Positions 1 to 64,000 of a stretch of 64,000 bases of DNA are shown here, piece by piece. Positions within the stretch are counted from its first letter, which is position 1, and the number at the start of each line of letters is the position of its first letter. A program made the translations under genes and the position numbers. Source of the stretch: an archaeon (lineage in GTDB: Archaea; Iainarchaeota; Iainarchaeia; Iainarchaeales; 0-14-0-20-34-12); contig JBBSVU010000016.1 of the NCBI GenBank assembly GCA_038046645.1, positions 652 to 64,651 on the forward strand, written 5' to 3'. Under the pieces are notes generated by a model that worked only from the letters and a program-made list of their open reading frames with translations, searched no databases and was not told the DNA's origin.

Positions 1-1341
1 CAGCAAGTGAGTGATGCACAGCCAGGTCAAGATTTGCATCAGGCGGATATTGAAAAAGCATGTGGCAATAACTTGGTTGATGTGGGTGAAACATGCTCTT
101 CCTGCCCTGCTGATGTGAAATGCAAGCCAAATGAGCAATGCGAGAACGAAAAATGTTATATTAAAGCCCTTAAAACAGATTTGGATAAATATTCCTGTTC
201 AGGTATTTGTGCAAATGATGAATTCTGCAATTCTAAAGGGAAATGTGAAAAGGTTGAATTGAAAAATATGGATTATTGCGGAAATTTTGTTTGTGAGAAT
301 GATGAGAATTATTCAGGAAAAACATTAAAGACCGAGGATATGGGTTCGCAATGCTATCCAGACTGCCAAGCAGCTTGCTCTTCTGAATACTGCAATGATT
401 TTGTGGAAATACAGTGTGGTTGTCCTGAATATGACGCATTGGCAGAAAGGCATGGTTGCATTAATGATGCAGAACCCTGCACTGATTGCGGCGTTCAAGA
501 ATCATTATTCCCGGAACTTTTGAAAATACAAACTGAGATTTATAATTGCCTAGTGGATTATTTCAAGTTCAAGCCAAGCAGGTTAATTTACAAGGTTTTC
601 AATAATCCTAACTTGCCAAAATGTGAACAGCTAGATGGTTGTGAAGGCACAGAGGGCGGTGCTGGTGGTGCTGATTATGTAATGTTCCATAATCTTGATG
701 GTTTGCACCTTTATGGTGAACCCTACCCAACAAAGCCAGAACATTTGCAGGCAGATGTCCATGAAACAACCCATTATTTCCTTTACCAGATGCTGCACGG
801 CATTCCTTCGTGGTTCCATGAGGTTGTGGCAATCCAAACAAATGAGCGCCTGAATTGCTCAGACAAACAATCCTATTGGGGTGATGCATATCTGTCTTTT
901 AAGGAACAGGGCGGAGGCATCGAGATGGATGATGGCACACAGTTAAATGTTGATTTTTATAAAAGGTTAAAAGAAGGAAAGACTTCCTTGTCTGAAGAAG
1001 AAAAAAAGGACCATTATATTACTTCAGTATTATTCATAATCGGTTTGGAGAAGGAATATGATTGTGGATTTTATTGCATAAGGGATGTTGTTTTGAAGTT
1101 GCATGAATATGAACTCAAGGAATGTGCGGCAAGTGATAAAAATTGTGCAATCCAAAAAGTTCTTGATAAGTTTTTTACTGCTTACCTAGCTGGCAGCCAA
1201 GAAGCTGCAAATGACCGCATAAAAATGACGTTTGATGAAGTCACAGGAAAGGATACTTCTGAGTTATTTAATCTGCTTGAAATAGGGAAATATGAACCTT
1301 TGCCTTCTCCCTGCGGCCCAACAAGTACATGCACGAAATAA
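1..1341 (+). CDS. Secreted cysteine-rich protein with HExxH metallopeptidase-like region (5' end cut by window edge)
   Basis: Frame is open from base 1 (track ORF 7..1341). N-terminal ~170 aa contain many Cys motifs, e.g. 'CGNNLVDVGETCSSCPADVKC'. 'HETTH' at nt 760-774 matches HExxH, with further His/Glu just downstream ('QMLHG','WFHEVV'). Confidence 0.6.
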   Translation, partial: QQVSDAQPGQDLHQADIEKACGNNLVDVGETCSSCPADVKCKPNEQCENEKCYIKALKTDLDKYSCSGICANDEFCNSKGKCEKVELKNMDYCGNFVCENDENYSGKTLKTEDMGSQCYPDCQAACSSEYCNDFVEIQCGCPEYDALAERHGCINDAEPCTDCGVQESLFPELLKIQTEIYNCLVDYFKFKPSRLIYKVFNNPNLPKCEQLDGCEGTEGGAGGADYVMFHNLDGLHLYGEPYPTKPEHLQADVHETTHYFLYQMLHGIPSWFHEVVAIQTNERLNCSDKQSYWGDAYLSFKEQGGGIEMDDGTQLNVDFYKRLKEGKTSLSEEEKKDHYITSVLFIIGLEKEYDCGFYCIRDVVLKLHEYELKECAASDKNCAIQKVLDKFFTAYLAGSQEAANDRIKMTFDEVTGKDTSELFNLLEIGKYEPLPSPCGPTSTCTK

Positions 1342-1423
1342 ATAAAGCAGATTTTGCTGTGCGAATATTGAGCTAATTTTTTGTTTTTTATTATTATTTA
1401 AATAAATCTGTTCATTATTTTGT

Positions 1424-2584
1424 ATGTTGAACTTACCAAAAAATCAATTTTTCTTATTGTTAATTATATTTCTGCTAGCATTATTCACAGGAACAGTTTA
1501 TTCAGCTTCAGCAGTTTCCTGTTCAAGTGTATTGCAATGTTTATCAATTATAGATTCAAAAGCATATGGCTTATTATTTGAAAATAAGTTTGAGCCTTTG
1601 TCTATATCTTCAAGCATTGCTGAGCCAATTGCAACAGCAGATGCTGATAAAGAAACAAAACAATTGGAAGAGCCTTTGCCCGATACTGTGGTTGCATCAG
1701 AAAATTTCTCTTTCGCAGTAGTTTCAGATACCCACATAGGTAGAAAATTGTCCGGAGGAAAGGTTTATCCGGAAGAATGGCTGGAAAAGACAGTTGCTTC
1801 AATTAATGCCCAAGAAATTCCTTTGGCATTTTTTACTGGTGATTTAACAAATGCGGGAATAAAAGAGCAATTTGATGAATTATTCTCAATAATTGATAAA
1901 TTAAACCCTGATGTTATTTTTGTTCCACTGATAGGAAACCATGATGGGAGCCTTTCCTCAAAGAAAGCTTTGTTTGCAAAATACTCATTAACTGGAAAAT
2001 CAGGAATAACAAATTTCAAGGGGGAATTTCCTTTATATTATTCTTTTGATTTTAAAGGCAGCCATTTTGTTGCACTTTCAATAACAACTAAAAATGTTTC
2101 AAGCAGTGCTTCTTTGGCGAATGCCCTTAAAACATGGTTTGAAATGGATTTGCAAGAGGCTAAGGGAAAGTACAATCATTTCCTTGTTTTTTCGCACTTT
2201 CCTTTAAAAAATACCGGCACAACCGGAACTGATATTGAATTGTCATCTTCAGAAAGAAGCTGGTTTGTTGAACGGTTAAAGCAGGTGAATGCAGTATGGG
2301 TTTCAGGTCATAGGCATGTTTATTATAAAGGAAATGTTTTAGGTATTCCGCAGGTTGCGGTAGCAACCAACGTAAAAGGGCTTATTGATAAGCTTCATAT
2401 GCTTGCAGGAACAATAAGGCAATCCAATTCCTATGTTGTTGTTGATGTTGCAAAAAACAGCCTTAACATTAAAGCATTGGACGGAAGCACTGATTTTGCT
2501 TCAATCATGGAAGAACCCACTTCCAAAATATCCGGGTTTGATTCCTTTAATTATAAGCAAACCACAATGGTTGCAAGCAATTAA
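1424..2584 (+). CDS. Calcineurin-like metallophosphoesterase, N-terminal signal/anchor
   Basis: Motifs 'VVSDTHIG', 'GDLTNAG', 'GNHD', 'GHRH'. Hydrophobic N-terminus 'FFLLLIIFLLALFTG'. Confidence 0.8.
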   Translation: MLNLPKNQFFLLLIIFLLALFTGTVYSASAVSCSSVLQCLSIIDSKAYGLLFENKFEPLSISSSIAEPIATADADKETKQLEEPLPDTVVASENFSFAVVSDTHIGRKLSGGKVYPEEWLEKTVASINAQEIPLAFFTGDLTNAGIKEQFDELFSIIDKLNPDVIFVPLIGNHDGSLSSKKALFAKYSLTGKSGITNFKGEFPLYYSFDFKGSHFVALSITTKNVSSSASLANALKTWFEMDLQEAKGKYNHFLVFSHFPLKNTGTTGTDIELSSSERSWFVERLKQVNAVWVSGHRHVYYKGNVLGIPQVAVATNVKGLIDKLHMLAGTIRQSNSYVVVDVAKNSLNIKALDGSTDFASIMEEPTSKISGFDSFNYKQTTMVASN

Positions 2585-2595
2585 CTAATTGCTTT

Positions 2596-2886
2596 TTATG
2601 GCAAAGTAAAAAGCTGGTCATCTTCTGCTTTAAACACTTTAGCTCTTACGCCAGCATCTAACCAGGCATGTGCATATGAAAAAGCAGCCAATGCAGTAAG
2701 AAGATCACCTTTTTCCTGAAAATGCTTTGCATCATTGAAATAGTTTTTTGCCATTGAAAGGAAATCGGCTGCAATTTTATCCTCATTTTCAGAATTCTTT
2801 TCATTAATTTCAATAACCTTCAGGGCTTTTTCTGTCAATTTTCGGTATTTCCCAACCTTTTCTTCCAATCCCTTAATTTTATCCAT
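2596..2886 (-). CDS. Small archaeal DUF357-like protein
   Basis: 96 aa, helical. The 'LAAFSYAHAWLDAGVR' motif resembles the archaeal DUF357 family as I recall it. Confidence 0.5.
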   Translation of the reverse strand: MDKIKGLEEKVGKYRKLTEKALKVIEINEKNSENEDKIAADFLSMAKNYFNDAKHFQEKGDLLTALAAFSYAHAWLDAGVRAKVFKAEDDQLFTLP

Positions 2887-2919
2887 ATTTTTTCACAAAT
2901 TTTATTTTTTTGCAACCTA

Positions 2920-3627
2920 TTAACCTTTAGGCCTTGTAATCCTTATCCTTTGTTTTATCCTGCGTGGTTTCCATGTTTTTCTTACAATTTTTTTCTTTGC
3001 CTTAGGGGTTAATTCTTCGGTTCCTTCTTTTACAACCGAACATCTCTTTTCATTTATGTCAAACATCTCGCCAAACCGTTCCAGATTTGTTTTAACACAA
3101 GAGCCACTTATCTCTCCATAACCAAAAATCCTTGCCCCATTATTTATCTTAAATCCTCTTTCTCTTAATCCCCTTTGTATTTCATAAAAACTTCCACTTA
3201 TTGTATCCTTAGCTACAATTAACCTGTTGCCCAATGTTCTTTCTGCAAATTCAAGCAATTTTCCTTGTTTATGCCTTAACCTTCTAAAGCTTTCTCCAAT
3301 TTTTCTAAGATTCATTCCCCTTCTTTCCACCGAATGCTCTTCCATTGCCTCTTCTTTTCTTATCCTTTCAATTGGTTCAAGAAACTTATTAGTTTGTTGC
3401 ACAATCACAACAATCTGCCCCTTTTTCCCTTTTGCTTTATTTATTACACTGCCCCAGTAATCACCAAGCCTTTTAGCATAACGTTCAGAGTTAGCATTTG
3501 TTAAACCAGAATATCCCTGTGTTTCATAACTTGTACCGGCTTTTTGACCTCTTGCGGACCTATATATAAAAGGGTGAAACCCAAAATAAGGGTGCACAAT
3601 TAGGTCTACCCTGAATATTTCTTCCAT
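2920..3627 (-). CDS. Hypothetical protein with strongly basic C-terminal tail
   Basis: 235-aa ORF overlapping the dph5 stop by 22 nt. No motif recognised. C-terminus 'KKKIVRKTWKPRRIKQRIRITRPKG'. Confidence 0.5.
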   Translation of the reverse strand: MEEIFRVDLIVHPYFGFHPFIYRSARGQKAGTSYETQGYSGLTNANSERYAKRLGDYWGSVINKAKGKKGQIVVIVQQTNKFLEPIERIRKEEAMEEHSVERRGMNLRKIGESFRRLRHKQGKLLEFAERTLGNRLIVAKDTISGSFYEIQRGLRERGFKINNGARIFGYGEISGSCVKTNLERFGEMFDINEKRCSVVKEGTEELTPKAKKKIVRKTWKPRRIKQRIRITRPKG

Positions 3628-4373
3628 AATTCTAAAGCCTCTTTTTCCTTTTCATCCAGCTGCGCGCAAACGATCAGGCAAGCAGGGGTATCAAATTCCA
3701 TTTTTATCAAATCCTGTATTTTCCCAAAAACAATCTTTTCATCTTCAGCGCCGGCTTTTGAAATTATTCCAATCAAGGTATTGTCAAAGATATGCCCGCT
3801 TCTTTCCTTTGCAATCCCCTGAAGAATCTCAAGTGCTTCCTTTGGTTTCATCAACCTTTCTTCCTTTGCTTCTTTTTTTATGTCAAGCAAACATAGTGTG
3901 TGCATGCTGTTTGAATAATTGTCCAATATTTTATCATAAAAGCTTTCTGGCTTATAATTTTCCTGCCAGAAAACTATGCTGACTGTTCTGCCAAATTTAT
4001 ATTCGCTTAATCCGGTTTTTCCCAAAAAGCTGAATATTGAAATTCCAGGGATAGTTTCAACAATAATATTTTTTTCTTTGGCATCCAGCAAAAGTTGCAC
4101 ATGGGTTGTTGCAGAAAAAACATTCCCATAAATCAGCAAGGCAATATCCTCTTTTTTTGCTTCAGTTAGGGCTGACTCAAAGCCTTCTTCAACAGCCTTT
4201 CTCCCTAATTCAACCAGTTTTGCCCCAATGATTTTCTCCAATTCTTTAACACTGCCTTCAGCATATTTGCTGGTATATGCCTCAAGATAAATTTTCTTGC
4301 ATTTTTTTATTGCATTCAATGCTTCAAGCGTAAGGTGTTCTGGTTTTAATCCAATTCCTATCAAATATAGCAT
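3606..4373 (-). CDS. dph5: Diphthine synthase
   Basis: N-terminus 'MLYLIGIGLKPEHLTLEALNAIKKCKKIYLEAYTS' and the length (255 aa) are typical of archaeal/eukaryotic diphthine synthase (tetrapyrrole-methylase fold). Confidence 0.85.
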   Translation of the reverse strand: MLYLIGIGLKPEHLTLEALNAIKKCKKIYLEAYTSKYAEGSVKELEKIIGAKLVELGRKAVEEGFESALTEAKKEDIALLIYGNVFSATTHVQLLLDAKEKNIIVETIPGISIFSFLGKTGLSEYKFGRTVSIVFWQENYKPESFYDKILDNYSNSMHTLCLLDIKKEAKEERLMKPKEALEILQGIAKERSGHIFDNTLIGIISKAGAEDEKIVFGKIQDLIKMEFDTPACLIVCAQLDEKEKEALELWKKYSG

Positions 4374-4374
4374 A

Positions 4375-5220
4375 TTATGCCAATCCTATTTTTAGCAGGC
4401 TAGCCCCGCCTGTTGCAAAACCTAAGATTATTAGGAATATTTTGATAAATCCCTTAAGGTTTTCATCCATTATCTCCTTTTCCACATAATGTAAAATCAG
4501 TAAAATTAATATGATTTTTACAAAAATAAAAATCAAAGGAGTATTGTATAGGATCATGCTGCTCAAAACATGCTGTTCCCCAAATCCAAGGTAACTTATT
4601 GCATAATATGCAGTAAAACCGTCAATTGCTTGGCCAGCTAAAGCAAAGATATTCATTTTATCCCTTAATATTTTTATTTTTGCAATATTATTTGCAATCA
4701 GCACAACAAAACCAGTTATGGCTAAAATTGCAATAACATTAATGCCAAAATGGTCAAAGCTTTTGAAATTTGAAAATACAATAAATGCAGGGATAATTGC
4801 GGCAAGTATTCCCCAGCCAGCAATTGCTTTATAAAAATCAATTTTCTTATTCTTCTCAAGCCATTTTGCAAGAAGCAGGCCAATTACCACAACCGCAAAT
4901 ACCAAAAACCAAACGCCAGGGGTATATGTCCAATAGCCTAATTCAAAAGGATTCATTGTTTTCTTTACTAAATCTCCTAGTAGTTCAAATGCATTTATTG
5001 CCCTTAATGCCGTGCCTAATAATATGTAAGGCATTAAAGCCAAGGCAAATTTGTAATTGAATTTAATGCCTCTTTTATCCAGCTGCGGATATACTACAAA
5101 AAAAGAAATCACCAGAAGCAGAATCCCATAAACTGCGGTATTTACAAGGTTATAACCCTGTACTTCTGGGTTGTAAACTGGCTTGACAAAATATTCATTA
5201 ATCATTTCTGCTAAATCCAT
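4375..5220 (-). CDS. Polytopic membrane protein (DUF63-like)
   Basis: 281 aa with about 7-8 hydrophobic segments. Archaeal DUF63-like size and layout. Start lies 2 nt from the dph5 start region. Confidence 0.55.
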   Translation of the reverse strand: MDLAEMINEYFVKPVYNPEVQGYNLVNTAVYGILLLVISFFVVYPQLDKRGIKFNYKFALALMPYILLGTALRAINAFELLGDLVKKTMNPFELGYWTYTPGVWFLVFAVVVIGLLLAKWLEKNKKIDFYKAIAGWGILAAIIPAFIVFSNFKSFDHFGINVIAILAITGFVVLIANNIAKIKILRDKMNIFALAGQAIDGFTAYYAISYLGFGEQHVLSSMILYNTPLIFIFVKIILILLILHYVEKEIMDENLKGFIKIFLIILGFATGGASLLKIGLA

Positions 5221-5388
5221 ATTATTATTCTATTAATTCAGTTTAAAACCTTTATTTGGGTCAAAAAGGGTTATACTTCCCTAACTGTATATTTATAAAG
5301 CATTATTAAACAAGCAAGAGAAAATAAACCAATCAGAAATACGAGCAGCAAATCATTTAAAATCCTGTCTGGCTGATTATTTCTTATT

Positions 5389-6450
5389 ATGCCACAGAAA
5401 TTAGCACTGAAAATTGCTTTAAGAGAAGCAGAGAAAATCCGTTTATTTTTATTATCGAATAACCTGCTTGATACTGCTTTTGAATTGAATAAGGATAAAA
5501 CAAACATATATTTCCCATTAAGTAGCCTGCCAAAAGGGAAAAAACAGGAATTAAGAAAGAAATTCCCAAATGCAGTTTTTGTCAAAGCAGGATTCAGAAG
5601 CAGGAATTTAAAGCCAAGGTCCCTAAAGGATGCATTGAAAGGAAAGCTTACTGGGGAGGAATTCAATTCTTTTATTTCTTCTTATGATACTGTTGGGACA
5701 ATTGCAATCCTTGAAATTCCTGAGGAATTAGAAAAAAAAGAGAAATTAATTGCAGAAACATTGCTTGATTTGCATCATAACATAAAGACTGTTTGCAAGA
5801 TTACAGGATCGCACCAAGGCCCATACCGGATTCAGCCTGTTGAAATCTTGGCAGGCCGGAAAACAACTGAAACATTGCATAAAGAAAAAGGCTGTTTATT
5901 CAAGACAGATGTTTCTAAAGCGTTTTTCTCCCCGCGCTTGTCGCACGAGAGGGAAAGAATTGCCAAGTTGATAAAAAATGGTGAAATTATTGGCGCTTTC
6001 TTTGCTGGTGTTGGCCCATACCCCATCATATTTGCAAAACATTCAAAAATGAAGAAAGCCTATGCGATTGAATTGAACAAAACGGCAGTTAAATATATGA
6101 AAGAAAACATTTCTTTGAATAATGTTGAAGGCAAGGTTGAGGCTATTTTAGGTGATGTCAATAATGAAGCAAAGAAATTCCCTAATTTTTTTGACCGTAT
6201 AGTAATGCCTCTTCCTAGGGATGCAGAGCATTTCCTTGATGCTGCTCTCTTCTCAATAAAATCCGGCGGGGTAATACATTTCTACCAGTTTGTAGATAAG
6301 GATGATCCATATTCCTTGCCATTGAAAAGAATAATGGAATCGGCAGAAAAATTCAAGAAGAAGGTGAAAATATTAAGAAAAGCAGAGGTAAGGAGCTTCT
6401 CTGCTTCAAAGATTCAGGTTGTGGTTGATTTTGAGGTTTTACATTTTTGA
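5389..6450 (+). CDS. trm5: tRNA (guanine37-N1)-methyltransferase Trm5/Taw22 family
   Basis: Met-10+ like SAM-methyltransferase signature 'FSPRLSHERERIAKLIKNGEIIGAFFAGVGPYPI', and C-terminus '...VRSFSASKIQVVVDFEV'. Confidence 0.8.
   Translation: MPQKLALKIALREAEKIRLFLLSNNLLDTAFELNKDKTNIYFPLSSLPKGKKQELRKKFPNAVFVKAGFRSRNLKPRSLKDALKGKLTGEEFNSFISSYDTVGTIAILEIPEELEKKEKLIAETLLDLHHNIKTVCKITGSHQGPYRIQPVEILAGRKTTETLHKEKGCLFKTDVSKAFFSPRLSHERERIAKLIKNGEIIGAFFAGVGPYPIIFAKHSKMKKAYAIELNKTAVKYMKENISLNNVEGKVEAILGDVNNEAKKFPNFFDRIVMPLPRDAEHFLDAALFSIKSGGVIHFYQFVDKDDPYSLPLKRIMESAEKFKKKVKILRKAEVRSFSASKIQVVVDFEVLHF
6375..6439 (+). repeat. trm5 3'-end repeat, copy 1 (functional gene end)
   Basis: Sequence 'aagaaaagcagaggtaaggagcttctctgcttcaaagattcaggttgtggttgattttgaggttt' encodes RKAEVRSFSASKIQVVVDFEV. 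Confidence 0.9.
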
Positions 6451-6473
6451 TTTCTATTGGCCTTATTTATATA

Positions 6474-7736
6474 TTATTCACTTTCTAGCAGTAACCATTT
6501 CCATATTGGAATATATTCTATTTCAATATTTTCTTTTATCTCCCTTTTTTCAATATCTTTGGTTATTATAATAGCTTTATTTGATTTCAATTCTTGTGTT
6601 ACTTTTATGGCACCACTTATATTTGGCATATTATCCTGATATTTTACCTCAATAGGCATATTATTGTGGAGAATGTCTATTTCATAATATTTTCTCCAAA
6701 AGAACTTAGCATCTAAATTTGCTGCCACAATGTTTTCTACAATAAATGGAATGTTACTATATATTCCAGCCTCATTTGATAAAAATGCAGATGCGAGACA
6801 ATGTGTTCCCAGGTAGATTTTTTTTGATTTCCTTGCCCTTGCTATTGGGCTACCGCGGTAGTTATACAAAAGCCTTATTAGGAATGATTTTTCCAAGTAG
6901 CTTACATACTTCGAGGCTGTTTGATATGTAATTTTGAACGCAGTTGCAATCTTCTGGTATTCTATTATTGCCCCGGGCTTTAATGCTAGTGTCTTAAATA
7001 TTTCATAGAGTGTTTCTGATTCTTCTATTTTATATATTTTTGGGATATCATAAAGAATTATTTTCTCTATAATCGATTTTATGTATTTGTTTATTTTTTC
7101 AAAATTTTCTTCCCAAATAAGTTCTGGAAAACCACCTTTTACAAAATAATTAGATAACTCTTTCTTGATATCCCCTGCTTGTAGGTTGATATCCTTTATT
7201 TCTATTCCGCGCAGATAAAGAAATTCCCTGAAGTTCAATGGCGTTAGTTCAAAGTCAAATAGTCTGCCTGCTAAACTTTCTTTAGTTTTCTTTATAAAAA
7301 GACTTGATGATCCACTCACAACAAATTTTATTTTTTTATCCAGATCATAATATCTTTTTAAGATTACCTGCCAGTCTGGAATATTATTTATTTCATCTAG
7401 AAAAACATAGGTTTCTTTTAATTCTGTTTTGAGTATTTCATTCTCATACACATTAAGTAGCTTGTCTATTATCTCTGGATCCTTGCCCATTATCTCATCA
7501 AATGAGAAATAAAGTATCCTTTTTGCATCGGTCTTACTTAATAGGCCCTCAATAATATGGTGCATTAGTATTGTTTTTCCAACCCTTCTCAGCCCAATAA
7601 TCGCTATAATTTGCGGATTGTCCAAATACTTTACTATCTCTTGTGTCAAAAACCTTTTTTTTAGTCCTTTAACCTTTTCAATCTCCTTTCCAATCCACCA
7701 AGGGTTGTTTTTTATTGCCTCAGCTATGAGATCCAT
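6474..7736 (-). CDS. AAA-type ATPase with DUF4143-like C-terminal domain
   Basis: Walker A 'GLRRVGKT' and Walker B-like 'YVFLDEIN'. Same architecture as the paralogue at 61728..62996, with shared C-terminus '...WKWLL'. Confidence 0.8.
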   Translation of the reverse strand: MDLIAEAIKNNPWWIGKEIEKVKGLKKRFLTQEIVKYLDNPQIIAIIGLRRVGKTILMHHIIEGLLSKTDAKRILYFSFDEIMGKDPEIIDKLLNVYENEILKTELKETYVFLDEINNIPDWQVILKRYYDLDKKIKFVVSGSSSLFIKKTKESLAGRLFDFELTPLNFREFLYLRGIEIKDINLQAGDIKKELSNYFVKGGFPELIWEENFEKINKYIKSIIEKIILYDIPKIYKIEESETLYEIFKTLALKPGAIIEYQKIATAFKITYQTASKYVSYLEKSFLIRLLYNYRGSPIARARKSKKIYLGTHCLASAFLSNEAGIYSNIPFIVENIVAANLDAKFFWRKYYEIDILHNNMPIEVKYQDNMPNISGAIKVTQELKSNKAIIITKDIEKREIKENIEIEYIPIWKWLLLESE

Positions 7737-7847
7737 ATGACCTATATCATATATTCAATTTATAAATAGTATACTTAACATACTTCCAATTTTATATTAA
7801 TTATAATTAATATATTGCTAATAACTATTAATCTAGTAACTAACATA

Positions 7848-7912
7848 AAGAAAAGCAGAGGTAAGGAGCTTCTCCGCTTCAAAAATCCAGGTTGTTATTG
7901 ATTTTGAGGTTT
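7848..7912 (+). repeat. trm5 3'-end repeat, copy 2 (orphan fragment with its own stop at 7921-7923)
   Basis: Reads RKAEVRSFSASKIQVVIDFEVCPV* in frame. It differs from copy 1 by 5 substitutions over the aligned codons, and 4 of them are synonymous. Confidence 0.85.
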
Positions 7913-7973
7913 GTCCTGTATGACTCAAAGTGCATGGCTTGCATAAGCCTTTGTTGCTTTAGCTGTAAACTAT

Positions 7974-8933
7974 TTACTTAATATATCTAAGGTAGCCTGC
8001 AAAGAAGTTCTCAAATGTTTTTTTGTATTTTTCCAGGAAAAACCTCTCAAGATTTTTTGTATATCCTCTGTGAAAATCTTCTAGCGACTTAATATAAGAA
8101 TCCCTTTGTGTTTTTCTGATAATTAATGGGGGATAATTCTCATTAACCAACATAGCTAGGGCAATGAATCTGCCTACCCTGCCGTTGCCATCTGAAAATG
8201 GGTGAATCTTTTCAAAGTTCCCGTGGAATAATGCCGACAATTGTAATGGATGGATATTTTCGGTTTTTTCATATATTTCAATTAAGGCATTCATTTCATC
8301 ATGGACTTTTTCCGGCAGTGTTAGTTCTATCTGTGACCCAATTATCTCATTTGGAAATTGCTTATACCCTACCCTAGTGTCAATGTTTTTCATCAGCATT
8401 TTGTGCATTTTTATTATATCCTTCTCAGATATTTTAAACTTTTTTTTGAGGATTCTCTCCAGTACCTCTCTTGAATTTTTTGTTTCATATATCTCCCTTA
8501 AATCCTTGCCTTCTAATGACTTGCCTTCAAACATAATAATAGCAACATCTTTCAGTGTTAAGGAACTGCCTTCAATTGCATTTGATTCATATGTGAAGTT
8601 TGCAGTAAATCTGTCAAAAACATCCCTGAGCTGCTCTTTGGAAAAATTTTTTAATAATTCGCCGTAGTCTACCTTAATTCCTTCAATCTTTTTAATCTGG
8701 TCTTCTGAGAAAATTTCATCATTTTTATACATATTTACTGCATATGAAGCATTTGCCATCTTTTGCTTCTCAATAAAAAAAGATTTATTTTCTTTTGCCA
8801 ATTCATCAATGCTCTTATTTTTTGCATCAACAAGCTTCTGGAGTGAAATAACCTTGCCATTAGGCAAGCGTATCGATTTCATCAAATATGTGTATTCTTT
8901 GCCTTTAACTTTCTTAACTGATAAATAGGTCAT
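7974..8933 (-). CDS. Fic-family protein (AMPylase-type), class II-like with internal inhibitory motif
   Basis: Fic motif 'HPFSDGNGRVGR'. Upstream 'SNAIEG' fits the (S/T)xxxE(G/N) inhibitory-helix motif. Confidence 0.85.
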   Translation of the reverse strand: MTYLSVKKVKGKEYTYLMKSIRLPNGKVISLQKLVDAKNKSIDELAKENKSFFIEKQKMANASYAVNMYKNDEIFSEDQIKKIEGIKVDYGELLKNFSKEQLRDVFDRFTANFTYESNAIEGSSLTLKDVAIIMFEGKSLEGKDLREIYETKNSREVLERILKKKFKISEKDIIKMHKMLMKNIDTRVGYKQFPNEIIGSQIELTLPEKVHDEMNALIEIYEKTENIHPLQLSALFHGNFEKIHPFSDGNGRVGRFIALAMLVNENYPPLIIRKTQRDSYIKSLEDFHRGYTKNLERFFLEKYKKTFENFFAGYLRYIK

Positions 8934-8941
8934 AATATATA

Positions 8942-8986
8942 GTTAACGTTACAATTTAAAAGCATATCATTTTATGTAACGTTAAC
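8942..8986 (-). promoter_or_regulatory. Putative operator: 12-bp perfect inverted repeat flanking the Fic TATA-like box
   Basis: gttaacgttaca (8942-8953) and tgtaacgttaac (8975-8986). The 21-nt spacer contains 'tttaaaa' about 25 nt from the Fic ATG (8933). Confidence 0.45.
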
Positions 8987-9024
8987 CTGCTTGTTCTGTC
9001 CTATTTTCTCTATTGCTAATTAGT

Positions 9025-9075
9025 AAAAAAGCAGAGGTAAGGAGTTTCTCTGCTTCAAAAATTCAGGTTGTGATT
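9025..9075 (+). repeat. trm5 3'-end repeat, copy 3 (orphan fragment with its own stop at 9091-9093)
   Basis: Reads KKAEVRSFSASKIQVVIYFTLY* in frame. Differences from copy 1 in the shared part are agc>agt and aag>aaa (both synonymous) and gtt>att (V>I). Confidence 0.8.
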
Positions 9076-9128
9076 TATTTTACTTTGTATTAATTTTTTT
9101 TGATTACTCTGCTTTTTTATTAATTTTT

Positions 9129-12100
9129 TCAGTCCGTAGAGAGTTTATTTTCTCCACCAAAGTCAGGGTCTTTAGTAAGTTTCATCGTTTCCCAATTTAT
9201 TTCACAATACCTTTCTTTTTTGCCTGTAGCAATATAGCAGGAATACCCTGTACAGCATTGGCTATTTGCTGTGCATTGTTCATTATTACCTTTACATGTA
9301 ATCTCCATTCCTGCAAAGTCCTCATCTTTTTCAGGATCTTTAATTTTCATATCTTCGCCAAAGTCAGGATCATTTTCAGTAGGTATCTTCATTCCTGCAA
9401 AGTCCTCATCTTTTTCAGGATCTGGTTCAATAGATTGGCAATTTCCTTCAGCATCGCAACTCTGTAAAGGCCCTGCAGATTCTAAGTCCGTTGTAGCTGC
9501 AGGTGCATTCCCTTTTTCAATGTCCTGCATTAATTGTTCTGAATTCCATACAAGGCTAAATTCAGCTTCAGAAGGAATGACGCAAACGTGTTTTGTTTGT
9601 ATTAAGTCAAGGTGTTCTTTCAGGCTATTGACTTTCTTTGGTTCAGCTGTTATTAGTTTTACAATGCCGCCTTGTGGATCTTTTCCCTGTGCTTCACTTT
9701 TTTCTTTGCTGCCCCAAGATTGTGAGCTTAGGTATAACATCTCTTTTGCGCAGGTTATCTCTAACTTAGATGGAAAATTATTCTCCCAATCTGGCATGAA
9801 CAATACTGTTTTATGCATTCCCTGTTCCCCTTTCTTTAAATGTAAAAATGGTGCTTCAAAGCTTTCACAAGTTAATCCCTTGAACATGCCCTTGTCCTGT
9901 GATTTATTCAACCTAACTGTTTTTCCGCTGGGTGAAAGCCAATTTATAAATCCAGGGACATAATCCGCAGGCAATGGGCTATTGGCTGTTCCTAATAACC
10001 TTAATGCAATATCCTGCTTATTTGTATTTATGTTTAGCAATGTAGGAATAAATCTTTTCATCCTTATCACAAAGTCATTGCCCTCTAGCAGGTTTGTTAT
10101 CTTAATTAAGTCGCTTCCAGCAAATAGCGGAATACGGCTGTTATCAAAGGAACTGGCTCCATCTATCAGATTATTTACTGATTTATTGTCTTTTCCAGTT
10201 GCTTTTTTTAAATTAACAGTTGGGGTAAGAGGCACAAGCTGGCTTTCATCTATTCCAGTTCCGTATCCTTCTCTTTTATTGCCCATTTCTGTTCCTACAA
10301 ATCCGTCAAAAGGTATCAGCAATAAAGGATTCTTTGAATAGGATTTTTTCCCTGCATTGTCAATCTCGCTCAAATTATTGATTTTTCCATAGTATAAATC
10401 AATTACTGCATTTTCACCCCTAGTTATTTTGTTGTCCTTTGTTTTTTCGACCGCGAAATTAATCAACCTTAAATAGGTTCCACTTTCTATTGCATTCTTA
10501 ACCTCTTGGCTGAAATCTAGGTAATTATATGTTTTCTCTGCAGCCACTTTCTTTTGGTATGTTGAATAAACTTCTAAATCTATGTTATATGTGTTTTTGA
10601 AATCTGCCTTGAAATCAGCAGCTTCAAAATTATCGCCTATAAGATAAACTGAATTAAGCGGATTTATGGTTGCCCCATTAATTACTAAATCATCTGCATC
10701 AGCCCATAATTTGTTTTTTCCATTATCGCTTTGAAACTCAATATTGCTGGCATTCTTTGCAACAGTTATCTCTACAATATTTTTATTTAATTGTTCAAAG
10801 AAGCCTTTCCAGGGTGAGCCATAATCCTTTGTGCTGCAATTGCCACTTGTTGTGTTATTTTCAGTTATTGTTATACCCCCCACTGTTATATCATAGTTAT
10901 TTGGGTCCATTGAATAGCATCCGTTTGCAGCCCTTGTCTTGTTAATTGTAGACAATTGTAATGTTATTTCATAGAAATCATCCATTGACATTACAAATAT
11001 GCCTTCCTTGTAATCTGTGCTGAATAACCCTAAATCAATGAATTGCATTACAATTTTATTATTGCTTTTTTTAATGTCTTTTTTAATTATTATCAATAAA
11101 TCATTTTCGTTGTTATTTCCGCCATAACATTTATTTGCGTAATATTGCAATCTGCCTATGTTTAATGAGGGTATTGCAACGCTTGTAGTTGGTTTGGCAT
11201 ATTCTTTTTCATATTTATTACTGCTAAAGTTTCTGACCTGTTCCCAGTCAATATCCTCTATTACCTCTCTGCTTACATCACTAATTGTTTCTTTAATTGC
11301 TTCTGTACCTTTATATGCTGCTACCTTATCATATGTTAGGGCACATGAATTATTTTCACTTAATACTGCGGTTCCTTTTACATAATAGAGCCTTTTTTCA
11401 TTGGTTTTATGGTTCTGAATTATAACAGTGTTCTTCACAATAGGCACCAATTCAAGCAGAGTATCCATTCCTGTGCAATCTAAAGCCTCACAAATTGCTT
11501 TTACATGCTCTGCAGGAATCTTGCTTAAATTAGCCTGAAGTTCCTTTTGTTTTTCAATTGTGCTTAACATGAATTGTGCTGCATCACAGAAATAGTTGTT
11601 GCAAGTATCTGCATTTATATTCTTAACATCCCAATCCCACAATATTCTGTCTAACCCATATTTCTGATAAGCATCTTGGCCGGTTTCTGCAGTCTCCATG
11701 CCTGCACAGAACAAAGCGCTTTTTTTGACTGCTGGTTCACTGGCTGCAGCTGCAGCTTTAACCACAGCTTCTTTCCTTTCATCTAAATCAGCTTTTGCTT
11801 CTTCTTTCACTTCTTTCTTTATAATGCATTTGAAATCCTTGCATTCTTTTTTATCATCTGCACAGTCCTCATTAGTTATGCACTGCCCCTTTTTGCACAT
11901 TTTTTCATAACATACTTCGTCTGTTTTACATTCTGCTTTTTCTGTACAGCTGCCTCTTTTTTTGCAAAAATTATTTACACAGTTTTCGCCTGCAGGGCAA
12001 CAATTGTTGTTTGAACATTGAGTTCCCGGAGCTACTAAACAATATTTTTTCCCGCCTTCTTTGAATGGTTCGCAGATGTTTGATGCACATTGAGCTGCTG

Positions 12101-13415
12101 TTAAACAATTAGTTCCACATTGTAATTTTGGCACACATTTCTGTTTAGAACAGAAGTATCCTGCCTCACACAATTCATCCTTTAAGCATTCTACACACTT
12201 CAGTTTTGCACTGCAAACCCCAACCTCTATTGTTTCTGATTGTGTGCCCCAATATTGGCAACCATCATTCTCTTTTTTGCCTTCACATGGCTCTTTTGGT
12301 TTTTCTTTAGCTTTTTCAATACAACTGCCATTATCACATTTTTCAGTTTCCTTACAATGTGCATCCCCCAAACAAAGCACGCATTGCAGTTCAGCATCGC
12401 AGTATCCAGTAATTTCTAGTTCTTTATTTATTTCACAAACATTTCCTGCGCTGACACAAGGGCTTGCGGTTTTTTCCCCTAAATATCCTGCCTGTGCAAG
12501 CCAATCATCAGCAAGTGCTTCTGATACATAAGTATTAAGCAAAAGAAGCGTTGATGGCTGCCCTGATTTTTGATAAGCAGTTTCATCCAACCTTTTGAAA
12601 AACATTCCCATGACATAATCATATTTTTTGCAGAATAGCCTGCTTTTTCTGATTATGGTTTGTTCCTCAGGGTATTTGAATTCAGTGTCATTCCTTACCA
12701 AAAGCCCGTCATATACTATGCCTTCTCCATTTCTATTCCAGCAATTAAACATATACCTTACCGAATCTTCATAATTTGGGCCAGCCATATCCTTATTTTC
12801 TTCAACCTCGCTCTTGTCTGGTTTTGTTTTTAAATAATCATAAAACGGGATTGTGAAATTTATTGCTGTATCAGTGCCATTTTTATTTACTGCGGCAGTC
12901 ATTGAATATTGTGAAACAGATGCTTTTACAAACCTCAATACTTTATCTTTTGGGTTTGTTTCATCAGCAGCACAAGCCAGCATCTTTATTTCTTCCTTTT
13001 TCTTTCCTTTTACTTCAGCAGCATGCTCTGTTTTGTACTGTTCAATAAGGCTTTCTACATAGGGATCATACTTTCCGCCACTTTGGGCTCCCATTTCGCA
13101 AAAATCAAATATAATTTCCTGTACCTTCTGTTGATTTAGCGTTAACAATACCAAGGAAAGTTCCTTGCTAGCCTTGTCTGTAATTGATATTTTAACCGTG
13201 TTATCAATTTCATATCCTAAATTGCTTGGATTGACAATTGAATAGGTAGGCAATAACCTGCTCTCTCCTTCTACTAATTGGCCAAATTCAGTAGGATATG
13301 TATTGCCCGCATTTACGTTAACTAATGCTTTTATCTGCCCTCTGCCGTAAACATCCCCAATAAATACACTAAAAAATAGTACTAACAATAACCCAATCCA
13401 AACCTTATTCTTCAT
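9129..13415 (-). CDS. Giant secreted cysteine-rich surface protein (1428 aa), paralogue of 53291..57223
   Basis: Signal peptide 'MKNKVWIGLLLVLFFSVFIGDVYG'. Cys-rich EGF-like tract at about aa 330-545. A ~720-aa core is co-linear with the other giant protein ('FCAGMETAETGQDAYQKYGLDRILWDWD', 'NKREGYGT', 'LVWNSEQ'). Confidence 0.8.
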   Translation of the reverse strand: MKNKVWIGLLLVLFFSVFIGDVYGRGQIKALVNVNAGNTYPTEFGQLVEGESRLLPTYSIVNPSNLGYEIDNTVKISITDKASKELSLVLLTLNQQKVQEIIFDFCEMGAQSGGKYDPYVESLIEQYKTEHAAEVKGKKKEEIKMLACAADETNPKDKVLRFVKASVSQYSMTAAVNKNGTDTAINFTIPFYDYLKTKPDKSEVEENKDMAGPNYEDSVRYMFNCWNRNGEGIVYDGLLVRNDTEFKYPEEQTIIRKSRLFCKKYDYVMGMFFKRLDETAYQKSGQPSTLLLLNTYVSEALADDWLAQAGYLGEKTASPCVSAGNVCEINKELEITGYCDAELQCVLCLGDAHCKETEKCDNGSCIEKAKEKPKEPCEGKKENDGCQYWGTQSETIEVGVCSAKLKCVECLKDELCEAGYFCSKQKCVPKLQCGTNCLTAAQCASNICEPFKEGGKKYCLVAPGTQCSNNNCCPAGENCVNNFCKKRGSCTEKAECKTDEVCYEKMCKKGQCITNEDCADDKKECKDFKCIIKKEVKEEAKADLDERKEAVVKAAAAASEPAVKKSALFCAGMETAETGQDAYQKYGLDRILWDWDVKNINADTCNNYFCDAAQFMLSTIEKQKELQANLSKIPAEHVKAICEALDCTGMDTLLELVPIVKNTVIIQNHKTNEKRLYYVKGTAVLSENNSCALTYDKVAAYKGTEAIKETISDVSREVIEDIDWEQVRNFSSNKYEKEYAKPTTSVAIPSLNIGRLQYYANKCYGGNNNENDLLIIIKKDIKKSNNKIVMQFIDLGLFSTDYKEGIFVMSMDDFYEITLQLSTINKTRAANGCYSMDPNNYDITVGGITITENNTTSGNCSTKDYGSPWKGFFEQLNKNIVEITVAKNASNIEFQSDNGKNKLWADADDLVINGATINPLNSVYLIGDNFEAADFKADFKNTYNIDLEVYSTYQKKVAAEKTYNYLDFSQEVKNAIESGTYLRLINFAVEKTKDNKITRGENAVIDLYYGKINNLSEIDNAGKKSYSKNPLLLIPFDGFVGTEMGNKREGYGTGIDESQLVPLTPTVNLKKATGKDNKSVNNLIDGASSFDNSRIPLFAGSDLIKITNLLEGNDFVIRMKRFIPTLLNINTNKQDIALRLLGTANSPLPADYVPGFINWLSPSGKTVRLNKSQDKGMFKGLTCESFEAPFLHLKKGEQGMHKTVLFMPDWENNFPSKLEITCAKEMLYLSSQSWGSKEKSEAQGKDPQGGIVKLITAEPKKVNSLKEHLDLIQTKHVCVIPSEAEFSLVWNSEQLMQDIEKGNAPAATTDLESAGPLQSCDAEGNCQSIEPDPEKDEDFAGMKIPTENDPDFGEDMKIKDPEKDEDFAGMEITCKGNNEQCTANSQCCTGYSCYIATGKKERYCEINWETMKLTKDPDFGGENKLSTD

Positions 13416-14040
13416 TAGGTAATCCCTCCCCTATTGCTAAGCAATTTTCTTCTATTGTAACTATATAATCTTTTAACTCATAATAGTTAATAAATGCTTC
13501 GTCTTCATCTTCTAGGTAATTTTCAAGCCCTAATTCCTGATTTTCTGTAGGGTGCGCTACTACATATTCTTCTAATTTTTTATTGTTCTCAAGGACTAAA
13601 TTATAGGCATTTTCATTATCTTGGATGGTGTTATCTAAAAGATTAAGGTTCTCGCATAATCCTTTGCTGCTTAATTTCAGCAATGTTTCTTCACCCTTTT
13701 TCAGCTTTGACTGCACTTTTAATTCATCAAGCAAAGCAACATACAAATCAACCAAATCAGCCAGTGCTTTATTGTCAGCGTTTTTTGCCTGCAAATCCAG
13801 CAAGTCTGCCTTTGCTGTTTCCACTTTTTCTTCACTTAACACAGCCAATTTGGATTCGCTGACTGTTTCAAAAGCTACTTCATTGCTTGCAAGAATATTA
13901 TTTGCAGAATTTGCCAATGCTGCAAACCCTTTTTTATCCGCAGTCTGCCCTTTTGGCAGGTTCCACAAAACATAAACTGCGGCAATAACCACAATTATTG
14001 CCAATATCCCATATACAAATCTTTTTTCCATATATACCAT
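13405..14040 (-). CDS. N-terminally anchored coiled-coil protein
   Basis: Single TM segment 'FVYGILAIIVVIAAVYVLW' followed by a helical acidic region. Overlaps the giant gene start by 11 nt. Confidence 0.6.
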   Translation of the reverse strand: MVYMEKRFVYGILAIIVVIAAVYVLWNLPKGQTADKKGFAALANSANNILASNEVAFETVSESKLAVLSEEKVETAKADLLDLQAKNADNKALADLVDLYVALLDELKVQSKLKKGEETLLKLSSKGLCENLNLLDNTIQDNENAYNLVLENNKKLEEYVVAHPTENQELGLENYLEDEDEAFINYYELKDYIVTIEENCLAIGEGLPNEE

Positions 14041-14079
14041 CCTTCCTTGAGAATTGTTTAGTTGTTTTATATATTACTT

Positions 14080-15231
14080 TTATTTAATATAAATATATTT
14101 GTTTCTCAGCATAATGAGTTTTTTGATTAAACTGGCAGTATATAACTTGTTTTTTGGCTTATTGACCTTAAGCTTAGTTGTTTTGCTTTTTTGTGCTTGC
14201 CCTGACCCTGCGGTATTGTTATTCTTTTGTGTTTGATTATTGCCTGCAATAGTTACCAGACCAGTGCTATTCTGTGCTGAGTTTGTAGAAGTAGTTGCAG
14301 TGTTTTGTGTTGAGCTTGAATTAGAATTAGTTGCATTTGCCGTAGTGCTGCTTTGTGTTGAAGCTGAATTATTATTTGCCGTATTTGTTGTACTACTATT
14401 ATTTTGAGCCAGTGTAGGATTTGAAGTATTTTCAGTATTTTGAGTTTGGGTATTATTCCCAGTATTTACATTAGCATCATTTGTTTGATTTCCAGTATTT
14501 GAATTATTATCCGTATTTTGTGTTTGCCCTGATGTGTTATTATTTACATCATTGTTAGTTGCACCATTATTTACATCGGCGTTATTTGCATTATTGTTTG
14601 TATCTTGAGCAGGGTTTTCTGGTTGTGCAACTACCGAATTTTTATAACTTGCATAATGCCCGACTATCACCCTATCAATATAGGTATTGGAATAAGCATT
14701 AACCGAACCAGCATCAACATCCTGCCAGCCGTATCTGTATGCACTGGCTGTTTTGTATAAATCATTTGAATAATAAGTCAATAGGGATTTCAAATACCAG
14801 CAGCCTCGGTCGATATTTTCTTGAGCATTGTATGCATCATTCATAATAGGGGCATCTTCATATTTTGCTGTTGAGGGCATATTCCATTGCCAATCCACTG
14901 TTGACACTGTTGGAACCCCGGCAATCCATTCGCCTGTCAATTGGAATAAACCTTTTCCATAATATTGCCCAAACCAGTTGGTTTCCCCTACCTCGTATGA
15001 TGTTTTTTCAGATTGATTCACTGCATTTGGATTGAAGTCAGACTCCAGTTTTATGATGGCAGCGATAAAATAAGGGTCATCTATGCCATATTTTTCTGTG
15101 CAAATACTTACTATATCATTCCAATATACTTCAATAGGTTCGCTTTCAATCTTTGCAGGTATTTGATAATCATAAGCAAATCCGCCTGAAAGCAATGCCA
15201 GCAGAAAAATGGCCGTTATATATAGTTTCAT
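14080..15231 (-). CDS. Secreted SLT-type lytic transglycosylase-like protein with N/T/S-rich C-terminal stalk
   Basis: Signal peptide. SLT pattern 'LESDFNPNAV' ... 'GKGLFQLT' ... 'AYNAQENIDRGCWYLKSLL' ... 'ASAYRYGW'. Confidence 0.7.
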   Translation of the reverse strand: MKLYITAIFLLALLSGGFAYDYQIPAKIESEPIEVYWNDIVSICTEKYGIDDPYFIAAIIKLESDFNPNAVNQSEKTSYEVGETNWFGQYYGKGLFQLTGEWIAGVPTVSTVDWQWNMPSTAKYEDAPIMNDAYNAQENIDRGCWYLKSLLTYYSNDLYKTASAYRYGWQDVDAGSVNAYSNTYIDRVIVGHYASYKNSVVAQPENPAQDTNNNANNADVNNGATNNDVNNNTSGQTQNTDNNSNTGNQTNDANVNTGNNTQTQNTENTSNPTLAQNNSSTTNTANNNSASTQSSTTANATNSNSSSTQNTATTSTNSAQNSTGLVTIAGNNQTQKNNNTAGSGQAQKSKTTKLKVNKPKNKLYTASLIKKLIMLRNKYIYIK

Positions 15232-15341
15232 TTATCGCACCATATTTAACAAAATAATACTTGTTTTAATATGTTTTGTGCTTTACTAATGTGTTACATA
15301 ATTTTTTAATTGTGTAGCAGTTTAGCAAGAATGTGAATTAA

Positions 15342-15995
15342 ATGCCGTTAAACCTTATTTTTTTAGGCGCACCAGGATCTGGAAAAGGTTCGGTTGCAAA
15401 GCATTTAACCTTAGATTTAAATATTCCTCATATTTCAACCGGCGATATCCTGCGTGAAGAAATAAAAAAAGGTTCAGATTTGGGGAAAAAAGTCCAAAAT
15501 ATTGTTTCAAGCGGAACTTTGGTTGACGATCAGACTGTTGCAGATATAATAGATAAAAGAATTTTGGAAAAGGATTGTTCGCAGGGCTTTATGCTTGATG
15601 GCTATCCTAGAACAATAAATCAAGCGAAATTGTTGCAGGAAATAATGGAAAAGCAGAAAAAGAAAATTGCTGCAGTTATTTCCTTAAATGTCCCTGATGC
15701 CACAATAATAAAAAGGCTTTCAGGAAGGTTCTCCTGTTCAAAATGCTTATTGCAGTATAATATTTACACGCTAATGCCGCCAAAGAAATCCGGCATTTGT
15801 GATTCTTGTGGCGGACAATTAATTCAAAGGGCTGATGACAATCCTGAAACAGTGAAAAAAAGGCTTGAGATTTATAAAAAGGATACTCAGCCGTTAATTG
15901 ATTATTACAAAAAGATTCATTTATTGAAGGAAGTAAATGCAGACGGTTCTATTGAAGAAAATGCTGTTGCAGTAAAGAAAGTCCTTAAGTTATAA
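15342..15995 (+). CDS. adk: Adenylate kinase (bacterial-type, Zn-lid)
   Basis: P-loop 'GAPGSGKGS', 'GDILR', and a lid with 'CSKC...CDSCGGQLIQRADD'. Confidence 0.9.
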   Translation: MPLNLIFLGAPGSGKGSVAKHLTLDLNIPHISTGDILREEIKKGSDLGKKVQNIVSSGTLVDDQTVADIIDKRILEKDCSQGFMLDGYPRTINQAKLLQEIMEKQKKKIAAVISLNVPDATIIKRLSGRFSCSKCLLQYNIYTLMPPKKSGICDSCGGQLIQRADDNPETVKKRLEIYKKDTQPLIDYYKKIHLLKEVNADGSIEENAVAVKKVLKL

Positions 15996-16003
15996 TTATA
16001 AAC

Positions 16004-16022
16004 AACAGAAACATTCTGTTTT
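16004..16022 (+). terminator. Small hairpin after adk
   Basis: aacagaa-aca-ttctgtt (7-bp stem) followed by 'tt'. Weak. Confidence 0.3.
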
Positions 16023-16036
16023 GTGTGGGTACTAAT

Positions 16037-16552
16037 ATGTTAATTTTGGTTTGTGGATTGCCTGGTTCTGGGAAAACTGTTTTTTCGAAGAAATTGGCGA
16101 ATAAAATAAATTCAATTTATTTGAATACTGATATTGTGAGGAAACGCTTGTTTGAAACCCCTGCTTACTCAAATGAGGAAAAAGAGAAAATTTACTCGCG
16201 GATGCTGGACATGGCGGATTTTGCATTAAAGCAAGGAAAGGATGTTGTCCTTGATGGCACTTTTTATAAAGAATCATTAAGAAAAAGCGCAGTTTCAATT
16301 GCAAAGAACAATTCAGAGAAATACCTTATCATAGAGTGCATTGCAGCTGAAAAAACAGTGAAGCTTTGGCTGCAAAAAAGGGCAAAGAAGAAATCAGCAA
16401 GCGATGCCGATTTTTCAGTTTATGAAAGAATCAAAAAAGAATATCATCCAATAAAGGAAAAACACTTCATATTTAAAACAGACAAGACATTTTCAACCCA
16501 ATTCAATAAACTTTTAGCTGAAATAAAAAAACTAAAATCAGAAAAGAAATAA
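16037..16552 (+). CDS. P-loop kinase (AAA_33-like)
   Basis: 'LILVCGLPGSGKT' lies immediately after ATG 16037. The track ORF starts at GTG 16025. Confidence 0.7.
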   Translation: MLILVCGLPGSGKTVFSKKLANKINSIYLNTDIVRKRLFETPAYSNEEKEKIYSRMLDMADFALKQGKDVVLDGTFYKESLRKSAVSIAKNNSEKYLIIECIAAEKTVKLWLQKRAKKKSASDADFSVYERIKKEYHPIKEKHFIFKTDKTFSTQFNKLLAEIKKLKSEKK

Positions 16553-16624
16553 TTCGTTGTTTAACAATATAAAATAAATTTTGATACTGGAAAATAAATG
16601 ATTGATTTTTGAAGGTAGAAGCAA

Positions 16625-17629
16625 ATGATTTCTGATTCTAATTTGGATTCGCTTCTGAGAAAAGATGCTTACCCCCATGAAATCTCAACGATCTCGCGCA
16701 TTGATACCCATATTTCCTGGATTTTTCTTACAGGCTCTTTTGTTTACAAAATAAAAAAACCAATGAAATTCACTTTTTTGGATTTTTCCACCCTTGAAAA
16801 AAGGAAATTTTTTTGCGAAGAGGAAATCCACTTAAATAGGAGGCTTTCCCCTGAAATTTATTTGGATGTTGTCCCACTTTGTGAGCAAAACGGATTTTTG
16901 AATTTCAAAAATCAGGGAAAAGTTATTGATTATGCCGTTAAATTAAAACAGTTGCCTTCTGAGAAAAAAATGGATTTGCTTTTGAAAGATAAAAAAGTAA
17001 AAAAAGAGCATATTGAAAAGCTTGCAGGGATTATTTCAGAATTCCACAGCAAGGTTGATGCAATAAAAGATCCAAAATACGGAAATCCTGAAATTGTAAA
17101 ATCGCAGATTGATGATTTAAGCACAGTAAAGCCAACAATAGATAAGGAGCTTTCTTTAGGAAGCAAGATTGACAGTATTTTGGAAAAATGCGATTCCTTT
17201 ATTGATAAAAACAAATCGCTGTTTGTAAAAAGGCAGCTTTCTGGCAAAATAAAAGACTGCCATGGTGATTTGCATTCAGCAAATATCTTTATTGCTGACA
17301 AAATTTATGTTTTTGACTGCATTGAATTCAACACTGATTTCCGCTATATTGATACAGCAAGCGAGATAGCATTTATGTGCATGGATTTGGATTATTTCAA
17401 GCAGGAAAAATTGTCAAAAGCATTTGTTGATTCTTATGTTTCACAAACAGGCGATTCAGAATTGCTAAAGCTTTTGGATCTGTACAAAAGTTACAGGGCA
17501 AATGTCCGCGCTAAGGTTGCTTCTTTAGAACTTCTGCATCCAATTTCAGAAAAGCAGAAAAAATCAGCTTTGGAAAGAATTGCCAAGTATCTAGATTTGG
17601 CTGAAGGATATAGTAAACGCCTAAGTTGA
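16625..17629 (+). CDS. Aminoglycoside-phosphotransferase-fold kinase
   Basis: Catalytic loop 'CHGDLHSANIF' plus 'VFDCIEF'. Pairing with a P-loop kinase resembles proteins annotated as bifunctional APH/ATP-binding proteins. Confidence 0.7.
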   Translation: MISDSNLDSLLRKDAYPHEISTISRIDTHISWIFLTGSFVYKIKKPMKFTFLDFSTLEKRKFFCEEEIHLNRRLSPEIYLDVVPLCEQNGFLNFKNQGKVIDYAVKLKQLPSEKKMDLLLKDKKVKKEHIEKLAGIISEFHSKVDAIKDPKYGNPEIVKSQIDDLSTVKPTIDKELSLGSKIDSILEKCDSFIDKNKSLFVKRQLSGKIKDCHGDLHSANIFIADKIYVFDCIEFNTDFRYIDTASEIAFMCMDLDYFKQEKLSKAFVDSYVSQTGDSELLKLLDLYKSYRANVRAKVASLELLHPISEKQKKSALERIAKYLDLAEGYSKRLS

Positions 17630-17710
17630 TTAAATACATTTAAAAAAGGTTTTAGAAATCTATTATTTATAGCTAAGATTAAGCGTTGTAATAAAACAGA
17701 ATTGGTTACT

Positions 17711-17842
17711 ATGCCCAGAGAAGAGTATGAAACACTAGTTGAAGCATTACAGTTATTGTCTGATAAAGGCCTGCTTAGTGAATTGACCGAGAGGGAGAAA
17801 ACTATCCTTGAAGGCAAGTATCTTTCTTTGAAAGATTTGTGA
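17711..17842 (+). pseudogene. Possible Phd/YefM-type antitoxin remnant (43 codons from the only ATG)
   Basis: '(..TELVT)MPREEYETLVEALQLLSDKGLLSEL' resembles the central/C-terminal part of Phd/YefM antitoxins. The frame is open upstream to 17630 but has no ATG there, and no partner toxin is adjacent. Confidence 0.3.
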
Positions 17843-17939
17843 TAATTCCTTATGTATAAAATATAAAGTGCAAAAAGCGTTTATCTGCCTAAGCAAACCT
17901 TTATAATTGGTTTTGCCTATTTATTTAGTGTGATGTACG

Positions 17940-18137
17940 ATGAGCATACGTATTACTTTAACCTTGGATGAAACAGTCATAAAAAAAATAAAGGAGCTTA
18001 GCCCGCACAATATTTCTTCCTTTGTTAATTCTCATTTGAAACACTGTTTGTTTGAGAAAAAGGAAGGGATGGCCGGAATTTTAGCAGGCAAGGTTTCAAC
18101 AAAAGATATATCCGAGGATGACGAGCATGCAATTTAG
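17940..18137 (+). CDS. vapB: RHH-type antitoxin (VapB-like)
   Basis: 'MSIRITLTLDETVIKKIKE...' beta-strand/helix pattern. Overlaps the downstream PIN gene. Confidence 0.6.
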   Translation: MSIRITLTLDETVIKKIKELSPHNISSFVNSHLKHCLFEKKEGMAGILAGKVSTKDISEDDEHAI

Positions 18138-18498
18138 ATATATTGCAGATACCTATGCCTGGATTGCATATTTTAACAAGAAAAAATTTAAGGGCATAAT
18201 AGAGAAAGAGATTGTTGATACCCCTACAGTAGTTATTGCTGAACTTATGAGAACCTTGGTTAAAAAAAATGTGAGTACAAAGGTTATTGAAAATATTATG
18301 GCCTATGTATCCAGCAAAGGTTTGATTTTGCCTTTAACTATTGAAGAAGCAAAAAAATCAGGGATAATTGCACAAAAGGAATCACTTCCTCTTTTTGACG
18401 CTATAGTGTACTCATATGTTGTTGAAGAAAAAGATAGGCTCTTAACCGGCGACGAGCATTTTAAAAACAAGAAGCAAGTCATATTTGAAAAGGAATAA
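18118..18498 (+). CDS. vapC: PIN-domain toxin (VapC-like)
   Basis: 'RYIADTYAWIAYF' N-terminal acidic site, internal 'FDAIVYS' and 'LLTGDEHF'. Alternative start at ATG 18127. Confidence 0.7.
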   Translation: MTSMQFRYIADTYAWIAYFNKKKFKGIIEKEIVDTPTVVIAELMRTLVKKNVSTKVIENIMAYVSSKGLILPLTIEEAKKSGIIAQKESLPLFDAIVYSYVVEEKDRLLTGDEHFKNKKQVIFEKE

Positions 18499-18511
18499 TT
18501 GCGGTGGTAGG

Positions 18512-19762
18512 ATGAAAGATTACAATGTAAAGGATATGAAGTTAGCAGATCAGGGTTTAATGAATATTGAATATGCAGAATCGCAGATGGGTGCATTATT
18601 GCAAGTGCAAGAACGTTTTAAAAAAGAAAAGCCATTTAATGGGATGAAAATCGGGATGGCTTTGCATGTTACAAAAGAAACTGCTGTTTTAGTAAAAGCC
18701 CTTATTGCAGGAGGGGCAAAGGTTGCCATAACTGGTTGTAATCCTTTATCAACACAAGATGATGTCGCAGCTGCGCTCGCAAAGCTCGGGGTAAATGTTT
18801 ATGCCTGGAAAGGGGAATCTACCAAAGAATATTATGAAAATTTAAATGCTGTCCTTGATTTTGAGCCGAATGCAACAATTGATGATGGCTGCGATTTAGT
18901 TACGGAAATCCACCTTAAAAGGCCGCAATTGATTAAGGATATTGTTGTCGGGACAGAAGAAACTACAACCGGAGTAATAAGATTAAGGGCAATGGAAAAA
19001 GACCATGCTTTGAAATATCCAGTTGTTGCTGTCAATGACAATAAAACAAAGCATTTAGTAGATAACTTCTACGGAACTGGACAGAGTACTATTGATGGTT
19101 TATTAAGGGCAAGCAATACTCTTTTTGCAGGCAAGAATTTTGTTGTCTGTGGCTATGGTGATTGTGGCAAGGGATTAGCGCAAAGGGCAAAAGGCATGTC
19201 CTCAAATGTTATTGTCTGTGAGGCAGATTCTTTCAGGGCATTGCAGGCTTCTTTAGACGGTTTTAGGGTAATGCCTATTTTAGAAGCTGCTGAATTAGGT
19301 GATATTTTTATCACAGTTACAGGAAATAAAAATGTCATTCGCTGGGAGCATATGAAAAAAATGAAATCCGGTACAATTTTGGCAAATTCCGGTCATTTCG
19401 ATGCAGAGATTGATGTTAAAGCATTGAAAGATAATGCAAAATCCTGCAGAAGAATTAGGCCTCAGTTTGATGAATATGTTTTGCCAAACGGAAATAAAAT
19501 ATTCCTTGCAGGAGAAGGCCGCTTAGTGAATTTAGCTGTAGCAGAAGGCCATCCTTCAACAGTCATGTCTTTAAGTTTCTGCGGTCAGGCTTTAGCTGTT
19601 GAATACGGTGTGAAAAATAAATTAACACCAGCAGTTCACACATTGCCATTATCAGTTGATGATATGATTTCTGATTTGCAATTAAAAGTAATGGGAATTA
19701 GAAAAGATGTTTTGACTGAAGAGCAGAAAAAATATTTAGGTTCATGGAAGGAAGGGACATAA
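18512..19762 (+). CDS. ahcY: Adenosylhomocysteinase
   Basis: 'MKDYNVKDMKLADQGLMNIEYAESQMGALL', NAD site 'VCGYGDCGKG', and 'GHFDAEID'. The track ORF starts 27 nt earlier. Confidence 0.9.
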   Translation: MKDYNVKDMKLADQGLMNIEYAESQMGALLQVQERFKKEKPFNGMKIGMALHVTKETAVLVKALIAGGAKVAITGCNPLSTQDDVAAALAKLGVNVYAWKGESTKEYYENLNAVLDFEPNATIDDGCDLVTEIHLKRPQLIKDIVVGTEETTTGVIRLRAMEKDHALKYPVVAVNDNKTKHLVDNFYGTGQSTIDGLLRASNTLFAGKNFVVCGYGDCGKGLAQRAKGMSSNVIVCEADSFRALQASLDGFRVMPILEAAELGDIFITVTGNKNVIRWEHMKKMKSGTILANSGHFDAEIDVKALKDNAKSCRRIRPQFDEYVLPNGNKIFLAGEGRLVNLAVAEGHPSTVMSLSFCGQALAVEYGVKNKLTPAVHTLPLSVDDMISDLQLKVMGIRKDVLTEEQKKYLGSWKEGT

Positions 19763-19844
19763 GCCCTTTCTTTTATTTTTTCCTTCATTTTAGGGTAAAG
19801 TGTTAATTCTTTTTATCTGTTTCCGGATAACGTGCCAATTCTTT

Positions 19845-20387
19845 TTATTTATTTTCCCTATTTAACCTTGCCTTTTCTTTCCTTAACCATTCTTCAAATC
19901 TTTCATCATCCTTTATTATTTCTTCAAGAATTCCACTTACTATTTCATAATGTTTTTTGTTTTTCCCATCAAGCCTGAAATAAAGAGGCCCTTGCGAACT
20001 GGTTGAACCGCCAGAGCCAACCTTTAATATTAGGCTTATTGGCTTTGGATTTTCCAGAAAAGCACTCATTGCTTCTTTCGGTTTCAGGTATTCCGGATGT
20101 TTCTCAAGGTTTTTTATTGGCAAGCATACCTGGACAGAATCAGTTGCCCTCACATTTAGGAATCTTTTTAGCCCAGCATTCCTGCTTATGCCCACATTCC
20201 ATTTTTTATTAGACCTTTCATAATGCCCAGCATATTTTATTGGGCAATTGTAATGCATGTGCATATCTTGGGGCGATGCACCAAACCTGTTTCTCTTGAG
20301 TATCTGCCATACAATGCTCCTCTGAGCAGGCCCATGGTCTGCTTTCCGTCTTTCCCTTTTCATTCTAAATGGTTTTTTTGTAGGCAT
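19845..20387 (-). CDS. Hypothetical protein, paralogue A (basic N-terminus)
   Basis: Shares 'MPT.KKP..KRERRK..GP..RS', 'LNVR.TD.V.VC.PI.N..K.P.YL' and 'FRLDG' with 20445..20927. Confidence 0.55.
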   Translation of the reverse strand: MPTKKPFRMKRERRKADHGPAQRSIVWQILKRNRFGASPQDMHMHYNCPIKYAGHYERSNKKWNVGISRNAGLKRFLNVRATDSVQVCLPIKNLEKHPEYLKPKEAMSAFLENPKPISLILKVGSGGSTSSQGPLYFRLDGKNKKHYEIVSGILEEIIKDDERFEEWLRKEKARLNRENK

Positions 20388-20444
20388 ATCTGAACATAGA
20401 ATATTGTGTTCAATTAGAAATAAAAATAGAAGGGATTATATTAT

Positions 20445-20927
20445 TCACGTTTTTTTCATATCCCTTTGCGCTAATGTTTCAAGCACTTTGCCCACTATTT
20501 CAGGGTGCTTTGCCCCATCCAACCTAAAGAAAAGCGTTCCAAAAAAATCATTGCCCGGAACCTTTACAAGCAGGGTTATTTCTTCTTTATTTTCCCTAAA
20601 AATTTCCAAAGCTTTTTCAGACTCTAAATATGCCGGATTCTTTCCAATATTATATATTGGTGAGCATACCTCAACTTTATCAGTTTCCCTTACGTTTAGC
20701 ACTTCTTTTAATTCATCCAACCCTTTGAGATTATATTTGCTTGGCGCTCTCGCAAATATCCCGGAAAAATGTGTTGCACTGCTTTTTTTTGTAAGTACAC
20801 TTTGATATGGTGCGCCAAACCTGGCTTTTTTTGAAAAAAATCTGATAAGTTTGCTTCTTGAATTAGGCCCGTAGTTTACTTTCCTTCTTTCCCTTTTTCT
20901 TGCAACAGGTTTTTTTATAGTAGGCAT
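20445..20927 (-). CDS. Hypothetical protein, paralogue B (basic N-terminus)
   Basis: Tandem paralogue of 19845..20387. No known motif recognised. Confidence 0.55.
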   Translation of the reverse strand: MPTIKKPVARKRERRKVNYGPNSRSKLIRFFSKKARFGAPYQSVLTKKSSATHFSGIFARAPSKYNLKGLDELKEVLNVRETDKVEVCSPIYNIGKNPAYLESEKALEIFRENKEEITLLVKVPGNDFFGTLFFRLDGAKHPEIVGKVLETLAQRDMKKT

Positions 20928-20977
20928 AATAATAGCTATAATCCATAATTAAAAATAAAAAACAGATGGGCGTGCGG

Positions 20978-21205
20978 TTAAATTAATTTTCCAAATTCTT
21001 CTCTTGTTATTTGCAGGTCTTTTTTGATTATTTTGAGCAATAATCCGGGCCCAATTGGTTCATTTCCGTGAATTGGGATTGTGGTTTTTCTTCCATCAGG
21101 ATGCGCAAATCTATGATGGCTTCCATCAATTCGTGTTTGTTCAAAACCAAGCTCTTTCAGGATTTTAATTAACTTACCTGCTTTTATTGCTTTTAATTTG
21201 CTCAC
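20978..21205 (-). CDS. hicA: HicA-family mRNA-interferase toxin
   Basis: 'LIKILKELGFEQTRIDGSHHRFAHPDGRKTTIPIHGNEPIGPGLLLKIIK'. The start codon is GTG (21203-21205). Confidence 0.8.
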   Translation of the reverse strand: MSKLKAIKAGKLIKILKELGFEQTRIDGSHHRFAHPDGRKTTIPIHGNEPIGPGLLLKIIKKDLQITREEFGKLI

Positions 21206-21328
21206 TCATAACGTCTGGCTTGCGGAAGCCATTGCCTTCAGGCAATGGTATCGTATTTTTTCTTGAAACATTAACAGTATTGTTCCGCAAGCCCACGCCT
21301 TTAGGCGTGGGTTCCCAGACGTTATGAC
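21203..21328 (+). repeat. Structured palindromic element E1 (126 nt)
   Basis: 13-bp outer stem 21206-21218/21315-21327. 9-bp inner stem 21219-21227/21283-21291. 8-bp tetraloop hairpins at 21229-21248 and 21292-21311. GC-rich relative to flanks. Confidence 0.65.
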
Positions 21329-21540
21329 TATACCACAATCTTTTGGATTCCAATTAAAGTAGTGTTAGTAATTTCTTCTTTCTCTTTGAGACAAAGCTTG
21401 ATAGCTTCTTTGGTCCTTTTCATTAATTCATCAAGGGTTTTTGCTTGCGTATGGCATCCTTCTAATTCTGGAACATCAGCAATAAGCCAGTTATCTTCAT
21501 CCTTTTCTATTATTACAGTAAATTCTCTTTCCATAAGCAT
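21328..21540 (-). CDS. hicB: HicB-family antitoxin (UPF0150-like)
   Basis: 'FTVIIEKDEDNWLIADVPELEGCHTQAKTLDELMKRTKEAIKLCL'. TAG stop at 21328-21330. Confidence 0.75.
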   Translation of the reverse strand: MLMEREFTVIIEKDEDNWLIADVPELEGCHTQAKTLDELMKRTKEAIKLCLKEKEEITNTTLIGIQKIVV

Positions 21541-21600
21541 CTTCTTGTTTAATTATTATTTTAAACTTATCCAATTATCAAAAATAAAAAATAGATGGGA

Positions 21601-22314
21601 TTATTTGATTGAATCCCACATGACCCTGTCTTTTGGGTTTATTGTTACTCCGCTGCCTGTTATTTCAAACGGATGTATGTACTTTGACTGGTTTGTGCCC
21701 CTCATTTTTTTGACAAAAATGCTCCTGTTTGGCGGGCTGAAGTATAATGCGACAATTCCATCAACAACAAATTCTTCTACTCCCATTGATGAATATTCTG
21801 TTTTCAATCCAGTGGTTTCTGTTGTCAATAATGTAGTACAGTCCAAATCCTTCAATTTGTCCGTAAATCTGTACAACATATTCCTGACCCTTGCCTGCTC
21901 AGGCATCCAGATGGCTAAAGCTGTAATACTATCAATCACTAATCTCTTTGCGCCTATTTCTTCAACAAGTTTGGATATTACCTTTAATTCATCATCTATT
22001 TTTTTCTGCATTTCTTTCGTATCTGAAGTATCACTCAAATTTAACCTATAAATTCGCATCATGTTCTTTTCTTGCAGGCTTCTTATATCCCACCTGAAGC
22101 TTTCCATGTTCCATACAATATTCTTTAGGTTTGTTTCAAGTGTGACAAATAGCCCAGGCTCTTTATTTTCCAAAGCGCCTCGGTATAAATATTGCATTGC
22201 AAAGATTGTTTTTCCTGTTCCCGACCCCCCAGAAACCAAGAAAGAAGACCCTTTTGGAATCCCTCCTTCTACTAGGTCATCCAAGCCAGTAATTCCACTT
22301 TTTACCCTTTCCAT
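21601..22314 (-). CDS. KaiC/RecA-superfamily ATPase (single domain)
   Basis: 'SGITGLDDLVEGGIPKGSSFLVSGGSGTGKTIFAMQYL', and Walker B 'RLVIDSITAL'. Confidence 0.75.
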   Translation of the reverse strand: MERVKSGITGLDDLVEGGIPKGSSFLVSGGSGTGKTIFAMQYLYRGALENKEPGLFVTLETNLKNIVWNMESFRWDIRSLQEKNMMRIYRLNLSDTSDTKEMQKKIDDELKVISKLVEEIGAKRLVIDSITALAIWMPEQARVRNMLYRFTDKLKDLDCTTLLTTETTGLKTEYSSMGVEEFVVDGIVALYFSPPNRSIFVKKMRGTNQSKYIHPFEITGSGVTINPKDRVMWDSIK

Positions 22315-22460
22315 TAAATCACCTAATCCTTGTTAAAGAAATGATTATATTAATATAAATTTACTTTATATAATTCTTTCTCTTGCCAGGGCATGCTTAT
22401 TTTTAGCTATCTTGCGATAATGTTTAATTCATATATTGTTCTGCCATTATTATTTATTTG

Positions 22461-22483
22461 GCATAAAGCAACTTGCTTTATGC
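22461..22483. promoter_or_regulatory. 10-bp perfect inverted repeat upstream of metF
   Basis: gcataaagca-act-tgctttatgc, about 100 nt upstream of the metF ATG. Confidence 0.3.
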
Positions 22484-22585
22484 TTAAATTTAGCTTAATT
22501 TTAATATTCCTATATGAATAATCTATTCAGTAAAATATTAATATGGGAATATTGAATATATTTAGGCAAGAGCTAAGCAGAATTT

Positions 22586-23581
22586 ATGGAGTTTAACGAT
22601 ATTATGCGATTGTTTGATTTGCGCGGAAAAAAGATAACTGACATACTGGCTGAAAATAAATTCACGCTTTCAGTTGAAATTGTGCCATTAAGGAATGGCA
22701 AGAGTTATAGTGAAATTTTATCTGCAATTGAAAAGCTTTCCGAGTTAGGCGTAGATTTTGCTAGTGTGACTAAGGGGGCTGGCGGCGGTTTAAGAGGGGG
22801 TTCTTTGCCTTTGAGTTATTTTATTACGCAAAGATTCGGGATTAATTCAATAGCTCATTTCACCTGCATGGAAAGGACAAAAGAGCAGATTGAAACAGAA
22901 TTGGTTGATTACCACCTTTTTGGCATAAAGAATATTTTAGCATTGAGAGGGGATCCACCAGTGGGTATAAATAACTCTAACCTAAAATCAGATTATGATT
23001 ATGCTTGGCAGCTTGTTAGGCAGATAAATTCCATGAATAATGGAATCTATCTTAAGAGGGCTGAAACAGAAACTGGCGCAGGGGAAAAAACTGATTTTTG
23101 TATTGGGGTAGCAGCCTATCCTTCAGCACCTGATATTGATAAACAAATAGGGTATTTGGCAAAAAAGGTTGATGAAGGCGCAGAATATGCCCTAACCCAA
23201 ATGATTTTTGACAGTTCTGTTTATTTTAATTATTTGGACAAGTGTAAAGATTCTGGAATAAACATCCCAATAATTCCAGGAATAAGGCCAATAGTGAATA
23301 AGGCGCAATGCGAATTCAGTGAAAAATTCTTTGGTTTAAAGGTGCCTAATGAGCTTAAGACTGCTGTTTCTGTCAATGACCCGGCAATTGCAAGGGAGCA
23401 TGGTTTGAAATATGCAATAGACTTATGTGATGAATTGAAAAAAAATGGAGCCCCAGGCATGCATTTATTTGTGATAAATGACATTAATGCAGCATGTGAA
23501 ATAGTAAATTCGATGAAAAAAAAGGAAAAAAATTCGCAATTTTGCAGGGATTTTTATAGTAATCCCCCTAAAATAAATTAA
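22586..23581 (+). CDS. metF: Methylenetetrahydrofolate reductase
   Basis: 'LSVEIVPLRNG', 'FASVTKGAGGGLRGGS', 'ALRGDPP', and 'YALTQMIFD'. Confidence 0.85.
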   Translation: MEFNDIMRLFDLRGKKITDILAENKFTLSVEIVPLRNGKSYSEILSAIEKLSELGVDFASVTKGAGGGLRGGSLPLSYFITQRFGINSIAHFTCMERTKEQIETELVDYHLFGIKNILALRGDPPVGINNSNLKSDYDYAWQLVRQINSMNNGIYLKRAETETGAGEKTDFCIGVAAYPSAPDIDKQIGYLAKKVDEGAEYALTQMIFDSSVYFNYLDKCKDSGINIPIIPGIRPIVNKAQCEFSEKFFGLKVPNELKTAVSVNDPAIAREHGLKYAIDLCDELKKNGAPGMHLFVINDINAACEIVNSMKKKEKNSQFCRDFYSNPPKIN

Positions 23582-23606
23582 TAACCTGTTCTTCAAATAT
23601 TTTTCT

Positions 23607-24185
23607 ATGACCAAATTGCCCAATTTTAAAATAACTGTTTCCACAAGTGAAATTCTAAAACAATTGCGCGATGAAAAACCAGATGAAAGGACAAAAAGAA
23701 TGATTGCCAGTTTGATAAATAAAAGCAAAGCCCTAATTAATCCTAAAGCAATTGTTAAAGAATTCAAGATAACCAGAAAAGGGAAAGATTCTGTTGAAAT
23801 AGGCAAAAAATTAAAAATAAAAAGCAGCAATGTTGCATTCTTGCTTAAGGATTGTGAAACTGTAACTTTTTTTGCCTGCACGCTTTCCTCAGATTTCCAG
23901 GAAAAATCCGAAAATCTTTTAGTTTCCATAGTTGTTGACGCTATTGGCTCAGTTGCTGTTGAGAAACTTGCTGAAAGGGTAAACAAAGTAATTTTTGAAA
24001 AGGCAAAGAAAAAAGGCTTTAAAATCACCCAAAGGTACAGTTGTGGGTTTGCAGACTGGTCTCTGGATGACCAGCCAAAGATATTGAAAATGCTTGATGC
24101 TTCAAAGATTGGATTGAAGGTGAATAAGGCAAATATCTTGATTCCGAGAAAGTCAATTACTGCAATAATCGGGTGGCATAAGTGA
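23607..24185 (+). CDS. Stand-alone methionine-synthase activation-domain-like protein
   Basis: C-terminal 'RYSCGFADWSLDDQPKILKMLDASKIGLKVNKANILIPRKSITAIIGW' resembles the MetH reactivation domain. Overlaps the metH start by 4 nt. Confidence 0.65.
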   Translation: MTKLPNFKITVSTSEILKQLRDEKPDERTKRMIASLINKSKALINPKAIVKEFKITRKGKDSVEIGKKLKIKSSNVAFLLKDCETVTFFACTLSSDFQEKSENLLVSIVVDAIGSVAVEKLAERVNKVIFEKAKKKGFKITQRYSCGFADWSLDDQPKILKMLDASKIGLKVNKANILIPRKSITAIIGWHK

Positions 24186-26518
24186 ATATCCTAAAGGAAA
24201 TGCAGAATAGAATCCTTATTTTGGACGGGGCAATGGGCACAATGATTAGCTCATTAGGCTATGCTGAACCTTTGAATGAATTGCTTAACCTGAAAAAGCC
24301 CGAGGTTATAGAAAGCATACATAAAGCATATTTGGATGCAGGCGCAGACATAATTGAAACAAATACATTTTCCGCCAACCGAATAAAGCTTTCTGAATTC
24401 AATTTGCAGGATAAAATAAAAGAAATAAATGAAAGCGCTGTTGAGATTGCAAGGAAAGCTGCAAAATCAAAAGCTTTTGTTGCTGCAGATATTTCCTTTT
24501 CAGGGAAATATATTGAGCCATTAGGCAATCTGACCTTTGACCAAGCATATGAAAATTATGCTGAACAAATCAGCTATTTGAAAAAGGCGGATTTGCTTTT
24601 GATTGAAACCCTTATGGATATCAAGGATTTGAAAACTTCATTGATAGCTGCACAGCATAATTGGAAAAAGCCGATATTCTGTTCAATGACCTTTGATAAT
24701 GATAGAACTTCTACCGGGACTGATATTAAGAGTTATTTAACGGTTGCAGAATCTTTTGATGTTGACGCTGTTGGTGTTAATTGTGGAGATCCAAAATTGC
24801 TTATTAAGATTGTGGAGAAGATGTGCAAGAATACAAACAAGCCTGTTTTAGTTTATCCTAATGCAGGCATCCCAAAATTGTTAAACGGAAAAACAGTTTT
24901 CAATGTCAAGCCAAGAGGAATGGTTCCCTATGCCAAAAAATTTGCTTCATTTGGTGCCAACATTATTGGCGGATGTTGCGGCACTACGCCTTTACACATA
25001 AAAGAGATTGCAAATGCAGTCAAGCAGCTTAAACCCAAAAAAAGAGATAATGAAATAGCTTCAAGGGTTTGCTCTGCAAGCAGGACAGTAGAATTTGACA
25101 AGAAAATAATTATTGGCGAGAGCATTAACCCTACAAATAAAAAAGATTTGGAAAAAGAGATTGAGGAAGGCAAGACTTCTTTAATAAAAACTATTGCATT
25201 AAGCGAAAAAAAGGTAGGTGCAGATATTCTTGACGTGAATGTTTGCACCCCTATGGGCAACGAAGAAAGCATGCTGCAAAAGGCAGTTCTTGATATTCAA
25301 TCAGCTGTTGATTTACCTCTTTGCCTGGATTCCAAAAACATAAATGCATTGGAAAATGCACTCAAAATGTGCAGCGGAAAGCCAATAATTAATTCTGTTG
25401 ATGGTGAAAAAAAGCACCTAGAAAGCATATTACTCTTGGCAAAGCGCTATGGTGCATCAGTTATTGCCCTGACCCTTGACAATAAAGGAATACCTAAAAC
25501 TGCAAATGAAAGATTAAAAATCGCAAAAAGGATTTTGGGCGAAGCAAAAAAAATCGGTTTAAGCAGCAATGATATTTTATTCGATACCTTAACAATTACT
25601 CTTGCAGTTGATGAAAATAATGCGAAAATTACTTTGGATGCACTGAAAAAAGTAAAAAAATTAGGGCTAAATACAGTCCTTGGCGTTAGCAATATCTCCC
25701 ATGGATTGCCAAATAGAAGGCAGATTAATTTTTCATTTTTGGTTGATGCATTGAATGCAGGGTTGGATGCCGCTATCTTGAATCCTTTTGACAGTGTAAT
25801 GGTTGAAGCAATGCATGATGTCAAAAGGTTCAGCGATAAAAAATCCATTGAAAAGTATATGCGGGCATTCAAGGAGAAAAAAACATTAAATAAAAAGCAG
25901 CCGATTAAGGAACAATTGAAGCAGGCAATTATTGACGGCCTGGATGACAGCATTGAATCATTGGTGCAAAAAGCCTTGGGAGAATTTTCCCCGCTTGAAA
26001 TAAATAATTACCTGATTGAAGGCATGGAAGTTGTCGGTAAAAGATTCAAGGACAAGAAAATATTTTTGCCAAGTGTTTTAATTTCTGCATCTGCAATGAA
26101 AAAAGCAACAAATTTCCTGAAGAAAAAAATTGGAAAGAAACAGGATAACAAATCAAAGATTGTTTTTGCCACTGTGAAAAATGACATACATGATTTGGGG
26201 AAAAATATTGTAATAACACTTTTGGAAAGCCATGGTTTTAATGTGATTGACTTGGGTGCGGATGTTTCAGAAAAAAAGATAGTTGAGGCAGCAATCAGGG
26301 AAAATGCAGGCATGGTTTGTTTAAGCGCTTTAATGACCACAACAATGGTTGAAATGCCGAAAGTGATTGCAGCATTAAGGAATGCAAATTTTAACAAGCC
26401 AATATTGATTGGCGGAGCAATTGTAAACCAGAAATTTGCCGAGCAATGCAACGCCTATTATGCCAGAAATGCGGTAGAAGGCGTTGATAAAATAAAGGGA
26501 ATTTTAGCTAGGAAATAG
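24182..26518 (+). CDS. metH: Cobalamin-dependent methionine synthase lacking the activation domain
   Basis: Hcy domain 'ILDGAMGT' and 'GGCCGTTP'; a pterin-binding middle domain; B12 motif 'DIHDLGKNIV', 'SALMTTT', 'GGA'. GTG start at 24182, with an alternative ATG at 24200. Confidence 0.9.
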   Translation: MNILKEMQNRILILDGAMGTMISSLGYAEPLNELLNLKKPEVIESIHKAYLDAGADIIETNTFSANRIKLSEFNLQDKIKEINESAVEIARKAAKSKAFVAADISFSGKYIEPLGNLTFDQAYENYAEQISYLKKADLLLIETLMDIKDLKTSLIAAQHNWKKPIFCSMTFDNDRTSTGTDIKSYLTVAESFDVDAVGVNCGDPKLLIKIVEKMCKNTNKPVLVYPNAGIPKLLNGKTVFNVKPRGMVPYAKKFASFGANIIGGCCGTTPLHIKEIANAVKQLKPKKRDNEIASRVCSASRTVEFDKKIIIGESINPTNKKDLEKEIEEGKTSLIKTIALSEKKVGADILDVNVCTPMGNEESMLQKAVLDIQSAVDLPLCLDSKNINALENALKMCSGKPIINSVDGEKKHLESILLLAKRYGASVIALTLDNKGIPKTANERLKIAKRILGEAKKIGLSSNDILFDTLTITLAVDENNAKITLDALKKVKKLGLNTVLGVSNISHGLPNRRQINFSFLVDALNAGLDAAILNPFDSVMVEAMHDVKRFSDKKSIEKYMRAFKEKKTLNKKQPIKEQLKQAIIDGLDDSIESLVQKALGEFSPLEINNYLIEGMEVVGKRFKDKKIFLPSVLISASAMKKATNFLKKKIGKKQDNKSKIVFATVKNDIHDLGKNIVITLLESHGFNVIDLGADVSEKKIVEAAIRENAGMVCLSALMTTTMVEMPKVIAALRNANFNKPILIGGAIVNQKFAEQCNAYYARNAVEGVDKIKGILARK

Positions 26519-26687
26519 CTAATTTTGCCTTTTTTGGCCTAATTTATTAATTCAACAAACGGAAAAGCTTTGGCGCAACGCTTAAATAGTTCTTTTTGTA
26601 TTTATTCTATTGCCTTATGGCACTGGCAATGGTGGTTAGGGACATCATTTGCTGAAGATTTGCCATGCAAAGTTCCACTGTGAGTTT

Positions 26688-27401
26688 ATGGAAGAAGAAA
26701 TTGTAGATGAAATCCAAATAAATAAGGAAGACGACTTAGTTGATTTAATCTACATGCCAGCATGGAAGATGATTCTAATAGATGTAATAAAAAATGAGAA
26801 ATTTGACATCTGGAATATCGATATTTCACTTTTGGCTGAGAAATATCTGACTAGAATAAGGGCTTTGCAGGATTCAAACCTAAGGATTCCGGCAAATGCA
26901 ATCCTTGCTTCTGCATTGCTTTTGCGCTTCAAGAGCAAAACAATAAAAATTTCTTCGATTGAAGAGGAAGATGAGGATCTGCTTGCACAGCAGCAAGCTA
27001 ACCTGTATCAGTTTGACGGTTTTATTCCTGAATTAACATCAACAGGAAAGATGAGGACCGGCAATATTTCACTTGATGAATTGGTGACATCAATTGAAGA
27101 AGTCCTTGAAAAAACCTCGAGGCGTGCAATGAAAGTTCCTGTTGATAAGCCAGAATTTTTATTAAATTTAGGGTCTGTTGACTGGGACAAGAAAATGGAT
27201 GAGGTTTTGGCATTAATCCTGCAGAATGTTGATTCCCAAGGCATGGTCTTATTTTCTTCATTGGCAAATGCTGAAAATGTTGACCATCTGATTGAAACAT
27301 TTATGTCATTGCTTTTCTTGGCAAACAAAAAGAAGATTTCATTATTCCAAGAAGAATTTTTCGGCGAAATTTTTATTAATGTCTTGCAGCAGGCAAGCTG
27401 A
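26688..27401 (+). CDS. scpA: Segregation and condensation protein A (kleisin)
   Basis: 'FDIWNIDISLLAEKYLTRI' and 'NLRIPANAILASALLL'. The track ORF begins at 26649; ATG 26688 is more plausible. Confidence 0.7.
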   Translation: MEEEIVDEIQINKEDDLVDLIYMPAWKMILIDVIKNEKFDIWNIDISLLAEKYLTRIRALQDSNLRIPANAILASALLLRFKSKTIKISSIEEEDEDLLAQQQANLYQFDGFIPELTSTGKMRTGNISLDELVTSIEEVLEKTSRRAMKVPVDKPEFLLNLGSVDWDKKMDEVLALILQNVDSQGMVLFSSLANAENVDHLIETFMSLLFLANKKKISLFQEEFFGEIFINVLQQAS

Positions 27402-27454
27402 TTAAAAAATAGCAGGCATTTTCCCAACAAGTTATTCGCAAATGTTGTGCTTGT

Positions 27455-28117
27455 TTAATCATACTTTATTGCAATTGCCTGGATAACATCTGCGATTTCC
27501 TTTCCTTTGTCGAAAACATCTTCTAATTCTTCATGCAAATCCTTGTATTTTATCAAATCAGTTGCCTTCAATTTTTCATCCCTGAATAGGGCTGAGATAG
27601 CTTCTTCATATAAGGAATCGCCCTTGTTCTCAATTAGATATAAGTGCTCGCACAGCCTTTTTGCCTCAGGCAATTTTCTTAAATTATTCATTATTGAATG
27701 TATTTTCTTGGCAAGCTCATAAGCTAATTCTGCTTGCCTGATCATTAATGGGTTAACGTTTTCAATCCTGTACATTTCCATTTTTCTTGATGTGCCATCC
27801 ATTAAGTCAAGGATATCATCCATATACACAGTCAAATGGTGTATATCTTCCCTGTCAAACGGCGTTACCAGTTTTTTATTCAGCAGTTCAATAATCTCGT
27901 ATGTTTGCGTATCCCCTTTATCCTCTGCCTTTTTTATTTTTTCAATAATCAGCATTCGTTTCTGCTCATCTAAGGAATTATATTCCTTTAAAAAATTAGA
28001 AAATTCTTCTGCAGCCCCAAGGACTATTTCGCTTTGCTTGCTTAACATATCAAAAAATTTTGCCTCTTTTGGCATAAAAAAATTTATTATCTTGCGCATG
28101 ATTATTTTGCACCTCAA
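27455..28117 (-). CDS. DUF47/PhoU-like protein
   Basis: 'PKEAKFFDMLSKQSEIVLGAAEEF' and a helical-repeat layout. The true start may be an internal Met (28099 or 28075). Confidence 0.6.
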   Translation of the reverse strand: MRCKIIMRKIINFFMPKEAKFFDMLSKQSEIVLGAAEEFSNFLKEYNSLDEQKRMLIIEKIKKAEDKGDTQTYEIIELLNKKLVTPFDREDIHHLTVYMDDILDLMDGTSRKMEMYRIENVNPLMIRQAELAYELAKKIHSIMNNLRKLPEAKRLCEHLYLIENKGDSLYEEAISALFRDEKLKATDLIKYKDLHEELEDVFDKGKEIADVIQAIAIKYD

Positions 28118-28194
28118 AAGGTTTATAAATATTAAATTGCTGTTGAACCGCCCTGTGCTTTTGAAACTTTTTTATAAGGGAGATTTTTTATAGT

Positions 28195-29106
28195 TTACAA
28201 AAAATATAGTGCAACAAACCCAACAATAAAAAGCAGCAAGTGAATGTAAATTATCCTGTACACCTTTGCCATATCTATTTTTTTTGGGTCTTTCAAAGCT
28301 TGCCTGTAGAGCGGAAATGTTAATAATGAAAGCACAATTAGCCAGTTATATTTCAATGGCAAATAACCCCAATCTTTTAATCCTTGTAGGTATTCCAGCC
28401 CAGTTAAAGTCATTAATATAAAAGAAATTGCTCCCAAAGTGATTGCAATATATGAAAGAATCATTAAATTTTTTTCTCCGAATAAAACAACACTGCTTCT
28501 ATACCCTAATTCATCCTCTAAATTTTTTGAGGACATCCGGTATAGGCAGAATCCGCCAAACTGCAATCCGACAATAAACACTAAAGGCAATAGCGGAGCA
28601 TTAAATGCTTGTGTCAATAAAACCCAGCCAGAGTAAAACCTGAATATTGGATTAATTGCCGAGCCAGAGATTAAATCTACAATAGGCCTTTTTTTGAAAT
28701 TAAATGGTTTTATTGTATATAACGTTTGGTTTGTTACCATGACAATTAGGCATATGAGAAATAGGGTCCCAAGATTAAAACCAATCCAGAAAGAAATTGC
28801 CAACAATACTGCAACAAGCAATTTTGCCAAATTTATGCTTACATCTCCGCTTGGCAATGGCCTTTTTTTCTTTATGGGGTGCAAGGCATCCACCCCTTTA
28901 TCGAATATGTCATTTACAGTGTAAAGGGCAGACCACAGGAAACAAACAGAAACCATTCCGTAAAACAGGTTTAAGAAATCTATATCTAGGTTGAACATGT
29001 AATGCGCCACAATGACGGCAATTAACATGTTCCCTATCGATTTTGTCCATTCTGCAGGCCTCATCAAATAAACAAGCCCTGCTGCCTTTGTAAATAAGTC
29101 TGACAT
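28195..29106 (-). CDS. UbiA-family prenyltransferase
   Basis: 'NDIFDKGVDALH' (NDxxDxxxD) and about 8 TM segments. Confidence 0.75.
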   Translation of the reverse strand: MSDLFTKAAGLVYLMRPAEWTKSIGNMLIAVIVAHYMFNLDIDFLNLFYGMVSVCFLWSALYTVNDIFDKGVDALHPIKKKRPLPSGDVSINLAKLLVAVLLAISFWIGFNLGTLFLICLIVMVTNQTLYTIKPFNFKKRPIVDLISGSAINPIFRFYSGWVLLTQAFNAPLLPLVFIVGLQFGGFCLYRMSSKNLEDELGYRSSVVLFGEKNLMILSYIAITLGAISFILMTLTGLEYLQGLKDWGYLPLKYNWLIVLSLLTFPLYRQALKDPKKIDMAKVYRIIYIHLLLFIVGFVALYFL

Positions 29107-29212
29107 GAGTAATTATTCAGTAATCTTATGGGTTAAAAAGATTACTATCTTTAATAAAAACATAAAATATTAGCCAATTGTGCTGATAAAGAAATAAATA
29201 AAGAATAGATGT

Positions 29213-29755
29213 ATGGTGAATATGCAGGATGCAAAAAAGGTTCTGGAAGCAGCATTGTTTATGGCCCCCCGGGCTTTGGATTTTAATTATTTCAAAAAGC
29301 TTTTAAATTTTGAAACAAAGGAACAGGTTATCCAAACCCTGCGCGATTTAAAGGCAGATTATGATGCAAAAGATTCTGCACTGGAAATTTTCATCAATTT
29401 AGATGATGAAAAAGCCATGATGCGCGTTAAAGGAGATTATCTGCAGAATGTTAAGGAATTGGCAACAAATTCCGAGTTCCATGAAGGCTTGCAGAAAACC
29501 CTGGCTTTAATTGCATTCAAGCAGCCTGTGAAGCAGAATCTGATTGTAAAATACCGAAATGTTAAAGCCTATGACCATATTCACATTTTGGAAGAAAAGG
29601 GTTTCATAAAAAGAATTCCTGCAGGCAAAACATTTATCCTGCATACCACAAAAAAATTCTCAGAATACTTCAACATAGATGCAACAAAAAAGGAAATGGT
29701 CCAGAAGACCGCAGAAAATCCACTTGCCGAGGTTTCTAACCCAAATCCAAGCTGA
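29213..29755 (+). CDS. scpB: Segregation and condensation protein B
   Basis: 'VLEAALFMAPRAL' N-terminus and two winged-helix-like halves ('LEEKGFIKR'). Confidence 0.7.
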   Translation: MVNMQDAKKVLEAALFMAPRALDFNYFKKLLNFETKEQVIQTLRDLKADYDAKDSALEIFINLDDEKAMMRVKGDYLQNVKELATNSEFHEGLQKTLALIAFKQPVKQNLIVKYRNVKAYDHIHILEEKGFIKRIPAGKTFILHTTKKFSEYFNIDATKKEMVQKTAENPLAEVSNPNPS

Positions 29756-29888
29756 TTATTATTTTTAATGGCAATTTTTTATTGTAGAATATCTTCTGCT
29801 TGTTCCAAACATACTTGTTCTATTTGTTTTTTGCCCTAATATTAATATATTTAAACAGCTTAGTCTTAATATTAAAAGAAAGTAAAAT

Positions 29889-29928
29889 GGTTTTTTTGAA
29901 TGGAAAATAATAAGGTTTTTTTGAATGG
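29889..29928 (+). promoter_or_regulatory. 15-bp perfect direct repeat upstream of the esterase gene
   Basis: ggtttttttgaatgg occurs at 29889-29903 and 29914-29928, 10 nt before GTG 29938. Confidence 0.25.
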
Positions 29929-29937
29929 GGTGTTTTT

Positions 29938-32721
29938 GTGAATAAGAATTTTAGGTTTTTGGTTTTGTTGGCAGCTTGTCTGGTACTTTTAATGCCATTA
30001 ATATCAGCAGGGCAATTGCTTGAAAAGCACGTAACTGTTAACAACAAGGACAGGCTGTATTTAATTTATGTCCCGACAGGCTATGATGCTTCAAAGTTTT
30101 ATCCTGTTTTGTTTATGTTCCATGGAATAGGTTCAGATGCAGCAACTGCTTCTGGCACTTATTATGGCTGGAATGCATTAGCCGACCAGAAACAATTTAT
30201 TGCTGTTTACCCGGATTCAAGGAATGATTTGGAACCTAAGGATATTGTTGACCCAAACACCGGCCAAGTTTTATATGACAATTATGATGTTTTTCCAATC
30301 CCGGGATTAAGCCAATACAAGCGCTGGGATATTGCAAATGTTTTAGACCCTAATAAAAAAACCCAAGACATTCTTTTTATAGAAAGCATTCTTTCTTTCC
30401 TGAAATCAAATTATAAAATTTCAGAAAACCATGTTTATTTTACCGGGCATTCTTACGGGGCATTGTTTTCATACTATGCTTCAATGGTTTTGCAGGATAA
30501 AGTAACTGCTGCAGGAGGGCAATCCGGCGGATTAGTGACAATGCAGTCACAAGGAACAAACTACTATTTCCCTGTTGAAGCAGTAAACGCTAATTCAAAT
30601 CCTTCATTGAAAGTGCCTTATATAATTCTCCATAGCTCAAATGATGGAATTGTTCCATACTCCTGGAGCCAGACATTGCAGCAGCATTTGACTGCAAAAG
30701 GCCATCCAAATAAATTAGTTACATTAAATGTAAGCGTTTTCAATCTTTTAGGGCATGGTTGGGATAAAAGCAAAGATATTGAGCAATGGAACTGGTTTAT
30801 GCAATACTCTGCACCATTGCCTCAGCCAACGATTGCCTGCTATAAAAATTCAGACTGTGGCACAGACACTGTTTTGAATAATTATTGCTCAGGCAGTGCA
30901 GTAAAGCAAGACGTTAAAGTATACCAATGCTTAAATGCAGGCACAGCAAATTCATCCTGCACAAACAGCACCCAGACAAATACGCTGCAAACATGCACAG
31001 CTTCACAGGTTTGTGAAAATGCCCAATGCAAAAATGTTGCGTGCTTTTCAAATTCAGACTGCGGTGTAAATGGGCTGATAGGGAATAAATTCTGCAAAAC
31101 AGGGGATGTTTTCCAGCAGTTCAAAACATATGCTTGCAATAATGCAGGCACATCAAGTGCTTCTTGTTCAAATTCAGTTGCTGACAATTTAGTAAAAGAT
31201 TGTTCAGCAAACGAACTTTGCAGCAATGGTGACTGCAAACCAGTTGCCTGTTTCAAAGATTCTGATTGCGGTTCATCAGAGATTCTCAATACTTATTGTT
31301 CAGAAAATGCAGTAAAGCAGGATGTCAAGAATTATTCCTGCTTAAATGCTGGAACTTTAAATGCCGCGTGTTCAAATGCAGTGCAGACAAATCTTTTGAC
31401 ACAATGCACGCAAAAGCAGGCATGTGAAGATACGCAATGCAAGGATATTACTTGTTTTGCAGATTCAGAATGCGGCTCAACTGAGTATTTGGATTTGTTC
31501 TGCTCTGCAAATGATGTGTTCCAGAATTTAAAAAATTATTCCTGTTCAAATGCAGGTACAACATCATCAAAATGCTCTTCTTCACTAACCTCATTTTTGA
31601 AGGAGGATTGTGCATATGGTTGCAATAACAACAGTTGTTTTACTCCGGCATGCACAAAGAATTCAGACTGCGGAGCAGACGGTTTTGTGGGAGAGAAATA
31701 CTGCAAGGATTCATCAGTATACCAGCAGCATAAAACATTCCAATGCTTAAATGCCAGCAATTGGGATGCTTCTTGCTCAAATGCACTAACCGAACAATTG
31801 GTTGAGCAATGTTCATATGGCTGCACAAACGGAGCATGCAACCCTAAACCAGAGGTTTCAGTATGGAATGCACGTTATTTAACCTTGCTTGGAAATTACA
31901 CAAGCATACAGTGGAACAATACTTCAACAAATGATTGGTTTGTGCAGTTTGATTATGGAAATTCACGGCCATTAGTTGAACTGTTATTCTCACTTTACCC
32001 AATATATGACATAAAAGGAGTGGATGTTACGCAAACCTCGCTGAATTACTGGTGGGCAGTATGGGACAACCCGGATGGAAGGGTAGGTGTATACAGGCAG
32101 GATTCCTATGGAAATAACAAACTCACTAAGCAGGTGTGGAACAGCAAGGAAATAAGGATGAAGGGCTTAGCCTTATTGCAGAATAACCCGTATTTGCTTT
32201 TTGAATACAAAACTTATCCAAAAATATTCCTTGCAAAGTTTAATGCAAATGGGGTATGGACACAGGGGAAAGTCCTTGATTCACCAAATATAACTGAAAA
32301 ATGGGCCTCAAAAGCAATTGCCTCAAACTATTCAAATAAGCTTTTGGTTTTATGGGAGAAGGATGATTCATCCATACAAGTATGGGGCATAAATCCAGTT
32401 ACATTGGCAAAGCAGAATTCATTTAGTTTCAAAGCTCCTGCTGGTTATGCAGCAAAGGATTTGGAAGTAAATGGCTTTACTTATGTATTGCTGGCAGATT
32501 CTTTAGGAAATGCAAAGATATGGAAGATTTCTTCATCTGGTGTAATCATCTCAACATCTGACCTTCCAGTTTCTGATAATTTCAAAGCTCATAGCATTGA
32601 AATAAGGGCAGACGGCAAGCTTGATCTCATGGTAACAAATGATTTCGGCAAGGCACAAGTATGGGTAATAAACCAAAATACAGGTGCCAAAGAATCTTCT
32701 AAAGATTACGCAGCGAAATAA
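29938..32721 (+). CDS. Secreted esterase (PHB-depolymerase/feruloyl-esterase-like), then five Cys-rich modules, then a C-terminal repeat domain
   Basis: Signal peptide. 'YLIYVPTGYDASKFYPVLFMFHGIGS' and nucleophile elbow 'GHSYGA'. Five ~68-aa repeats 'C..(N/D)S(D/E)CG...YC......Q..K.Y.C.NAGT....CSN'. Confidence 0.75.
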   Translation: MNKNFRFLVLLAACLVLLMPLISAGQLLEKHVTVNNKDRLYLIYVPTGYDASKFYPVLFMFHGIGSDAATASGTYYGWNALADQKQFIAVYPDSRNDLEPKDIVDPNTGQVLYDNYDVFPIPGLSQYKRWDIANVLDPNKKTQDILFIESILSFLKSNYKISENHVYFTGHSYGALFSYYASMVLQDKVTAAGGQSGGLVTMQSQGTNYYFPVEAVNANSNPSLKVPYIILHSSNDGIVPYSWSQTLQQHLTAKGHPNKLVTLNVSVFNLLGHGWDKSKDIEQWNWFMQYSAPLPQPTIACYKNSDCGTDTVLNNYCSGSAVKQDVKVYQCLNAGTANSSCTNSTQTNTLQTCTASQVCENAQCKNVACFSNSDCGVNGLIGNKFCKTGDVFQQFKTYACNNAGTSSASCSNSVADNLVKDCSANELCSNGDCKPVACFKDSDCGSSEILNTYCSENAVKQDVKNYSCLNAGTLNAACSNAVQTNLLTQCTQKQACEDTQCKDITCFADSECGSTEYLDLFCSANDVFQNLKNYSCSNAGTTSSKCSSSLTSFLKEDCAYGCNNNSCFTPACTKNSDCGADGFVGEKYCKDSSVYQQHKTFQCLNASNWDASCSNALTEQLVEQCSYGCTNGACNPKPEVSVWNARYLTLLGNYTSIQWNNTSTNDWFVQFDYGNSRPLVELLFSLYPIYDIKGVDVTQTSLNYWWAVWDNPDGRVGVYRQDSYGNNKLTKQVWNSKEIRMKGLALLQNNPYLLFEYKTYPKIFLAKFNANGVWTQGKVLDSPNITEKWASKAIASNYSNKLLVLWEKDDSSIQVWGINPVTLAKQNSFSFKAPAGYAAKDLEVNGFTYVLLADSLGNAKIWKISSSGVIISTSDLPVSDNFKAHSIEIRADGKLDLMVTNDFGKAQVWVINQNTGAKESSKDYAAK

Positions 32722-32733
32722 AATTATAATCCG

Positions 32734-32778
32734 TTGAAACCGCTTTTTTTGCGGTTTCAATTCCTTTTTTTATTTTTT
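32734..32778 (+). terminator. Hairpin plus T-tract terminator
   Basis: ttgaaaccgc-ttttttt-gcggtttcaa (10-bp perfect stem) followed by 'ttcctttttttatttttt'. Confidence 0.6.
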
Positions 32779-32890
32779 GTTCCAATTTCTGTTTTAAACA
32801 GAATTTTTCTCTTCTTTTAAGCAACCATTCTTCTCTGCATTCTTTTTGGCTGTTTTTTGACATTTCCCAAAAATGCCAAAATTGCAGAAT

Positions 32891-32924
32891 CAACCAAACA
32901 TATACTTTAATATAAGTTTGGTTG
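32891..32924 (-). terminator. Hairpin downstream of the MFS gene
   Basis: caaccaaac (32891-32899) pairs with gtttggttg (32916-32924); 9-bp stem, 16-nt loop. Confidence 0.3.
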
Positions 32925-32932
32925 ATTGATGG

Positions 32933-34081
32933 TTATTTTTTGCTAAGCATCACAAATGGAATAGCAATCAGTATCAACGCACCGGAAATTGCCAAAGGAA
33001 TCCCATATCCAAAGGATTCTCCAACTGGCCCAAAGATTACCGAACCTAAAAATTGTGCACATAATGACAGGGTAGTTATTGCGCTTGAATGCCCTCCAAT
33101 CTTTTCTTTTTCAAAGAGTTTAGCGGTCCAGAATATTATTGCAATCATTGCTAAGCCATCCCCAATTTCATGCATTACCCTGAAGAAGAATGAGACATAT
33201 AGGTTAGGGTAAATCATTAAGATATGCCCTATGCCTGAGATTAATATTGCAAACAAAAACATTTTTTTGTAAGCCCCTTTTTTGTCTATCCATTTGCCCC
33301 CAAAATATGAAACAATAGCTAAGCATATCACAGGTATTGACATGTAAATGCCCATCATTCCAGTATCTAATGAAAATGCCTGTTTCAAGAATAAGGCATA
33401 GCTCGTTGTTTCAGCCCCCCAGTGGAATGTGAAGAGTAAAAGCGGTATTAAAAACAACAAAACTTTTTTTGTCATGAAATCTTTTTTATATTCTTCAACA
33501 TGTATCTGTGAGGTTTTTGAATCATTCAAAAATAATGCTAAAATTGCTATGCAGAATAATAAAATCCCTGCTGCCTGAAAGAAAGATTGGAAATTTATAA
33601 ACGTTAAGGTAATGCCGCCAAGCAAAAATCCTGTTGCAGATCCTAAGTAAAGGAATAGGTTGAATTTTCCAAGTTTTTTACCTTCCTCATTTTTTTTGTG
33701 CTCTCCCTTAAGCACTATGCTTTGCAAAGAAACCGAACTTATGTTATAGCCAAATCCGCCAATTAGGAAACACGGCAGCAATAATAAGAATTCCCTGAAA
33801 AAAGCCATTCCAAACAGGGAAATGCCCATAGCTATTAACCCTAAAATAAGGCTTTGTTTTGTTGATAACCGGTCGTTTGCTATGCCTGTTGGCAGGCTTA
33901 TAAACAAGCCGGCAATAGCATATGTTCCAATTAAGGTTCCAATCTCTATCCCTGATAATTTTATTGCAAAAAGGTACAAAGGAAGGAAAAAATTTACTGC
34001 ACCAGTAATCAGCTTTGTCAGGAAAATAAGAATATTTACCTTGCCTAAATTTGAAATTCCCATTGCATTAATGATATTCAA
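32933..34081 (-). CDS. MFS transporter
   Basis: 382 aa, about 12 TM segments, with the loop motif 'GIANDRLSTKQ' after TM2. Confidence 0.8.
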   Translation of the reverse strand: MNIINAMGISNLGKVNILIFLTKLITGAVNFFLPLYLFAIKLSGIEIGTLIGTYAIAGLFISLPTGIANDRLSTKQSLILGLIAMGISLFGMAFFREFLLLLPCFLIGGFGYNISSVSLQSIVLKGEHKKNEEGKKLGKFNLFLYLGSATGFLLGGITLTFINFQSFFQAAGILLFCIAILALFLNDSKTSQIHVEEYKKDFMTKKVLLFLIPLLLFTFHWGAETTSYALFLKQAFSLDTGMMGIYMSIPVICLAIVSYFGGKWIDKKGAYKKMFLFAILISGIGHILMIYPNLYVSFFFRVMHEIGDGLAMIAIIFWTAKLFEKEKIGGHSSAITTLSLCAQFLGSVIFGPVGESFGYGIPLAISGALILIAIPFVMLSKK

Positions 34082-34086
34082 TTGGT

Positions 34087-34614
34087 TTAAATAGCTTTAT
34101 TGCCGGGCAAAGGTTCTTTGTCTTTTAATATAAAAACAAATCTGTCTTTCTGAAGGACAAAGAGCTCTTTGCCATCTTTTTCATATAAATTGCATAAATC
34201 CTTGTAATCAACCCTTCCCTTGTAATCATATCCTTCATTTTCAAGTTGGGAATTCATCTGCACAACAAGGGTAGCTGCAGAAGTTGAATCTCCTGAGTCC
34301 ACAATAAACATCTTTTTTGAATCAAACCAAATCAAGCCAACATTTCCAGTCATGGTATTATTGTATTCCATTTTAATGTTTGCTGTACCATATATGTCAA
34401 ATATCTGGTCAAAAGATTCAAGTGTTTTATCCTGCAGCACATCAAAATAACTGATTGATTTTTTCTGCTTTTCAATGCCTGCATCTGCTTTTATGAACTC
34501 TTGCGCAATAACTTCTCCTTGGACTGTTGCTTTTGGCAAAAAGGAACAGCCGCTTAACAGCAATGCCCCAAAAAGCAAAGAAATCAATAAAATCAAACTT
34601 AGGGTATTTTTCAT
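34087..34614 (-). CDS. Putative lipoprotein
   Basis: Lipobox-like 'ALLLSGCSF'. Overlaps the stop of the upstream giant gene by 4 nt. Confidence 0.5.
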   Translation of the reverse strand: MKNTLSLILLISLLFGALLLSGCSFLPKATVQGEVIAQEFIKADAGIEKQKKSISYFDVLQDKTLESFDQIFDIYGTANIKMEYNNTMTGNVGLIWFDSKKMFIVDSGDSTSAATLVVQMNSQLENEGYDYKGRVDYKDLCNLYEKDGKELFVLQKDRFVFILKDKEPLPGNKAI

Positions 34615-37600
34615 TGCAGCTCAACCCCGTAACTTTTCATCATATCATCAACATTCTTTTCCATTATGTCATACATTTTTGTCATTTTATCTGCATCAGC
34701 CTTGCTCTCTGCTATCTTTTTGTTTATTTCATATTCACCTTCAACAAAGGTAAAGATTTTTGTAAGTGCATCAGGATTATCCTTATATATTGAGACATCA
34801 TCCCTGTACCTTAATGCAACCTCCATTTTTTTTAATTTTAGGAATTTTTTTATGCTGTAAAAATAACTTTTAGTATCATTAATTGTTGGATTTTCCTTTT
34901 CAGCCATTTTTTGGGCAATATCTGCCTGTATGCTTGCAAACATTCCAAGCTCCCCAACCTCTGTTTCATAAAGTATGGATTGTTTTGCATTATCCCCGTT
35001 TAATGCATTTGTTGCATCAACTACCAAAGATAATCCACCAGAAGAAATTGTGCCAGCAGTCCAAAATGCTGCATCCTTTAATGCATTGAAAAATTTATGA
35101 TCCTCTGCCGTGATTTTTATCCCTAAAGCATTTGTGCCTGCGCTTACTACTTCACTTACCGAACCCATGCTGTCAGTAAATTCAATCAAAAGCGGAGCGT
35201 TATTCTTTAACTCTTCAACAGTTTTTATATTCGCTAGTTTATCAAGCTGTTCTGGCAGGTTCTTTATTGTTTCAACAAAGCCGATTGTCTTATACACTGC
35301 ATTTAATCCGCGGCCAACAACATTAAAAATCCCAATTTTTTTGGAATTTTGCAAGCTTCTTTTTCCTTTCCTTAATTCATAATCTGCAATCTCTCTCCAG
35401 TTGTGCGCATTTTCAGTATATCCTGTTAAATTCAGCCCGAAATAACTCAGCAAAGAATTATCATTATCATATTGCAAGACTGCATCAGCAGTCATTCCAG
35501 TAACATCAAGCCCTAAAACTTCCTGAGGGTTTATGCTTAATTTTTTTGATGTGCAGGTTTGCCCTTTTGGGATAAGGTTTCCAGCGCAGCATGTGCTGCT
35601 ATTTGGTGAATAAATTGTTCCAGTGCATTCAGGTTTGTCCATGCACTCCCCGCCAACACAATATGTGTTTATTGAACAATCATTATCAGTGCTGCAACCA
35701 GCTGAAGTCACACATAACTTAATCTCTGTAGCTCCGTACATTTCGCTAACACAATTTTGGCCTGAAGGGCAATCAGAATTTACGCAACAAGCATCTGTTC
35801 CCTGCCCGCCTATTTTTCCTTCGCAGCAGAATACCCGTTCTTTTTCATATTCCCAGACAATATCTCCGGAATTTGCACAGCCTGTCGGACTGTCTGAATG
35901 CATGATAGAACTATCTGAGATACAGCATTGCCCTGCACCAGTGCAACCGCAATCCTTCTGGCAGGTAGAACAATTTTCACCAGCATCAACATTACAAGTA
36001 CCATCGCCACAGTTTACTTCTTTTTGTGGTCCTTTTTCAATAATTTCATCTGCCTTTTTTTGGGCATCTCCGCCATATTCTTCCTTGTATCTTTGGCATT
36101 TTACATTTGTAGTTTGCCCTTCTTTTATGCTTGGATATAGCCACTTGTGAATTATTTCATCCAATACCACAATATTTTCAGTCATTTCGGTTGAATTTAC
36201 CTTTATTATTATATCTGATTCATAAGCAGAATATTTTACTGCCCCCCCAGGAATAAACAGCATGACCCTGCTGCCATCCTTTATCCATGCAGCTGCTTTT
36301 GTATCCTTAATTTTTATAATTCCCAAACTTACATCATTTTCACATTCCACTGCATTCAATCCATCAACCGAAAGCCAGAATGGGGCAGTTTCAGTATATT
36401 TCTCTTCCTTGCTTACACAATAATATTGTGAGTTATCGCACACAGCATCTGGCATGCTATTTTCCCCCAATACACAATCAAGATCCATGTTGCAGCATTT
36501 CTTCCCTGCTTGGCAGCAAACATAATTGCAATTCCCAGAACCGCATTCAGGATTTGATGTGCAGGATTCTCCATTTGATTTCAATATTGTTTCTTCTGTT
36601 TCCTTTTCATTAACACATTTGTGATTTACACATTTTTTTGTCAATAATGCACCTTGCGCATCTGAGCAATAATCACAGCAATCAACACCGTGCTGGAAAT
36701 TTTCTATATAAAACCCATCAGGGCAGCAATAGGTATCTACATTAGGATTTGCGCATTTTTTTCCACCTGTGCCAAAATCTCCACAATATACTGAAGAGCA
36801 TTCGTTATCATTTGAACATGCTTGGCAATATTGTTTTGTTCCGCTTGATGCAGTGCAATAATGCAAGTTAGTATTGCATGCTTGCCCACTAGAACAATCC
36901 GAATTATATTCACAGCAGGTTTTTCCTGCTTCACAGCAAACATAATTGCAGTTTCCTGAAGAACATTGCGAACCTGAGGAACAGGTTGCACCATCTGATT
37001 TTAATGTTACAGGACAGCTTCCGCAATCACCTGCACAAGAAGAGCAGGTTTCTGAACCATTGCATGAGCCATCTCCGCAGTATGTTGTAGGTGCAGATGT
37101 TACACAATAATGGTAAGAAGTATTGCATGTCTGCCCAGCAGAGCAATCCGAATTATATTCACAACAAGTCTTTCCAGCCTGGCAGCAAACATATCTGCAA
37201 TTTCCTGAACTGCATTGTGAATTTGATGAACATTGCGAGCCATTTGCTTTTTTTGCTTCCTGGCAAGCCCCGCAATCCGAAGGGCAATTGCTGCAAGTTT
37301 CCGTTTGTTTAGTTCCATTAACACAGGTCCCTTGGTCATATGCCTTTGGGCCACATTCTCCGTCTCCACAGTAACCATACTTCTTGAAATTATATTTCCA
37401 GCCACAGCCTGCACAAGAGGAATCTCCATTAAAAACAGCACTGATTGTTTCTCCCGCACTTATTGATACCTCACAGGTTGTTTGGTTGTTGCAGCTTTTT
37501 GCAGATGTAGTAATATCGCAATATCCACATTCAGGGTTTTCTCCATATTGGGTATATCCTCCATAAGTGTCATCAGCATATATTTTCAAGAAGCATCCTT

Positions 37601-37760
37601 GGTAATCTGAAGGTGCAGTTGTTTGATATATGTCATCAAAGGAATATCCGGCACCATCATTGCTGCCCCAAGGCAATGTCATTGTTTCTGCTGAACTAAA
37701 AATAGATAAAAATACAAGCAGAATAAAAGTTAAAATTATCCTAATTGCAGCCTTTCCCAT
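34611..37760 (-). CDS. Giant secreted cysteine-rich protein with helical Cys-free C-terminal ~320 aa
   Basis: Signal/anchor 'MGKAAIRIILTFILLVFLSIFSSAE' from ATG 37760 (track start 37817 is a TTG). Three 'C.S..QCSSGNC.YVCC.AGK.CC' modules and 'CGDG.C....E.CS.C..DCG.C' motifs. Confidence 0.75.
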   Translation of the reverse strand: MGKAAIRIILTFILLVFLSIFSSAETMTLPWGSNDGAGYSFDDIYQTTAPSDYQGCFLKIYADDTYGGYTQYGENPECGYCDITTSAKSCNNQTTCEVSISAGETISAVFNGDSSCAGCGWKYNFKKYGYCGDGECGPKAYDQGTCVNGTKQTETCSNCPSDCGACQEAKKANGSQCSSNSQCSSGNCRYVCCQAGKTCCEYNSDCSAGQTCNTSYHYCVTSAPTTYCGDGSCNGSETCSSCAGDCGSCPVTLKSDGATCSSGSQCSSGNCNYVCCEAGKTCCEYNSDCSSGQACNTNLHYCTASSGTKQYCQACSNDNECSSVYCGDFGTGGKKCANPNVDTYCCPDGFYIENFQHGVDCCDYCSDAQGALLTKKCVNHKCVNEKETEETILKSNGESCTSNPECGSGNCNYVCCQAGKKCCNMDLDCVLGENSMPDAVCDNSQYYCVSKEEKYTETAPFWLSVDGLNAVECENDVSLGIIKIKDTKAAAWIKDGSRVMLFIPGGAVKYSAYESDIIIKVNSTEMTENIVVLDEIIHKWLYPSIKEGQTTNVKCQRYKEEYGGDAQKKADEIIEKGPQKEVNCGDGTCNVDAGENCSTCQKDCGCTGAGQCCISDSSIMHSDSPTGCANSGDIVWEYEKERVFCCEGKIGGQGTDACCVNSDCPSGQNCVSEMYGATEIKLCVTSAGCSTDNDCSINTYCVGGECMDKPECTGTIYSPNSSTCCAGNLIPKGQTCTSKKLSINPQEVLGLDVTGMTADAVLQYDNDNSLLSYFGLNLTGYTENAHNWREIADYELRKGKRSLQNSKKIGIFNVVGRGLNAVYKTIGFVETIKNLPEQLDKLANIKTVEELKNNAPLLIEFTDSMGSVSEVVSAGTNALGIKITAEDHKFFNALKDAAFWTAGTISSGGLSLVVDATNALNGDNAKQSILYETEVGELGMFASIQADIAQKMAEKENPTINDTKSYFYSIKKFLKLKKMEVALRYRDDVSIYKDNPDALTKIFTFVEGEYEINKKIAESKADADKMTKMYDIMEKNVDDMMKSYGVELQ

Positions 37761-37803
37761 GCCAAATTTAAGTGCTTTGTAATATATATTTTTTTGCAAT
37801 GGA

Positions 37804-37974
37804 TTATTGCAAAACAAAGGTTATTTCATTCAGAAAAAACCCAAACATTATCAAAAAACCCAAAGGTTGGAATATTATTTCTTCCATTATGCGGTCTGCA
37901 AGCAGCGGGACAGCAGCAAAATAAAAAAATGCAGTGATAAATGCAGCCAAGGTTATCCTTTTTATTATTCCCAT
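37804..37974 (-). CDS. Possible 56-aa two-TM membrane peptide (not in ORF track)
   Basis: Manual translation: MGIIKRITLAAFITAFFYFAAVPLLADRIMEEIIFQPLGFLIMFGFFLNEITFVLQ*. A G-rich stretch precedes the ATG. Confidence 0.3.
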   Translation of the reverse strand: MGIIKRITLAAFITAFFYFAAVPLLADRIMEEIIFQPLGFLIMFGFFLNEITFVLQ

Positions 37975-37988
37975 GAAATCTTTTCCCC

Positions 37989-38195
37989 CTATCTTACAAG
38001 TTCTTTTATTTTTTCTTCAATATGCTTCAGTTTATTCTCTTCAAATTCATCAGCCTTTATTACAATAGTCAGGGTTAATCCTGAACCAAATGGCCCAATT
38101 AAATATTCGTGGTTTTTTTCCAAGAAGCCGCCCCTATGGTTAGCTGCAAAAGGGCCTTCCCCATTTCCTGAGATGTGTGCTTCTAGTATTCTCAT
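37989..38195 (-). CDS. Small hypothetical protein (68 aa)
   Basis: Overlaps the upstream membrane gene by 4 nt (ATGA). No motif recognised. Confidence 0.45.
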   Translation of the reverse strand: MRILEAHISGNGEGPFAANHRGGFLEKNHEYLIGPFGSGLTLTIVIKADEFEENKLKHIEEKIKELVR

Positions 38196-38641
38196 ATGAT
38201 CTTCACCACATCCCCTAATATAAAATTGAATAAAATTAACACAGTGAAAAACCAGCCTTCTTCAACCCAAATTAATTTATCCTTAAATTTAGGGTCATCC
38301 TCTGCAAATTTCATTAATGAAATTTCACCAAGATAATACAGTGAAAGAAATGCTGCAACATAGGTTACCATTCCAGAAACATTTGTCATGTCCATTGTAA
38401 ACCAAGGGACCAGCATCAATATGACAAATCTGCTTGCTACTTTCTTGCCTTCATAGAAGATATGCGCTAAAGCAAAGAATGCAAAACCCCAGCCTAAATT
38501 GTTTAATATGAATTCAGTGATCCAAGCACTGTCAAATTGCAAAAGATGATATGTAAATTCAACTATCATACATATATTGCGTGTTTGGCAGATATAATCC
38601 CATTTAGCATATTTTGAGCTAAAACTACAATTTTTAAACAA
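38192..38641 (-). CDS. Membrane protein (about 4 TM)
   Basis: Hydrophobic segments present. The real start may be the internal Met of 'MIVEFTY'. Confidence 0.5.
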   Translation of the reverse strand: MFKNCSFSSKYAKWDYICQTRNICMIVEFTYHLLQFDSAWITEFILNNLGWGFAFFALAHIFYEGKKVASRFVILMLVPWFTMDMTNVSGMVTYVAAFLSLYYLGEISLMKFAEDDPKFKDKLIWVEEGWFFTVLILFNFILGDVVKII

Positions 38642-38664
38642 ATTGTTACATATTTAGCTTATAT

Positions 38665-39759
38665 ATGTCTGAAAAATTGAGCCAAACTAATGAAAAATCA
38701 AGTAATGATTTACTTGCGCTCGATGCTTATGATCGAAAATTGATTTATTATTATTCAAAAAACTGCCGTTTGCCATTAAATAAATTAGCAAAGCTTGTTG
38801 GCAGGTCTAAAGATACAATAAAATATAGGATTGAGCGCTTTAAAAAAGAAGGAATATTGCAAGGAAGTACTATTGTAATAGACCCAATCCTTTTAGGCCA
38901 TGAATTCTTTCAGGTTTATCTTAAATTTCAAAATCTGACTTTAGAAAAAGAACTGGATATTGTAACTCATCTTTCAAATTTTCGGGCAAATAATGTTGTG
39001 ATGAAAACATCCGGTTTGTGGGATATGTATATTTTGCTTGATGCTGGGCACGCAATGCAGTTCGGTGATTTTTTGCAGCACATAAGGAATTACTGCGGAG
39101 ATTATCTGAAAGATTTTTTATTCTTGATTGAATCAAAAGAGTATTTGTTTACAAATATCCCAAAAATAATCTTCAAGGATTTGAAAATTGATAATTTTAT
39201 CTATGAAAAGGAAGATTCTTCTTTTCAGAAACAATTGCAGTACATAGGAACAGAATTTCAGCACGCAGAATCAGTCAAGGTAAATGATAAAGAACTGCAA
39301 TTATTTAAGGAAATGGACGATAACATTCAGATTGAACTTAAGGACCTTGCATCAAAATTAAGTCTGTCCTTATTCCAAACAAAATCCGTGATAAAATCCC
39401 TGATTGGAAAAAAAGCTCTTAATGCATTCTGGCCTACTTTTAATCTTTCAAGATTAGGGCTTGAATATTATATTGTTTTCATCCAGACGAATAATATTTC
39501 AAAAGAACTAGACAAAAAACTGAAAGAATATTTTATGAATCAACTGAATCTGATGCGCGCAGTTCGCACAATCGGGAATTATGACATTACTTTGTTTGTT
39601 GCTGTTTACAATCTTCCCGAGCTTTATGGAATAATGAAGGATTTAAGGTTAAAATTCCCGGATTTAATCAAAAATTATGAGTCATTTATTGTAGAAGAAG
39701 ATATTCATTTCAAGGCAGGTACAACATTCTGTGCTGTTGAAAAAGGTGAAGTTTTATGA
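38665..39759 (+). CDS. Tandem-duplicated Lrp/AsnC-like regulator
   Basis: Two HTH units ('DAYDRKLIYYYSKNCRLPLNKLAKLVGRSKDTIKYRIERFKKEGIL' and 'ELQLFKEMDDN..IELKDLASKLSLSLFQTKSVIKSL'), each followed by a RAM-like segment. Confidence 0.6.
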   Translation: MSEKLSQTNEKSSNDLLALDAYDRKLIYYYSKNCRLPLNKLAKLVGRSKDTIKYRIERFKKEGILQGSTIVIDPILLGHEFFQVYLKFQNLTLEKELDIVTHLSNFRANNVVMKTSGLWDMYILLDAGHAMQFGDFLQHIRNYCGDYLKDFLFLIESKEYLFTNIPKIIFKDLKIDNFIYEKEDSSFQKQLQYIGTEFQHAESVKVNDKELQLFKEMDDNIQIELKDLASKLSLSLFQTKSVIKSLIGKKALNAFWPTFNLSRLGLEYYIVFIQTNNISKELDKKLKEYFMNQLNLMRAVRTIGNYDITLFVAVYNLPELYGIMKDLRLKFPDLIKNYESFIVEEDIHFKAGTTFCAVEKGEVL

Positions 39760-39763
39760 TTGC

Positions 39764-40042
39764 TCAATCTTTACTTTGTTTGTACCATCTCTCATATTGT
39801 TTGTGATTTCCAACAAAATGTATTTCCTTTACTTTTTCTTTTTCATTTATTTTAATAACAATACGATATTGCCCTGCTTCAATAACATAAAAGTCTAATC
39901 CGTGCTTAAGATGCCTGGTTTTTGTTTCTTCTTTCTGTTTTTGTATTTTGTTCCAGATTGATTCTCTTGCTGTTTTATCCATCTTTGCAAAGTATATGTC
40001 CCAATCATGGAAAAAAGATATTTTGTATCCCATAGGGGTCAC
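39764..40042 (-). CDS. RelE/ParE-family toxin
   Basis: 'FAKMDKTARESIWNKI' and 'YVIEAGQYRIVIKINEKEKVKEIHFVGNHKQYERW'. Confidence 0.7.
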   Translation of the reverse strand: MTPMGYKISFFHDWDIYFAKMDKTARESIWNKIQKQKEETKTRHLKHGLDFYVIEAGQYRIVIKINEKEKVKEIHFVGNHKQYERWYKQSKD

Positions 40043-40288
40043 TTACTTGAATCCATACTTTTTCTTTACTTCTTCTTCTGTCAGATATTTTTGGTTTTTC
40101 TTTTTCATTTGTTTGTCCTGTTTTAAGATTTTCCTTGCAACCAGATCCAGTTCTGATGCACTTAAATCATCCAGGATATGATATTCTTTTCCCAATTCTA
40201 AAATTCCTGCCCTTATTGCTTCGGTTTTTGTCTTGAAATAACCTTTTGCAATTAAGATGCTGAGAACATCTTCAGGGACACCTTCCAT
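40043..40288 (-). CDS. RHH-type antitoxin
   Basis: 'YFKTKTEAIRAGILELG'. Directly abuts the toxin start. Confidence 0.6.
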   Translation of the reverse strand: MEGVPEDVLSILIAKGYFKTKTEAIRAGILELGKEYHILDDLSASELDLVARKILKQDKQMKKKNQKYLTEEEVKKKYGFK

Positions 40289-40319
40289 TTTGATTAGAGT
40301 TTCTATATTCCCACCTTAT

Positions 40320-40338
40320 TGTATATTTAGTATACAAA
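40320..40338. promoter_or_regulatory. Palindrome upstream of the antitoxin-toxin pair
   Basis: ttgtata-tttag-tatacaa, about 32 nt from ATG 40288. Confidence 0.35.
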
Positions 40339-40420
40339 AAATATATAAATAATACGGATTTGCCTGATAAGTACTCGTCTAAATCCTATATATACTTTTC
40401 CCTCAGCTATTACCATATAT

Positions 40421-40541
40421 CACTCACAACGTTTGGCTTGCAACGCCCATGTATTTATCTATAAATAAAGTGATATTTACAAATTTAATACTGTGATTTG
40501 CAAGCCTATGCCTAGAGGCATAGGTTCCCAAACGTTGTGAC
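40421..40541 (+). repeat. Structured palindromic element E2 (121 nt)
   Basis: 13-bp outer stem 40424-40436/40528-40540. 7-bp inner stem 40437-40443/40498-40504. 8-bp tetraloop hairpin 40505-40524. Same 'cac...ttc-stem-c' frame as E1. Confidence 0.65.
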
Positions 40542-40565
40542 ATAATTATTTGAAGGGGGATTATT

Positions 40566-41624
40566 TTGGCACAAAAAAAGAAACCTGAAAAAGTTGCACA
40601 TAAGAAAATTGACACGCAAATAAAGACATTGAGGAAAGGCCTTGAGAAAGAAGTGTCTTTTGCTAAAAAAGTCAGCAAGGCAACAAAAGAGCATGATGAG
40701 GAGCTTGAGGTATTGAAAAACGAGCTTGAAAAATTGAAAGCCAAGAAAAAGCGAAGTTATCTTTCTGATTATAACAAGTTTATGCGCTCCCAGATAAAAT
40801 CAGGCAAGACATTTAAGCAAGCTGTTGCTTTATGGAAGAAAAAGAAGAAAGATGATGAAAGGAAATCAAAAGGTTCAAAAAGAACAGCTTATAATATTTT
40901 CATTTCTTCCCAGCTTAAGCAGGGAAAAACAATGAAGCAGGCGATTGCAGCATGGAATGATTTCAAGAGTGGAAAAGTAAAGAAAAGGATTGTTTACAAG
41001 AGAATTTTATCAAAACCAAAGGTGGTATACAGAAACAAGGTAGTATATCGTAATAGAAATAAGCTTGTTTACAGAAACAAAATAGTGCCAAAAATAGTTT
41101 ATAGGAACAGAGTTGTAAAAACCGATGTTCCAAAAGTAATCCGCCGTAAGAAAACTATAAAACCGGTTGTTCCAAAAGTAGTTCATCGAAAAAGGATAAT
41201 TAAACCAGTGGAAAAACCAGAACCAAAACATGTTTCAAGGATTAGGGTTGTGAGAAGAAATGTCTTCCCTACCGAAGAATTGGAAAGGGTTTTTCTGAAG
41301 TACAAGCCGGAAACGCACATAGTTGAAAAGGAAGTGTTCCCAGCTGAAAAAATAAAAGAAGTGCTTGATTCAGTAATGCACTCAAAGCCTGAAACAGTTG
41401 TGCATTATGCAGATGATGTTTCAGATGAAGAAACCGCTTTAAGGATGCTTGAGATATATCTTAAAGAAATAGCTTGGTCAAACCATAAAGATAAGCTGGA
41501 TGTTGACCAAATTATAAACACATATTTCTATGCGCTTTCAAGGATAAAAAGAAAGGATATAGAAATGCATAAAATTTTAGAAGCTCTGAATAAGGAAAGG
41601 ATTAGAAAGGTTGAGGGTGAATGA
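40566..41624 (+). CDS. Lysine-rich repeat protein (possible nucleic-acid-binding)
   Basis: TTG start 7 nt after 'GGGGGA'. Duplicated '(S/T)(D/A)YN.F..SQ.K.GKT.KQA.A.W' motif. '(V/I)VYRN(K/R)' occurs five times, and 'VPKV..RK..IKPV' twice. Confidence 0.6.
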   Translation: MAQKKKPEKVAHKKIDTQIKTLRKGLEKEVSFAKKVSKATKEHDEELEVLKNELEKLKAKKKRSYLSDYNKFMRSQIKSGKTFKQAVALWKKKKKDDERKSKGSKRTAYNIFISSQLKQGKTMKQAIAAWNDFKSGKVKKRIVYKRILSKPKVVYRNKVVYRNRNKLVYRNKIVPKIVYRNRVVKTDVPKVIRRKKTIKPVVPKVVHRKRIIKPVEKPEPKHVSRIRVVRRNVFPTEELERVFLKYKPETHIVEKEVFPAEKIKEVLDSVMHSKPETVVHYADDVSDEETALRMLEIYLKEIAWSNHKDKLDVDQIINTYFYALSRIKRKDIEMHKILEALNKERIRKVEGE

Positions 41625-41625
41625 A

Positions 41626-41862
41626 ATGCTGTCAGATGAAGAAGTTGCACAAAGATTAACCGCAATCTATTTTGAGGAGATTGCAAGAAGGGGTTTCAAA
41701 AGAACGCTTGATTTGGATTCAGTAATAAACACATACCTTTACATACTCTCAAAGCTGCAGAAGAAAGAGGCAATTTGTTTGAAGGTGGAAGAATCAGTGA
41801 AAGAGTTAGAAGCTGATTTGCCAAATGAAACAAGCGATGAATTATTTCCAAGCATAAAGTAA
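41626..41862 (+). CDS. Small protein paralogous to the C-terminal domain of 40566..41624
   Basis: 'LSDEEVAQRLTAIYFEEIARRGFKRTLDLDSVINTYLYILSKLQKKE' aligns with 'VSDEETALRMLEIYLKEIAWSNHKDKLDVDQIINTYFYALSRIKRKD'. 'GAGGGTGA' precedes the ATG. Confidence 0.55.
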   Translation: MLSDEEVAQRLTAIYFEEIARRGFKRTLDLDSVINTYLYILSKLQKKEAICLKVEESVKELEADLPNETSDELFPSIK

Positions 41863-41904
41863 GGAAAAAATTCTTACTTTTTTCTATTTTTTTATTATTT
41901 TTGG

Positions 41905-42939
41905 CTATGCCATATTTTTCAATGCAGAAGCCAGTATTTTTTTTGACAATTCATATTCCTTCAATGATACTCTCTCCTCCTTTGTATGATCCAGTTTTGA
42001 GTCTCCGGCTCCATATGCAAGGATAGGGCAATTCCATTCCCTGGCAAATATATTCATGTCACAGCTCCCGGTTTTTATCTTGTAGCTTGGGTTTAAGCCA
42101 TGCGAGCGTATTGCTGAAATAAATGCTCTTGCCAAGAAAGAATTTTTATCGGCTTTTACTGCATGCAATTCTTCTGATATTTCAATTTTGCAATCATTTT
42201 TATTTTGTGCCATCATGAATTCTCTGAATTTCACATACGGAAAATCCAAGGAAGTCCTTATGTCAATTTTTGCACCGCATTCCTCATATATTCCATCAGA
42301 GCTTGAATTGATTGCAATCAGCGATGCATTTGAATTGTTGAATGAAAGCTCTTTTTGTGTAAATCCCTCTTTTATTTGGTTGTAAAAATTTATTGCCGAA
42401 TCGCAGGCATTTTCATTTGCATGCCCTGTATGGAAAACCCCTTTTTTAGTTTCATAAATTAAAGAAATTCTGCCCCTGTATCCTATTGTTATTGCTGAAA
42501 CCCCTGATGGTTCTCCAATGATGCATGCATTCGGCTTTATTTGTTTTTTAAAAAAATGCGCCCCTTTTGATTTCGATTCCTCGCCAACACAGGCAGCAAC
42601 AATTATTTGATAATCCCGGGAATCTAAAAAATCAGCCGAGGATTCAACAAATGCGCATAATGAAGCCTTTGCATCAACGCTTCCCCTGCCATATAAAAAA
42701 CCATCAGAGATTTTTACAGGTAACTGCCCTTTTACGGTGTCAATATGCCCTGCCAGCACTATTTTCTTATTTCCCTTCCCAGCAATCCCTATTGCATTCC
42801 CTGCTTTATCCCTTTTTGCATCCAATCCGAGTTTTTTCATTTCATCAATAAGAAATGAAACAGCATTATTCTCATTCCCTGATTCACTTGGGATTGAAAC
42901 TAATTTTTCCAATAATTCATTCCTAATGTTATGGCTCAT
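41905..42939 (-). CDS. lysK: [LysW]-lysine hydrolase (ArgE/M20 family)
   Basis: M20 motifs 'LAGHIDTV' and 'GRGSVDAK'. Last gene of the lysW cluster. Confidence 0.75.
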   Translation of the reverse strand: MSHNIRNELLEKLVSIPSESGNENNAVSFLIDEMKKLGLDAKRDKAGNAIGIAGKGNKKIVLAGHIDTVKGQLPVKISDGFLYGRGSVDAKASLCAFVESSADFLDSRDYQIIVAACVGEESKSKGAHFFKKQIKPNACIIGEPSGVSAITIGYRGRISLIYETKKGVFHTGHANENACDSAINFYNQIKEGFTQKELSFNNSNASLIAINSSSDGIYEECGAKIDIRTSLDFPYVKFREFMMAQNKNDCKIEISEELHAVKADKNSFLARAFISAIRSHGLNPSYKIKTGSCDMNIFAREWNCPILAYGAGDSKLDHTKEERVSLKEYELSKKILASALKNMA

Positions 42940-44104
42940 TTAATCCACTTCTTACTTTTTCTGCAACCACATTTGCATATTCCTTTGTAAATGTCAATGG
43001 CGGCAAGAATCTCACAATTGTTTTCCCTGTAGGCATTGCAAGAACTCCGTTCTGCATCAGATTATTTAAAAGCCCATCATTCTTAACTTTCAATTCAAGT
43101 GCAATCATTAATCCTAAGCCGCGTGCTTCCCTAATTTTCTGGTTTTCAATTCCTTTTAATAAATCAACAAAGTATTTTCCAACAATTTCCGCATTTGACA
43201 AAAGATTTTTTTCTTCAATATGCTTTAATATTGCTAAAGAAACAGCACAGGCAAGCGGATTTCCGCCAAAGGTAGAGCCATGTGTTGCCTTTTCAGGGAT
43301 AAAATCTTCCCGCATTATTGTTGCCCCTATTGGATAGCCACAGCCCAAAATTTTTGCGCAGGTCATTATGTCAGCTTCAACATTGAAATGCTCGGAAGCA
43401 AACCATTTTCCTGTCCTTCCAAGGCCTGTTTGCACCTCATCAATTATCAATAAAGCATCATTTTTCACGCATATTTCCTTTACTGCTTTCAAATAATCCT
43501 TGTGCGGAATGATTACCCCGCTTTCCCCCTGAATAGGCTCAAGGATTACTGCTGCGGTTTCTTTGTTTACTGCTTTTTCCATTGCCTCAATATTATTATA
43601 GGGGATGTGCTCAAATTCGGGAACCAAAGGCTCAAATGGTTTTCTGTAATTTGGCTTCCATGTTGCAGACAACGATCCAAAAGTCCTTCCATGGAATGCC
43701 ATCATTGTTGAGATTATTTTTTTCTTCCCAGTAAACATCCTTGCGAATTTCAATGCAGCTTCCACAGATTCTGTCCCAGAATTGCATAGATATGTCCTTG
43801 ATAATTTTCCGGGCGCTATTGATGCAAGCTTTTCAAGAAGTTTGGTGCGAACATCATTGTAAAAAAGCTCAGAGCAGTCTATCATTATTTGTGACTGTTC
43901 AATCAAGGCATTTGTTATTGCAGGATTGCATCTCCCTATTCCCACAGAACCATGGCCTGCAAGGCAGTCGATGTATTCTTTCCCGTTTGCATCATATACT
44001 AGGCAATCCTTTCCCCTTACGAGCGCAAGGTTCCTTTTAGGATAAACGCCAGAAGTATATTTTTCCTCCAATTTTATAATATCTTCATTGCCCAATTGAT
44101 TCAT
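42929..44104 (-). CDS. lysJ: [LysW]-aminoadipate semialdehyde aminotransferase (class III)
   Basis: 'LIIDEVQTGLGRTGKWFA', PLP-lysine region 'DIMTCAKILG', and 'THGSTFGGNPLA'. Confidence 0.85.
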   Translation of the reverse strand: MNQLGNEDIIKLEEKYTSGVYPKRNLALVRGKDCLVYDANGKEYIDCLAGHGSVGIGRCNPAITNALIEQSQIMIDCSELFYNDVRTKLLEKLASIAPGKLSRTYLCNSGTESVEAALKFARMFTGKKKIISTMMAFHGRTFGSLSATWKPNYRKPFEPLVPEFEHIPYNNIEAMEKAVNKETAAVILEPIQGESGVIIPHKDYLKAVKEICVKNDALLIIDEVQTGLGRTGKWFASEHFNVEADIMTCAKILGCGYPIGATIMREDFIPEKATHGSTFGGNPLACAVSLAILKHIEEKNLLSNAEIVGKYFVDLLKGIENQKIREARGLGLMIALELKVKNDGLLNNLMQNGVLAMPTGKTIVRFLPPLTFTKEYANVVAEKVRSGLNEP

Positions 44105-44113
44105 TTTTTCCCC

Positions 44114-44911
44114 TCACATTTCAATTACTGTTGCATTGCCAGCATATGCTTCACTGATTGGGTTTTTTACGGAAGCTGAGGCAATTATTACCCTTTTAAC
44201 GCCATTCTGCAGCGCTTCCTTTGCCCCCAGCAATTTTATCTTCATCCGGTCTTTTGCAAATTCTTTTATCACTTTATCAATCTCGTCGAATTTTATTTTT
44301 TTGATCAAGCTGCCCTTGTCATTAATGTCTTTCAAAACCCCGGGCACATCACTCATTATTATCAATTCATCAGCATTCATTGCAGCAGCCACGATTGCAG
44401 CTGCCCTGTCTCCATCCACATTGACAGCATAATTATCATGGCTTATTGCCGGCGGGGTTAAAACAGGCAAATATCCTCCTTCAAGAAGCATTTTTATCAA
44501 TTGAACATTTACCTTTTCAACTTTGCCAGTCAAATCCCCATGCAAAACCATTTTCTTTCCGTTCTCGATTATTTTTATTGAATCCTTCCTTTTTGCCTCA
44601 AAAATCCTTCCTGAAATTCCGCTTAACCCAACAGCATTTACCCCCAATTTCTGCAATTTTGAAACAATCATTGAATTCATTTTTCCAACATAGGCCATCT
44701 GGAACAATTCCATTGTTTTTTCATCAGTTGCCCTGCTTGTATATCCTGAAACAGATTCAACGAATTTTGGTTTATGCCCCAATGCATTTGACAATCTGTC
44801 AAGCTCATCAGAGCCTCCATGCACAAGGACAAAATTTTTATGCTGCACCAAATCCTGCAGGAATGAATCATAATCTATTTTGTCGCTTCCCCCTATTTTA
44901 ACCACAAACAT
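44114..44911 (-). CDS. lysZ: [LysW]-aminoadipate kinase
   Basis: 'MFVVKIGGS' and 'LVHGGS'. ATG 44911 is preceded by a G-rich RBS; the track ORF extends to 44986, overlapping lysY. Confidence 0.8.
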   Translation of the reverse strand: MFVVKIGGSDKIDYDSFLQDLVQHKNFVLVHGGSDELDRLSNALGHKPKFVESVSGYTSRATDEKTMELFQMAYVGKMNSMIVSKLQKLGVNAVGLSGISGRIFEAKRKDSIKIIENGKKMVLHGDLTGKVEKVNVQLIKMLLEGGYLPVLTPPAISHDNYAVNVDGDRAAAIVAAAMNADELIIMSDVPGVLKDINDKGSLIKKIKFDEIDKVIKEFAKDRMKIKLLGAKEALQNGVKRVIIASASVKNPISEAYAGNATVIEM

Positions 44912-44933
44912 TTTCTTGCCCCCTTCCATTGAT

Positions 44934-45965
44934 TTATATTGGATGCAGGCCCATAAAACCAAGCCCTGTTTTTTCATTAAAGCCATGCATTATATTCATG
45001 CATTGCACAGCTTGGCCTGCCGAGCCCCTGCAAATATTGTCAATTGCTGACATTACAATCAATCTGCCATTTATCATATCCTTTTCAAAGCCTATGTCAC
45101 AAAAATTTGTTCCGCTTAGGAATTTGGGCTCAGGATATTTATGCAAGGTATTTTTCTCCTTCACAAACCTGACAAAAGGTTCCTTCCCATATCTTTGTAT
45201 GTACGCCTTCCAGACATCTTTTTCTTCATATTCCCCCTCTATGAATATATGGCAAGTGCTTAATATGCCCCGAACCATTTCGATTGCATGCGGCGTAAAT
45301 GATATTTTCTTGCCCTCTACATTTAATTCCTGAATCATTTCTGCAGTGTGCCTGTGCCCATATGGTTTGTAGCTTCTTACACAATCTCTTCTTTCTGGAT
45401 GGTGTGTTCCCAGATTATGGTCAAGGCCTGATGCAGCCGAGCCTATTTTTGAATCAATAATGATATTTGAAATCTTGAAATTCTCCACAATCGGCTTAAG
45501 CCCCAAAATTACAGATGTAGCTAGGCAGCCAGGCCCTGCAACATAGTCTGCTTTTTTTAATTCCTCGCGGTGCAATTCAGGCAAACCATAAACAGCATTC
45601 TTCAATCTTTCAGGAACAGGATGCTCATAATTATACCACTTAGGGTAATCATCCTTATTTTTTAATCTGAAATCAGAGCTCAAATCAATTATTTTATTTG
45701 CTTTATCCAAAAAAGTTTCCTGAAAATTCAATCCAATGCCGTGCGGCAATGCTGAAAATAAAACATCAGTTTTAGGAAGCTCATTTATTGAGGTAAATTT
45801 TAATGTTGTAGCTCCCCTTAAATTCGGGTGAATCTTCTCAACAGTTTTCCCTACCTCATCCTTCCCGCTTATCCCTATTACTTCAACCTCGGGATGCGCG
45901 AGCAATATTCTTAATAATTCTCCCCCGACATATCCCGAAGCCCCAACAATGCTAGCTGTAATCAT
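44934..45965 (-). CDS. lysY: [LysW]-aminoadipyl-phosphate reductase (ArgC family)
   Basis: 'IVGASGYVGGELLRIL' and active site 'VAGPGCLATS'. Confidence 0.85.
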   Translation of the reverse strand: MITASIVGASGYVGGELLRILLAHPEVEVIGISGKDEVGKTVEKIHPNLRGATTLKFTSINELPKTDVLFSALPHGIGLNFQETFLDKANKIIDLSSDFRLKNKDDYPKWYNYEHPVPERLKNAVYGLPELHREELKKADYVAGPGCLATSVILGLKPIVENFKISNIIIDSKIGSAASGLDHNLGTHHPERRDCVRSYKPYGHRHTAEMIQELNVEGKKISFTPHAIEMVRGILSTCHIFIEGEYEEKDVWKAYIQRYGKEPFVRFVKEKNTLHKYPEPKFLSGTNFCDIGFEKDMINGRLIVMSAIDNICRGSAGQAVQCMNIMHGFNEKTGLGFMGLHPI

Positions 45966-46798
45966 CTTTTCCCCTTCGCGATTAAATATTCAATAATTTT
46001 TTCAGGTATGTTTACGCCGGTAGGCAAAATACTATTCTTGAATTCCATATTGTGGTTTACCTCGTGCACAAGCAACCCATTTTCTGATTCCATTACATCA
46101 ATTGCCAATATTCCTGAACCAACTGCTTTTGCAGCCTTAATGCAAATCTCATTCAATTCATCATCAACCATGCAGTTTTCAGTCTTTCCGCCTCTTGCAG
46201 TATTTGTTATCCAATGGTCAGATTTTCTGTAAATTGCATAGATTGTTTCCTCGCCGATAACGCATGCCCTTATATCCCTGTCAGGCTTTTTTATCAATTC
46301 CTGAATGTAAAAAATTGAGTGAAGGTAATTTCCCAATGTTTTTTTGTGTTCAATCAATGCTTCTGCAGCATTCCTGTCATTTACTTTTGCCAGCAATCTC
46401 GCCCATGACCCAATAACCGGCTTCATTACACAAGGATAGCCGATCTCTTCAATAGCATTAAGTGCACTTTCCTCAGAAAAAGCAATAATTGTTTTTGGGG
46501 TTGGAACGTTGTTTTCTTTTAATGCTATTGAGGTCAATGCCTTGTCTCCGCATATCCTTATTGTGTCAAATGAATTCACAGTTTTTATTCCATAACTTTC
46601 AAGAAACCTGCTTGCATATAAGCTCCTTGAGAATGAAACATCCCTGTCCAGGACTATGTCATAATCCAATGATTTTTCAAGAGAGAACATCAACCCATCG
46701 GAATTTACATTCTCCAAAATGACATTCTTCCTTTTTGCTTCATCAAAAAGCAACATTTCCTCTTTCCTCAATTTTGACAACAACATTCCAATCTTCAT
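45962..46798 (-). CDS. lysX: LysW-alpha-aminoadipate ligase (RimK/ATP-grasp)
   Basis: ATP-grasp motifs 'YPCVMKPVIGSWARL' and 'GLLVHEVNHNMEF'. Lies adjacent to lysW. Confidence 0.85.
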   Translation of the reverse strand: MKIGMLLSKLRKEEMLLFDEAKRKNVILENVNSDGLMFSLEKSLDYDIVLDRDVSFSRSLYASRFLESYGIKTVNSFDTIRICGDKALTSIALKENNVPTPKTIIAFSEESALNAIEEIGYPCVMKPVIGSWARLLAKVNDRNAAEALIEHKKTLGNYLHSIFYIQELIKKPDRDIRACVIGEETIYAIYRKSDHWITNTARGGKTENCMVDDELNEICIKAAKAVGSGILAIDVMESENGLLVHEVNHNMEFKNSILPTGVNIPEKIIEYLIAKGKR

Positions 46799-46799
46799 T

Positions 46800-46964
46800 T
46801 TATTCCCCCCAGTCTTCTTCCTCTTTCGGGGCTTCTTTTAATGCAATTGGGTTTATGCTTGCAACTTCCAATTCTGTTCCGCATTGCGTGCATGTTACCA
46901 ATTCGCCCTTCAGTGTATTTTCACCTAACTCTATCCCACTGCTGCATACCGGACATTCTGCCAT
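46800..46964 (-). CDS. lysW: Amino-group carrier protein LysW (54 aa; below the ORF-track cutoff)
   Basis: Manual translation: MAECPVCSSGIELGENTLKGELVTCTQCGTELEVASINPIALKEAPKEEEDWGE*. Zn-ribbon CPxC...CxxC and the signature C-terminal 'EDWGE'. Confidence 0.9.
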   Translation of the reverse strand: MAECPVCSSGIELGENTLKGELVTCTQCGTELEVASINPIALKEAPKEEEDWGE

Positions 46965-47963
46965 TTACAACACCTCCATTTCTTGTATTATTGAATTTAG
47001 CATTTCATTTGTTTTTGATTTTCCGCCAAGGTCTGGCGTAAGGCTTTTTCTGCCAACAATCACGCTTTCAACAGCAAGCCTAACCTTATTTGCCCCTTCT
47101 TTTTCCCCAAGGAAATCAAGCATCAGGGCTGCAGACAAAATTGCCCCGCACGGATTTGCAATGCCTTTTCCTGCAATATCCGGAGCAGAGCCATGTACGG
47201 GCTCAAATAATCCAATTTTTTCACCAATGTTTGCAGAAGGGCATAATCCAATGCTTCCGGCAATTCCAGCAACCAAGTCAGACAATATGTCACCATACAG
47301 GTTTGGCGCAAGTATTGTCCTGTATTTTGCAGGATTTACCACTAATTTCATCGCAAGCGCATCAACTATTTCAGAATCAAATTCCTTCCCCAATTTTTTC
47401 AGGGTTTCTGATGCAACACTCAGAAATAAAACATCACTAGGCTTTACGACATTTGCCTTGTGCGTTATTGTTATTTTTCCATTTGCAAACCTTGCCGCTG
47501 CATTCGCAATCCTTTCTGTAGCCTTTTTTGAGATTATCCTCTGGTTAATTGCAATTCCCAATTTTTCATCCATTTCCCCAATCCCGGAATATAAGCATTC
47601 GGTGTTTTCCCTCACAATAAGGATGTCCACATTTTCATCCCCATATCTTCCCAATCCCTTATAAGTCCTTGCAGGCCTTATGTTTGCAAACAAATCAAGG
47701 TTCTGCCTTAATGAAAGTATTGCACTCTTGGCTTTCATGTCTTTTGAAGGGGTGGTGACAGCCCCGAATAATATTGCGTCTGATTTTTTTGCCATTTCGA
47801 TTGTTTCTTCGGGAACCGGAACACCAGTTTTTTCATGGCATGCAAACCCGGCATATGCTTCTTCATATTTTGCATTAAAATTCAGGGCATTTAATACTTT
47901 GATTGCCGCTTCAGTTACTTCTGGGCCAATGCCATCTCCCTTGATTACTAAAATTTTTTTCAT
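46965..47963 (-). CDS. Homoisocitrate (isocitrate/isopropylmalate-family) dehydrogenase
   Basis: 'ILVIKGDGIGPEV', 'NLYGDILSD', and 'GSAPDIAGKGIANP'. Operon context favours homoisocitrate as substrate. Confidence 0.8.
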   Translation of the reverse strand: MKKILVIKGDGIGPEVTEAAIKVLNALNFNAKYEEAYAGFACHEKTGVPVPEETIEMAKKSDAILFGAVTTPSKDMKAKSAILSLRQNLDLFANIRPARTYKGLGRYGDENVDILIVRENTECLYSGIGEMDEKLGIAINQRIISKKATERIANAAARFANGKITITHKANVVKPSDVLFLSVASETLKKLGKEFDSEIVDALAMKLVVNPAKYRTILAPNLYGDILSDLVAGIAGSIGLCPSANIGEKIGLFEPVHGSAPDIAGKGIANPCGAILSAALMLDFLGEKEGANKVRLAVESVIVGRKSLTPDLGGKSKTNEMLNSIIQEMEVL

Positions 47964-48052
47964 AAGAATACTCCTTCTATTCCCTTATTATTTTTTATGA
48001 CCGAAATCCGACATAATAAAACATTTTTGTCTGATATAAAACAAAACCAAAT

Positions 48053-48193
48053 CACTGACGCCCCATGGGTGCGCGGAAGCCGCACCCCTTGGGGTGCGAA
48101 GGATCGCACCCATTTCATTCCTTTCTGTATTTGGCTTCCGCCTGAAGCCCACTCTACTAAAGACGCCATGGGCTTCAGCCTATGGAGCGTCAC
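48053..48193 (+). repeat. Structured element E3 (141 nt), divergent relative of E1/E2
   Basis: Outer stem 48056-48066/48182-48192. Twin hairpins share the identical stem gggtgcg/cgcaccc (48067-48087 and 48092-48111). gcggaagcc (48073-48081) pairs with ggcttccgc (48133-48141). 10-bp hairpin 48142-48178. Confidence 0.55.
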
Positions 48194-48684
48194 AATAAGC
48201 CCTCCAATGATTTTTTCCTGTTCAAATATGGAATAATTCCGCCAGCTTTGATTATTTTCTGCATGTTCTTTGATGTTTTCATTATCCCTGCTTTTTTGTT
48301 TTTGCCCTTATTATTTAAAATCCCATTTTTTTCATCAAAGCCAGCTTCATCCCCATCCTCAAACTCAGCTGAATTTTGAATAAAATATGCCGGAAGCCCT
48401 ATGTTGATTGCATTTCTGTAAAAGATCCTTCCAAATGATTCTGCAAACACTGCTTTTATTCCCGAGGCTTTTATTGCCAATGCAGCACTCTCCCTGCTTG
48501 AGCCGCAGCCAAAATTTTTTCCAGCAACAATGAAATCGCCTGAAGAAACCTTTGCTGAAAATTCAGGCCTGTATTCTGCAAAGCATATTTCCCCCAATGC
48601 CTTTCCATCAACAGTAAGGTTCATCCTTCCAGGAGTTATTAAGTCAGTATTTATATTTTCACCAAATTTCCATATCCTTGCCAT
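48190..48684 (-). CDS. hacB: Homoaconitase/isopropylmalate isomerase small subunit
   Basis: 'GENINTDLI' and '[11 protein letters not shown]'. Confidence 0.8.
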
Positions 48685-48708
48685 TCTTTCACCAAATAAA
48701 TATATTGC

Positions 48709-49944
48709 TTAACAAAGCTCCCCTTCAATTGCGCTCAATGCAGCAGTTATTGGCGATCCCAAATAAATCTCAGAATTTGGGGATCCCATCCTTCCGCAGA
48801 AATTCCTGTTTTGTGTAGATAAACAAACTTCTTTGTCCCCCAAAACGCCAGAGTGCCTTCCCAAGCAAGGGCCGCAGCCAGCATTGCATACAATTGCCCC
48901 GGCATTGAGGAAAATATCCATAAGTCCTTCACCCATTGCTTTCTGATATTCCTGAACTGTTGAAGGAACAACAATCAATCGTGCATTTTTGTGCACACTT
49001 TTTCCCTTCAATATTTTTGCAGCCAATTCCAAATCCTCCAACCTTCCATTAGTGCATGTGCCTATTACAATTTGATCCAATTTTATCCCCTTAGCTTCTG
49101 AAACAGCCTTAACATTTTTAGGTTCATGCGGGCAGGCAACAAGCCTTTCCAATTCATTTAAGTTTATTTCAAATAAAGATTCATATTTTGCATTTTCATC
49201 TGCTTTCATCTCCCCAACATTTTTTCCTTTTTCTTCAAAGAACTTCTTTGTTATGCTATCCGAAGGGAATAACCCGATTTTGGCACCGCATTCAACGCTC
49301 ATGTTTGCAATTGTTATCCTGTCTGAAATTGCCATGTCAGCAACAGCGTTTCCTGAATATTCTACTGATTTATACGCAGCGCCATTTGCCCCTAATATCC
49401 TGATTATTTCAAGCGCAATATCCTTAGAAACAATATCTTTTCCTACTTTTCCATTCATTTCTGCCTTAATTGTTTCAGGAACCATGAACCAGTTTTTCCC
49501 AGTTGCCCAAGATACCGCAATGTCTGTTGAACCCATTCCAATTCCCAGGGAAGAAACAGCACCAAATGTGCAGGTGTGGGAATCTGCCCCGGCAATTAAA
49601 GTATTTGGCAAAGCAATGCCTTCATCTATCAGCAAATGGTGGCAAATGCCCTTCCCATAGAAAATGTCCAATATTGCATGTTTCTCTGCAAATCCCATTA
49701 TTTCTTTCTGCATGTTTGCCGCCTGCACGCTTGCTGCAGGGACAACATGGTCAAAAACAAAAACAACTTTTTCCGCCCTGATTTTAAATCCCTTTAATTC
49801 ATTGAATGATTTTATTGCAAGTGATGTAGTAGCGTCATGGGACATTATTTTGTCAACGTTTGCAATTACTGTGTCGCCAGCAAAAGCCATCCTGCCTGAT
49901 TTTTCTGAGAATATTTTTTCAACAATGGTTTGCCCATTATCCAT
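48709..49944 (-). CDS. hacA: Homoaconitase/isopropylmalate isomerase large subunit
   Basis: 'DKIMSHDATT', 'GADSHTCT', and 'GTCTNGR...NAGCGPCLG'. Confidence 0.85.
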   Translation of the reverse strand: MDNGQTIVEKIFSEKSGRMAFAGDTVIANVDKIMSHDATTSLAIKSFNELKGFKIRAEKVVFVFDHVVPAASVQAANMQKEIMGFAEKHAILDIFYGKGICHHLLIDEGIALPNTLIAGADSHTCTFGAVSSLGIGMGSTDIAVSWATGKNWFMVPETIKAEMNGKVGKDIVSKDIALEIIRILGANGAAYKSVEYSGNAVADMAISDRITIANMSVECGAKIGLFPSDSITKKFFEEKGKNVGEMKADENAKYESLFEINLNELERLVACPHEPKNVKAVSEAKGIKLDQIVIGTCTNGRLEDLELAAKILKGKSVHKNARLIVVPSTVQEYQKAMGEGLMDIFLNAGAIVCNAGCGPCLGRHSGVLGDKEVCLSTQNRNFCGRMGSPNSEIYLGSPITAALSAIEGELC

Positions 49945-51325
49945 TTAAAATCACCATTGTGTTTGTTTTCTGCACATTTTCCATGCTTCTTATTTTATCC
50001 ACAAGCAGGTTCAATTTCCTTACAGAATCGGTTTTTGCATGCAGGCATAAATCGTATTCTCCAGCTATTTCTAAGCAGTTTGTTATCTCAGGGTGCTTTG
50101 CAAATCCATTTTTCAAATCATTGATATAGCCGTCATGGTTTGCAGTTACAAATACCAATGCCTGTGCGTTCCTCGTATTCTCGCGTGATATTCCCAAAAC
50201 ATTCTCAATTATTTTTATTACATCAAACTCTGTGCAGAATTTCCTGTTCCTATTTTTTATTTGTGATATTATTTCCTTTATCTGCGCATCATTTGCTTTA
50301 TGCCCTAGCTTTGAAGTAAAATGCTTCACTGCAGCAGTCCCTGCAAATTTGTCCACGAGTATTGCCCTTTCCCTCCCAAATTCTTCAGGCCTTAGGAATT
50401 CATAAGTAAGTGGATTTTTCAATACTGCCGAAGTATGTACGCCTGCCTTGTGTGAAAATACATTTTTCCCAACAATCGGCTTGTGGTTCGCATTGAATAT
50501 TCCAGAATATCTTTCAACCATTGCGCTTAATTCAGGAAGCATTTCTATCTTCCAGCCATTTTTCACATTATAGATTTTTTTTAGGGAAACAGCCAATTCA
50601 TCCAATGTAGTAATTCCCGCCCTTTCCCCCAGCCCATTTACCGTAACATCAATCAAGGTTATTCCGGCTTCATATGCGGCAATTGCATTTGCGGTTGCTA
50701 ACCCCAAATCATTATGGCAATGGATATGCAAAGGAAGTTTTGTTGATTTTACCAGCCCTGAAACAAGTTCTGATGTTTTTCTTGGGGTTAAATTTCCTAC
50801 AGTGTCTGCAATGCTCCCTCTTGTTGCACCAGCAGCCTTTGCAGTGTTATATACTTTTGTTAAAAAATTAATATCAGTTCTGCTTGCATCTTCCGCAGTA
50901 AACCTTATCTTCAGCCCATAATTTGAGGCATATTCAATGACTTCCGTAATTTTTTCAAGAGCTTTTGCCCTTGGCATGTTGAATTTGTATTTCAGGCTTA
51001 TATCGGATGTGCCCCAAAAAAGGCCAATCCATTCTGTATTCATCTGTGCAACAAGGTCAATATTTTCCTTTGTTGCTAGGGAATGGCAAAGCAGCGGTGT
51101 TTTCAATCCAAGATTTGATACCTCTTTAATTGAGTTTTTTATGTCTTCGGAAACGCCAGGATTTCCTACCTCGATTATGTCAACACCAAATTTAGATAAT
51201 GCAGTGGCAATTTTTATCCTTTCATCGCTGTTGAATGAGACGCCTGCTGTTTGTTCCCCTTCCCTTAGCGTGCTGTCCAATATTTCAACCATAAAACCAC
51301 TTGCCAAATAGTGGCCCTCTACCAC
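49937..51325 (-). CDS. Homocitrate synthase (LeuA/NifV family) with C-terminal RAM-like domain
   Basis: 'ILDSTLREGEQTAGV' and 'HCHNDLGLATANA'. C-terminal ~78 aa 'ALVFVTAN...HPEITNCLEIAGEYDLCLHAKTDSVRKLNLLVDKI..MENVQKTNTMVIL' match the Lrp/AsnC ligand-domain pattern. Confidence 0.85.
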   Translation of the reverse strand: MVEGHYLASGFMVEILDSTLREGEQTAGVSFNSDERIKIATALSKFGVDIIEVGNPGVSEDIKNSIKEVSNLGLKTPLLCHSLATKENIDLVAQMNTEWIGLFWGTSDISLKYKFNMPRAKALEKITEVIEYASNYGLKIRFTAEDASRTDINFLTKVYNTAKAAGATRGSIADTVGNLTPRKTSELVSGLVKSTKLPLHIHCHNDLGLATANAIAAYEAGITLIDVTVNGLGERAGITTLDELAVSLKKIYNVKNGWKIEMLPELSAMVERYSGIFNANHKPIVGKNVFSHKAGVHTSAVLKNPLTYEFLRPEEFGRERAILVDKFAGTAAVKHFTSKLGHKANDAQIKEIISQIKNRNRKFCTEFDVIKIIENVLGISRENTRNAQALVFVTANHDGYINDLKNGFAKHPEITNCLEIAGEYDLCLHAKTDSVRKLNLLVDKIRSMENVQKTNTMVILNG

Positions 51326-51732
51326 TTTTTGAGGACCATAATAGTGTCTGTTGCCTTTATCTCTTTTTTTGCCCTTAATTCATCAATAAATGAGTTCATT
51401 TCATCGATTGCCTGGAATGAGCAAATTAATACGGCATCGAATTCACCCGAAGTTTCAAATAGCTCATTAATCTCAGATAATTGTTTTAATCTGGGATAAA
51501 ACTCAGTTGCATTTATTTGTGGTTCAACCTTTATGCTTACCAAGCATCTGATTTTATTATCATCGCGCAGGACTGCAGTATAGCCACGAATGTATTCCTT
51601 TTCAAGGTTCTTTATCCTGTATCTCACAGCAGATTCTGACAAGCCAAGTCCTTTAGCTATTTCAGTATTTGTTATTCTTGCATTCTTGGTCAAAAGCCCT
51701 ATTATTTTGCGATTTAGTTCATCCATAATCAT
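51319..51732 (-). CDS. Lrp/AsnC-family transcriptional regulator
   Basis: 'LNRKIIGLLTKNARITNTEIAKGLGLSESAVRYRIKNLEKE' plus a RAM domain. Overlaps the homocitrate synthase start by 7 nt. Confidence 0.8.
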   Translation of the reverse strand: MIMDELNRKIIGLLTKNARITNTEIAKGLGLSESAVRYRIKNLEKEYIRGYTAVLRDDNKIRCLVSIKVEPQINATEFYPRLKQLSEINELFETSGEFDAVLICSFQAIDEMNSFIDELRAKKEIKATDTIMVLKKW

Positions 51733-51865
51733 AATATTAACGAAAGTATTTAAATATTTAACTATATTTAGCGAATATCGCAGTATGGGATTGCGAATCC
51801 GTTTAATTTTGAGTTAAAAATAACCAAAAAATAAGCCTCTTTTTAGAGTATCTTCTATTTTTTAT

Positions 51866-52507
51866 TTATCTTAGCCTTGCCCTTACAAATCGTTTAAGCT
51901 CAGCTGCAAAAGGCCTTGCTTCTTTTTTTGGCCTTGTTAATTCTTCAGGGATGCTTACTCCTGGAACAACTTTTATTCTCCTTGCATTCCTTGCCTGTTG
52001 TGAAACCCTGAATAGCTTGCCCAGCTCCCCAAAATAACTCTCCCTACCATTTAGCTTTTTTGCGACATGTATGCTAAATGGTAGTTTTTCCAGTATATCC
52101 TCAGACCCAGGGCTGGAAAATAACGAGGTTAAATGCGGTTTTGACCCAAGCTCACTTAATGCAGTATGGAATGCTTCCATAGTTCTACCCCCTATAATTG
52201 ATTCATCAAATAGCATTACTTTCCCTTTTAATTTTTTATCCAGCCCTCTTTTTATCATGTGTTCTTTTATGAGCTCTGAAAGAGGCTTGTAGGTTACAGC
52301 TTTCCATACATGCCCTACTGACACATAAGAAGGATCTCTTTCTCTAGGGTATTTTTTGCCCCAAATTATTCTAAATAGCTAATAATACGGGCCAGCTTCT
52401 GCCCCGCCAAGGACAATTGTATCTATTCTATTCGCATGGGCATAGTCCACAAGATTTTCAACAGCTTCATAAATAGCCTGTTTTGCTTCTCTGCTTAGCT
52501 TGCTCAT
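51866..52507 (-). pseudogene. Phosphoribosyltransferase-like gene interrupted by one in-frame TAG (52379-52381)
   Basis: ATG 52505-52507 overlaps the TGA of the upstream MBL gene (ATGA). The frame reads 'MSKLSREAKQ...IDTIVLGGAEAGPYY*LFRIIWGKKYPRE...VMLFDESIIGGRTM'. The track shows only the 3' part from GTG 52324. Confidence 0.55.
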
Positions 52508-53124
52508 AAAATCTCAGTCTTTCCTTTATATTTCTTTTTGAATTCTTCCCCATTTTTTTCTGCCCCAGCAATTCCTGCATTGTAATGCATTGGAATTGCA
52601 ATCTTTGGTTTTATTATTTCTGCAGCTTTTGCAGCTTCCCCTGCATTCATTGTGTATGTCCCAGAAACCGGGAGAAAAGCAATATCAATTTTTCCTGCTA
52701 ATTCCTTCATTTCAGGGATTAAATCTGTGTCGCCTGCATGATAAATTTTAATTCCATCAATTTCTATTACAATTCCAATTCCTAGCCCTTTTGGGTGGAA
52801 TTTTTTGCCGATATTATATGCCTCAACCGCTTGAATCTTAACCTCAGAGCCATTTAACCTTTGCCCTACTTTAATTTCTTTACCTTCACCCAACTTTTTT
52901 ATTACTCCGCTAGGGCCAATTATTACAGTTTCATCCTTTCTTATTTTTTGAATATCTTGTGCAGAGCAATGGTCAAAATGTTCGTGTGTGCAGATTATAA
53001 TGTCTGCCCTGTCATTGCCATTTTCAATTTTGAAAGGGTCGATATAAATGATTTTCTTTTTTATTTTTATTTTTACTGTATCATGCTTCAATAATTCGAT
53101 TTCAAGATTTTCATATCTCATCAA
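52504..53124 (-). CDS. MBL-fold metal-dependent hydrolase (UPF0173-like)
   Basis: 'ICTHEHFDHC' (HxHxDH) and 'YHAGDT'. Confidence 0.75.
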   Translation of the reverse strand: MMRYENLEIELLKHDTVKIKIKKKIIYIDPFKIENGNDRADIIICTHEHFDHCSAQDIQKIRKDETVIIGPSGVIKKLGEGKEIKVGQRLNGSEVKIQAVEAYNIGKKFHPKGLGIGIVIEIDGIKIYHAGDTDLIPEMKELAGKIDIAFLPVSGTYTMNAGEAAKAAEIIKPKIAIPMHYNAGIAGAEKNGEEFKKKYKGKTEIL

Positions 53125-53290
53125 ATTCCCTCAAATGCAATTTTGTATACTCCCAATTTTGTGTATTAATATCCTTTAGGATACATATTCAATAACCTAA
53201 TCCATTATTAATATATTTCCGCAAAATAGTATGTATTCCATAAATATATAAAAATATAAAATGAAATAACCAAATCCTGCAGGGATTTTT

Positions 53291-56200
53291 ATGAAAAAAC
53301 TTTTGATTATCTGCATTTTGATGCTTTTTCCTTTAATTTCGGCTGAGCTAGGGGTTTTTGCCGAAAATACTTCAACAGCATCCAATGTTTCTGGATATAC
53401 TTTAATAATTAAGGGCCTGAATTTAGGGGATTTACCAAAAGATAATTCTACTTATGAATATAATTTCTATGAAAGCGTTATGGAACGTTTGGTAAAAGGT
53501 GCAGAAGGCAAAGAGGCAGCAATATGTGTTCCACATCTTTCCTGTGAAACTAAGCCTTGCACAATGAAACAAAGATGTGATAATAGGCTGTATGCTGTAG
53601 GTTTGGCAAAAAAAGAAATTAGTTCACACAAAACTATTTTTAATGCAATAAATGCTAAAAAAGGTTCATTGCAGCCTTATTTGAAGCATGATGCTTCTTC
53701 ATTCATAGCTGCGGTTGTAAGAAATGAATCCTATTTTGACCCGAATAATCATTCAGATAGAGGAGATACCTCCTGCGGATTGATGCAGGTTTCAATAGGT
53801 TATTATTGCCCAGAACGGCAGAAGCAGGGAAAGAAGTGTGCTGGCTGCAACTGCAAGGATCCAGAAATTGCAAAGGATTGCTGGAAAGGCTGGAATGACC
53901 CAGAAGAAAATCTTGATGTTGGAATTAATACTGCTTTGCTGACTTGGGCTAAATCAGCAGAAAGCAAACCAGGGTGTGAAAAAGTCCTTGATTCTTACAT
54001 TGCAGGGCTTGAAGATTATAAGATTACGTTAAGGGAAGTGATGATGGCTGCAGGCCATAATTGGGGCGGAGCCTTTATAACAAAATGTATTGTAGATGAG
54101 CCACAGAAAACAATTACCTTGATTTCAGACAAACTTTCTAGTGGCAGAAAATTAGCCTATGCTGGAAAATTGCAATATCCTGCAGGCATAATAAGTTCAA
54201 CTATATTATATCAGCTTGCAATGGCAGGCCTTGAATTCAATGCAGAAAAAATGGATGAAAAGCCGGCAAATTTATTCTGTTCCGGTTTTGACAATGCAGA
54301 AACCGGTGCATTGGCATATAAAAAATATGGTTTTGACCGCATATTATGGGATTGGGACTTTGAAAATATTACTTCAAATACCTGTGAAAATAAATTCTGC
54401 GATGCAACCCAATTTTTATTAAGCATGCTTGCAAAGGACGAATATGTGTCACAGGCTTTGAAAAAAATCCCCTCTGAACATATTAAAGGCATTCTGCAGG
54501 CAGAGCCTGATTTAGAAAATGCAACAATGCTGAGTGATTTACTGCCCATAACTAAAGAAACAGTTTTAGTTAAGGATAATGCATTGGGTGCTGATAAAAC
54601 ACAAATTTATTTCCTTTCAGAAAACAGTTTGCTTGTTCCAAGCAATGATTGTAATGTTCAAATATCTGACCCTAAAAATGGTTTGGTTAAAGAGCCATTT
54701 GAGGTAGCATCTGATTACCTAAGATCTTGTTTAACCCTAGACAAAGTGCGTTCTTTTGATGAATCAGTTTATCTGGCAAACACGGTTAAAGGTAAGGATA
54801 TAAAATTAGGTTCATGTTCACTTGCTGAAAGGCTTGGTTCCCTCCAGTATTCTGCAAAAAAATGCGGCAATAATGAAAATGATATTCTGATTCTTGTCAG
54901 GCCAAATGCAAATGACAATCCTGTTTTCAGCAAGCTTGTTGATTCCGGCGTATTCAATAGCATTTCAAGGAAGACTTCAGTTGTAGCTTATGTTTTTACC
55001 TTGCCTGAACTCGAGCTACTAATTTTCAATCTGTCAAATGCCTTAAAAAATAAAGATTGTGAAAATCCCAATCTTTTTGGCACAACAATAGAGCTTTCAG
55101 TAAATGCAAAGGATTGTTTCCAAGAGAAAGAACTGTTGATTAGTGATTTCTTTACTGCTTTGCAGACAAACATTACAGGCATTCAAAGGGCAGTTAGATA
55201 TGATGCCGCAGAACTTATGTTAGATAGCCAAGGCAATGCCCTTAAAAAATACATTGCAGAAAATGCTTCAAACCTTGCATTTTTAGGTACAGAAATAATC
55301 CCAAGTAGCAAGGTTTTTCTCATTGGCGATAATTTTACTTCAGAGGATTTCCTTTCAGATTTTGAATTAGCCTATCCTTCTTATGATTTGAACAGATATA
55401 AAATAATCAATGAAAATGCTGATTCAGCATCAGGCCAAGGTCCGGTATCAGGCCAATCTGTTGATTCAACATTGAATCAATTAGAATCAGGGCAATATTC
55501 TGCCAGCATTGATTTGCCTGTTAAAATAAAAGATAATTCAGTAGTTGAGCCTGATGCAGTATCTTTTAAAGAAATCAATTTTGCTCTCGAAAAAACACTG
55601 GCTCAAATTGATACTGGCAATGGGAATGAATCTGCCTATGCTTCAAACCCTTTCCTGAAACTAGCATTTGATGGCATGCTCGGGATAGGCAAGGGGAATA
55701 AAAGGGAAGGCTATGGAACATCCAGCAAAGGTTCACTCACGCTTACTGAATTATATTCAACTCCTGAAATAATTTCAACATCTGGATTTGCGGTTTCTTC
55801 AGAGGATAATCCTGATGCAGATTTAAGTGACATACTGTCAGGAAAGAAAATATTTTCTTTGGAACAGGAAGGCTCTAATTATAATATTTCTTTTATTGAA
55901 CAAATACCCACATTGTTTTCATTGGATACAAATGTTTCACAAACAATTGCATTAAGATTTTTGGAAGATTCTTCTGTATTTGAAAAACCGCTTAGCTTGA
56001 ATTTTTTAACGCCAAAAGGCACATCCATAACCCCAACTATTGGAATCCCAAATAAATATTCCTACTGCGGCAATGTGCAGGGCAATGTTTACCTTATGCC
56101 AACAAAAACTGTTGGTAAATATCAAACAATGTTTTATATTCCTACACAACAGTCAGCATCTTTGCCAAATAAGGTTGAGATAACTTGCGCAAGGGATAAA

Positions 56201-57223
56201 ATAAAATTAAGCACTTACTCCTTGGGAAGCCCTTTGGCTGCTGAGCAGAAAGCATTATCTGCAAGCCCGCAAGCAGGTACAATTAATTTAATCACCGCCA
56301 GCCCGCAAAAAATTTCCAGCCTTTTAAATTATTTTGATATGATTAAACAAAAGAAAACGTGCTTTGTTCCATCTGCTACTGGTTTTGCTTTGGTTTGGAA
56401 TTCTGAACAAATAATGGTTGAGATTGCAAATGCTTTCAAAAATGATGTTCAGTTAGCACAAGAATCTGCAACTGGTTCTGAAGCTTATCAGGAAAATATT
56501 TGTGATAGTTCAGGCAATTGCTGGTCATCTTATGTTCCAGGCATTATTGAAGTTGATTGTGCTGATGGTGTTGGACCTGACTGCATTTTAACTCTTAATG
56601 AAATGCTTAAAAATTGTCCAACAGCTGAAGAAATCGAACAATTTAATTCAGATTTTGAAATAACTTCAGATATTCCTTTTGAAGAATATGCCTGCGAGAA
56701 TGGCAAGAACCCAAAATATTTTGGTGTTGGGTTAGATTCACATTTAGTTCTCTATCAAATGTTGAGTTTAATGAACTATTTGGAATTCTCTAAGCCCTTG
56801 CCTTGGACAGATAAACAATTATATTACTGGTTCAGGGATAGCGTAGAAAATATTCACCTAGATAGCTCAACTGAGTATCCCTTCTATTTTGATGATTCGA
56901 TTCATTTTAGATTATCTGATATGGGGAGAAAATGGAATGGCCAATGGATAGATGAACAACTAGATGGAGGTATGGCAAACTTAATTATACTGGCAGCCCA
57001 TGAGGCAAGGCATGCCCAAAAAAATCATACCTGTGATTTTTTATCAGAAGTAAATAATTATATTCGTGATTTATCTTTGGGAGAGTTAGGTTCTTGGGGC
57101 GTACAATATTATCTCGAGAAATGGATGGCAGATTATTTATCTGAAAATCTGCAAACCTATGGTGCTAGAAAAAGTTTGGAATACCGTGCAAAGGATATTC
57201 TAAAAACAAGGTTTTGTGGCTGA
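53291..57223 (+). CDS. Giant secreted protein: N-terminal SLT-like lysozyme domain, conserved giant-protein core, C-terminal HExxH region
   Basis: Signal peptide. SLT pattern 'VVRNESYFDPNNH...SCGLMQVS...PEENLDVGINTAL'. The core is co-linear with 9129..13415. 'HEARH' at nt 56999-57013. Confidence 0.8.
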   Translation: MKKLLIICILMLFPLISAELGVFAENTSTASNVSGYTLIIKGLNLGDLPKDNSTYEYNFYESVMERLVKGAEGKEAAICVPHLSCETKPCTMKQRCDNRLYAVGLAKKEISSHKTIFNAINAKKGSLQPYLKHDASSFIAAVVRNESYFDPNNHSDRGDTSCGLMQVSIGYYCPERQKQGKKCAGCNCKDPEIAKDCWKGWNDPEENLDVGINTALLTWAKSAESKPGCEKVLDSYIAGLEDYKITLREVMMAAGHNWGGAFITKCIVDEPQKTITLISDKLSSGRKLAYAGKLQYPAGIISSTILYQLAMAGLEFNAEKMDEKPANLFCSGFDNAETGALAYKKYGFDRILWDWDFENITSNTCENKFCDATQFLLSMLAKDEYVSQALKKIPSEHIKGILQAEPDLENATMLSDLLPITKETVLVKDNALGADKTQIYFLSENSLLVPSNDCNVQISDPKNGLVKEPFEVASDYLRSCLTLDKVRSFDESVYLANTVKGKDIKLGSCSLAERLGSLQYSAKKCGNNENDILILVRPNANDNPVFSKLVDSGVFNSISRKTSVVAYVFTLPELELLIFNLSNALKNKDCENPNLFGTTIELSVNAKDCFQEKELLISDFFTALQTNITGIQRAVRYDAAELMLDSQGNALKKYIAENASNLAFLGTEIIPSSKVFLIGDNFTSEDFLSDFELAYPSYDLNRYKIINENADSASGQGPVSGQSVDSTLNQLESGQYSASIDLPVKIKDNSVVEPDAVSFKEINFALEKTLAQIDTGNGNESAYASNPFLKLAFDGMLGIGKGNKREGYGTSSKGSLTLTELYSTPEIISTSGFAVSSEDNPDADLSDILSGKKIFSLEQEGSNYNISFIEQIPTLFSLDTNVSQTIALRFLEDSSVFEKPLSLNFLTPKGTSITPTIGIPNKYSYCGNVQGNVYLMPTKTVGKYQTMFYIPTQQSASLPNKVEITCARDKIKLSTYSLGSPLAAEQKALSASPQAGTINLITASPQKISSLLNYFDMIKQKKTCFVPSATGFALVWNSEQIMVEIANAFKNDVQLAQESATGSEAYQENICDSSGNCWSSYVPGIIEVDCADGVGPDCILTLNEMLKNCPTAEEIEQFNSDFEITSDIPFEEYACENGKNPKYFGVGLDSHLVLYQMLSLMNYLEFSKPLPWTDKQLYYWFRDSVENIHLDSSTEYPFYFDDSIHFRLSDMGRKWNGQWIDEQLDGGMANLIILAAHEARHAQKNHTCDFLSEVNNYIRDLSLGELGSWGVQYYLEKWMADYLSENLQTYGARKSLEYRAKDILKTRFCG

Positions 57224-57272
57224 TGTTTAGTTCTGCTGCTGGTTTTATTAATATTTTTCCCCTAATTTTTTT

Positions 57273-57560
57273 ATGGCAGAGAAGAACCGAAAAGTTGATT
57301 CAGAAAAGAATTCCAAGCATTTGGAATTCCTTGCAGATGTAAATACTAGAAATTTCCTTTTGAAAACCCCGACAGAGGAGCTTGAGATTATTCTGAAATA
57401 TGTCCGGGATTTTGGTTTTACTGATGCAGAATTAAATAAAAACCCAAGGGTTCTTTACATTGCTGCATTAAACCTTGTAAACAAAAGCATTGATGAAATT
57501 AATCCTGCAGTAAACCAGAAGATGGTTAATTTGAGGAATAAAATAAGGAAAATGCAGTGA
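57273..57560 (+). CDS. Hypothetical helical protein (95 aa)
   Basis: ORF only. No secure motif. Confidence 0.4.
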   Translation: MAEKNRKVDSEKNSKHLEFLADVNTRNFLLKTPTEELEIILKYVRDFGFTDAELNKNPRVLYIAALNLVNKSIDEINPAVNQKMVNLRNKIRKMQ

Positions 57561-57686
57561 AAGAATAATGCATTCATGGCTAGTGCCTATTTTAGCCCTT
57601 TTGTAAAGACTTTTTAGAAAGTATGCTGTGCGTAAATAATATAAACAACAACTGAATAATCTTATAGAATAATTTGAGGTGATTAA

Positions 57687-57881
57687 ATGCCTGCAGAACC
57701 AGCAAGAAAATATAGGCCAGTGCATCATCTGGAACCAAGAACACCGCATGATAGATTGGCAAGGTTAGGTGTTACTATGGAAGAAATGAATCAGAACCCT
57801 CTGCTTGTTAGATTTGCAAAGAATGCTTCATCAGTTGCATTAGCAACTGCAGTAAATAGGATGCGCCAGAGACTTCATTAA
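57687..57881 (+). CDS. Small basic hypothetical protein (64 aa)
   Basis: Strong SD-like 'GAGGTGAT' lies 4 nt before the ATG. Confidence 0.5.
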   Translation: MPAEPARKYRPVHHLEPRTPHDRLARLGVTMEEMNQNPLLVRFAKNASSVALATAVNRMRQRLH

Positions 57882-57947
57882 AATTAAACAAGTAAATTAA
57901 AAAGAAATGCCATAAAATGATTCTTTTAATAATTAATTTAATTGACA

Positions 57948-58277
57948 CTAGGCAATAGTTATTTGTTCCTGTTTTTCTTCTTGCATATTTGAATAAGCTA
58001 CACTTAATGCTAGATCTAATTCAATCATCTTTTTTACTGATTCAGATTCTTTGTTGAGTGTGTATAAAGTAGCCCTTCCAATAGTTCTTGTTTTTTTTAC
58101 TATTCCTAATTTTATAAAATTTTCCCAAAAAGAATCCAGCGTTATTCTTGAAATTCCAGTTTCCCTGGCAATGTCACTTTTGCTGTAATCAAATGTTCTA
58201 TTTTCAATTAAAAAGTCCAATACTTTAATTACTGGGGAATTGCCCATTGCTTTGATGAAAAGAGATTTTTTGTTCAT
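57948..58277 (-). CDS. Winged-helix transcriptional regulator
   Basis: 'YSKSDIARETGISRITLDSFWENFIKLGIVKKTRTIGRATLYTLN'. Confidence 0.6.
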   Translation of the reverse strand: MNKKSLFIKAMGNSPVIKVLDFLIENRTFDYSKSDIARETGISRITLDSFWENFIKLGIVKKTRTIGRATLYTLNKESESVKKMIELDLALSVAYSNMQEEKQEQITIA

Positions 58278-58293
58278 TAATATAAATAATGTG

Positions 58294-59037
58294 CTATATC
58301 TCTATTAAATCCTTCTCTAAATATTTGTATATTTTTGCAACCATATCTGAGAACCTTTTATCTGCCCTATCTCTTGGCTTTGGCAGATTTATTTCATACT
58401 GTTTGATTATCCTTGCAGGCCTTTGGCTCATAATAAGTATTTCATCGCTCAAATAGACAGCCTCATCTAAATCGTGTGTTACTAATAATGCGGTGCTATT
58501 TTCTTTTTCTATTAGTTCTAATAGTTTTCTCTGCAGTTTATGCCTTGTGATTGCATCCAATGACCCAAAAGGCTCATCCAGCAATAGGAGATTTGGCATA
58601 TTTACAAGAGCCCTTGCCAACGCAGCTTTTTGGGCCATTCCTCCGGACAATTGATGCGGAAAATTACCAGAAAAATCCCCTAATTCCAATAATTCCAGCA
58701 ATTCATAAACAATATTTTTATTGTTTTTTTCTAGGCCAAAAGAGATGTTTTCCTTAACCGACATCCAAGGCATCAATCTCGGCTCCTGAAAGATTATGCC
58801 GCATTCTTTTGTTGGAGAGTTTATCCCCCTTCCATTTAATTTAATTAGGCCCTCATAATCCTGATCCAGCCCAACAATTGCTTTCAGCAGCGTTGATTTC
58901 CCGCATCCGCTTGGTCCGATTATAGTTGTAAATTTATTCTTTTCAATGATGAATGCCAAATTGCGAATGACTAAATTGTTTTTGCCAAATTGTTTTCTTT
59001 TTATGTTTACTTCTAATAGTCTTTTCAATTTATTCAC
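58294..59037 (-). CDS. ABC transporter ATP-binding protein (nitrate/sulfonate/taurine family)
   Basis: Walker A 'GPSGCGKST', signature 'LSGGMAQK', Walker B 'LLLLDEPF'. Confidence 0.85.
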   Translation of the reverse strand: MNKLKRLLEVNIKRKQFGKNNLVIRNLAFIIEKNKFTTIIGPSGCGKSTLLKAIVGLDQDYEGLIKLNGRGINSPTKECGIIFQEPRLMPWMSVKENISFGLEKNNKNIVYELLELLELGDFSGNFPHQLSGGMAQKAALARALVNMPNLLLLDEPFGSLDAITRHKLQRKLLELIEKENSTALLVTHDLDEAVYLSDEILIMSQRPARIIKQYEINLPKPRDRADKRFSDMVAKIYKYLEKDLIEI

Positions 59038-59848
59038 CTTGGAAACTATTTCTCCATATTAATGCTCTTTTTTCAAACAATGCGAGCAATCTGTTTGTCA
59101 AAAATCCAAGAATGCCTATTGCAAGCATTCCTACAATCATGTCATCCGCCCTTGAAAAATTCCTTGAATCCCAGATAAGCCAACCAAGCCCTTTGGATGA
59201 AGCAATTAATTCAGAGGCAATCAATAAAATCCAAGCAAGGTCAAGCGCTACGCGCATCCCTATTATAATATTTGGAGTTGCTGCAGGCAAAATAACTTTG
59301 AATAGCAGGTTCTTCTTATTTTTATTGAATGCTTTTGCAACTTCAACCAATTTTAGGTCTATTGCTCTGATCCCATGGAACGTATTTACATAAATCACCA
59401 CAAAAACAGCGAACGTTATTAGTGCTATTTTTGATGCTTCACCAATCCTGAAAACAATGATTATTAATGGAATCCAAGCGATTGGAGGTATAGGGGTTAA
59501 AAACTTCATAGTTGGTGAAACAAGTTTCTCTGCAGTTTTTGAAATTCCAACAACAATCCCTAATGCTATGCCTAATATTGTCCCAAGGCTGAATCCAAAC
59601 ACTAACCTATAAATGCTTATGGCTGAATGCTCTGTTAATTTTCCATTAAATAATAATCTAAAGAAATCCGTTGCCACTTGCAAAGGGCTTGCTATTAATG
59701 TGCTTGGCACAAACCCAAGCCTGACAGAAGCCTCCCAAAAGAATAAGATTAACGCAGGTATGATTAGTCCAATGATTAAATTCTTGAATCTGCTTTGCTC
59801 CAAATTATTCATTTTCTTGTCACTGTAAATCCACAAATTCTTCTGCAT
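59030..59848 (-). CDS. ABC transporter permease (SsuC/TauC-like)
   Basis: About 6 TM segments with the EAA-like loop 'VEVAKAFNKNKKNLLFKVILPAATP'. Confidence 0.8.
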   Translation of the reverse strand: MQKNLWIYSDKKMNNLEQSRFKNLIIGLIIPALILFFWEASVRLGFVPSTLIASPLQVATDFFRLLFNGKLTEHSAISIYRLVFGFSLGTILGIALGIVVGISKTAEKLVSPTMKFLTPIPPIAWIPLIIIVFRIGEASKIALITFAVFVVIYVNTFHGIRAIDLKLVEVAKAFNKNKKNLLFKVILPAATPNIIIGMRVALDLAWILLIASELIASSKGLGWLIWDSRNFSRADDMIVGMLAIGILGFLTNRLLALFEKRALIWRNSFQGE

Positions 59849-60761
59849 TTACCTTGTTTTTGATTAGGTTTATTTCAAGCAGGAAATCTGCCTTTGCCTG
59901 TATATCTTCTAACTCTTTCTTCCCGATCTTTGCTTGGAAATTGTGCTTTGGCCATGCTTCCTTTACCACTTCTAAAGATATGCCAAGTTCCTTGCTAACT
60001 ATTTCTTGCGCGTCTTTTTCATTTTCAGCAATCCATTTTTTGGTTTTTTCAATCTCAGCCAATATTTCTTTGAGTAATTCTGGATTTTTTTGGGCAAATT
60101 CATTTCTTACTGCAGTAATGCTCTGGATAAAAGCATCCCCGCCTTTAATGACTCTTCCTTTTCCTGAAACAGTCTGCTGCTCTACCCATGGAGGCCAGAC
60201 AGCCCATGCATCTACTTGGTCTGTTTCAAACGCGGCCCTGGCATCTGGCGGATTCATGTCAATAAGCTCAACATACTTGCTTGATAAACCATTATCTTTG
60301 AGTATTTTTGTTACTCCATAGTGTGAGCTTGTGCCGGAAAGGACAGCAATTTTTTTTCCTTTCAAATCTTTAATTTCTTTTATTTCACTATTTTTATGCA
60401 CCAATATTTCCTGCACAAGGCTTACTTCAATGCCTTTTATTGCAATGTCCATTCCTGCAGCTTTCCCAATTATTGCCGGTGCTTCTGCCTCAAACACAAT
60501 GTCAATATTCCCAGTTGCAAAGCTTTCATTTATTGCTGCTAATGATTGAAATTCTGCATAATCTATTTCTTTGCCATATTTTTTTGCTATATCTTTAAAC
60601 CAACCTTTGTTTTTTGCTATAATATAAGGGGCATAATCCACAGCCCTTGAAAAGCTGCCTATTCCAATTTTTTCATTATCCTGTTTTTGAGGGGATTGCA
60701 TAATGCAGCCGCTCATTACTATTAGAAGTAATACCAACAATGCGCTAATTAATCTCTCCAT
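59820..60761 (-). CDS. ABC substrate-binding lipoprotein (NMT1/SsuA-like)
   Basis: Lipobox 'IVMSGC' after Met at 60761 (track start 60794), and 'KGKKIAVLSGTSSHY'. Confidence 0.7.
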   Translation of the reverse strand: MERLISALLVLLLIVMSGCIMQSPQKQDNEKIGIGSFSRAVDYAPYIIAKNKGWFKDIAKKYGKEIDYAEFQSLAAINESFATGNIDIVFEAEAPAIIGKAAGMDIAIKGIEVSLVQEILVHKNSEIKEIKDLKGKKIAVLSGTSSHYGVTKILKDNGLSSKYVELIDMNPPDARAAFETDQVDAWAVWPPWVEQQTVSGKGRVIKGGDAFIQSITAVRNEFAQKNPELLKEILAEIEKTKKWIAENEKDAQEIVSKELGISLEVVKEAWPKHNFQAKIGKKELEDIQAKADFLLEINLIKNKVNAEEFVDLQ

Positions 60762-60885
60762 TTTTGTTGCCTCCATTCTTTTTAATATAGTCAATCCTTC
60801 TTTTGCATCTTGGGCATTCTTTTGGATTTCTTGCCCTTTTTATCCATTCATATTTGCAGTAAGGGCATAGTTTTTGTCTGCTCAT
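60745..60885 (-). CDS. Small zinc-ribbon protein
   Basis: 'MSRQKLCPYCKYEWIKRARNPKECPRCKRR' (CxxC...CxxC). Confidence 0.45.
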   Translation of the reverse strand: MSRQKLCPYCKYEWIKRARNPKECPRCKRRIDYIKKNGGNKNGEIN

Positions 60886-60971
60886 AATAATAGTAGTATT
60901 AAACTGGTTTATGGTCTTGTGTGGTATTGTAAAACACCACATATTTAAATATTTGGGCTCTTTAGATAATT

Positions 60972-61727
60972 ATGGAACTTTCTGAGCTAAAAGAAATAGG
61001 GTTAAGCGACGGCGAAGTAAAGGTTTATACTGCTGTTTTGGAATTAGGCATAGCATCAATTAACAAGATTCATGAAAAGGTTGGCATTGAGCGGAGAAAC
61101 ATCTATGATATTCTCAATAAACTGATTGAAAAAGGCCTTGTTAGCTATACCCTCGAAAAACAGGTTAAGGTGTATCAGTGTACATATCCAGGCAAAATAG
61201 CCGAGGAGATAAAGAAAAAGCAACTCTCCTTAAAAGAGCTTGAAAAGAAAATTCCGCAGGTTAAAAGTTTATTTAATGCTTCAAAGCCAGAGATAAGGGC
61301 AGAGGTTTATAGAGGAAATGAGGGCATAAAGGCACTTTTAGATGAGGTTATTGAATATAAAGAATCTTTTTGGCTTGGCGGGAACAGCTTTGAGGAATAT
61401 ACTGCAGTGCCAAAAAGCTTGGAGATTTGGTGGGAACACTGGATGAAAAGAAGAGTAGAAAATAAACATGTGATGCATGATTTGGTAAGTTATGGAACAC
61501 ATTTGCGAGGTTTAGAACCCTGGAAAAAAGAAAAGCATAAGAAGAATTATTATAAGTATTGTGCCTTGCCAAAAGGCATGCGTTCCCCGCTTGTAATAAT
61601 CCTATTTGGAACTAAAGTTGCCCAAATTATCTGGGGAAAGCAATCATTTGCCTTTGTGTTGGAATCTGAAAAAGTCAGAGACAGTTTTATGAAGTACTTT
61701 AATTATTTCTGGAAAAAGCCTTGGTAA
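60972..61727 (+). CDS. TrmB-family transcriptional regulator
   Basis: 'LKEIGLSDGEVKVYTAVLELGIASINKIHEKVGIERRNIYDILNKLIEKGLVSY'. Confidence 0.75.
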   Translation: MELSELKEIGLSDGEVKVYTAVLELGIASINKIHEKVGIERRNIYDILNKLIEKGLVSYTLEKQVKVYQCTYPGKIAEEIKKKQLSLKELEKKIPQVKSLFNASKPEIRAEVYRGNEGIKALLDEVIEYKESFWLGGNSFEEYTAVPKSLEIWWEHWMKRRVENKHVMHDLVSYGTHLRGLEPWKKEKHKKNYYKYCALPKGMRSPLVIILFGTKVAQIIWGKQSFAFVLESEKVRDSFMKYFNYFWKKPW

Positions 61728-62996
61728 CTATACTTTGTCTTCTTCTATGAGCCACTTCCAGAGTTTTTTATATGTTATCCTTTTCCCAGCTATATTTTCC
61801 TTAGCCTCATAATCTCTTGTAATTACAATCAATTCCTTCTTTTTCCCATCTAAGCCAAATTCTTTTGCAGCTTCAATCAATGCTTTAAGTTCACGATCTT
61901 TTGTTCTTTTATTGTCCAAAGCATATGTGACCTGCATGAGTTTCTTGACAGTTAACCCCTGTCTTATCACGAAATCTACTTCAAGATTCCCAGCTGATTT
62001 ATAATATGAAATTTGTCCTAAAGGGTTGAGTTTTCTTCTAAGTTGAATAAATACAGCATTTTCATACAGTTTTCCTAAATCTTTTTTTCCTCTTGATGCA
62101 TAAAAGAATCCAGTATCGCCAAAGTAAACTTTTCTTGGGTAGAGTGATTCGTCTTTTATTTTTGTTGAGAAAACTGGCACAAAAAAAGAAAGATAAGCAG
62201 TTTCAAATAACTGTTCCAGCTCAAGCAGTGTGCTTTTGCTTATTTTATGGCCTATGCTTTTCATGACATTCTCTGATTTAGTTGCCGAAAAAAACGTTGT
62301 CCCTATAAGTTGTGCTGAAAAATCAGATACTGTTTTTAGCGGAACTGTTGAAAGAGCAGCTATGTCCAAAGAAATTATGGAATTCATATATTCTTGGATA
62401 GTACTAACCTTGTTTTCTGATAAAGCAATTTCAGGGAATCCTCCATATACTAAAAATTCTTCTAAAGCATGCTCTACCTTTCCTATTTCCCTAGTTGTTT
62501 CTGGCAATTTTATATTTTTAAATTCTAGAAATTCTTTAAATGAAAGCGGAAAAAGTTCAAAGTATGAAATTCTGCCGCGCAATGCTTTTGGCGGAAATCT
62601 TGATAATTTATTGAGTGATGAGGTTGTTATTATGTGTACATTTTTCATTTCATTTATTCTATGTAGCCAGTGTTCCCAGTCCTTTGTAGTAGTAACCTCA
62701 TCTAACAACAGCCATTCTGCATCTGGTGTTTGTTTAAGAATTGTATCTAATGCTTGAGGAATCTGCAACCTATTATCTTCAAGATTTGCATACGAGGATT
62801 TTTTCCCAAGCGATATTAATTTTTTATATGTAAGCATTAGAACAGAGCTTTTTCCAGCCCTTCTTATTCCAGTAATTGACACAATCCTATTTTTAGATTC
62901 GGCTATTGCTTTATCTATGTTGAATATTCTGTCTTTAAGGGGCTTATTGATTGCAGTGTTTTGCCATTCAATAAGAGTATCTTTTATATCGTCCAT
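61728..62996 (-). CDS. AAA-type ATPase with DUF4143-like domain (paralogue of 6474..7736)
   Basis: Walker A 'GIRRAGKS' and Walker B 'WLLLDEV'. Its stop codon directly abuts the trmB-like stop (61727/61728). Confidence 0.8.
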   Translation of the reverse strand: MDDIKDTLIEWQNTAINKPLKDRIFNIDKAIAESKNRIVSITGIRRAGKSSVLMLTYKKLISLGKKSSYANLEDNRLQIPQALDTILKQTPDAEWLLLDEVTTTKDWEHWLHRINEMKNVHIITTSSLNKLSRFPPKALRGRISYFELFPLSFKEFLEFKNIKLPETTREIGKVEHALEEFLVYGGFPEIALSENKVSTIQEYMNSIISLDIAALSTVPLKTVSDFSAQLIGTTFFSATKSENVMKSIGHKISKSTLLELEQLFETAYLSFFVPVFSTKIKDESLYPRKVYFGDTGFFYASRGKKDLGKLYENAVFIQLRRKLNPLGQISYYKSAGNLEVDFVIRQGLTVKKLMQVTYALDNKRTKDRELKALIEAAKEFGLDGKKKELIVITRDYEAKENIAGKRITYKKLWKWLIEEDKV

Positions 62997-63049
62997 AATC
63001 GTTTTATTGCAAAACGATTTTTTAAATATATCGTTTTCTCATAAAACGA
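62997..63049 (-). promoter_or_regulatory. Twin palindromic operator-like sites flanking a TATA-like box
   Basis: aatcgtttt-attgc-aaaacgatt (62997-63019) and tcgtttt-ctcat-aaaacga (63031-63049), with 'ttttaaatata' between them. The first site abuts ATG 62996. Confidence 0.4.
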
Positions 63050-63090
63050 ATAAATTTAGGGTTTTGGCACTATCTCTCAGTAATTAATAA

Positions 63091-63122
63091 AAAAAGAAGA
63101 AAAGCAGCATTTGCTGCTTTCT
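63091..63122 (-). terminator. Hairpin plus T-tract after hppA
   Basis: aaagcagc-attt-gctgcttt (63101-63120). On the minus strand it is followed by 'ttcttcttttttt'. Confidence 0.45.
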
Positions 63123-63143
63123 TAAATCTTAATTAAAATTTCT

Positions 63144-64000
63144 TCAGATCAAATTCAATGCTATTGCTGTCAGCAATGGCGCAAACACCAATGCAACTGT
63201 GTTCAATACTTTGATCAAAGAATTTAATGCAGGTCCTGCTGTATCCTTGAATGGATCTCCAACTGTATCCCCTACGACAGCTGCTTTATGTGCATCTGAA
63301 CCTTTTCCTCCAAATGCTCCTTGTTCAATGTATTTCTTTGCATTGTCCCATGCTGCTCCGCCTGTGCACATTGTTAATGCAAGCAAAAAGCCTGAAACAA
63401 TTGAACCTGCAAGCAATCCTGCAACAGCCTGCACACCGAACAAATAGCCAACAACAATCGGGCTGAATACAGCAATAATTCCTGGAATCATTAATTCTTT
63501 CAATGCTGCCTGTGTGCTAATATCTACACAGCGCGCATAATCCGGTTTTGCTTTTCCTTCCATGATTCCTTTTATTTCTTTAAATTGTCTTCTTACTTCT
63601 TCAACAATTGCAAATGCTGCCCTTCCTACTGCGCCCATCAAGTATGAAGCAAACAGGAAAGGAAGCAATGCTCCAATGAATAACCCAATTGTTACTGCAG
63701 GATCTAAAAGATTTATCATGGTTAATTTTGCTTCTGCAGAAAATGCAGCAAAAAGAGCTAATGCTGATAATGCTGCCCCTGTTATGGCAAATCCTTTTGT
63801 TGTTGCTTTAGTTGTATTTCCTGCTGCATCAAGTAAATCTGTTACTTCTCTTACCTTTGCAGACATATTGCTCATTTCTGCTATTCCACCAGCATTATCT
63901 GTTATTGGGCCGTATGCATCCAAAGCAATAATTATTCCTGTAAAGGATAACATTGCTGCTGCAGCTAATGCTACACCATATAATCCTGCTAAACTATATG
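63144..64000 (-). CDS. hppA: Membrane-bound H+/Na+-translocating pyrophosphatase (N-terminal part lies beyond the window)
   Basis: '[13 protein letters not shown]' and '[18 protein letters not shown]'. The frame is open to base 64000. Confidence 0.9.

Follow-up and report, generated by a model that had tools for sequence, protein, structure and literature searches.

Two single-gene cassettes between copies of the trm5 3' end in a DPANN archaeon: probable products of tandem site-specific integration

The stretch of DNA that we analyzed (hereafter the window, 64,000 nt) comes from a groundwater DPANN archaeon and carries, at 5389-6450 on the plus strand, a gene for a tRNA m1G37 methyltransferase of the TRM5/TYW2 family (Pfam PF02475, 4.5e-50, together with PF25133 and PF18093). 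This gene, trm5, which is described as essential, has an intact ORF, and its product is 85% and 83% identical to the orthologues in the two nearest lineages (L020 and L021, respectively) and forms a cluster of one member only at 90% identity. The right-hand neighbor conserved in relatives is a large minus-strand gene (9129-13415), encoding a Cys-rich protein of 1428 aa with no Pfam match. Between these two genes lie two additional copies of the trm5 3' end and two minus-strand genes.

A repeat search of the window revealed that the trm5 3' end (~25 codons) occurs three times in direct orientation, as a single repeat family with a unit of 82 nt, always on the plus strand. Copy 1 (6369-6450), our reference, is the present, functional end of trm5 and reads DFEVLHF before its stop codon. 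Copy 2 (7842-7923), 85% identical to copy 1, has the tail DFEVCPV; it is closely preceded by an in-frame TAA and is not expressed as a trm5 end. Copy 3 (9018-9099), 76% identical to copy 1, ends in VVIYFTLY with a pseudo-stop at 9091-9093. In terms of attachment sites, copy 1 would be attL-like, copy 2 would be both the attR of the first cassette and the attL of the second, and copy 3 would be a distal attR-like site. The translations of copies 1, 2, and 3 (RKAEVRSFSASKIQVVVDFEVLHF, RKAEVRSFSASKIQVVIDFEVCPV, and KKAEVRSFSASKIQVVIYFTLY, each followed by a stop codon) and the repeat search agree with the initial annotation, which had described three in-frame copies with their own stops. A 32-nt core pattern, with up to three mismatches allowed, occurs at exactly three places in the 64 kb, none being expected from 100 shuffles, and an nhmmer profile of the repeat found no fourth copy in the window. 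Measured as repeats of 65-80 nt, the copies are 85-92% identical, and the longest exact stretch among them is ~27 nt. The differences are mainly synonymous, as had also been reported: the five that separate copies 1 and 2 over 6375-6439 consist of four third codon positions and one V/I replacement. Third positions account for six of the eight variable sites in 6375-6424 (binomial P about 0.02), and for 5/6, with a similar P by hand calculation, when sites 6375 and 6377 at the homology edge of copy 3 are dropped.

The left boundaries of the two extra copies agree to within about 8 nt (7842 versus ~9024-9026), as expected of related att sites rather than random fragments. At the left edge of each copy (6380-6406, 7853-7879, and 9029-9055) is an inverted repeat, AAGCAGAG-N11-CTCTGCTT, which is a candidate recombination core. 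Read on the minus strand, this region would form a hairpin with an 8-9 bp stem followed by a U-run, placed just downstream of each minus-strand gene, and the minus-strand RNA of copies 1, 2, and 3 folds with -11.3, -13.4, and -11.5 kcal/mol (z-scores of -2.9, -1.6, and -3.3). The stem is kept in L021 through a double change (GCGGAG/CTCCGC), and the hairpin is missing from distant trm5 genes. In addition, at 9107-9125, 3 nt from the stop codon of the large gene, the left edge of copy 3 (9018-9036) recurs in inverted orientation (18/19 nt); nothing like it occurs in L020 or L021.

Each interval between copies holds a single minus-strand gene, and Pfam identifies the two as AAA_14/DUF4143 and Fic, as initially annotated. 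Cassette 1 (6451-7841) consists of a gene for an AAA_14 + DUF4143 ATPase (6474-7736; 1.2e-33 and 6e-16, respectively), with intact Walker A and B motifs, and non-coding flanks of 23 nt and 105 nt. This ATPase matches the PADLOC candidate defence family PDC-S01 (2.6e-62), and members of its family occur in CPR bacteria and DPANN/Altiarchaeota alike. Cassette 2 (7924-9017) consists of a Fic gene (7974-8933; Pfam Fic, 3e-19), the product of which displays the HPFSDGNGRVGR active-site motif and a SNAIEG inhibitory-helix-like motif, and matches PADLOC PDC-S04 (3.8e-43) and SoFic (3.6e-28); its upstream region contains a 12-bp perfect inverted repeat (8942-8953/8975-8986). The cargo genes are candidates for single-gene defence or toxin functions. 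Both are antisense to trm5 and have AT-rich regions upstream that look TATA-like by eye; a promoter scan, run with a bacterial model on an archaeal host, gave nothing above chance. The GC content of cassette 1 (0.299) is below that of every 1300-nt window of the 64 kb, the mean of which is 0.360, and that of cassette 2 (0.327) is at the 9th percentile. The composition of cassette 1 thus marks it as foreign DNA. Cargo distribution, which we count likewise as a foreign trait, is patchy, with a different neighborhood in every genome examined. The best homologues in a collection of 5.8 billion proteins are 63% (ATPase) and 76% (Fic) identical, no near-identical cassette being found, and no comparable repeats surround the cargo homologues in the ten contexts examined. 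The repeat-adjacent regions of the two cassettes show no similarity to each other and no common arm-type sites.

That the repeats were produced by collapsed or chimeric reads, a possibility raised with the initial annotation, is practically negligible, and we found no evidence supporting such an artefact. An ENA assembly has the same layout, with 99.94% identity over 7.9 kb and differences only outside the repeats, and a Logan assembly is 100% identical over 4 kb, continuous across the three copies and unbranched across the array. Both were made by other assemblers from runs or assemblies of the same groundwater study, so that the identical layout rules out an assembler error, but not a feature shared by the population. 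Moreover, exact matches between the copies reach only ~27 nt, too short to be ambiguous in a k=31 graph.

Comparison with relatives reveals what the site looks like when unoccupied. In L020 and in L021-L026, trm5 is directly followed by the large minus-strand gene, the DUF4143 ATPase and Fic cassettes being absent, and blastn shows that synteny is kept on both sides of this empty site, which delimits the insert to ~6451-9100 of the window. The initial annotation had suggested looking for such sites, and both nearest lineages have one. It had also spoken of a hotspot, a term not supported by the comparison: one lineage only is occupied, there are no extra trm5-end copies in 17 distant trm5 loci or in the two close relatives, and the sampled population contains neither alternative cassettes nor an empty-site allele. 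Copy 3 is co-linear with the native end of L020 (DFAVY and a stop), being equal in length and identical in stop position, and has a Tyr in place of Asp347, which 28 Trm5 homologues all retain. Since the stop codon matches the native end of a relative and an invariant Asp has become Tyr, copy 3 is, on sequence grounds, the displaced original end of trm5, now decaying. The tail of copies 1 and 2 is of another type, DFEV plus three residues and a stop, compared with DFAVY or DFAVDSIF in relatives, and both copies look like imported replacement ends that evolved as coding sequence. Their four third-position changes and one V/I replacement indeed suggest divergence under coding constraint, as would be expected of sequences that complete the gene for as long as the element stays integrated. 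The replaced segment includes the invariant residues R335, Q343, V345, and D347, and an insertion that did not bring a replacement end would therefore truncate Trm5.

We found no candidate nearby for the enzyme that might have carried out such an insertion. A Pfam scan for integrase, recombinase, and transposase domains in ORFs of at least 150 aa across the 64 kb, apart from ~10 that overlap longer genes and four with L020 orthologues of ordinary housekeeping annotation, returned none, in line with the initial annotation. Each cassette has att-like flanks and one ORF, with no recombination or transfer genes, and leaves no room for an integrase pseudogene, non-coding stretches being only 23-105 nt. 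Pattern scans of IMG/VR and JGI metagenomes detected no free, episomal, or integrase-linked copy of the site (attP) and no autonomous element with a trm5-type att. We also considered a casposon or transposon identity and rejected it, since there are no terminal inverted repeats (TIRs) at the cassette ends and no transposase, and since the duplication, at 65-80 nt, is not short.

We consider it reasonably probable that tandem site-specific integration at the 3' end of trm5 left two integrase-less elements resembling the cis-mobilizable elements (CIMEs) of bacteria. Two small foreign elements, each carrying its own version of the last ~25 trm5 codons, would have inserted into the end of the gene, either successively or as a ready-made tandem, a matching site on a circular element recombining with its chromosomal counterpart. 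With a crossover close to the AAGCAGAG-N11-CTCTGCTT inverted repeat, on the left edge of the repeat, trm5 would be completed by the copy of the element, and the end that it had before would be displaced downstream. In this scheme, copy 1 would have arrived with the DUF4143 cassette and copy 2 with the Fic cassette, whereas copy 3 would be the original chromosomal end; the final layout would be the same whichever event came first. The integration proposed in the initial annotation, with replacement ends and displaced ends left behind, is thus borne out by the empty sites and by the native end in copy 3, whereas a site-specific recombinase remains only its presumed agent. The elements were presumably once larger, or were mobilized in trans. 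If they are deletion remnants, two clean reductions to one gene and its promoter would be a coincidence in need of explanation. Today, the elements could be expected to move again only with a cognate integrase supplied in trans or through homologous recombination of one repeat with another.

A dedicated recombinase would be superfluous if the cassettes had entered by Campbell-type insertion, in which a circle carrying ~70-80 nt of diverged trm5 3' end and one gene, perhaps released by looping out from a comparable array of a donor cell, recombines by a single crossover that duplicates the homology. Such an insertion by host homologous recombination would account for the lack of integrases among the scanned ORFs and of arm-type sequence shared by the cassettes outside the repeat, and repeats of 65-80 nt with 85-92% identity may be enough for homologous recombination in archaea. 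However, random circularization of chromosomal fragments would not yield extra copies that start within ~8 nt of each other, with five mismatches in 65 nt no exact stretch exceeds ~27 nt, and the origin of the first circle joining a trm5 end to cargo is left unexplained. We hold this scenario to be unlikely. The reading that the repeats are a reused functional module, such as a terminator hairpin for convergent minus-strand genes, copied locally with the gene gains or independently of them, is very improbable. In its favor, a minus-strand gene is immediately followed by a 9-bp hairpin and a U-run at every copy, and the double change in L021 preserves the stem. Yet ~30 nt would suffice for that role, and the copies extend 40-50 nt further, to in-frame stops, with differences biased toward third positions; oligo-T is generally enough for transcription termination in archaea, and no copying mechanism is offered.

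The cleanness of the cassettes, in which a single gene with its upstream region is joined to one repeat by spacers of 23-105 nt, would make sense if the array belonged to an active system of single-gene cassettes, each with one att hairpin, served in trans by an integrase of the genome or of a helper element. The conserved inverted repeat at the edge of each repeat and the defence-type character of both cargos are compatible with this idea. Against it, there is no intI/attI by the array, the repeats do not resemble attC, both genes run antisense with upstream regions of their own, the protein collection holds no cassette closer than 63% and 76%, no such repeats accompany the cargo homologues in ten contexts, and the site does not vary in the sampled population. 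We judge such a system improbable, and an active integron-like system is unsupported because we found no recombinase domain in the scanned ORFs of at least 150 aa, no episomal or integrase-linked site, and no repeats next to cargo homologues. In a more speculative version, to which we would give little credence, this DPANN clade still exchanges one-gene defence cassettes at the 3' end of trm5, each endowed with a trm5-end mimic and a hairpin core. The recombinase acting in trans would reside elsewhere in the genome, on a virus or plasmid, or even in the host cell of the symbiont. If true, such an exchange would be an archaeal functional analogue of integrons, with an essential protein gene as its platform.

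Integration that brings a spare gene end is a well-known pattern for integrative elements; what is missing here is the integrase. In Escherichia coli, the lambdoid phage 21 and e14 supply icd with a diverged, mostly synonymous replacement 3' end that keeps the gene functional, and a displaced pseudo-end stays behind. Unlike the trm5 cassettes, these are complete, integrase-encoding prophages of a bacterium that entered by a single integration. The integron-like logic proposed in the initial annotation has its counterpart in the arrays of single-gene cassettes between recombination-site repeats and in the lack of a recombinase within the cassettes. We rejected an integron identity, since its defining features are lacking: there is no intI/attI platform with a promoter reading into the array, which starts at trm5 instead, and the scanned ORFs of the window include no integrase; attC sites are variable imperfect palindromes of conserved structure, whereas the repeats here are direct coding copies, 76-85% identical, with a stem of 8-9 bp; and integron cassettes are mostly promoterless and co-oriented, whereas these are antisense with their own upstream regions.

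Closer parallels are found among tandem arrays at gene ends. In the tycheposon arrays of Prochlorococcus (bioRxiv 10.1101/2020.12.28.424599), as is proposed for trm5, successive integrations push older elements outward, partial copies of the target gene separate the units, and integrase-less remnants with cargo that includes defence functions persist in a streamlined genome. Their target is a tRNA gene rather than a protein gene, fragmented integrases are visible, and activity has been shown experimentally. In Thaumarchaeota, elements occupy 3'-distal regions of protein genes, including as tandem arrays (PMC6563490), which makes the earlier statement that such a site is unusual for an archaeon too strong. 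The trm5 locus shares with them the archaeal host, a protein-gene 3' end, the element-supplied stop codon, the re-use of one site, and validation through a relative in which the site is empty. They measure 2.6-98 kb and possess by definition an integrase, or else a casposase with TIRs and short target site duplications, whereas the units in the DPANN host are 1.1-1.4 kb, have no recombinase, and target trm5. The CIMEs of Streptococcus (1.2-13 kb), which occupy the 3' ends of fda, rpsI, and rpmG as tandem units (PMC7563491), are bacterial and derive from known ICE/IME parent families, whereas at trm5 we found no autonomous parent or integrase and no functional element in the tandem, and conjugal mobilization is not applicable as far as is known. 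In both cases, att-flanked units from ~1.2 kb upward carry cargo but no integrase and form a tandem at the 3' end of a protein-coding housekeeping gene, the reading frame of which is left intact.

The last ~25 codons of trm5, the tRNA m1G37 methyltransferase gene (5389-6450, plus strand; TRM5/TYW2 methyltransferase, Pfam 4.5e-50), form a direct-repeat family of three members. Copy 1, the end of the gene itself, spans 6369-6450 (translated as RKAEVRSFSASKIQVVVDFEVLHF, then a stop) and serves as reference for copy 2 at 7842-7923 (85% identity; RKAEVRSFSASKIQVVIDFEVCPV and stop) and copy 3 at 9018-9099 (76% identity; KKAEVRSFSASKIQVVIYFTLY and stop). Between the copies lie two minus-strand genes, one encoding an ATPase with AAA_14 and DUF4143 domains (6474-7736) and the other a Fic protein (7974-8933). 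Repeat analysis and translation hence confirm the initial annotation, which had described three trm5 3' ends bracketing these two genes and differing mainly by synonymous changes. The five sites that distinguish copies 1 and 2 are four third codon positions and one V/I exchange and, over 6375-6424, third positions make up 6 of the 8 variable sites (P about 0.02), or 5 of 6 by hand count when two sites at the edge of copy 3 homology are omitted. The 32-nt core of the repeat, with up to three mismatches allowed, occurs at exactly three sites in the 64 kb vs none in 100 shuffles, and an nhmmer profile search of the window found no fourth copy. No population variation was seen at the array, the 90%-identity cluster of this Trm5 having one member. 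Elsewhere in the window, two adjacent paralogous minus-strand genes without Pfam match (19845-20387 and 20445-20927; 180 and 160 aa) have in common a 69-nt stretch of 74% identity near their 5' ends.

Each of the two intervals, cassette 1 (6451-7841) and cassette 2 (7924-9017), holds exactly one intact gene with 23-105 nt of non-coding sequence on either side, which leaves no room for an integrase pseudogene. The ATPase displays Walker A (GLRRVGKT) and Walker B (FLDE) motifs and matches the PADLOC candidate single-gene defence family PDC-S01 (2.6e-62). As read from its sequence, the Fic protein has the canonical HPFSDGNGRVGR motif and an inhibitory-helix-like motif, SNAIEG, and it matches the PADLOC candidate single-gene defence families PDC-S04 (3.8e-43) and SoFic (3.6e-28). 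Upstream of the Fic gene, a perfect 12-bp inverted repeat (GTTAACGTTACA / TGTAACGTTAAC, 8942-8953 / 8975-8986, 21 nt apart) encloses an AT-rich TATA-like stretch and looks like a putative operator for a dimeric regulator. The GC content of cassette 1 (0.299) is lower than that of every 1300-nt window of the 64 kb (mean 0.360), and that of cassette 2 (0.327) falls at the 9th percentile. Another low-GC stretch, 38665-41624 (0.321 for 38001-40000), encodes two proteins, one of 364 aa whose sole recognised domain is an N-terminal wHTH and one of 352 aa without family match, and may be another acquired region.

As for the origin of the cargo, the best homologue of the ATPase is 63% identical and its family is scattered across CPR bacteria, Altiarchaeota and DPANN, while Fic homologues reach 76% identity and come mostly from Diapherotrites-like archaea. 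We examined three DUF4143 homologues at four loci and four Fic homologues, each of which stands alone as an insert among differing housekeeping genes. Since comparable flanking repeats are absent from all these contexts and from the second DUF4143 gene of the window, we rejected the idea that the cargo genes themselves are the mobile unit. On an evolutionary scale the cargo families are mobile, and the trm5 array is the only place with preserved scars. The second AAA_14 and DUF4143 ATPase gene of the window (61728-62996, minus strand), 25% identical to the first and devoid of flanking direct repeats, lies stop-to-stop with a TrmB-like regulator gene (60972-61727) at zero intergenic distance. 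On an unrelated archaeal contig (L031), about 1 kb downstream of a DUF4143 homologue, a Ham1-like gene has a second copy of its 3' end lying 168 nt further downstream (33 nt, 85%, 8705-8737 / 8873-8905 of that contig; also 8750-8780 / 8821-8851). By analogy with streptococcal "microCIMEs," this may be a gene-less remnant of an att, or putative recombination site.

Comparison with relatives reveals the site before insertion. Trm5 proteins more than 60% identical occur in only two lineages, P0002 (85%) and P0003 (83%), in both of which trm5 is directly followed by the orthologue of the large minus-strand gene that lies beyond copy 3 in the window (9129-13415, encoding a 1428-aa Cys-rich protein without Pfam match). 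This picture is based on one 47-kb contig and eight further contigs from several samples. With synteny kept on both flanks, the extra DNA of the window corresponds by blastn to ~6451-9100; the empty sites proposed in the initial annotation as a check are therefore found, the trm5 3' end being unoccupied in P0002 and P0003. Among more distant trm5 loci from GTDB species representatives, 0 of 17 possess a second copy of their own trm5 3' end, a weak nhmmer match in one (L007) being a chance match inside an MCM gene. The end of the Cys-rich gene differs from its orthologue too: DNA at ~9100-9405, covering the last ~90 codons and a short 3' flank, is not alignable to L020 (contig of one of the two lineages), and the C-terminal part has short tandem repeats (39 nt at 9301-9339 / 9385-9423; 30 nt at 9144-9173 / 9345-9374). 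The other flank of trm5 is also variable (window 5221-5388 vs 8534-9843 in L020 and 796-1491 in L021, from the other lineage). Between the DUF63 gene and trm5, L020 has PemK, RHH and PIN genes and L021-L024 have RHH_8 and PIN genes, all missing from the window. We rejected these toxin-antitoxin genes as insertions of the same type, flanking repeats not having been found. Two Logan contigs from the window's own population have a terminus at 5311-5333, a hint of strain variation in that stretch.

The relatives also indicate which copy is native. Native trm5 ends read VVIDFAVY-stop in L020 and VVIDFAVDSIF-stop in L021. Because copy 3 (VVIYFTLY-stop) aligns codon for codon with the L020 end, with the same stop position, and has Tyr at Asp347, a residue conserved without exception among 28 aligned Trm5 homologues, it is the original chromosomal end, displaced and released from coding constraint. 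Copies 1 and 2 instead have in common a tail, DFEV plus three residues and a stop at the same position, unlike the native ends, and their divergence is almost entirely synonymous. This is as expected if both were imported by related elements with a trm5 3' end in their att, since such an end, once its element has integrated, acts as the genuine terminus of the gene and thus evolves as coding sequence. The replaced segment includes the residues R335, Q343, V345 and D347, invariant in the same alignment, so that insertion without a replacement end would truncate Trm5.

Located at the left edge of every copy is an inverted repeat, AAGCAGAG-N11-CTCTGCTT, which the window shares with L020 and L021 and which more distant trm5 genes lack. 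In L021 a double change (GCGGAG/CTCCGC) retains pairing. On the minus strand, all three copies form a 9-bp hairpin (-11.3, -13.4 and -11.5 kcal/mol) with a U-run after it; the plus-strand stem of copy 2 is broken. The inverted repeat could be a symmetric core of recombinase action, much as anticodon or T stem-loops of tRNA genes are used as recombination cores. It could also end convergent minus-strand transcripts, the two readings being compatible, in which case each incoming cassette would automatically receive a 3' end signal. A promoter and terminator scan gave counts at shuffle level, the models being bacterial and the host archaeal. A separate 19-nt inverted repeat (18/19 complementary, 9018-9036 / 9107-9125) brackets copy 3, its left arm reaching 8-9 nt into the non-trm5 flank and its right end lying 3 nt from the large-gene stop; it has no counterpart in L020 or L021 and might be left over from one more recombination event or represent an RNA structure.

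The data firmly support horizontal insertion into the 3' end of trm5, with replacement ends brought in by the insert, and the locus is a real, well-delimited tandem insertion. The most economical mechanism would be site-specific integration by elements of one family, favored by the near-coincident left boundaries, the coding-type divergence and the shared DFEV tail. Recombination would occur at the left edge of the repeat and the gene would be completed by the incoming end, giving the order trm5, end of element D (cassette 1), DUF4143, end of element F (cassette 2), Fic, native end, whichever element arrived first. It is rather unlikely that host homologous recombination integrated circles homologous to trm5. 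Outside the repeat the cassettes are dissimilar, with no similarity between the regions adjoining copies 2 and 3 that would suggest shared arm sites.

That the system is still active, with an integrase acting in trans, is unsupported and somewhat less probable again. A Pfam scan covering the ORFs of at least 150 aa across the 64-kb window, except about ten that overlap longer genes and four whose orthologues in L020 are annotated, detected no domain typical of an integrase, recombinase or transposase. Searches for a free att site with the back-translated pattern EVRSFSASK yielded 0 viral matches in IMG/VR and a single match in JGI metagenomes, which is merely a relative's own trm5, and neither a single protein nor a 28-sequence profile detected trm5 on viral contigs as in bordering proviruses. 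A purely regulatory origin of the repeats, for which the hairpins and U-runs could speak, is very improbable. As for an assembly artefact, the concern raised in the initial annotation, we regard it as negligible: one ENA and one Logan assembly, from runs of the same groundwater study, have an identical array structure, and a Logan contig crosses all three copies without branching. Two att-flanked, integrase-less units are what is left at the locus, making them candidate cis-mobilizable elements (CIMEs) by that definition.

DPANN genomes are tiny and, to our knowledge, little is known of their routes of gene acquisition. The trm5 locus offers a rare view of such acquisition, as a clean molecular fossil of the horizontal gain of two defence/toxin-type genes in which one can identify the target, the original end that was displaced and the replacement ends that were imported. 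Its ~70-nt trm5-end sequence, together with the inverted repeat, offers a search key for the integrase or mobile element of this clade. The "integron-like logic" invoked in the initial annotation is not supported, every defining integron feature that was testable being absent. The array recalls other systems. In Thaumarchaeota, 14 of 68 elements are integrated in 3'-distal parts of protein genes, and stop codons supplied by the element and repeated tandem use of a single site are documented as well (PMC6563490); for tycheposons, arrays have been described in which partial copies of the target gene occur with degenerate elements (bioRxiv 10.1101/2020.12.28.424599). Current concepts are unchanged, as insertion at the 3' ends of protein genes is already established, and so are replacement ends and tandem arrays; new here are DPANN as the host group, trm5 as the target gene and the minimal state without an integrase. 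Streptococcus CIMEs at the 3' ends of fda, rpsI and rpmG are cargo-bearing, 1.2-13 kb long and in tandem (PMC7563491), att-flanked and integrase-less like both trm5 units, and such units, described until now in streptococci, appear to have an archaeal counterpart.

Follow-up and report, generated by a model that had tools for sequence, protein, structure and literature searches.

A conserved pair of predicted surface-protein genes with an optional SLT-type lytic transglycosylase in an Iainarchaeota-like archaeon

Main finding

In a small, Iainarchaeota-like DPANN archaeon from groundwater, the genes for a membrane-anchored protein (gene 2) and a Cys-rich giant predicted to be exported (gene 3) form a conserved unit. 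Immediately upstream lies a gene for an SLT/GH23-type lytic transglycosylase (gene 1), which is missing from the closest relative. The C-terminal part of the giant, hereafter the core, represents an extracellular family that is found throughout the Iainarchaeota and only in archaea of this type, and peptidoglycan hydrolase domains recur in its neighbourhood. We hold with middling confidence that a conserved surface operon (genes 2 and 3) has repeatedly been joined by optional peptidoglycan-cleaving accessories.

The conserved gene pair and the core family

The locus comprises three co-directional minus-strand open reading frames of 383, 211 and 1428 aa (genes 1, 2 and 3). The ORF coordinates agree with the arrangement described from the sequence at the outset, i.e., a gap of 39 bp between genes 1 and 2 (14041-14079) and an overlap of 11 nt between genes 2 and 3 (13405-13415). 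An AT-rich, TATA-like element (AAATATATTTATATTAAATAA...TATATAAAA plus GGAAGG; 14041..14104, minus strand) lies upstream of gene 2, overlaps the final 25 nt of gene 1 and is conserved in the intergenic region of the closest relative (L008), which suggests that it could be gene 2's own promoter. Gene 3 is preceded by an SD-like GGGGAGGG.

Gene 2 (13405..14040, minus strand; 208 aa according to gene callers) encodes a Pro-poor protein anchored in the membrane by an N-terminal segment (aa 8-26); a Pfam scan assigned it to no family. It had been described as a single-TM coiled-coil protein, and the single TM segment is there, but the heptad periodicity is weak (maximal z 2.3). Gene 3 (9129..13415, minus strand; MEK6973334.1) has a signal-like N-terminus, in keeping with the predicted secretion of its product. 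Its N-terminal domain (aa ~25-320; 12456..13343) is lineage-specific, shared with the orthologue P0092 alone, and has no Pfam or PDB match. A tract at aa 327-530 (11826..12437) holds 33 of the 58 Cys residues of the protein in a regular C-x5-6-C spacing. The NCBI name of the product is "EB domain-containing", but the Pfam matches of this tract are sub-threshold (EB, E=1; DUF7107, 18.9 against a cutoff of 24.6), and the "EGF-like" of the initial description is not borne out. The core (aa 564-1328; 9432..11726) is followed by acidic DPEKDEDFAGM repeats and a small knottin-like Cys cluster (9132..9431) with weak, sub-threshold Dickkopf/toxin-like Pfam matches.

The closest relative, whose housekeeping proteins are 84-96 % identical to those found here, has kept both genes. 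Its gene 2 homologue is 78-81 % identical and overlaps gene 3 by the same 11 nt, and between gene 3 and its orthologue P0092 the identity is 84 % over the N-terminal half and 68 % over the core.

The core aligns with aa 324-1079 of a second giant encoded in the window, i.e., the whole 64-kb stretch of DNA analysed (54260..56527, plus strand; 31 % identity, E 5e-90). The two proteins thus do share a core, as had been noticed, albeit one of ~765 rather than ~720 aa. Three blocks are conserved, including C..ETG..AY.KYGFDR.L..W...C...FCDA.QF. Pfam, PDB and BFVD contain nothing that matches the core, and fold comparison of the AlphaFold model of the gene 3 core (pLDDT 65.5, pTM 0.66) gave no solved counterpart. 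GTDB representatives contain 31 loci of the family, almost all labelled Iainarchaeum or uncultured archaeon. In most relatives, domain mapping and Pfam place the core at the distal end of giants of 2,300-3,000 aa with an N-terminal TM anchor and Ig-like repeats; the two proteins of the window are short, stalk-less versions. About 20 of the 31 loci have the architecture of a tandem cassette, in the order giant A, protein B, core giants C1 and C2. Contact with, or adhesion to, the surface of other cells is the most likely role of this "head". This is an argument from architecture only, because the core has no fold or family assignment.

The SLT domains

Gene 1 (14080..15231, minus strand; MEK6973336.1) is already named an SLT domain-containing protein by NCBI, and its initial assignment to this class is borne out. 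Pfam SLT (PF01464) scores 37 bits, above the gathering cutoff of 21.3, and the catalytic Glu63-Ser64 is intact. In an alignment with ordinary SLTs the Glu-Ser pair is invariant, as are the GLxQ and AY.YG motifs. The catalytic domain spans aa ~32-200 (14632..15138), with E63-S64 in the motif KLE63S64DFNPNA (within 15022-15051), GLFQ at aa 94-97 (14941-14952), AYNAQENIDRGCWYL at aa 133-147 and AYRYG at aa 164-168 (14728-14742). The motif pattern read from the sequence is therefore present, although its spacing for AYNAQENIDRGCWYL was one residue off. PDB sequence matches are weak and are all to lytic transglycosylases, MltC and EmtA being the best. Identity to ordinary short SLTs is 35-39 %, and the best named homologue (P0003, annotated Candidatus Micrarchaeota) is 52-58 % identical. 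P0003 also has the two lineage-specific insertions, of which one (~16 aa) lies between motifs I and II and the other (~23 aa) behind motif II. A hydropathy scan supports the signal peptide that had been proposed, with a hydrophobic, signal-like segment at aa 1-19 (MKLYITAIFLLALLSGGFA; 15175..15231) that is probably cleaved. The N/T/S/Q-rich low-complexity tail (aa ~201-350; 14182..14631), with its 14 N-x-S/T sequons, is probably a glycosylated linker. Pfam scans found no LysM, PG_binding or SH3 wall-binding domain in any of the four proteins.

The second giant (53291..57223, plus strand; 1310 aa; MEK6973382.1, hypothetical according to NCBI) also has a signal-like N-terminus and carries an SLT/lysozyme-like region ahead of the core (aa ~113-291; 53627..54163), with aligned motifs E146-S147 (within 53720-53746), GLMQ (53777-53788) and ENLDVG (53906-53923). 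The fusion in cis recognized at the outset is real at the profile level: hhalign of this region against an SLT profile built without the 53291 protein itself gave 92.3 % and E 5.5e-7. With Pfam SLT the full-length protein is sub-threshold (16.7 bits) and the isolated region borderline (21.4 against 21.3), and the structure model of the region (pLDDT 41.6) was too poor for use. The C-terminal domain, which has no Pfam or PDB support, contains a HEARH (HExxH) motif (56999..57013), from which one might speculate about a metalloprotease.

An optional association

The sequence-only reading had treated the three genes as one module. They are not a conserved module, since the closest relative keeps genes 2 and 3 and has ~46 bp in place of the SLT gene. 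Both flanks align at 86-90 % identity, and blastn and flank alignments delimit a presence/absence segment of ~1.15 kb (14105..15255, minus strand) that is essentially the whole SLT gene; no flanking repeats were found. The giant thus does not need gene 1. Most other core-family proteins and their cassettes do without a hydrolase as well: 0 of 77 proteins match the SLT profile built here, 0 of the 29 among them that were scanned with Pfam match SLT, and hydrolase domains are absent from 17 of 20 giant-A fragments of cassettes, from six further neighbours and, in cis or adjoining, from five of eight other core contexts. The link between SLT and core is therefore facultative, not constitutive.

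Nevertheless, a peptidoglycan hydrolase domain forms the C-terminal end of the adjacent giant in 3 of 20 cassettes. Giant A of L029 and L033 has a C-terminal SLT (43 and 49.8 bits), and NlpC/P60, Amidase_3 and Glucosaminidase occur together in the L019/L010 cassette. Among the core-bearing giants, one has a glucosaminidase match and one a beta-lactamase-fold domain. Four classes of peptidoglycan hydrolase domain thus recur in the wider cassette, and this independently favours a functional connection of some kind with murein. The four SLT domains compared pairwise are only 17-28 % identical, implying repeated, independent recruitment. The joint apparatus of SLT and core originally proposed is supported in part: the fusion and the recurrence of hydrolases speak for it, but the SLT is an option.

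On the reading that we prefer, the locus would have two layers. The operon would supply a membrane-anchored helical protein (gene 2) and a Sec-exported Cys-rich giant (gene 3) whose core would be the head of lineage-wide giants that contact or adhere to other cells. Gene 1 would be an accessory secreted enzyme, gained or lost just upstream of the operon's own putative promoter, and the 53291 paralogue would carry a second, divergent SLT-like domain ahead of the same head. Where present, such domains might make local cuts in the murein of bacteria contacted by the archaeon, so as to attach to them, reach their contents or antagonise them. SLT and giant may then cooperate physically or functionally, possibly as an apparatus of predation or inter-domain interaction. 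Against this reading, a free-living habit has been argued for Iainarchaeota (cited in PMC10936187).

Alternative explanations

Murein is the presumed substrate of the SLT domains, but other glycans, e.g., chitin, can also be substrates of GH23 enzymes. The domains might instead remodel the archaeon's own envelope or matrix glycan, or a different polymer (e.g., chitin or exopolysaccharide), so that bulky surface giants can be inserted or released. Bacterial secretion and pilus machines have specialised lytic transglycosylases, likewise tied to large surface structures, and the lack of a detectable peptidoglycan-binding module, the unusual insertions in both domains and the changes of AYNxG to AYRYG and GHNWG fit this idea. 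We nonetheless judge it improbable. No MurNAc-GlcNAc polymer is known from archaea of this group, the close relative has the same giant but lacks the SLT, and Amidase_3, NlpC/P60 and Glucosaminidase in other cassettes act specifically on bacterial peptidoglycan, its peptide stems included, which points to murein and not to a generic glycan. A less remote possibility, though still an unlikely one, is that gene 1 is a stand-alone antibacterial or peptidoglycan-scavenging enzyme, gained here or lost in the relative, without functional tie to genes 2 and 3, and that the 53291 fusion is a separate case of domain shuffling. The indel is clean, gene 2 keeps its own promoter-like element, P0003 sits in another context, after a TrkA_N gene, and archaeal peptidoglycan hydrolases are patchy, often gained or lost, free secreted weapons (PMC12352652, PMC4241558). 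Moreover, the junction of Trm5 and ADK is a hotspot of insertions, so that the adjacency could be incidental: Fic and AAA_14/DUF4143 genes of the interval are also missing from the closest relative, and Trm5 and ADK are directly adjacent, with nothing in between, in L038 and L015. However, both SLT-type domains of the window are physically tied to a core-family protein, of which it has just two: gene 1 lies next to one of them in the same direction, and the other domain is fused; chance siting beside a core gene would, by a rough estimate, occur in ~1 % of cases in a ~1-Mb genome, and four hydrolase classes were independently recruited to the same cassette elsewhere.

Finally, the contig could be bacterial (e.g., CPR) or chimeric and the SLT an ordinary housekeeping autolysin, given that SLTs are near-universal among bacteria and that one core-family contig (L040) was binned as Candidatus Falkowbacteria. 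This we consider highly improbable. The owner of the locus is an archaeon, as the sequence-only reading had presumed, and among the DPANN it is of Iainarchaeota (Diapherotrites)/Micrarchaeota type: the record is an "archaeon" according to NCBI, the backbone shows synteny to that of a named Candidatus Iainarchaeum MAG (40-62 % aa identity), the archaeal marker Trm5/TYW2 directly adjoins the locus, and Orc1/Cdc6 and Alba are encoded in syntenic relatives. In addition, GC content is even over the genes, independent assembly from several samples recovered the same locus, and 30 of the 31 family loci are in archaeal MAGs.

Comparison with known systems

DPANN SLT enzymes and their proposed anti-bacterial use are already published; what is described here is a recurrent, optional link to the core family. 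Secreted or large SLT-domain proteins of DPANN have been read as tools against bacterial walls (PMC8204110, PMC5864196, PMC9723730, PMC10936187, PMC12352652), among them fam00969 of Pacearchaeota and Woesearchaeota (Castelle et al. 2021, PMC8204110, where earlier cases from Rinke 2013 and Castelle 2015 are cited) and large GH23 proteins of Woesearchaeota (Vigneron et al. 2022, PMC9723730). The present proteins resemble these in their DPANN origin, predicted export, proposed binding or degradation of bacterial walls and fusion of SLT/GH23 with surface proteins of very large size (as in the 53291 protein and in giant A of L029 and L033). They differ in that the lineage is Iainarchaeota-like, the SLT of the three-gene locus is a separate protein, and the hydrolase can be absent and varies in class; the associated core is an uncharacterised family that may be distinct from fam00969.

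Lytic murein transglycosylase genes were reported in three genomes of Micrarchaeota (Chen et al. 2018, PMC5864196), the DPANN lineage sister to Iainarchaeota and the one to which P0003 is annotated. Those enzymes are likewise small SLTs with predicted Sec export, but the report describes no linkage to giants, whereas here the enzyme goes with one particular family of surface proteins. Archaeal peptidoglycan hydrolases with patchy gain and loss kill bacteria experimentally (Strock et al. 2025, PMC12352652), and transfer of a GH25 lysozyme is known (Metcalf et al. 2014, PMC4241558). Gene 1 resembles them as a putative secreted archaeal murein hydrolase that is patchy between close relatives; however, they are modular, experimentally tested enzymes (M23, GH25 and others) with recognised wall-binding domains, and gene 1 is a predicted SLT/GH23 protein without such a domain. 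With bacterial family-1 lytic transglycosylases (Slt70, MltC, MltE/EmtA; PF01464, CAZy GH23) gene 1 shares the Glu-Ser, GLxQ and Y-containing motifs, and it differs in being archaeal and in its two insertions, its AYRYG for AYNxG and its long tail.

The longer core giants recall the giant Ig-repeat adhesins of host-dependent ultrasmall prokaryotes, such as those discussed for CPR and Omnitrophota (PMC8080830, PMC10066038), which are also membrane-anchored, extracellular, multi-thousand-residue proteins that occur in tandem arrays and are presumed to act in cell-cell contact. Unlike these, they end in a C-terminal head without Pfam, PDB or BFVD match that is confined to Iainarchaeota-type archaea, and in the gene 3 and 53291 proteins this head is borne by short forms that dispense with the stalk.

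Gene order and conservation in related genomes

The three minus-strand ORFs are exactly those described in the sequence-only reading, with a gap of 39 bp between genes 1 and 2 and an overlap of 11 nt between genes 2 and 3. Gene 1 (14080-15231, 383 aa) encodes an SLT-type enzyme, gene 2 (13405-14040, 211 aa) a membrane-anchored protein and gene 3 (9129-13415, 1428 aa) a Cys-rich giant. That they form a conserved three-gene module is contradicted by a close relative, with 84-96% identity in its housekeeping proteins. Its locus, L008, keeps ADK, a gene 2 homologue (78-81%), the giant and Trm5 in this order, together with the 11-nt overlap, and has no SLT gene. In the nucleotide alignment only ~46 bp of L008 stand opposite window positions ~14105-15255, and the flanks of this indel are both 86-90% conserved. 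Neither repeats nor mobile-element ends flank the SLT gene, the sole repeats being those of the low-complexity coding tail, and a repeat- or mobile-element-flanked gene was therefore dropped from consideration. An AT-rich TATA-like element (14066-14104), which both genomes retain ahead of gene 2, takes in the final 25 nt of gene 1; genes 2 and 3 therefore very probably have a promoter of their own.

Gene 3 has its orthologue in the giant of L008, P0092 (1501 aa), with 84% identity in the N-terminal half and 68% in the core, the ~765-aa region discussed below as the head domain. In P0092 the Cys tract is separated from the core by an insertion of ~150 aa (L008:7240-7611, aa ~555-700) that the window protein does not have.

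In the more distant loci L038 and L015, Trm5 directly adjoins ADK. Judged by this gene order, the gene 2-gene 3 pair is itself a predicted insertion at the Trm5-ADK junction, to which the SLT, Fic and AAA_14/DUF4143 genes are putative further lineage-specific additions. The Fic-domain gene (7974-8933) and the gene of the AAA_14/DUF4143 ATPase (6474-7736; a second copy is encoded at 61728-62996) occupy the stretch between gene 3 and Trm5 (6474-8933); both are missing from the syntenic L008, which makes the Trm5-ADK interval an insertion hotspot.

Source organism and surroundings

An identical locus is present on the NCBI MAG GCA_964358865.1 (contig CAYHPS010000004.1, 112 kb), and independent assemblies of the locus come from an ENA sample of Hainich groundwater (well H52) and from three public sequencing runs in the Logan collection; Hainich data with the locus include ERZ1292620 and ERR3858129. 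NCBI labels the window proteins '[archaeon]'. Their neighbours include Trm5/TYW2, a lysine operon of the alpha-aminoadipate type, MetH, AdoHcy hydrolase and KaiC-like ATPases, and the backbone is syntenic with a Candidatus Iainarchaeum MAG (L038), L012 and L015 at protein identities of 40-69%. Orc1/Cdc6 and Alba are encoded on syntenic or related contigs. We conclude that the source belongs to the DPANN archaea and is of Iainarchaeota/Micrarchaeota type; that it has no murein of its own is a reasonable premise.

The window holds no tRNA or Rfam features, and PHROGs and NCBIfam gave nothing useful. Its lysine genes, of the alpha-aminoadipate/LysW type (41905-51325: homocitrate synthase, aconitase-family, class-III aminotransferase, M20 peptidase), make lysine biosynthesis unusually complete for a DPANN archaeon; the homocitrate synthase (49937-51325) ends in an Lrp/AsnC ligand-binding domain. 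Methyl-cycle genes are clustered at 18485-26518 and in L001: AdoHcy hydrolase, MTHFR and a MetH-like protein of 778 aa that has no activation domain, with HicAB and PIN toxin-antitoxin genes interspersed among them. Further Cys-rich ORFs with signal peptides are found at 29938-32721 (927 aa, esterase/Abhydrolase_2 domain, 41 Cys), 34611-37817 (1068 aa, 89 Cys, no Pfam match) and 7-1341 (444 aa, 31 Cys; the L008 homologue is 85% identical and ~50 residues longer at the N-terminus). The 927-aa gene comes after a ScpB-like gene (29213-29755), a position held instead by a core-family protein in L012, L015 and L038. One further assembly of the same organism and locus, L007 (ERZ1286166 contig_3451), is an error-rich long-read product in which frameshifts fragment the ORFs, making it uninformative; its fragments serve as cluster representatives for window proteins (P0002, P0012) and can mislead homology searches.

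The SLT enzyme

Lytic transglycosylases of family 1 (GH23) cleave the MurNAc-GlcNAc bond non-hydrolytically to give 1,6-anhydroMurNAc, by means of a Glu in the cleft of a lysozyme-like fold. The predicted secreted SLT enzyme of gene 1 is borne out at sequence level: its N-terminus is hydrophobic and signal-like, Pfam SLT (PF01464) matches at 37 bits with a gathering cutoff of 21.3, and motif I (E63-S64) and motif II (GLFQ, 94-97) fall in invariant columns of the alignment with ordinary SLTs. The third motif reads AYRYG where AYNxG is expected (N to R), with A, Y, G and an upstream Y146 conserved. Sequence matches in the PDB are weak and all to lytic transglycosylases, MltC and EmtA. On these matches the predicted SLT assignment stands, and the NCBI name is already 'transglycosylase SLT domain-containing protein'.

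A low-complexity tail, rich in N, T, S and Q and with 14 N-x-S/T sequons, makes up the C-terminal half of the protein. Identity to ordinary short metagenomic SLT proteins is 35-39%, and metagenome scans for a gene 1-type SLT gave no match. The closest named homologue, P0003, is annotated Candidatus Micrarchaeota, and its contig stops 276 bp past the SLT gene. Viral-contig scans for the SLT subfamily and the core returned no match, and hence no sign of a viral origin.

The anchored protein and the Cys-rich giant

Gene 2 has the single N-terminal TM segment ascribed to it; the accompanying coiled coil was not confirmed in its canonical form by a crude test of 3.5-residue hydrophobic periodicity, in which one window reached a maximum z of 2.3. 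A relationship with protein B of the gene cassette described below was ruled out, the B-family HMM having no match in the window.

Gene 3 starts with a signal-like N-terminus and contains 58 Cys, of which 33 lie in aa 327-530 at a regular C-x5-6-C spacing. This tract had been called EGF-like, a term that is descriptive only, because the Pfam matches are sub-threshold (EB, E=1; DUF7107, 18.9 with a cutoff of 24.6); the NCBI name is nevertheless 'EB domain-containing protein', and no Pfam match to EGF or EB exceeds the threshold. Metagenome scans for gene 3 orthologues found no match.

A second core protein with a candidate SLT fusion

The core is shared with the 1310-aa protein encoded at 53291-57223, as had been claimed: aa 564-1328 of gene 3 align with aa 324-1079 of the 53291 protein at 31% identity (E 5e-90). 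Whether the latter also carries an SLT domain in cis depends on the sensitivity of the comparison. At full length it scores 16.7 bits against Pfam SLT, below the cutoff of 21.3, and the isolated region aa ~113-291 is borderline at 21.4 bits. With hhalign, this region matches an SLT profile that excludes the 53291 protein itself with 92.3% probability (E 5.5e-7), over motifs I-III only; RNE146S147YFDPN, GLMQ (163-166) and ENLDVG all fall within the match, E146-S147 providing the catalytic Glu-Ser and GLMQ the GLxQ motif. The AlphaFold model of the region is unusable (pLDDT 41.6, pTM 0.31). The putative SLT-core fusion is thus supported at profile level only. Pfam wall-binding domains of the LysM, PG_binding and SH3 types are absent from gene 1, gene 3 and the 53291 protein.

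The C-terminal domain of the 53291 protein (56537-57223) contains a HEARH (HExxH) motif at 56999-57013, which hints at a metalloprotease; this domain finds support in neither Pfam nor PDB and lacks homologues beyond the source organism.

The head-domain family

Word-indexed searches with the core returned only the paralogue and one orthologue, and an exhaustive HMMER search was needed to collect the family, which numbers 78 representatives (E <=1e-3). Most are 2,300-3,000 aa long, have in common a conserved N-terminal segment with a TM stretch behind it, and carry the core C-terminally in three colinear blocks. Both window proteins match these blocks end to end, including C..ETG..YGFDR.L..W..C..FCDA.QF. 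They are short (1428 and 1310 aa), have no Ig repeats and have the head flanked by accessory domains on either side. Pfam partners in 29 scanned members are CarboxypepD_reg, SpaA, Big_1, SdrD_B and bMG3 (Ig-like), with single cases of Peptidase_S8, Peptidase_M64, Beta-lactamase and Glucosaminidase and two of CN_hydrolase; Pfam SLT occurs in none of the 29, and the SLT profile built here hits none of the 77 other core-family proteins.

Named members are 'Candidatus Diapherotrites'. A scan of the genome collection with full-core patterns gave no match, and the 15-sequence alignment proved too diverse for patterns; an alignment of the N-terminal block worked instead. GTDB species representatives scanned with the most conserved core block yielded 31 loci, almost all from Candidatus Iainarchaeum or an uncultured archaeon. 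The AlphaFold model of the core, built from a 15-sequence alignment, is of moderate quality (pLDDT 65.5, pTM 0.66). It has no significant fold match in PDB or BFVD, and a sequence-profile search of PDB with the core found no match either. The top PDB hits, class-II fusogens and fusexin, were discarded as noise (best E 0.1, probability <=0.06, TM <0.1).

Two loci deserve separate mention. An 8.8-kb contig binned as Candidatus Falkowbacteria, a CPR bacterium, contains three core-family ORFs and an Ig-repeat giant (L040, JAFCBY010000066.1); it is probably a mis-binned archaeal contig, and horizontal transfer is possible. In L009 (88-13163), the core-family protein P0023 (1691 aa, 'serine hydrolase' at NCBI, Candidatus Diapherotrites) has an N-terminal Beta-lactamase-fold domain, may act on peptidoglycan peptides, and is followed by another core-bearing giant.

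A giant-gene cassette and its hydrolases

Gene order is the same in about 20 of the 31 loci: a giant A, a protein B (~560-620 aa), and two core giants, C1 and C2. The cassette is seen among loci L017-L046 (e.g., L019:2-20266, L033:3-19678, L035:2-19758); B has an N-terminal TM segment, C1 and C2 are tandem giants of 2,400-2,700 aa ending in the core, and the C-terminus of A is variable, sometimes a peptidoglycan hydrolase. The window proteins lie outside this cassette and do not have the anchored, 2,300-3,000-aa Ig-repeat architecture.

Pfam detects peptidoglycan-hydrolase domains in three of 20 C-terminal fragments of giant A: SLT in L029 (43 bits) and L033 (49.8 bits), and NlpC/P60, Amidase_3 and Glucosaminidase together in L019, which is on the same contig as L010. 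It finds no hydrolase domain in the other 17, and only Ig-like domains in six further large neighbours. Because giant A runs off the fetched flank and only its C-terminal 450-1000 aa are visible, the count is a lower bound. Gene look-ups in eight other core contexts revealed no SLT; two are hydrolase-linked, L010 and L009 (the beta-lactamase-fold fusion), and a further neighbourhood, L015, has only an unfused metallo-beta-lactamase-fold gene ~3 kb downstream. A core-SLT link is thus not a constant of this family, most of which is without a murein hydrolase. Moreover, the four SLT domains (gene 1, the 53291 protein, L029 and L033) are only 17-28% identical to each other, which points to probable independent recruitment rather than to one inherited fusion.

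Interpretation

The obligate three-gene apparatus initially proposed for attaching to or breaching bacterial cells does not survive these comparisons: in the nearest relative, as in most of the core family, no such enzyme accompanies the giant, which refutes a constitutive SLT-giant partnership. The best reading, in which we place middling confidence, is that the giants would form a surface system for contact, to which wall-cutting enzymes are optional accessories. Gene 1 could instead be an unrelated secreted hydrolase, recently gained, that simply landed in an insertion hotspot. This, the main rival, we hold to be less likely than the contact system. Several observations speak against pure coincidence: both SLT-type domains of the window are physically tied to its only two core-family proteins, in other species four murein-specific hydrolase classes have attached independently to the same cassette, and cutters of the peptide stem (Amidase_3, NlpC/P60) are among the hydrolases of that cassette. 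Together, these observations point to bacterial peptidoglycan as a candidate target in some lineages.

Beyond a contact system with optional accessories, it is conceivable, if improbable, that Iainarchaeota build a dedicated and conserved multi-giant surface machine from A, B, C1 and C2 to engage bacteria. The head would be its target-binding or envelope-active tip, SLT, amidase, glucosaminidase and NlpC/P60 would serve as interchangeable warheads, and the window would hold a miniaturised two-part version. Such a machine, if real, would represent a toolkit for inter-domain attachment or predation and a new protein fold.

Iainarchaeota are often regarded as free-living. To our knowledge, neither host nor lifestyle is established for most DPANN archaea, and genomes offer few clues that some of them engage bacteria, secreted murein hydrolases being one. 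Iainarchaeota with hydrolase-armed versions are predicted to associate with, or antagonise, murein-walled bacteria, and the window and L008 form a natural presence/absence pair for the SLT gene.

Comparison with known systems

SLT-type enzymes, including very large extracellular ones, have been described in Pacearchaeota and Woesearchaeota (PMC8204110, PMC9723730), and others in Micrarchaeota (PMC5864196) and in DPANN of oxygen-deficient zones (PMC10936187); all four reports propose a role against bacterial walls. Modular peptidoglycan hydrolases with patchy gain and loss occur in ~5% of archaeal genomes, and two of them kill bacteria experimentally (PMC12352652; earlier PMC4241558). With these enzymes published, that of gene 1 belongs to an already known class.

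Compared by description with fam00969 of Castelle 2021, the window proteins have in common the DPANN archaeal origin and the predicted export. However, fam00969 comes from Pacearchaeota/Woesearchaeota, whereas the window lineage is Iainarchaeota-like, and its SLT domain lies inside a polypeptide of up to ~3000 aa, unlike the separate 383-aa protein of gene 1; that arrangement is matched only by the 53291 paralogue (1310 aa), with its putative SLT domain, and by the giants A of L029 and L033. The modular hydrolases of Strock 2025 differ in carrying a recognised cell-wall-binding domain, which Pfam does not find in the window proteins.

Within the literature searched, the head-domain family, the A-B-C1-C2 cassette and its repeated independent arming with hydrolases appear undescribed. 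To the published picture the locus adds a lineage-wide surface-protein family whose fold is unmatched in PDB and BFVD searches, and a conserved cassette of giant genes that has acquired peptidoglycan hydrolases of four classes in independent events. As both the general idea and the class of enzyme were in print before, this is an incremental gain, and it comes with concrete proteins to express and localise.

What the first reader, a model, noticed from the sequence alone, without database searches (positions are those of the whole stretch)
21203..21328. 126-nt GC-rich multi-stem element exactly fills the hicB-hicA junction and supplies the hicA GTG start
What the sequence shows:
- The element runs from the hicA start codon (GTG = element bases 21203-21205, 'cac' on the plus strand) to the hicB TAG stop (21328-21330).
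- Its architecture is a 13-bp perfect outer stem (tcataacgtctgg/ccagacgttatga) and a 9-bp inner stem (cttgcggaa/ttccgcaag).
- It also has two 8-bp tetraloop hairpins (ccattgcc-ttca-ggcaatgg and cccacgcc-ttta-ggcgtggg).
- Related copies sit at 40421-40541 and 48053-48193, all in the same orientation.

hicB/hicA genes normally abut or overlap. This therefore looks like a small mobile (MITE/REP-like) element inserted into an operon junction, or a structured RNA that gates toxin translation.

I do not recognise it as any known RNA family. It is not tRNA-like, and I saw no C/D box or hammerhead core.
Basis: partly seen in the sequence, partly recalled or inferred. Interest (0 to 1): 0.7.

Follow-up and report, generated by a model that had tools for sequence, protein, structure and literature searches.

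The report
Small hairpin-rich mobile DNA repeat
The 126-base folded element between the hicB and hicA genes is a small jumping-DNA repeat without a gene of its own. It inserted recently into a gene pair that overlaps by one base in close relatives, so it is a new example of a known kind of genomic parasite, not a new RNA machine.

Summary
Window 21203-21328 folds into a very stable Y-shaped structure: a 13-bp outer stem, a 9-bp inner stem and two 8-bp tetraloop hairpins. Two further elements sit at 40421-40541 and 48053-48193.

Empty sites settle what it is. Six assemblies of close relatives (HicA 93% identical) read ...GTGGTATAGTGGGC..., where the hicB TAG stop overlaps the hicA GTG start by one base. 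The window carries a precise 123-nt insertion there. The third copy is a precise 138-nt insertion after the stop of a homoaconitase small-subunit gene, and a relative has that site empty.

All three copies have TCAC on their left flank and end in GAC or CAC. No unambiguous target duplication is visible. The GTG start is ancestral and is not supplied by the element.

Stems are kept by compensatory changes (5 double changes, 0 single). In the copy shared with a Crystal Geyser Diapherotrites genome, 0 of 58 paired bases changed against 9 of 63 unpaired.

There is no Rfam, tRNA, phage or plasmid match, and no transposase in the window.

Verdict: this is a non-autonomous structured mobile repeat of a DPANN archaeon. 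It is closest to the archaeal small mobile repeats, palindrome-associated transposable elements (PATEs) and MITE/REPIN-type elements. The enzyme that moves it is unknown; single-strand, hairpin-guided transposition is favoured. Weakened hicA translation is a likely side effect.

The parts
21202..21205 (+). Left flank TCAC of copy 1. Its last three bases are the complement of the ancestral hicA GTG start.
   Evidence: All three copies are preceded by TCAC. Relatives with an empty site read gccCAC|Tatacc on this strand.
21206..21328 (+). Copy 1: the 123-nt inserted segment. Its placement is ambiguous by 3 nt because ACT occurs on both sides.
   Evidence: This segment is absent from L014-L019, which otherwise align base for base. 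It is identical in another assembly of the same population, L001.
21206..21218 (+). Outer stem P1, 5' arm (tcataacgtctgg). It pairs with 21315-21327.
   Evidence: Perfect 13-bp inverted repeat (I20). Two compensatory changes against copy 2.
21219..21227 (+). Inner stem P2, 5' arm (cttgcggaa). It pairs with 21283-21291 (ttccgcaag).
   Evidence: Fold. GCGGAAGCC is shared with copy 3 at the same offset.
21229..21248 (+). Hairpin P2a: ccattgcc-ttca-ggcaatgg, near the left end.
   Evidence: Fold. Its pattern CCnnnGCC-TTYA-GGCnnnGG is the same as that of P3 (read from the sequence).
21292..21311 (+). Hairpin P3: cccacgcc-ttta-ggcgtggg, near the right end. It is followed by the joiner TTC (21312-21314).
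   Evidence: Fold. Two compensatory changes against copy 2.
21315..21327 (+). Outer stem P1, 3' arm (ccagacgttatga).
20978..21205 (-). hicA toxin gene (75 aa). Its GTG start lies directly after the outer stem.
   Evidence: Pfam HicA_toxin, E = 9e-18. 93% identical to P0002 of relatives.
21328..21540 (-). hicB-like antitoxin gene (70 aa). Its TAG stop is at 21328-21330.
   Evidence: Pfam HicB_lk_antitox, E = 1.3e-7.
40421..40541 (+). Copy 2. P1 is 40424-40436 with 40528-40540, and P3 is 40505-40524. It lies 24 nt upstream of the start codon of gene 40566-41624 (+), and a TATATATA box sits at 40387-40394.
   Evidence: Covariance model score 141 bits. An orthologous copy exists in Ca. Diapherotrites CG08 (L004, L011). 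Against that copy, 0 of 58 paired bases and 9 of 63 unpaired bases changed.
48056..48193 (+). Copy 3: a 138-nt inserted segment, with TCAC on both sides. P1 is 48056-48069 with 48179-48192, P2 is 48073-48081 with 48133-48141, and P3 is 48143-48151 with 48169-48177.
   Evidence: The site is empty in L020...CTTATTGTGA|TTTG.... Fold -68.9 kcal/mol, z = -6.8.
48190..48684 (-). Homoaconitase/isopropylmalate dehydratase small-subunit gene. Its TGA stop is formed by the last 3 bases of the outer stem of copy 3.
   Evidence: Pfam Aconitase_C. The operon context is the LysW-type lysine pathway.

Best explanation
The element is one copy of a family of small (about 120-140 nt) mobile DNA repeats of a Diapherotrites/Iainarchaeia (DPANN) archaeon. 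The repeats carry no gene and are relatively GC-rich.

Architecture. Each copy has terminal inverted repeats that form an outer stem. Inside are an inner stem and one or two hairpins near the ends, which gives a Y-shaped fold on either strand.

Shown:
- Copy 1 inserted recently and precisely into a hicB-hicA pair whose stop and start codons overlapped by one base (TAGTG). Both reading frames stayed intact.
- Copy 3 inserted just as precisely at the stop codon of a lysine-pathway gene.
- Every copy sits immediately 3' of TCAC and ends in GAC or CAC. No clear target duplication is visible.
- Stems are maintained by compensatory substitutions.

Inferred:
- The element is moved in trans by an enzyme encoded elsewhere in the genome.
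- The asymmetric 4-nt target, the lack of a clear duplication, the near-terminal hairpins and the selection on internal hairpins favour a single-stranded, hairpin-recognising mechanism. This would resemble the HUH/Y1 'peel-and-paste' route of IS200/IS605 and REP elements. I put that sub-claim at about 0.35-0.4.
- As a side effect, the -60 kcal/mol structure now separates hicA from hicB by 123 nt and abuts the GTG. No Shine-Dalgarno sequence is visible upstream. Coupled translation of the toxin is therefore probably reduced.
- The older copy 2 probably serves as a structured 5' leader.
For: Empty sites:
- L014-L019, which include GenBank PEXL01000020 of Ca. Diapherotrites CG08, have hicB ending and hicA starting at the same base. 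They align perfectly to the window apart from the 123 nt.
- L020 has the empty site for copy 3.

Family:
- Three copies share the ends TCACT.A...T.AC (0.33 expected by chance).
- They share the same helix order.
- Copies 1 and 3 share a 9-mer at the same offset.
- Copy 2 has an ortholog in a related genome.

Selection on structure:
- 29 pairs are 100% paired, with 5 double-sided changes and 0 one-sided changes.
- In copy 2 against its ortholog, 0 of 58 paired and 9 of 63 unpaired positions changed, p = 0.003.

Other points:
- No coding capacity, and no Rfam or tRNA match.
- The two Logan assemblies that reach this copy (L002, L003) end inside it, whereas the ENA contig L001 spans it.
- Related genomes carry other Y-shaped intergenic repeat families.
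- Archaeal elements of the same description are documented in Haloquadratum: about 110 bp, prominent terminal inverted repeats, no target duplication, mobilisation unknown (PMC3119063, read).
Against: - No transposase gene was found in the window, in the about 40 ORFs scanned.
- No full-length parent element is known.
- Permissive pattern scans of 185,579 species genomes and of the JGI metagenomes recovered only the ortholog of copy 2. The copy 1/2 subtype is therefore not a high-copy, recently burst family in the data searched.
- The source genome itself could not be scanned.
- Copies are diverged. Copy 3 is not significantly detected by the model built from copies 1 and 2.
- The long outer stem joining the two ends is not a feature of classical IS200/IS605 ends.
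- Left and right hairpins resemble each other only in copy 1.
- The 1-4 nt shared at each junction means that a very short target duplication cannot be excluded.
- The same orientation of all three copies has a 1-in-4 chance expectation.
Confidence: 0.8

Rival explanations
1. It is a classical MITE. A DDE transposase would recognise the 13-bp terminal inverted repeats as double-stranded DNA, move the element by cut-and-paste, and leave a very short target duplication.
For: - The element has perfect 13-bp terminal inverted repeats, small size, no coding capacity, empty sites and an intergenic location.
- ACT (copy 1) or TCAC (copy 3) is present on both sides.
- MITEs are reported at high density in some DPANN genomes (PMC11602168).
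Against: - If the full inverted repeats are taken as the element, only 1 bp (C) is duplicated.
- The shared bases differ in length between copies (3 against 4).
- For copy 2 the flanks are not identical (ACT against ACA).
- The conserved flank is one-sided (TCAC on the left only), whereas DDE targets are usually symmetric.
- Compensatory changes in the internal hairpin P3 are not explained by recognition of terminal repeats.
- No related transposon is known.
Confidence: 0.3
2. It is primarily a functional cis-regulatory RNA. An intercistronic structure would have evolved to gate HicA toxin translation or to process the hicBA mRNA.
For: - The structure is very stable and abuts the GTG.
- Stems are under purifying selection in copy 2.
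- Copy 2 appears to form the whole 5' leader of its gene. A TATA-like box lies about 27 nt before the start of the element.
Against: - Six assemblies of close relatives run hicBA without it.
- The same element type sits in unrelated contexts and in both senses relative to transcription: copies 1 and 3 are antisense to the + strand genes' sense, and copy 2 is sense.
- No unpaired nucleotides are conserved between the three copies, apart from the TTC joiner between hairpin P3 and the outer stem that copies 1 and 2 share, so no ribozyme- or riboswitch-like core is visible.
- No Rfam match.
Confidence: 0.1
3. It is an integron attC-type recombination site or another tyrosine-recombinase substrate.
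For: - Its size (57-141 bp is typical of attC) and its folded single-strand form fit.
- AAC...GTT lies inside the outer stem of copies 1 and 2.
- Integrons have been reported in DPANN archaea (own knowledge, not checked here).
Against: - The outer stem is perfect, with no extrahelical bases.
- Copy 3 lacks AAC/GTT.
- The insertion boundaries flank the whole structure instead of splitting it at G|TT.
- There is no cassette array and no integrase in the scanned ORFs of the window.
- The elements sit inside operons between housekeeping genes.
Confidence: 0.02
4. It is an independent small non-coding RNA gene family, with three paralogous genes, rather than mobile DNA.
For: Structure and covariation are shared among copies.
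Against: - Presence/absence is precise, with intact flanks, at two loci.
- Copy 1 has no room for its own promoter or terminator (0 nt to either gene).
- Copies 1 and 3 are GC-rich islands with boundaries marked by a conserved flank.
Confidence: 0.05

Closest known systems
[quoted passage not shown] 2011, PMC3119063)
   Same: Both are archaeal, about 110 bp, too short to code, and carry prominent terminal inverted repeats that are unrelated to any known transposon. Neither shows a target duplication, and both are seen as strain-specific insertions with unknown mobilisation.
   Different: There is no sequence similarity. SMR-A elements preferentially insert into the palindromes of IS605-type elements, whereas these elements sit at TCAC sites at gene ends. 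The Y-shaped internal structure and the compensatory changes are not described for SMR-A.
PATEs and IS200/IS605-family ends (single-strand 'peel-and-paste' transposition by TnpA Y1)
   Same: Both have near-terminal hairpins, a conserved 4-nt sequence only on the 5' flank, a similar tetranucleotide at the 3' end, and no duplication. Selection acts on hairpin structure rather than on sequence. Copies share one orientation.
   Different: PATEs lack terminal inverted repeats, whereas here the two ends pair over 13 bp. No TnpA or TnpB was found nearby. The hairpins at the two ends resemble each other only in copy 1. The weak Rfam hit of copy 2 to the IS1341 RNA sot0042 (15.5 bits against a threshold of 88) is not reproduced for copy 1.
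REPINs / REP elements mobilised by RAYT transposases
   Same: Both are short palindromic extragenic repeats that form long hairpins, persist with conserved structure, sit between genes of operons, and can affect mRNA.
   Different: No GTAG or CGTC head of the described type is present (PMC3733652). REP/RAYT systems are described in bacteria. High copy number is not shown here.
Bacterial structured MITEs within operons (Correia/CREE in Neisseria, ERIC/IRU in enterobacteria, RUP in pneumococcus); own knowledge
   Same: They are 100-150 bp, have terminal inverted repeats, fold strongly when co-transcribed, insert between cistrons, and alter expression of the downstream gene.
   Different: Those elements have defined TA or similar duplications and belong to bacterial lineages. 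There is no sequence relation.

Membership tests
MITE (miniature inverted-repeat transposable element) | Short (<~300 bp) and non-coding | tested here: met
   The three copies are 123, 118 and 138 nt. The only ORFs crossing them (the 59-aa ORF 21174-21353 and 46-aa ORF 21187-21327 across copy 1, and the 106-aa ORF 40424-40744 across copy 2) are mechanical ORF-list entries that were not searched for homology.
MITE (miniature inverted-repeat transposable element) | Terminal inverted repeats | tested here: met
   Perfect 13 bp in copies 1 and 2. 14 nt with one mismatch and one wobble in copy 3.
MITE (miniature inverted-repeat transposable element) | Constant-length target site duplication | tested here: inconclusive
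   ACT (3 nt) at copy 1, TCAC (4 nt) at copy 3, and only AC at copy 2. With the full inverted repeats, just 1 nt is duplicated.
MITE (miniature inverted-repeat transposable element) | Presence/absence polymorphism (empty sites) | tested here: met
   Copy 1: L014-L019. Copy 3: L020.
MITE (miniature inverted-repeat transposable element) | Terminal repeats shared with an autonomous transposon | not testable with these tools
   The source genome could not be scanned. No transposase was found in the window ORFs scanned.
IS200/IS605-derived element (PATE) | Conserved short target on the 5' flank only, with no duplication | tested here: met
   TCAC precedes 3 of 3 copies, and the right flanks differ. 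The relatives' empty site for copy 1 reads CCAC.
IS200/IS605-derived element (PATE) | Near-terminal hairpins at both ends, similar to each other | tested here: inconclusive
   Copy 1 has two hairpins of the pattern CCnnnGCC-TTYA-GGCnnnGG. Copy 2 has only the right one, and those of copy 3 differ.
IS200/IS605-derived element (PATE) | Absence of terminal inverted repeats | tested here: not met
   The ends pair over 13 bp.
IS200/IS605-derived element (PATE) | TnpA (Y1) or TnpB present in the genome with matching ends | not testable with these tools
REP/REPIN-RAYT | GTAG- or CGTC-tagged 8-13 bp hairpins in inverted doublets; RAYT gene flanked by them | tested here: not met
   No unpaired GTAG or CGTC head lies next to the hairpins in the described arrangement. 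The RAYT gene is not testable.
Integron attC site | R''/R' boxes (AAC...GTT), extrahelical bases, cassette array with intI, and a crossover that splits the site | tested here: not met
   The stem is perfect and has no bulges. Copy 3 lacks AAC/GTT. The whole structure is the inserted unit, and there is no array or integrase.
Any Rfam RNA family (ribozymes, riboswitches, sRNAs) | Score at or above the family gathering threshold | tested here: not met
   No match in the window at gathering scores. The best sub-threshold hits are chance level.
Archaeal bulge-helix-bulge intron | 3-nt bulge, 4-bp helix, 3-nt bulge at the two boundaries | tested here: not met
   The boundaries lie at the base of a perfect 13-bp helix with no bulges.

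The most novel reading that the evidence does not exclude
A previously undescribed, DPANN-specific class of Y-shaped mobile repeats would be moved as folded single strands to TCAC sites by a hairpin-recognising enzyme, either a divergent HUH transposase or something unknown. The host would then keep them as structured RNA leaders or intercistronic insulators. Copy 2 shows stems frozen while loops drift. Copy 1 would uncouple HicA toxin translation from HicB, which is a tolerated way of silencing a toxin.
Probability: 0.25. Interest if true: 0.6.

Novelty: new member of a known kind. Interest (0 to 1): 0.35.

Why it matters
- It gives a clean before/after example, with base-exact empty sites, of a transposase-free structured repeat entering an overlapping toxin-antitoxin gene pair without damaging either gene.
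- It shows that the tiny genomes of Diapherotrites-type DPANN archaea host several families of such repeats.
- The one-sided TCAC target and the structure-preserving evolution point to a single-strand mechanism whose enzyme is not yet identified in these organisms.
- For annotation, it warns that long 'spacers' in operons of these genomes may be insertions rather than regulatory RNAs.
- It is not a new kind of biology.

Tried and rejected
- Rfam: nothing at gathering thresholds. Permissive local scans gave only chance-level hits. The weak sot0042 (IS1341 RNA) hit of copy 2 is far below threshold and absent for copy 1.
- tRNA/tmRNA: none in the window.
- Pattern scan of GTDB species genomes: only the ortholog of copy 2 in Ca. 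Diapherotrites CG08.
- Pattern scan of JGI metagenomes: 9 hits. 8 are chance matches in GC-rich DNA that do not fold like the element, and 1 is the same CG08 locus.
- Viral contigs: the end pattern gave 0 hits. The P2 pattern gave 73 chance hits in GC-rich phage coding DNA.
- BLAST of copy 1 against phages and of copy 3 against plasmids: no match.
- Covariance model R1: no further copies in about 180 kb of window plus related loci.
- Attempt to reach the rest of the source contig: the long contigs were not returned.
- Readings considered and rejected: attC site, bulge-helix-bulge intron, retron ncRNA (no reverse transcriptase in the ORFs scanned), and hammerhead/twister-type ribozymes (no conserved unpaired core, no Rfam hit).
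- A possible fourth copy just left of the window (L023:1-45) has only the P3-like hairpin module and could not be completed.

Full report
**1. The observation**

The + strand of window 21203-21328 reads:
- CAC
- tcataacgtctgg (outer stem P1, 5' arm)
- cttgcggaa (inner stem P2, 5' arm), then g
- ccattgcc-ttca-ggcaatgg (hairpin P2a)
- a 34-nt AT-rich loop
- ttccgcaag (P2, 3' arm)
- cccacgcc-ttta-ggcgtggg (hairpin P3)
- ttc (joiner)
- ccagacgttatga (P1, 3' arm), then c

Supporting measurements:
- The 13-bp outer repeat is perfect (pair I20).
- Either strand folds into the same Y-shaped three-way junction. The energy is about -61 kcal/mol against -30 +/- 3.4 for dinucleotide shuffles (z = -9.2 and -8.5).
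- The flanking ORFs are a HicA toxin (20978-21205, minus; Pfam E = 9e-18) and a short HicB-like antitoxin (21328-21540, minus; E = 1.3e-7).

**2. Are the other two copies related?**

Copy 2 (40421-40541) is clearly related.
- A covariance model built from copy 1, copy 2 and the ortholog of copy 2 scores copy 2 at 141 bits.
- Across the 29 modelled pairs, every cell is a standard pair.
- Five pairs differ on both sides between copies 1 and 2 (two in P1, one in P2, two in P3). None differs on one side only.
- The large loop is essentially unalignable between the two copies.

Copy 3 (48053-48193) is much more diverged.
- The same model gives it only 10.5 bits. That is noise level for the whole window, although the alignment spans exactly 48053-48193 on the + strand.
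- Its membership rests on other evidence:
  - the same order of helices, P1-P2-P2a-loop-P2'-P3-P1';
  - the same ends and flank, TCACT.A...T.AC (3 matches in the window, all three copies; 0.33 expected);
  - the exact 9-mer GCGGAAGCC, which occurs in the window only in copies 1 and 3, 19-20 nt from the start in both;
  - the fact that it too is an insertion (section 4).

No other copy exists in the window.

**3. Whose genome is this?**

- Exact-protein look-ups place the window in Hainich groundwater assemblies.
- A permissive pattern for the two ends found one locus among 185,579 species genomes: Candidatus Diapherotrites archaeon CG08_land_8_20_14_0_20_34_12.
- The same pattern found the same organism in a JGI metagenome.
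- That locus is the ortholog of copy 2, upstream of the same lysine-rich gene.
- The window is therefore from a DPANN archaeon of the Diapherotrites/Iainarchaeia group, with about 35% GC.

**4. Empty sites: the decisive result**

Copy 1:
- The HicA of the window has a 93%-identical homolog, P0002.
- The six loci shown for it (of 10 contigs on record), from at least four studies and including GenBank PEXL01000020 of the CG08 genome, all show hicB ending and hicA starting on the same nucleotide.
- Aligned to the window, they read ...ATTGTGGTATAGTGGGCAAATT.... They are collinear with the window on both sides, and the window has exactly 123 extra bases.
- In the ancestral arrangement the TAG stop and the GTG start overlap by one base (TAGTG).
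- In the window the same TAG and GTG are both intact on either side of the insertion, because 3 nt (ACT on the + strand) are present at both junctions.
- The GTG is therefore not contributed by the element, contrary to the title of the finding.

Copy 3:
- It lies between a homoaconitase/isopropylmalate-dehydratase small-subunit gene and the following dehydrogenase gene.
- The operon is a LysW-type lysine pathway.
- A relative with 86% protein identity (L020) reads ...CTTATTGTGA|TTTG.... The window has 138 extra bases at the bar, with TCAC (+ strand) on both sides. The TGA stop is unchanged.
- A more distant relative has the two genes overlapping.

Two independent, base-exact presence/absence pairs show that these are mobile insertions.

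**5. Ends and target**

On the + strand the junctions are:
- copy 1: gcTCAC|TCATAACG...CGTTATGAC|tatacc
- copy 2: taTCAC|TCACAACG...CGTTGTGAC|ataatt
- copy 3: aaTCAC|TGACGCC...GAGCGTCAC|aataag

Reading these:
- The left flank is TCAC in all three (CCAC in the relatives' empty site for copy 1). The right flanks are unrelated to each other.
- The element ends in GAC or CAC.
- If the full inverted repeats are taken as the element, only one base (C) is duplicated.
- The shared bases are 3 nt at copy 1, 4 nt at copy 3 and 2 nt at copy 2.
- A constant-length target duplication, the hallmark of DDE cut-and-paste MITEs, is therefore not evident.
- The data fit better an element that inserts 3' of a short one-sided target and carries a similar tetranucleotide at its own 3' end, as IS200/IS605-family elements and their gene-less derivatives do.
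- This is an inference. No transposase of any kind was found among the about 40 window ORFs scanned. The rest of the source genome could not be reached.

**6. Selection on structure**

- Besides the compensatory changes between copies 1 and 2, copy 2 can be compared with its ortholog in the CG08 genome.
- None of 58 paired positions differs, against 9 of 63 unpaired positions plus a 3-nt indel (Fisher p = 0.003).
- The neighbouring gene DNA is about 81% identical between the two genomes.
- Co-variation of terminal repeats could be explained by recognition by a transposase. Compensatory change in the internal hairpin P3 and frozen stems in an old copy argue that the folded form itself matters, whether as single-stranded DNA or as RNA.
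- All helices are Watson-Crick on both strands in copies 1 and 2. In copy 3 each strand has one wobble and one mismatch, so the strand that matters cannot be told.
- The three copies sit in both senses relative to transcription. Copies 1 and 3 lie inside minus-strand operons, and copy 2 lies upstream of a plus-strand gene.
- This argues against a single dedicated RNA function as the reason for the family's existence.

**7. Likely consequences (inferred)**

Copy 1:
- hicA was previously translated by stop/start coupling.
- It is now 123 nt from the hicB stop, directly behind a 13-bp perfect helix, with no Shine-Dalgarno-like sequence in CCAGACGTTATGAGTG.
- Other genes here have clear GGAGG/GGGGG sites.
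- Reduced toxin translation is the expected effect, and it is the harmless direction for a toxin-antitoxin pair. This may be why the insertion survives.
- The insertion is present in both assemblies that span this site (the window's source contig and the ENA contig L001). Two Logan assemblies of the same population (L002, L003) carry its first 29 and 61 bases and end inside it.

Copy 2:
- A conserved TATA-like box (TATATATA, 40387-40394) lies about 27 nt before the element.
- The element ends 24 nt before a GGGGG-TTG start.
- The whole element is therefore probably the 5' leader of that gene, which could explain its conserved stems.

**8. Comparison with what is known**

- No Rfam family matches and there are no tRNAs.
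- The features of integron attC sites, bulge-helix-bulge introns, retron RNAs and small ribozymes were checked against the sequence and are not met (see the membership table).
- The closest descriptions are the transposase-free archaeal elements catalogued in Haloquadratum walsbyi (PMC3119063):
  - A-type small mobile repeats are about 110 bp with prominent inverted terminal repeats unrelated to known transposons, no target duplication, and enigmatic mobilisation.
  - PATEs have near-terminal palindromes, a 4-5 bp 5' targeting sequence and no duplication, and derive from IS605-type elements.
- The present family combines the terminal repeats of the first with the near-terminal hairpins and one-sided target of the second.
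- Bacterial REPINs and structured intercistronic MITEs are functional analogues.
- A census paper reports high MITE densities in some DPANN genomes (PMC11602168).
- The kind is therefore known. This sequence family, its Y-shaped fold and its TCAC target appear undescribed.

**9. Verdict**

- The structure and its copies are real.
- The mobile-element reading is correct and is now supported by empty sites.
- The 'supplies the GTG' detail is wrong.
- The 'RNA gate' is at most a by-product of the insertion.
- Novelty: a new member of a known kind.
- Interest is moderate to low (0.35). It would rise only if the moving enzyme proves unusual or the elements prove to be systematically exapted.

Noticed in passing
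L011:7700-7835 and L014:8780-8915 (Ca. Diapherotrites CG08-type relatives): A second, AT-rich, roughly 135-nt Y-shaped repeat (outer stem plus two or three hairpins with 3-nt loops) occurs as two near-identical copies in different loci. In L011 it sits where the window has the 1310-aa ORF 53291-57223.
   Followed up: partly
L101:545-830 and L101:10405-10544 (Ca. Iainarchaeum sp. GCA_028713935.1): Intergenic regions here are packed with GC-rich hairpins and Y-shaped folds (for example -58.7 kcal/mol, z = -7.4). This suggests that structured intergenic repeats are common in this archaeal group.
   Followed up: partly
L023:1-45, about 650-605 nt left of window position 1: TGGGAACCCACACCC-TTTA-GGGTGTGG resembles the joiner-plus-P3 module of the element in the opposite orientation. 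It is followed directly by a 125-aa C-terminal fragment of a predicted GTPase that NCBI annotates as a separate protein (P0241). Four assemblies break here. It may be a truncated copy next to a disrupted gene.
   Followed up: partly
window 19763-20977: A 1.2-kb segment carries two paralogous minus-strand ORFs (20445-20927, 160 aa; 19845-20387, 180 aa). Both have basic N-termini and no Pfam match. The segment lies between hicA and the AdoHcy hydrolase gene and is absent from relatives L014-L019.
   Followed up: partly
window 41900-51870: A 10-kb LysW-type lysine biosynthesis operon (GC 39-40% against about 35%) is absent at this position in the CG08 relative (L011) but present in L020 and L021. 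Copy 3 lies inside it.
   Followed up: partly
window 39764-40288 (-): A two-gene, toxin-antitoxin-like pair (81 aa and 92 aa) lies upstream of copy 2. It is replaced by unrelated sequence with GC-rich hairpins in the CG08 relative. Similarity between the two genomes starts only about 35 nt before copy 2.
   Followed up: no
window 47964-48052: The spacer after copy 3 has a 6-nt difference (TTTGGTTTTGTTTT against TTTGTTTT in L020), which looks like a small tandem duplication next to the insertion.
   Followed up: no
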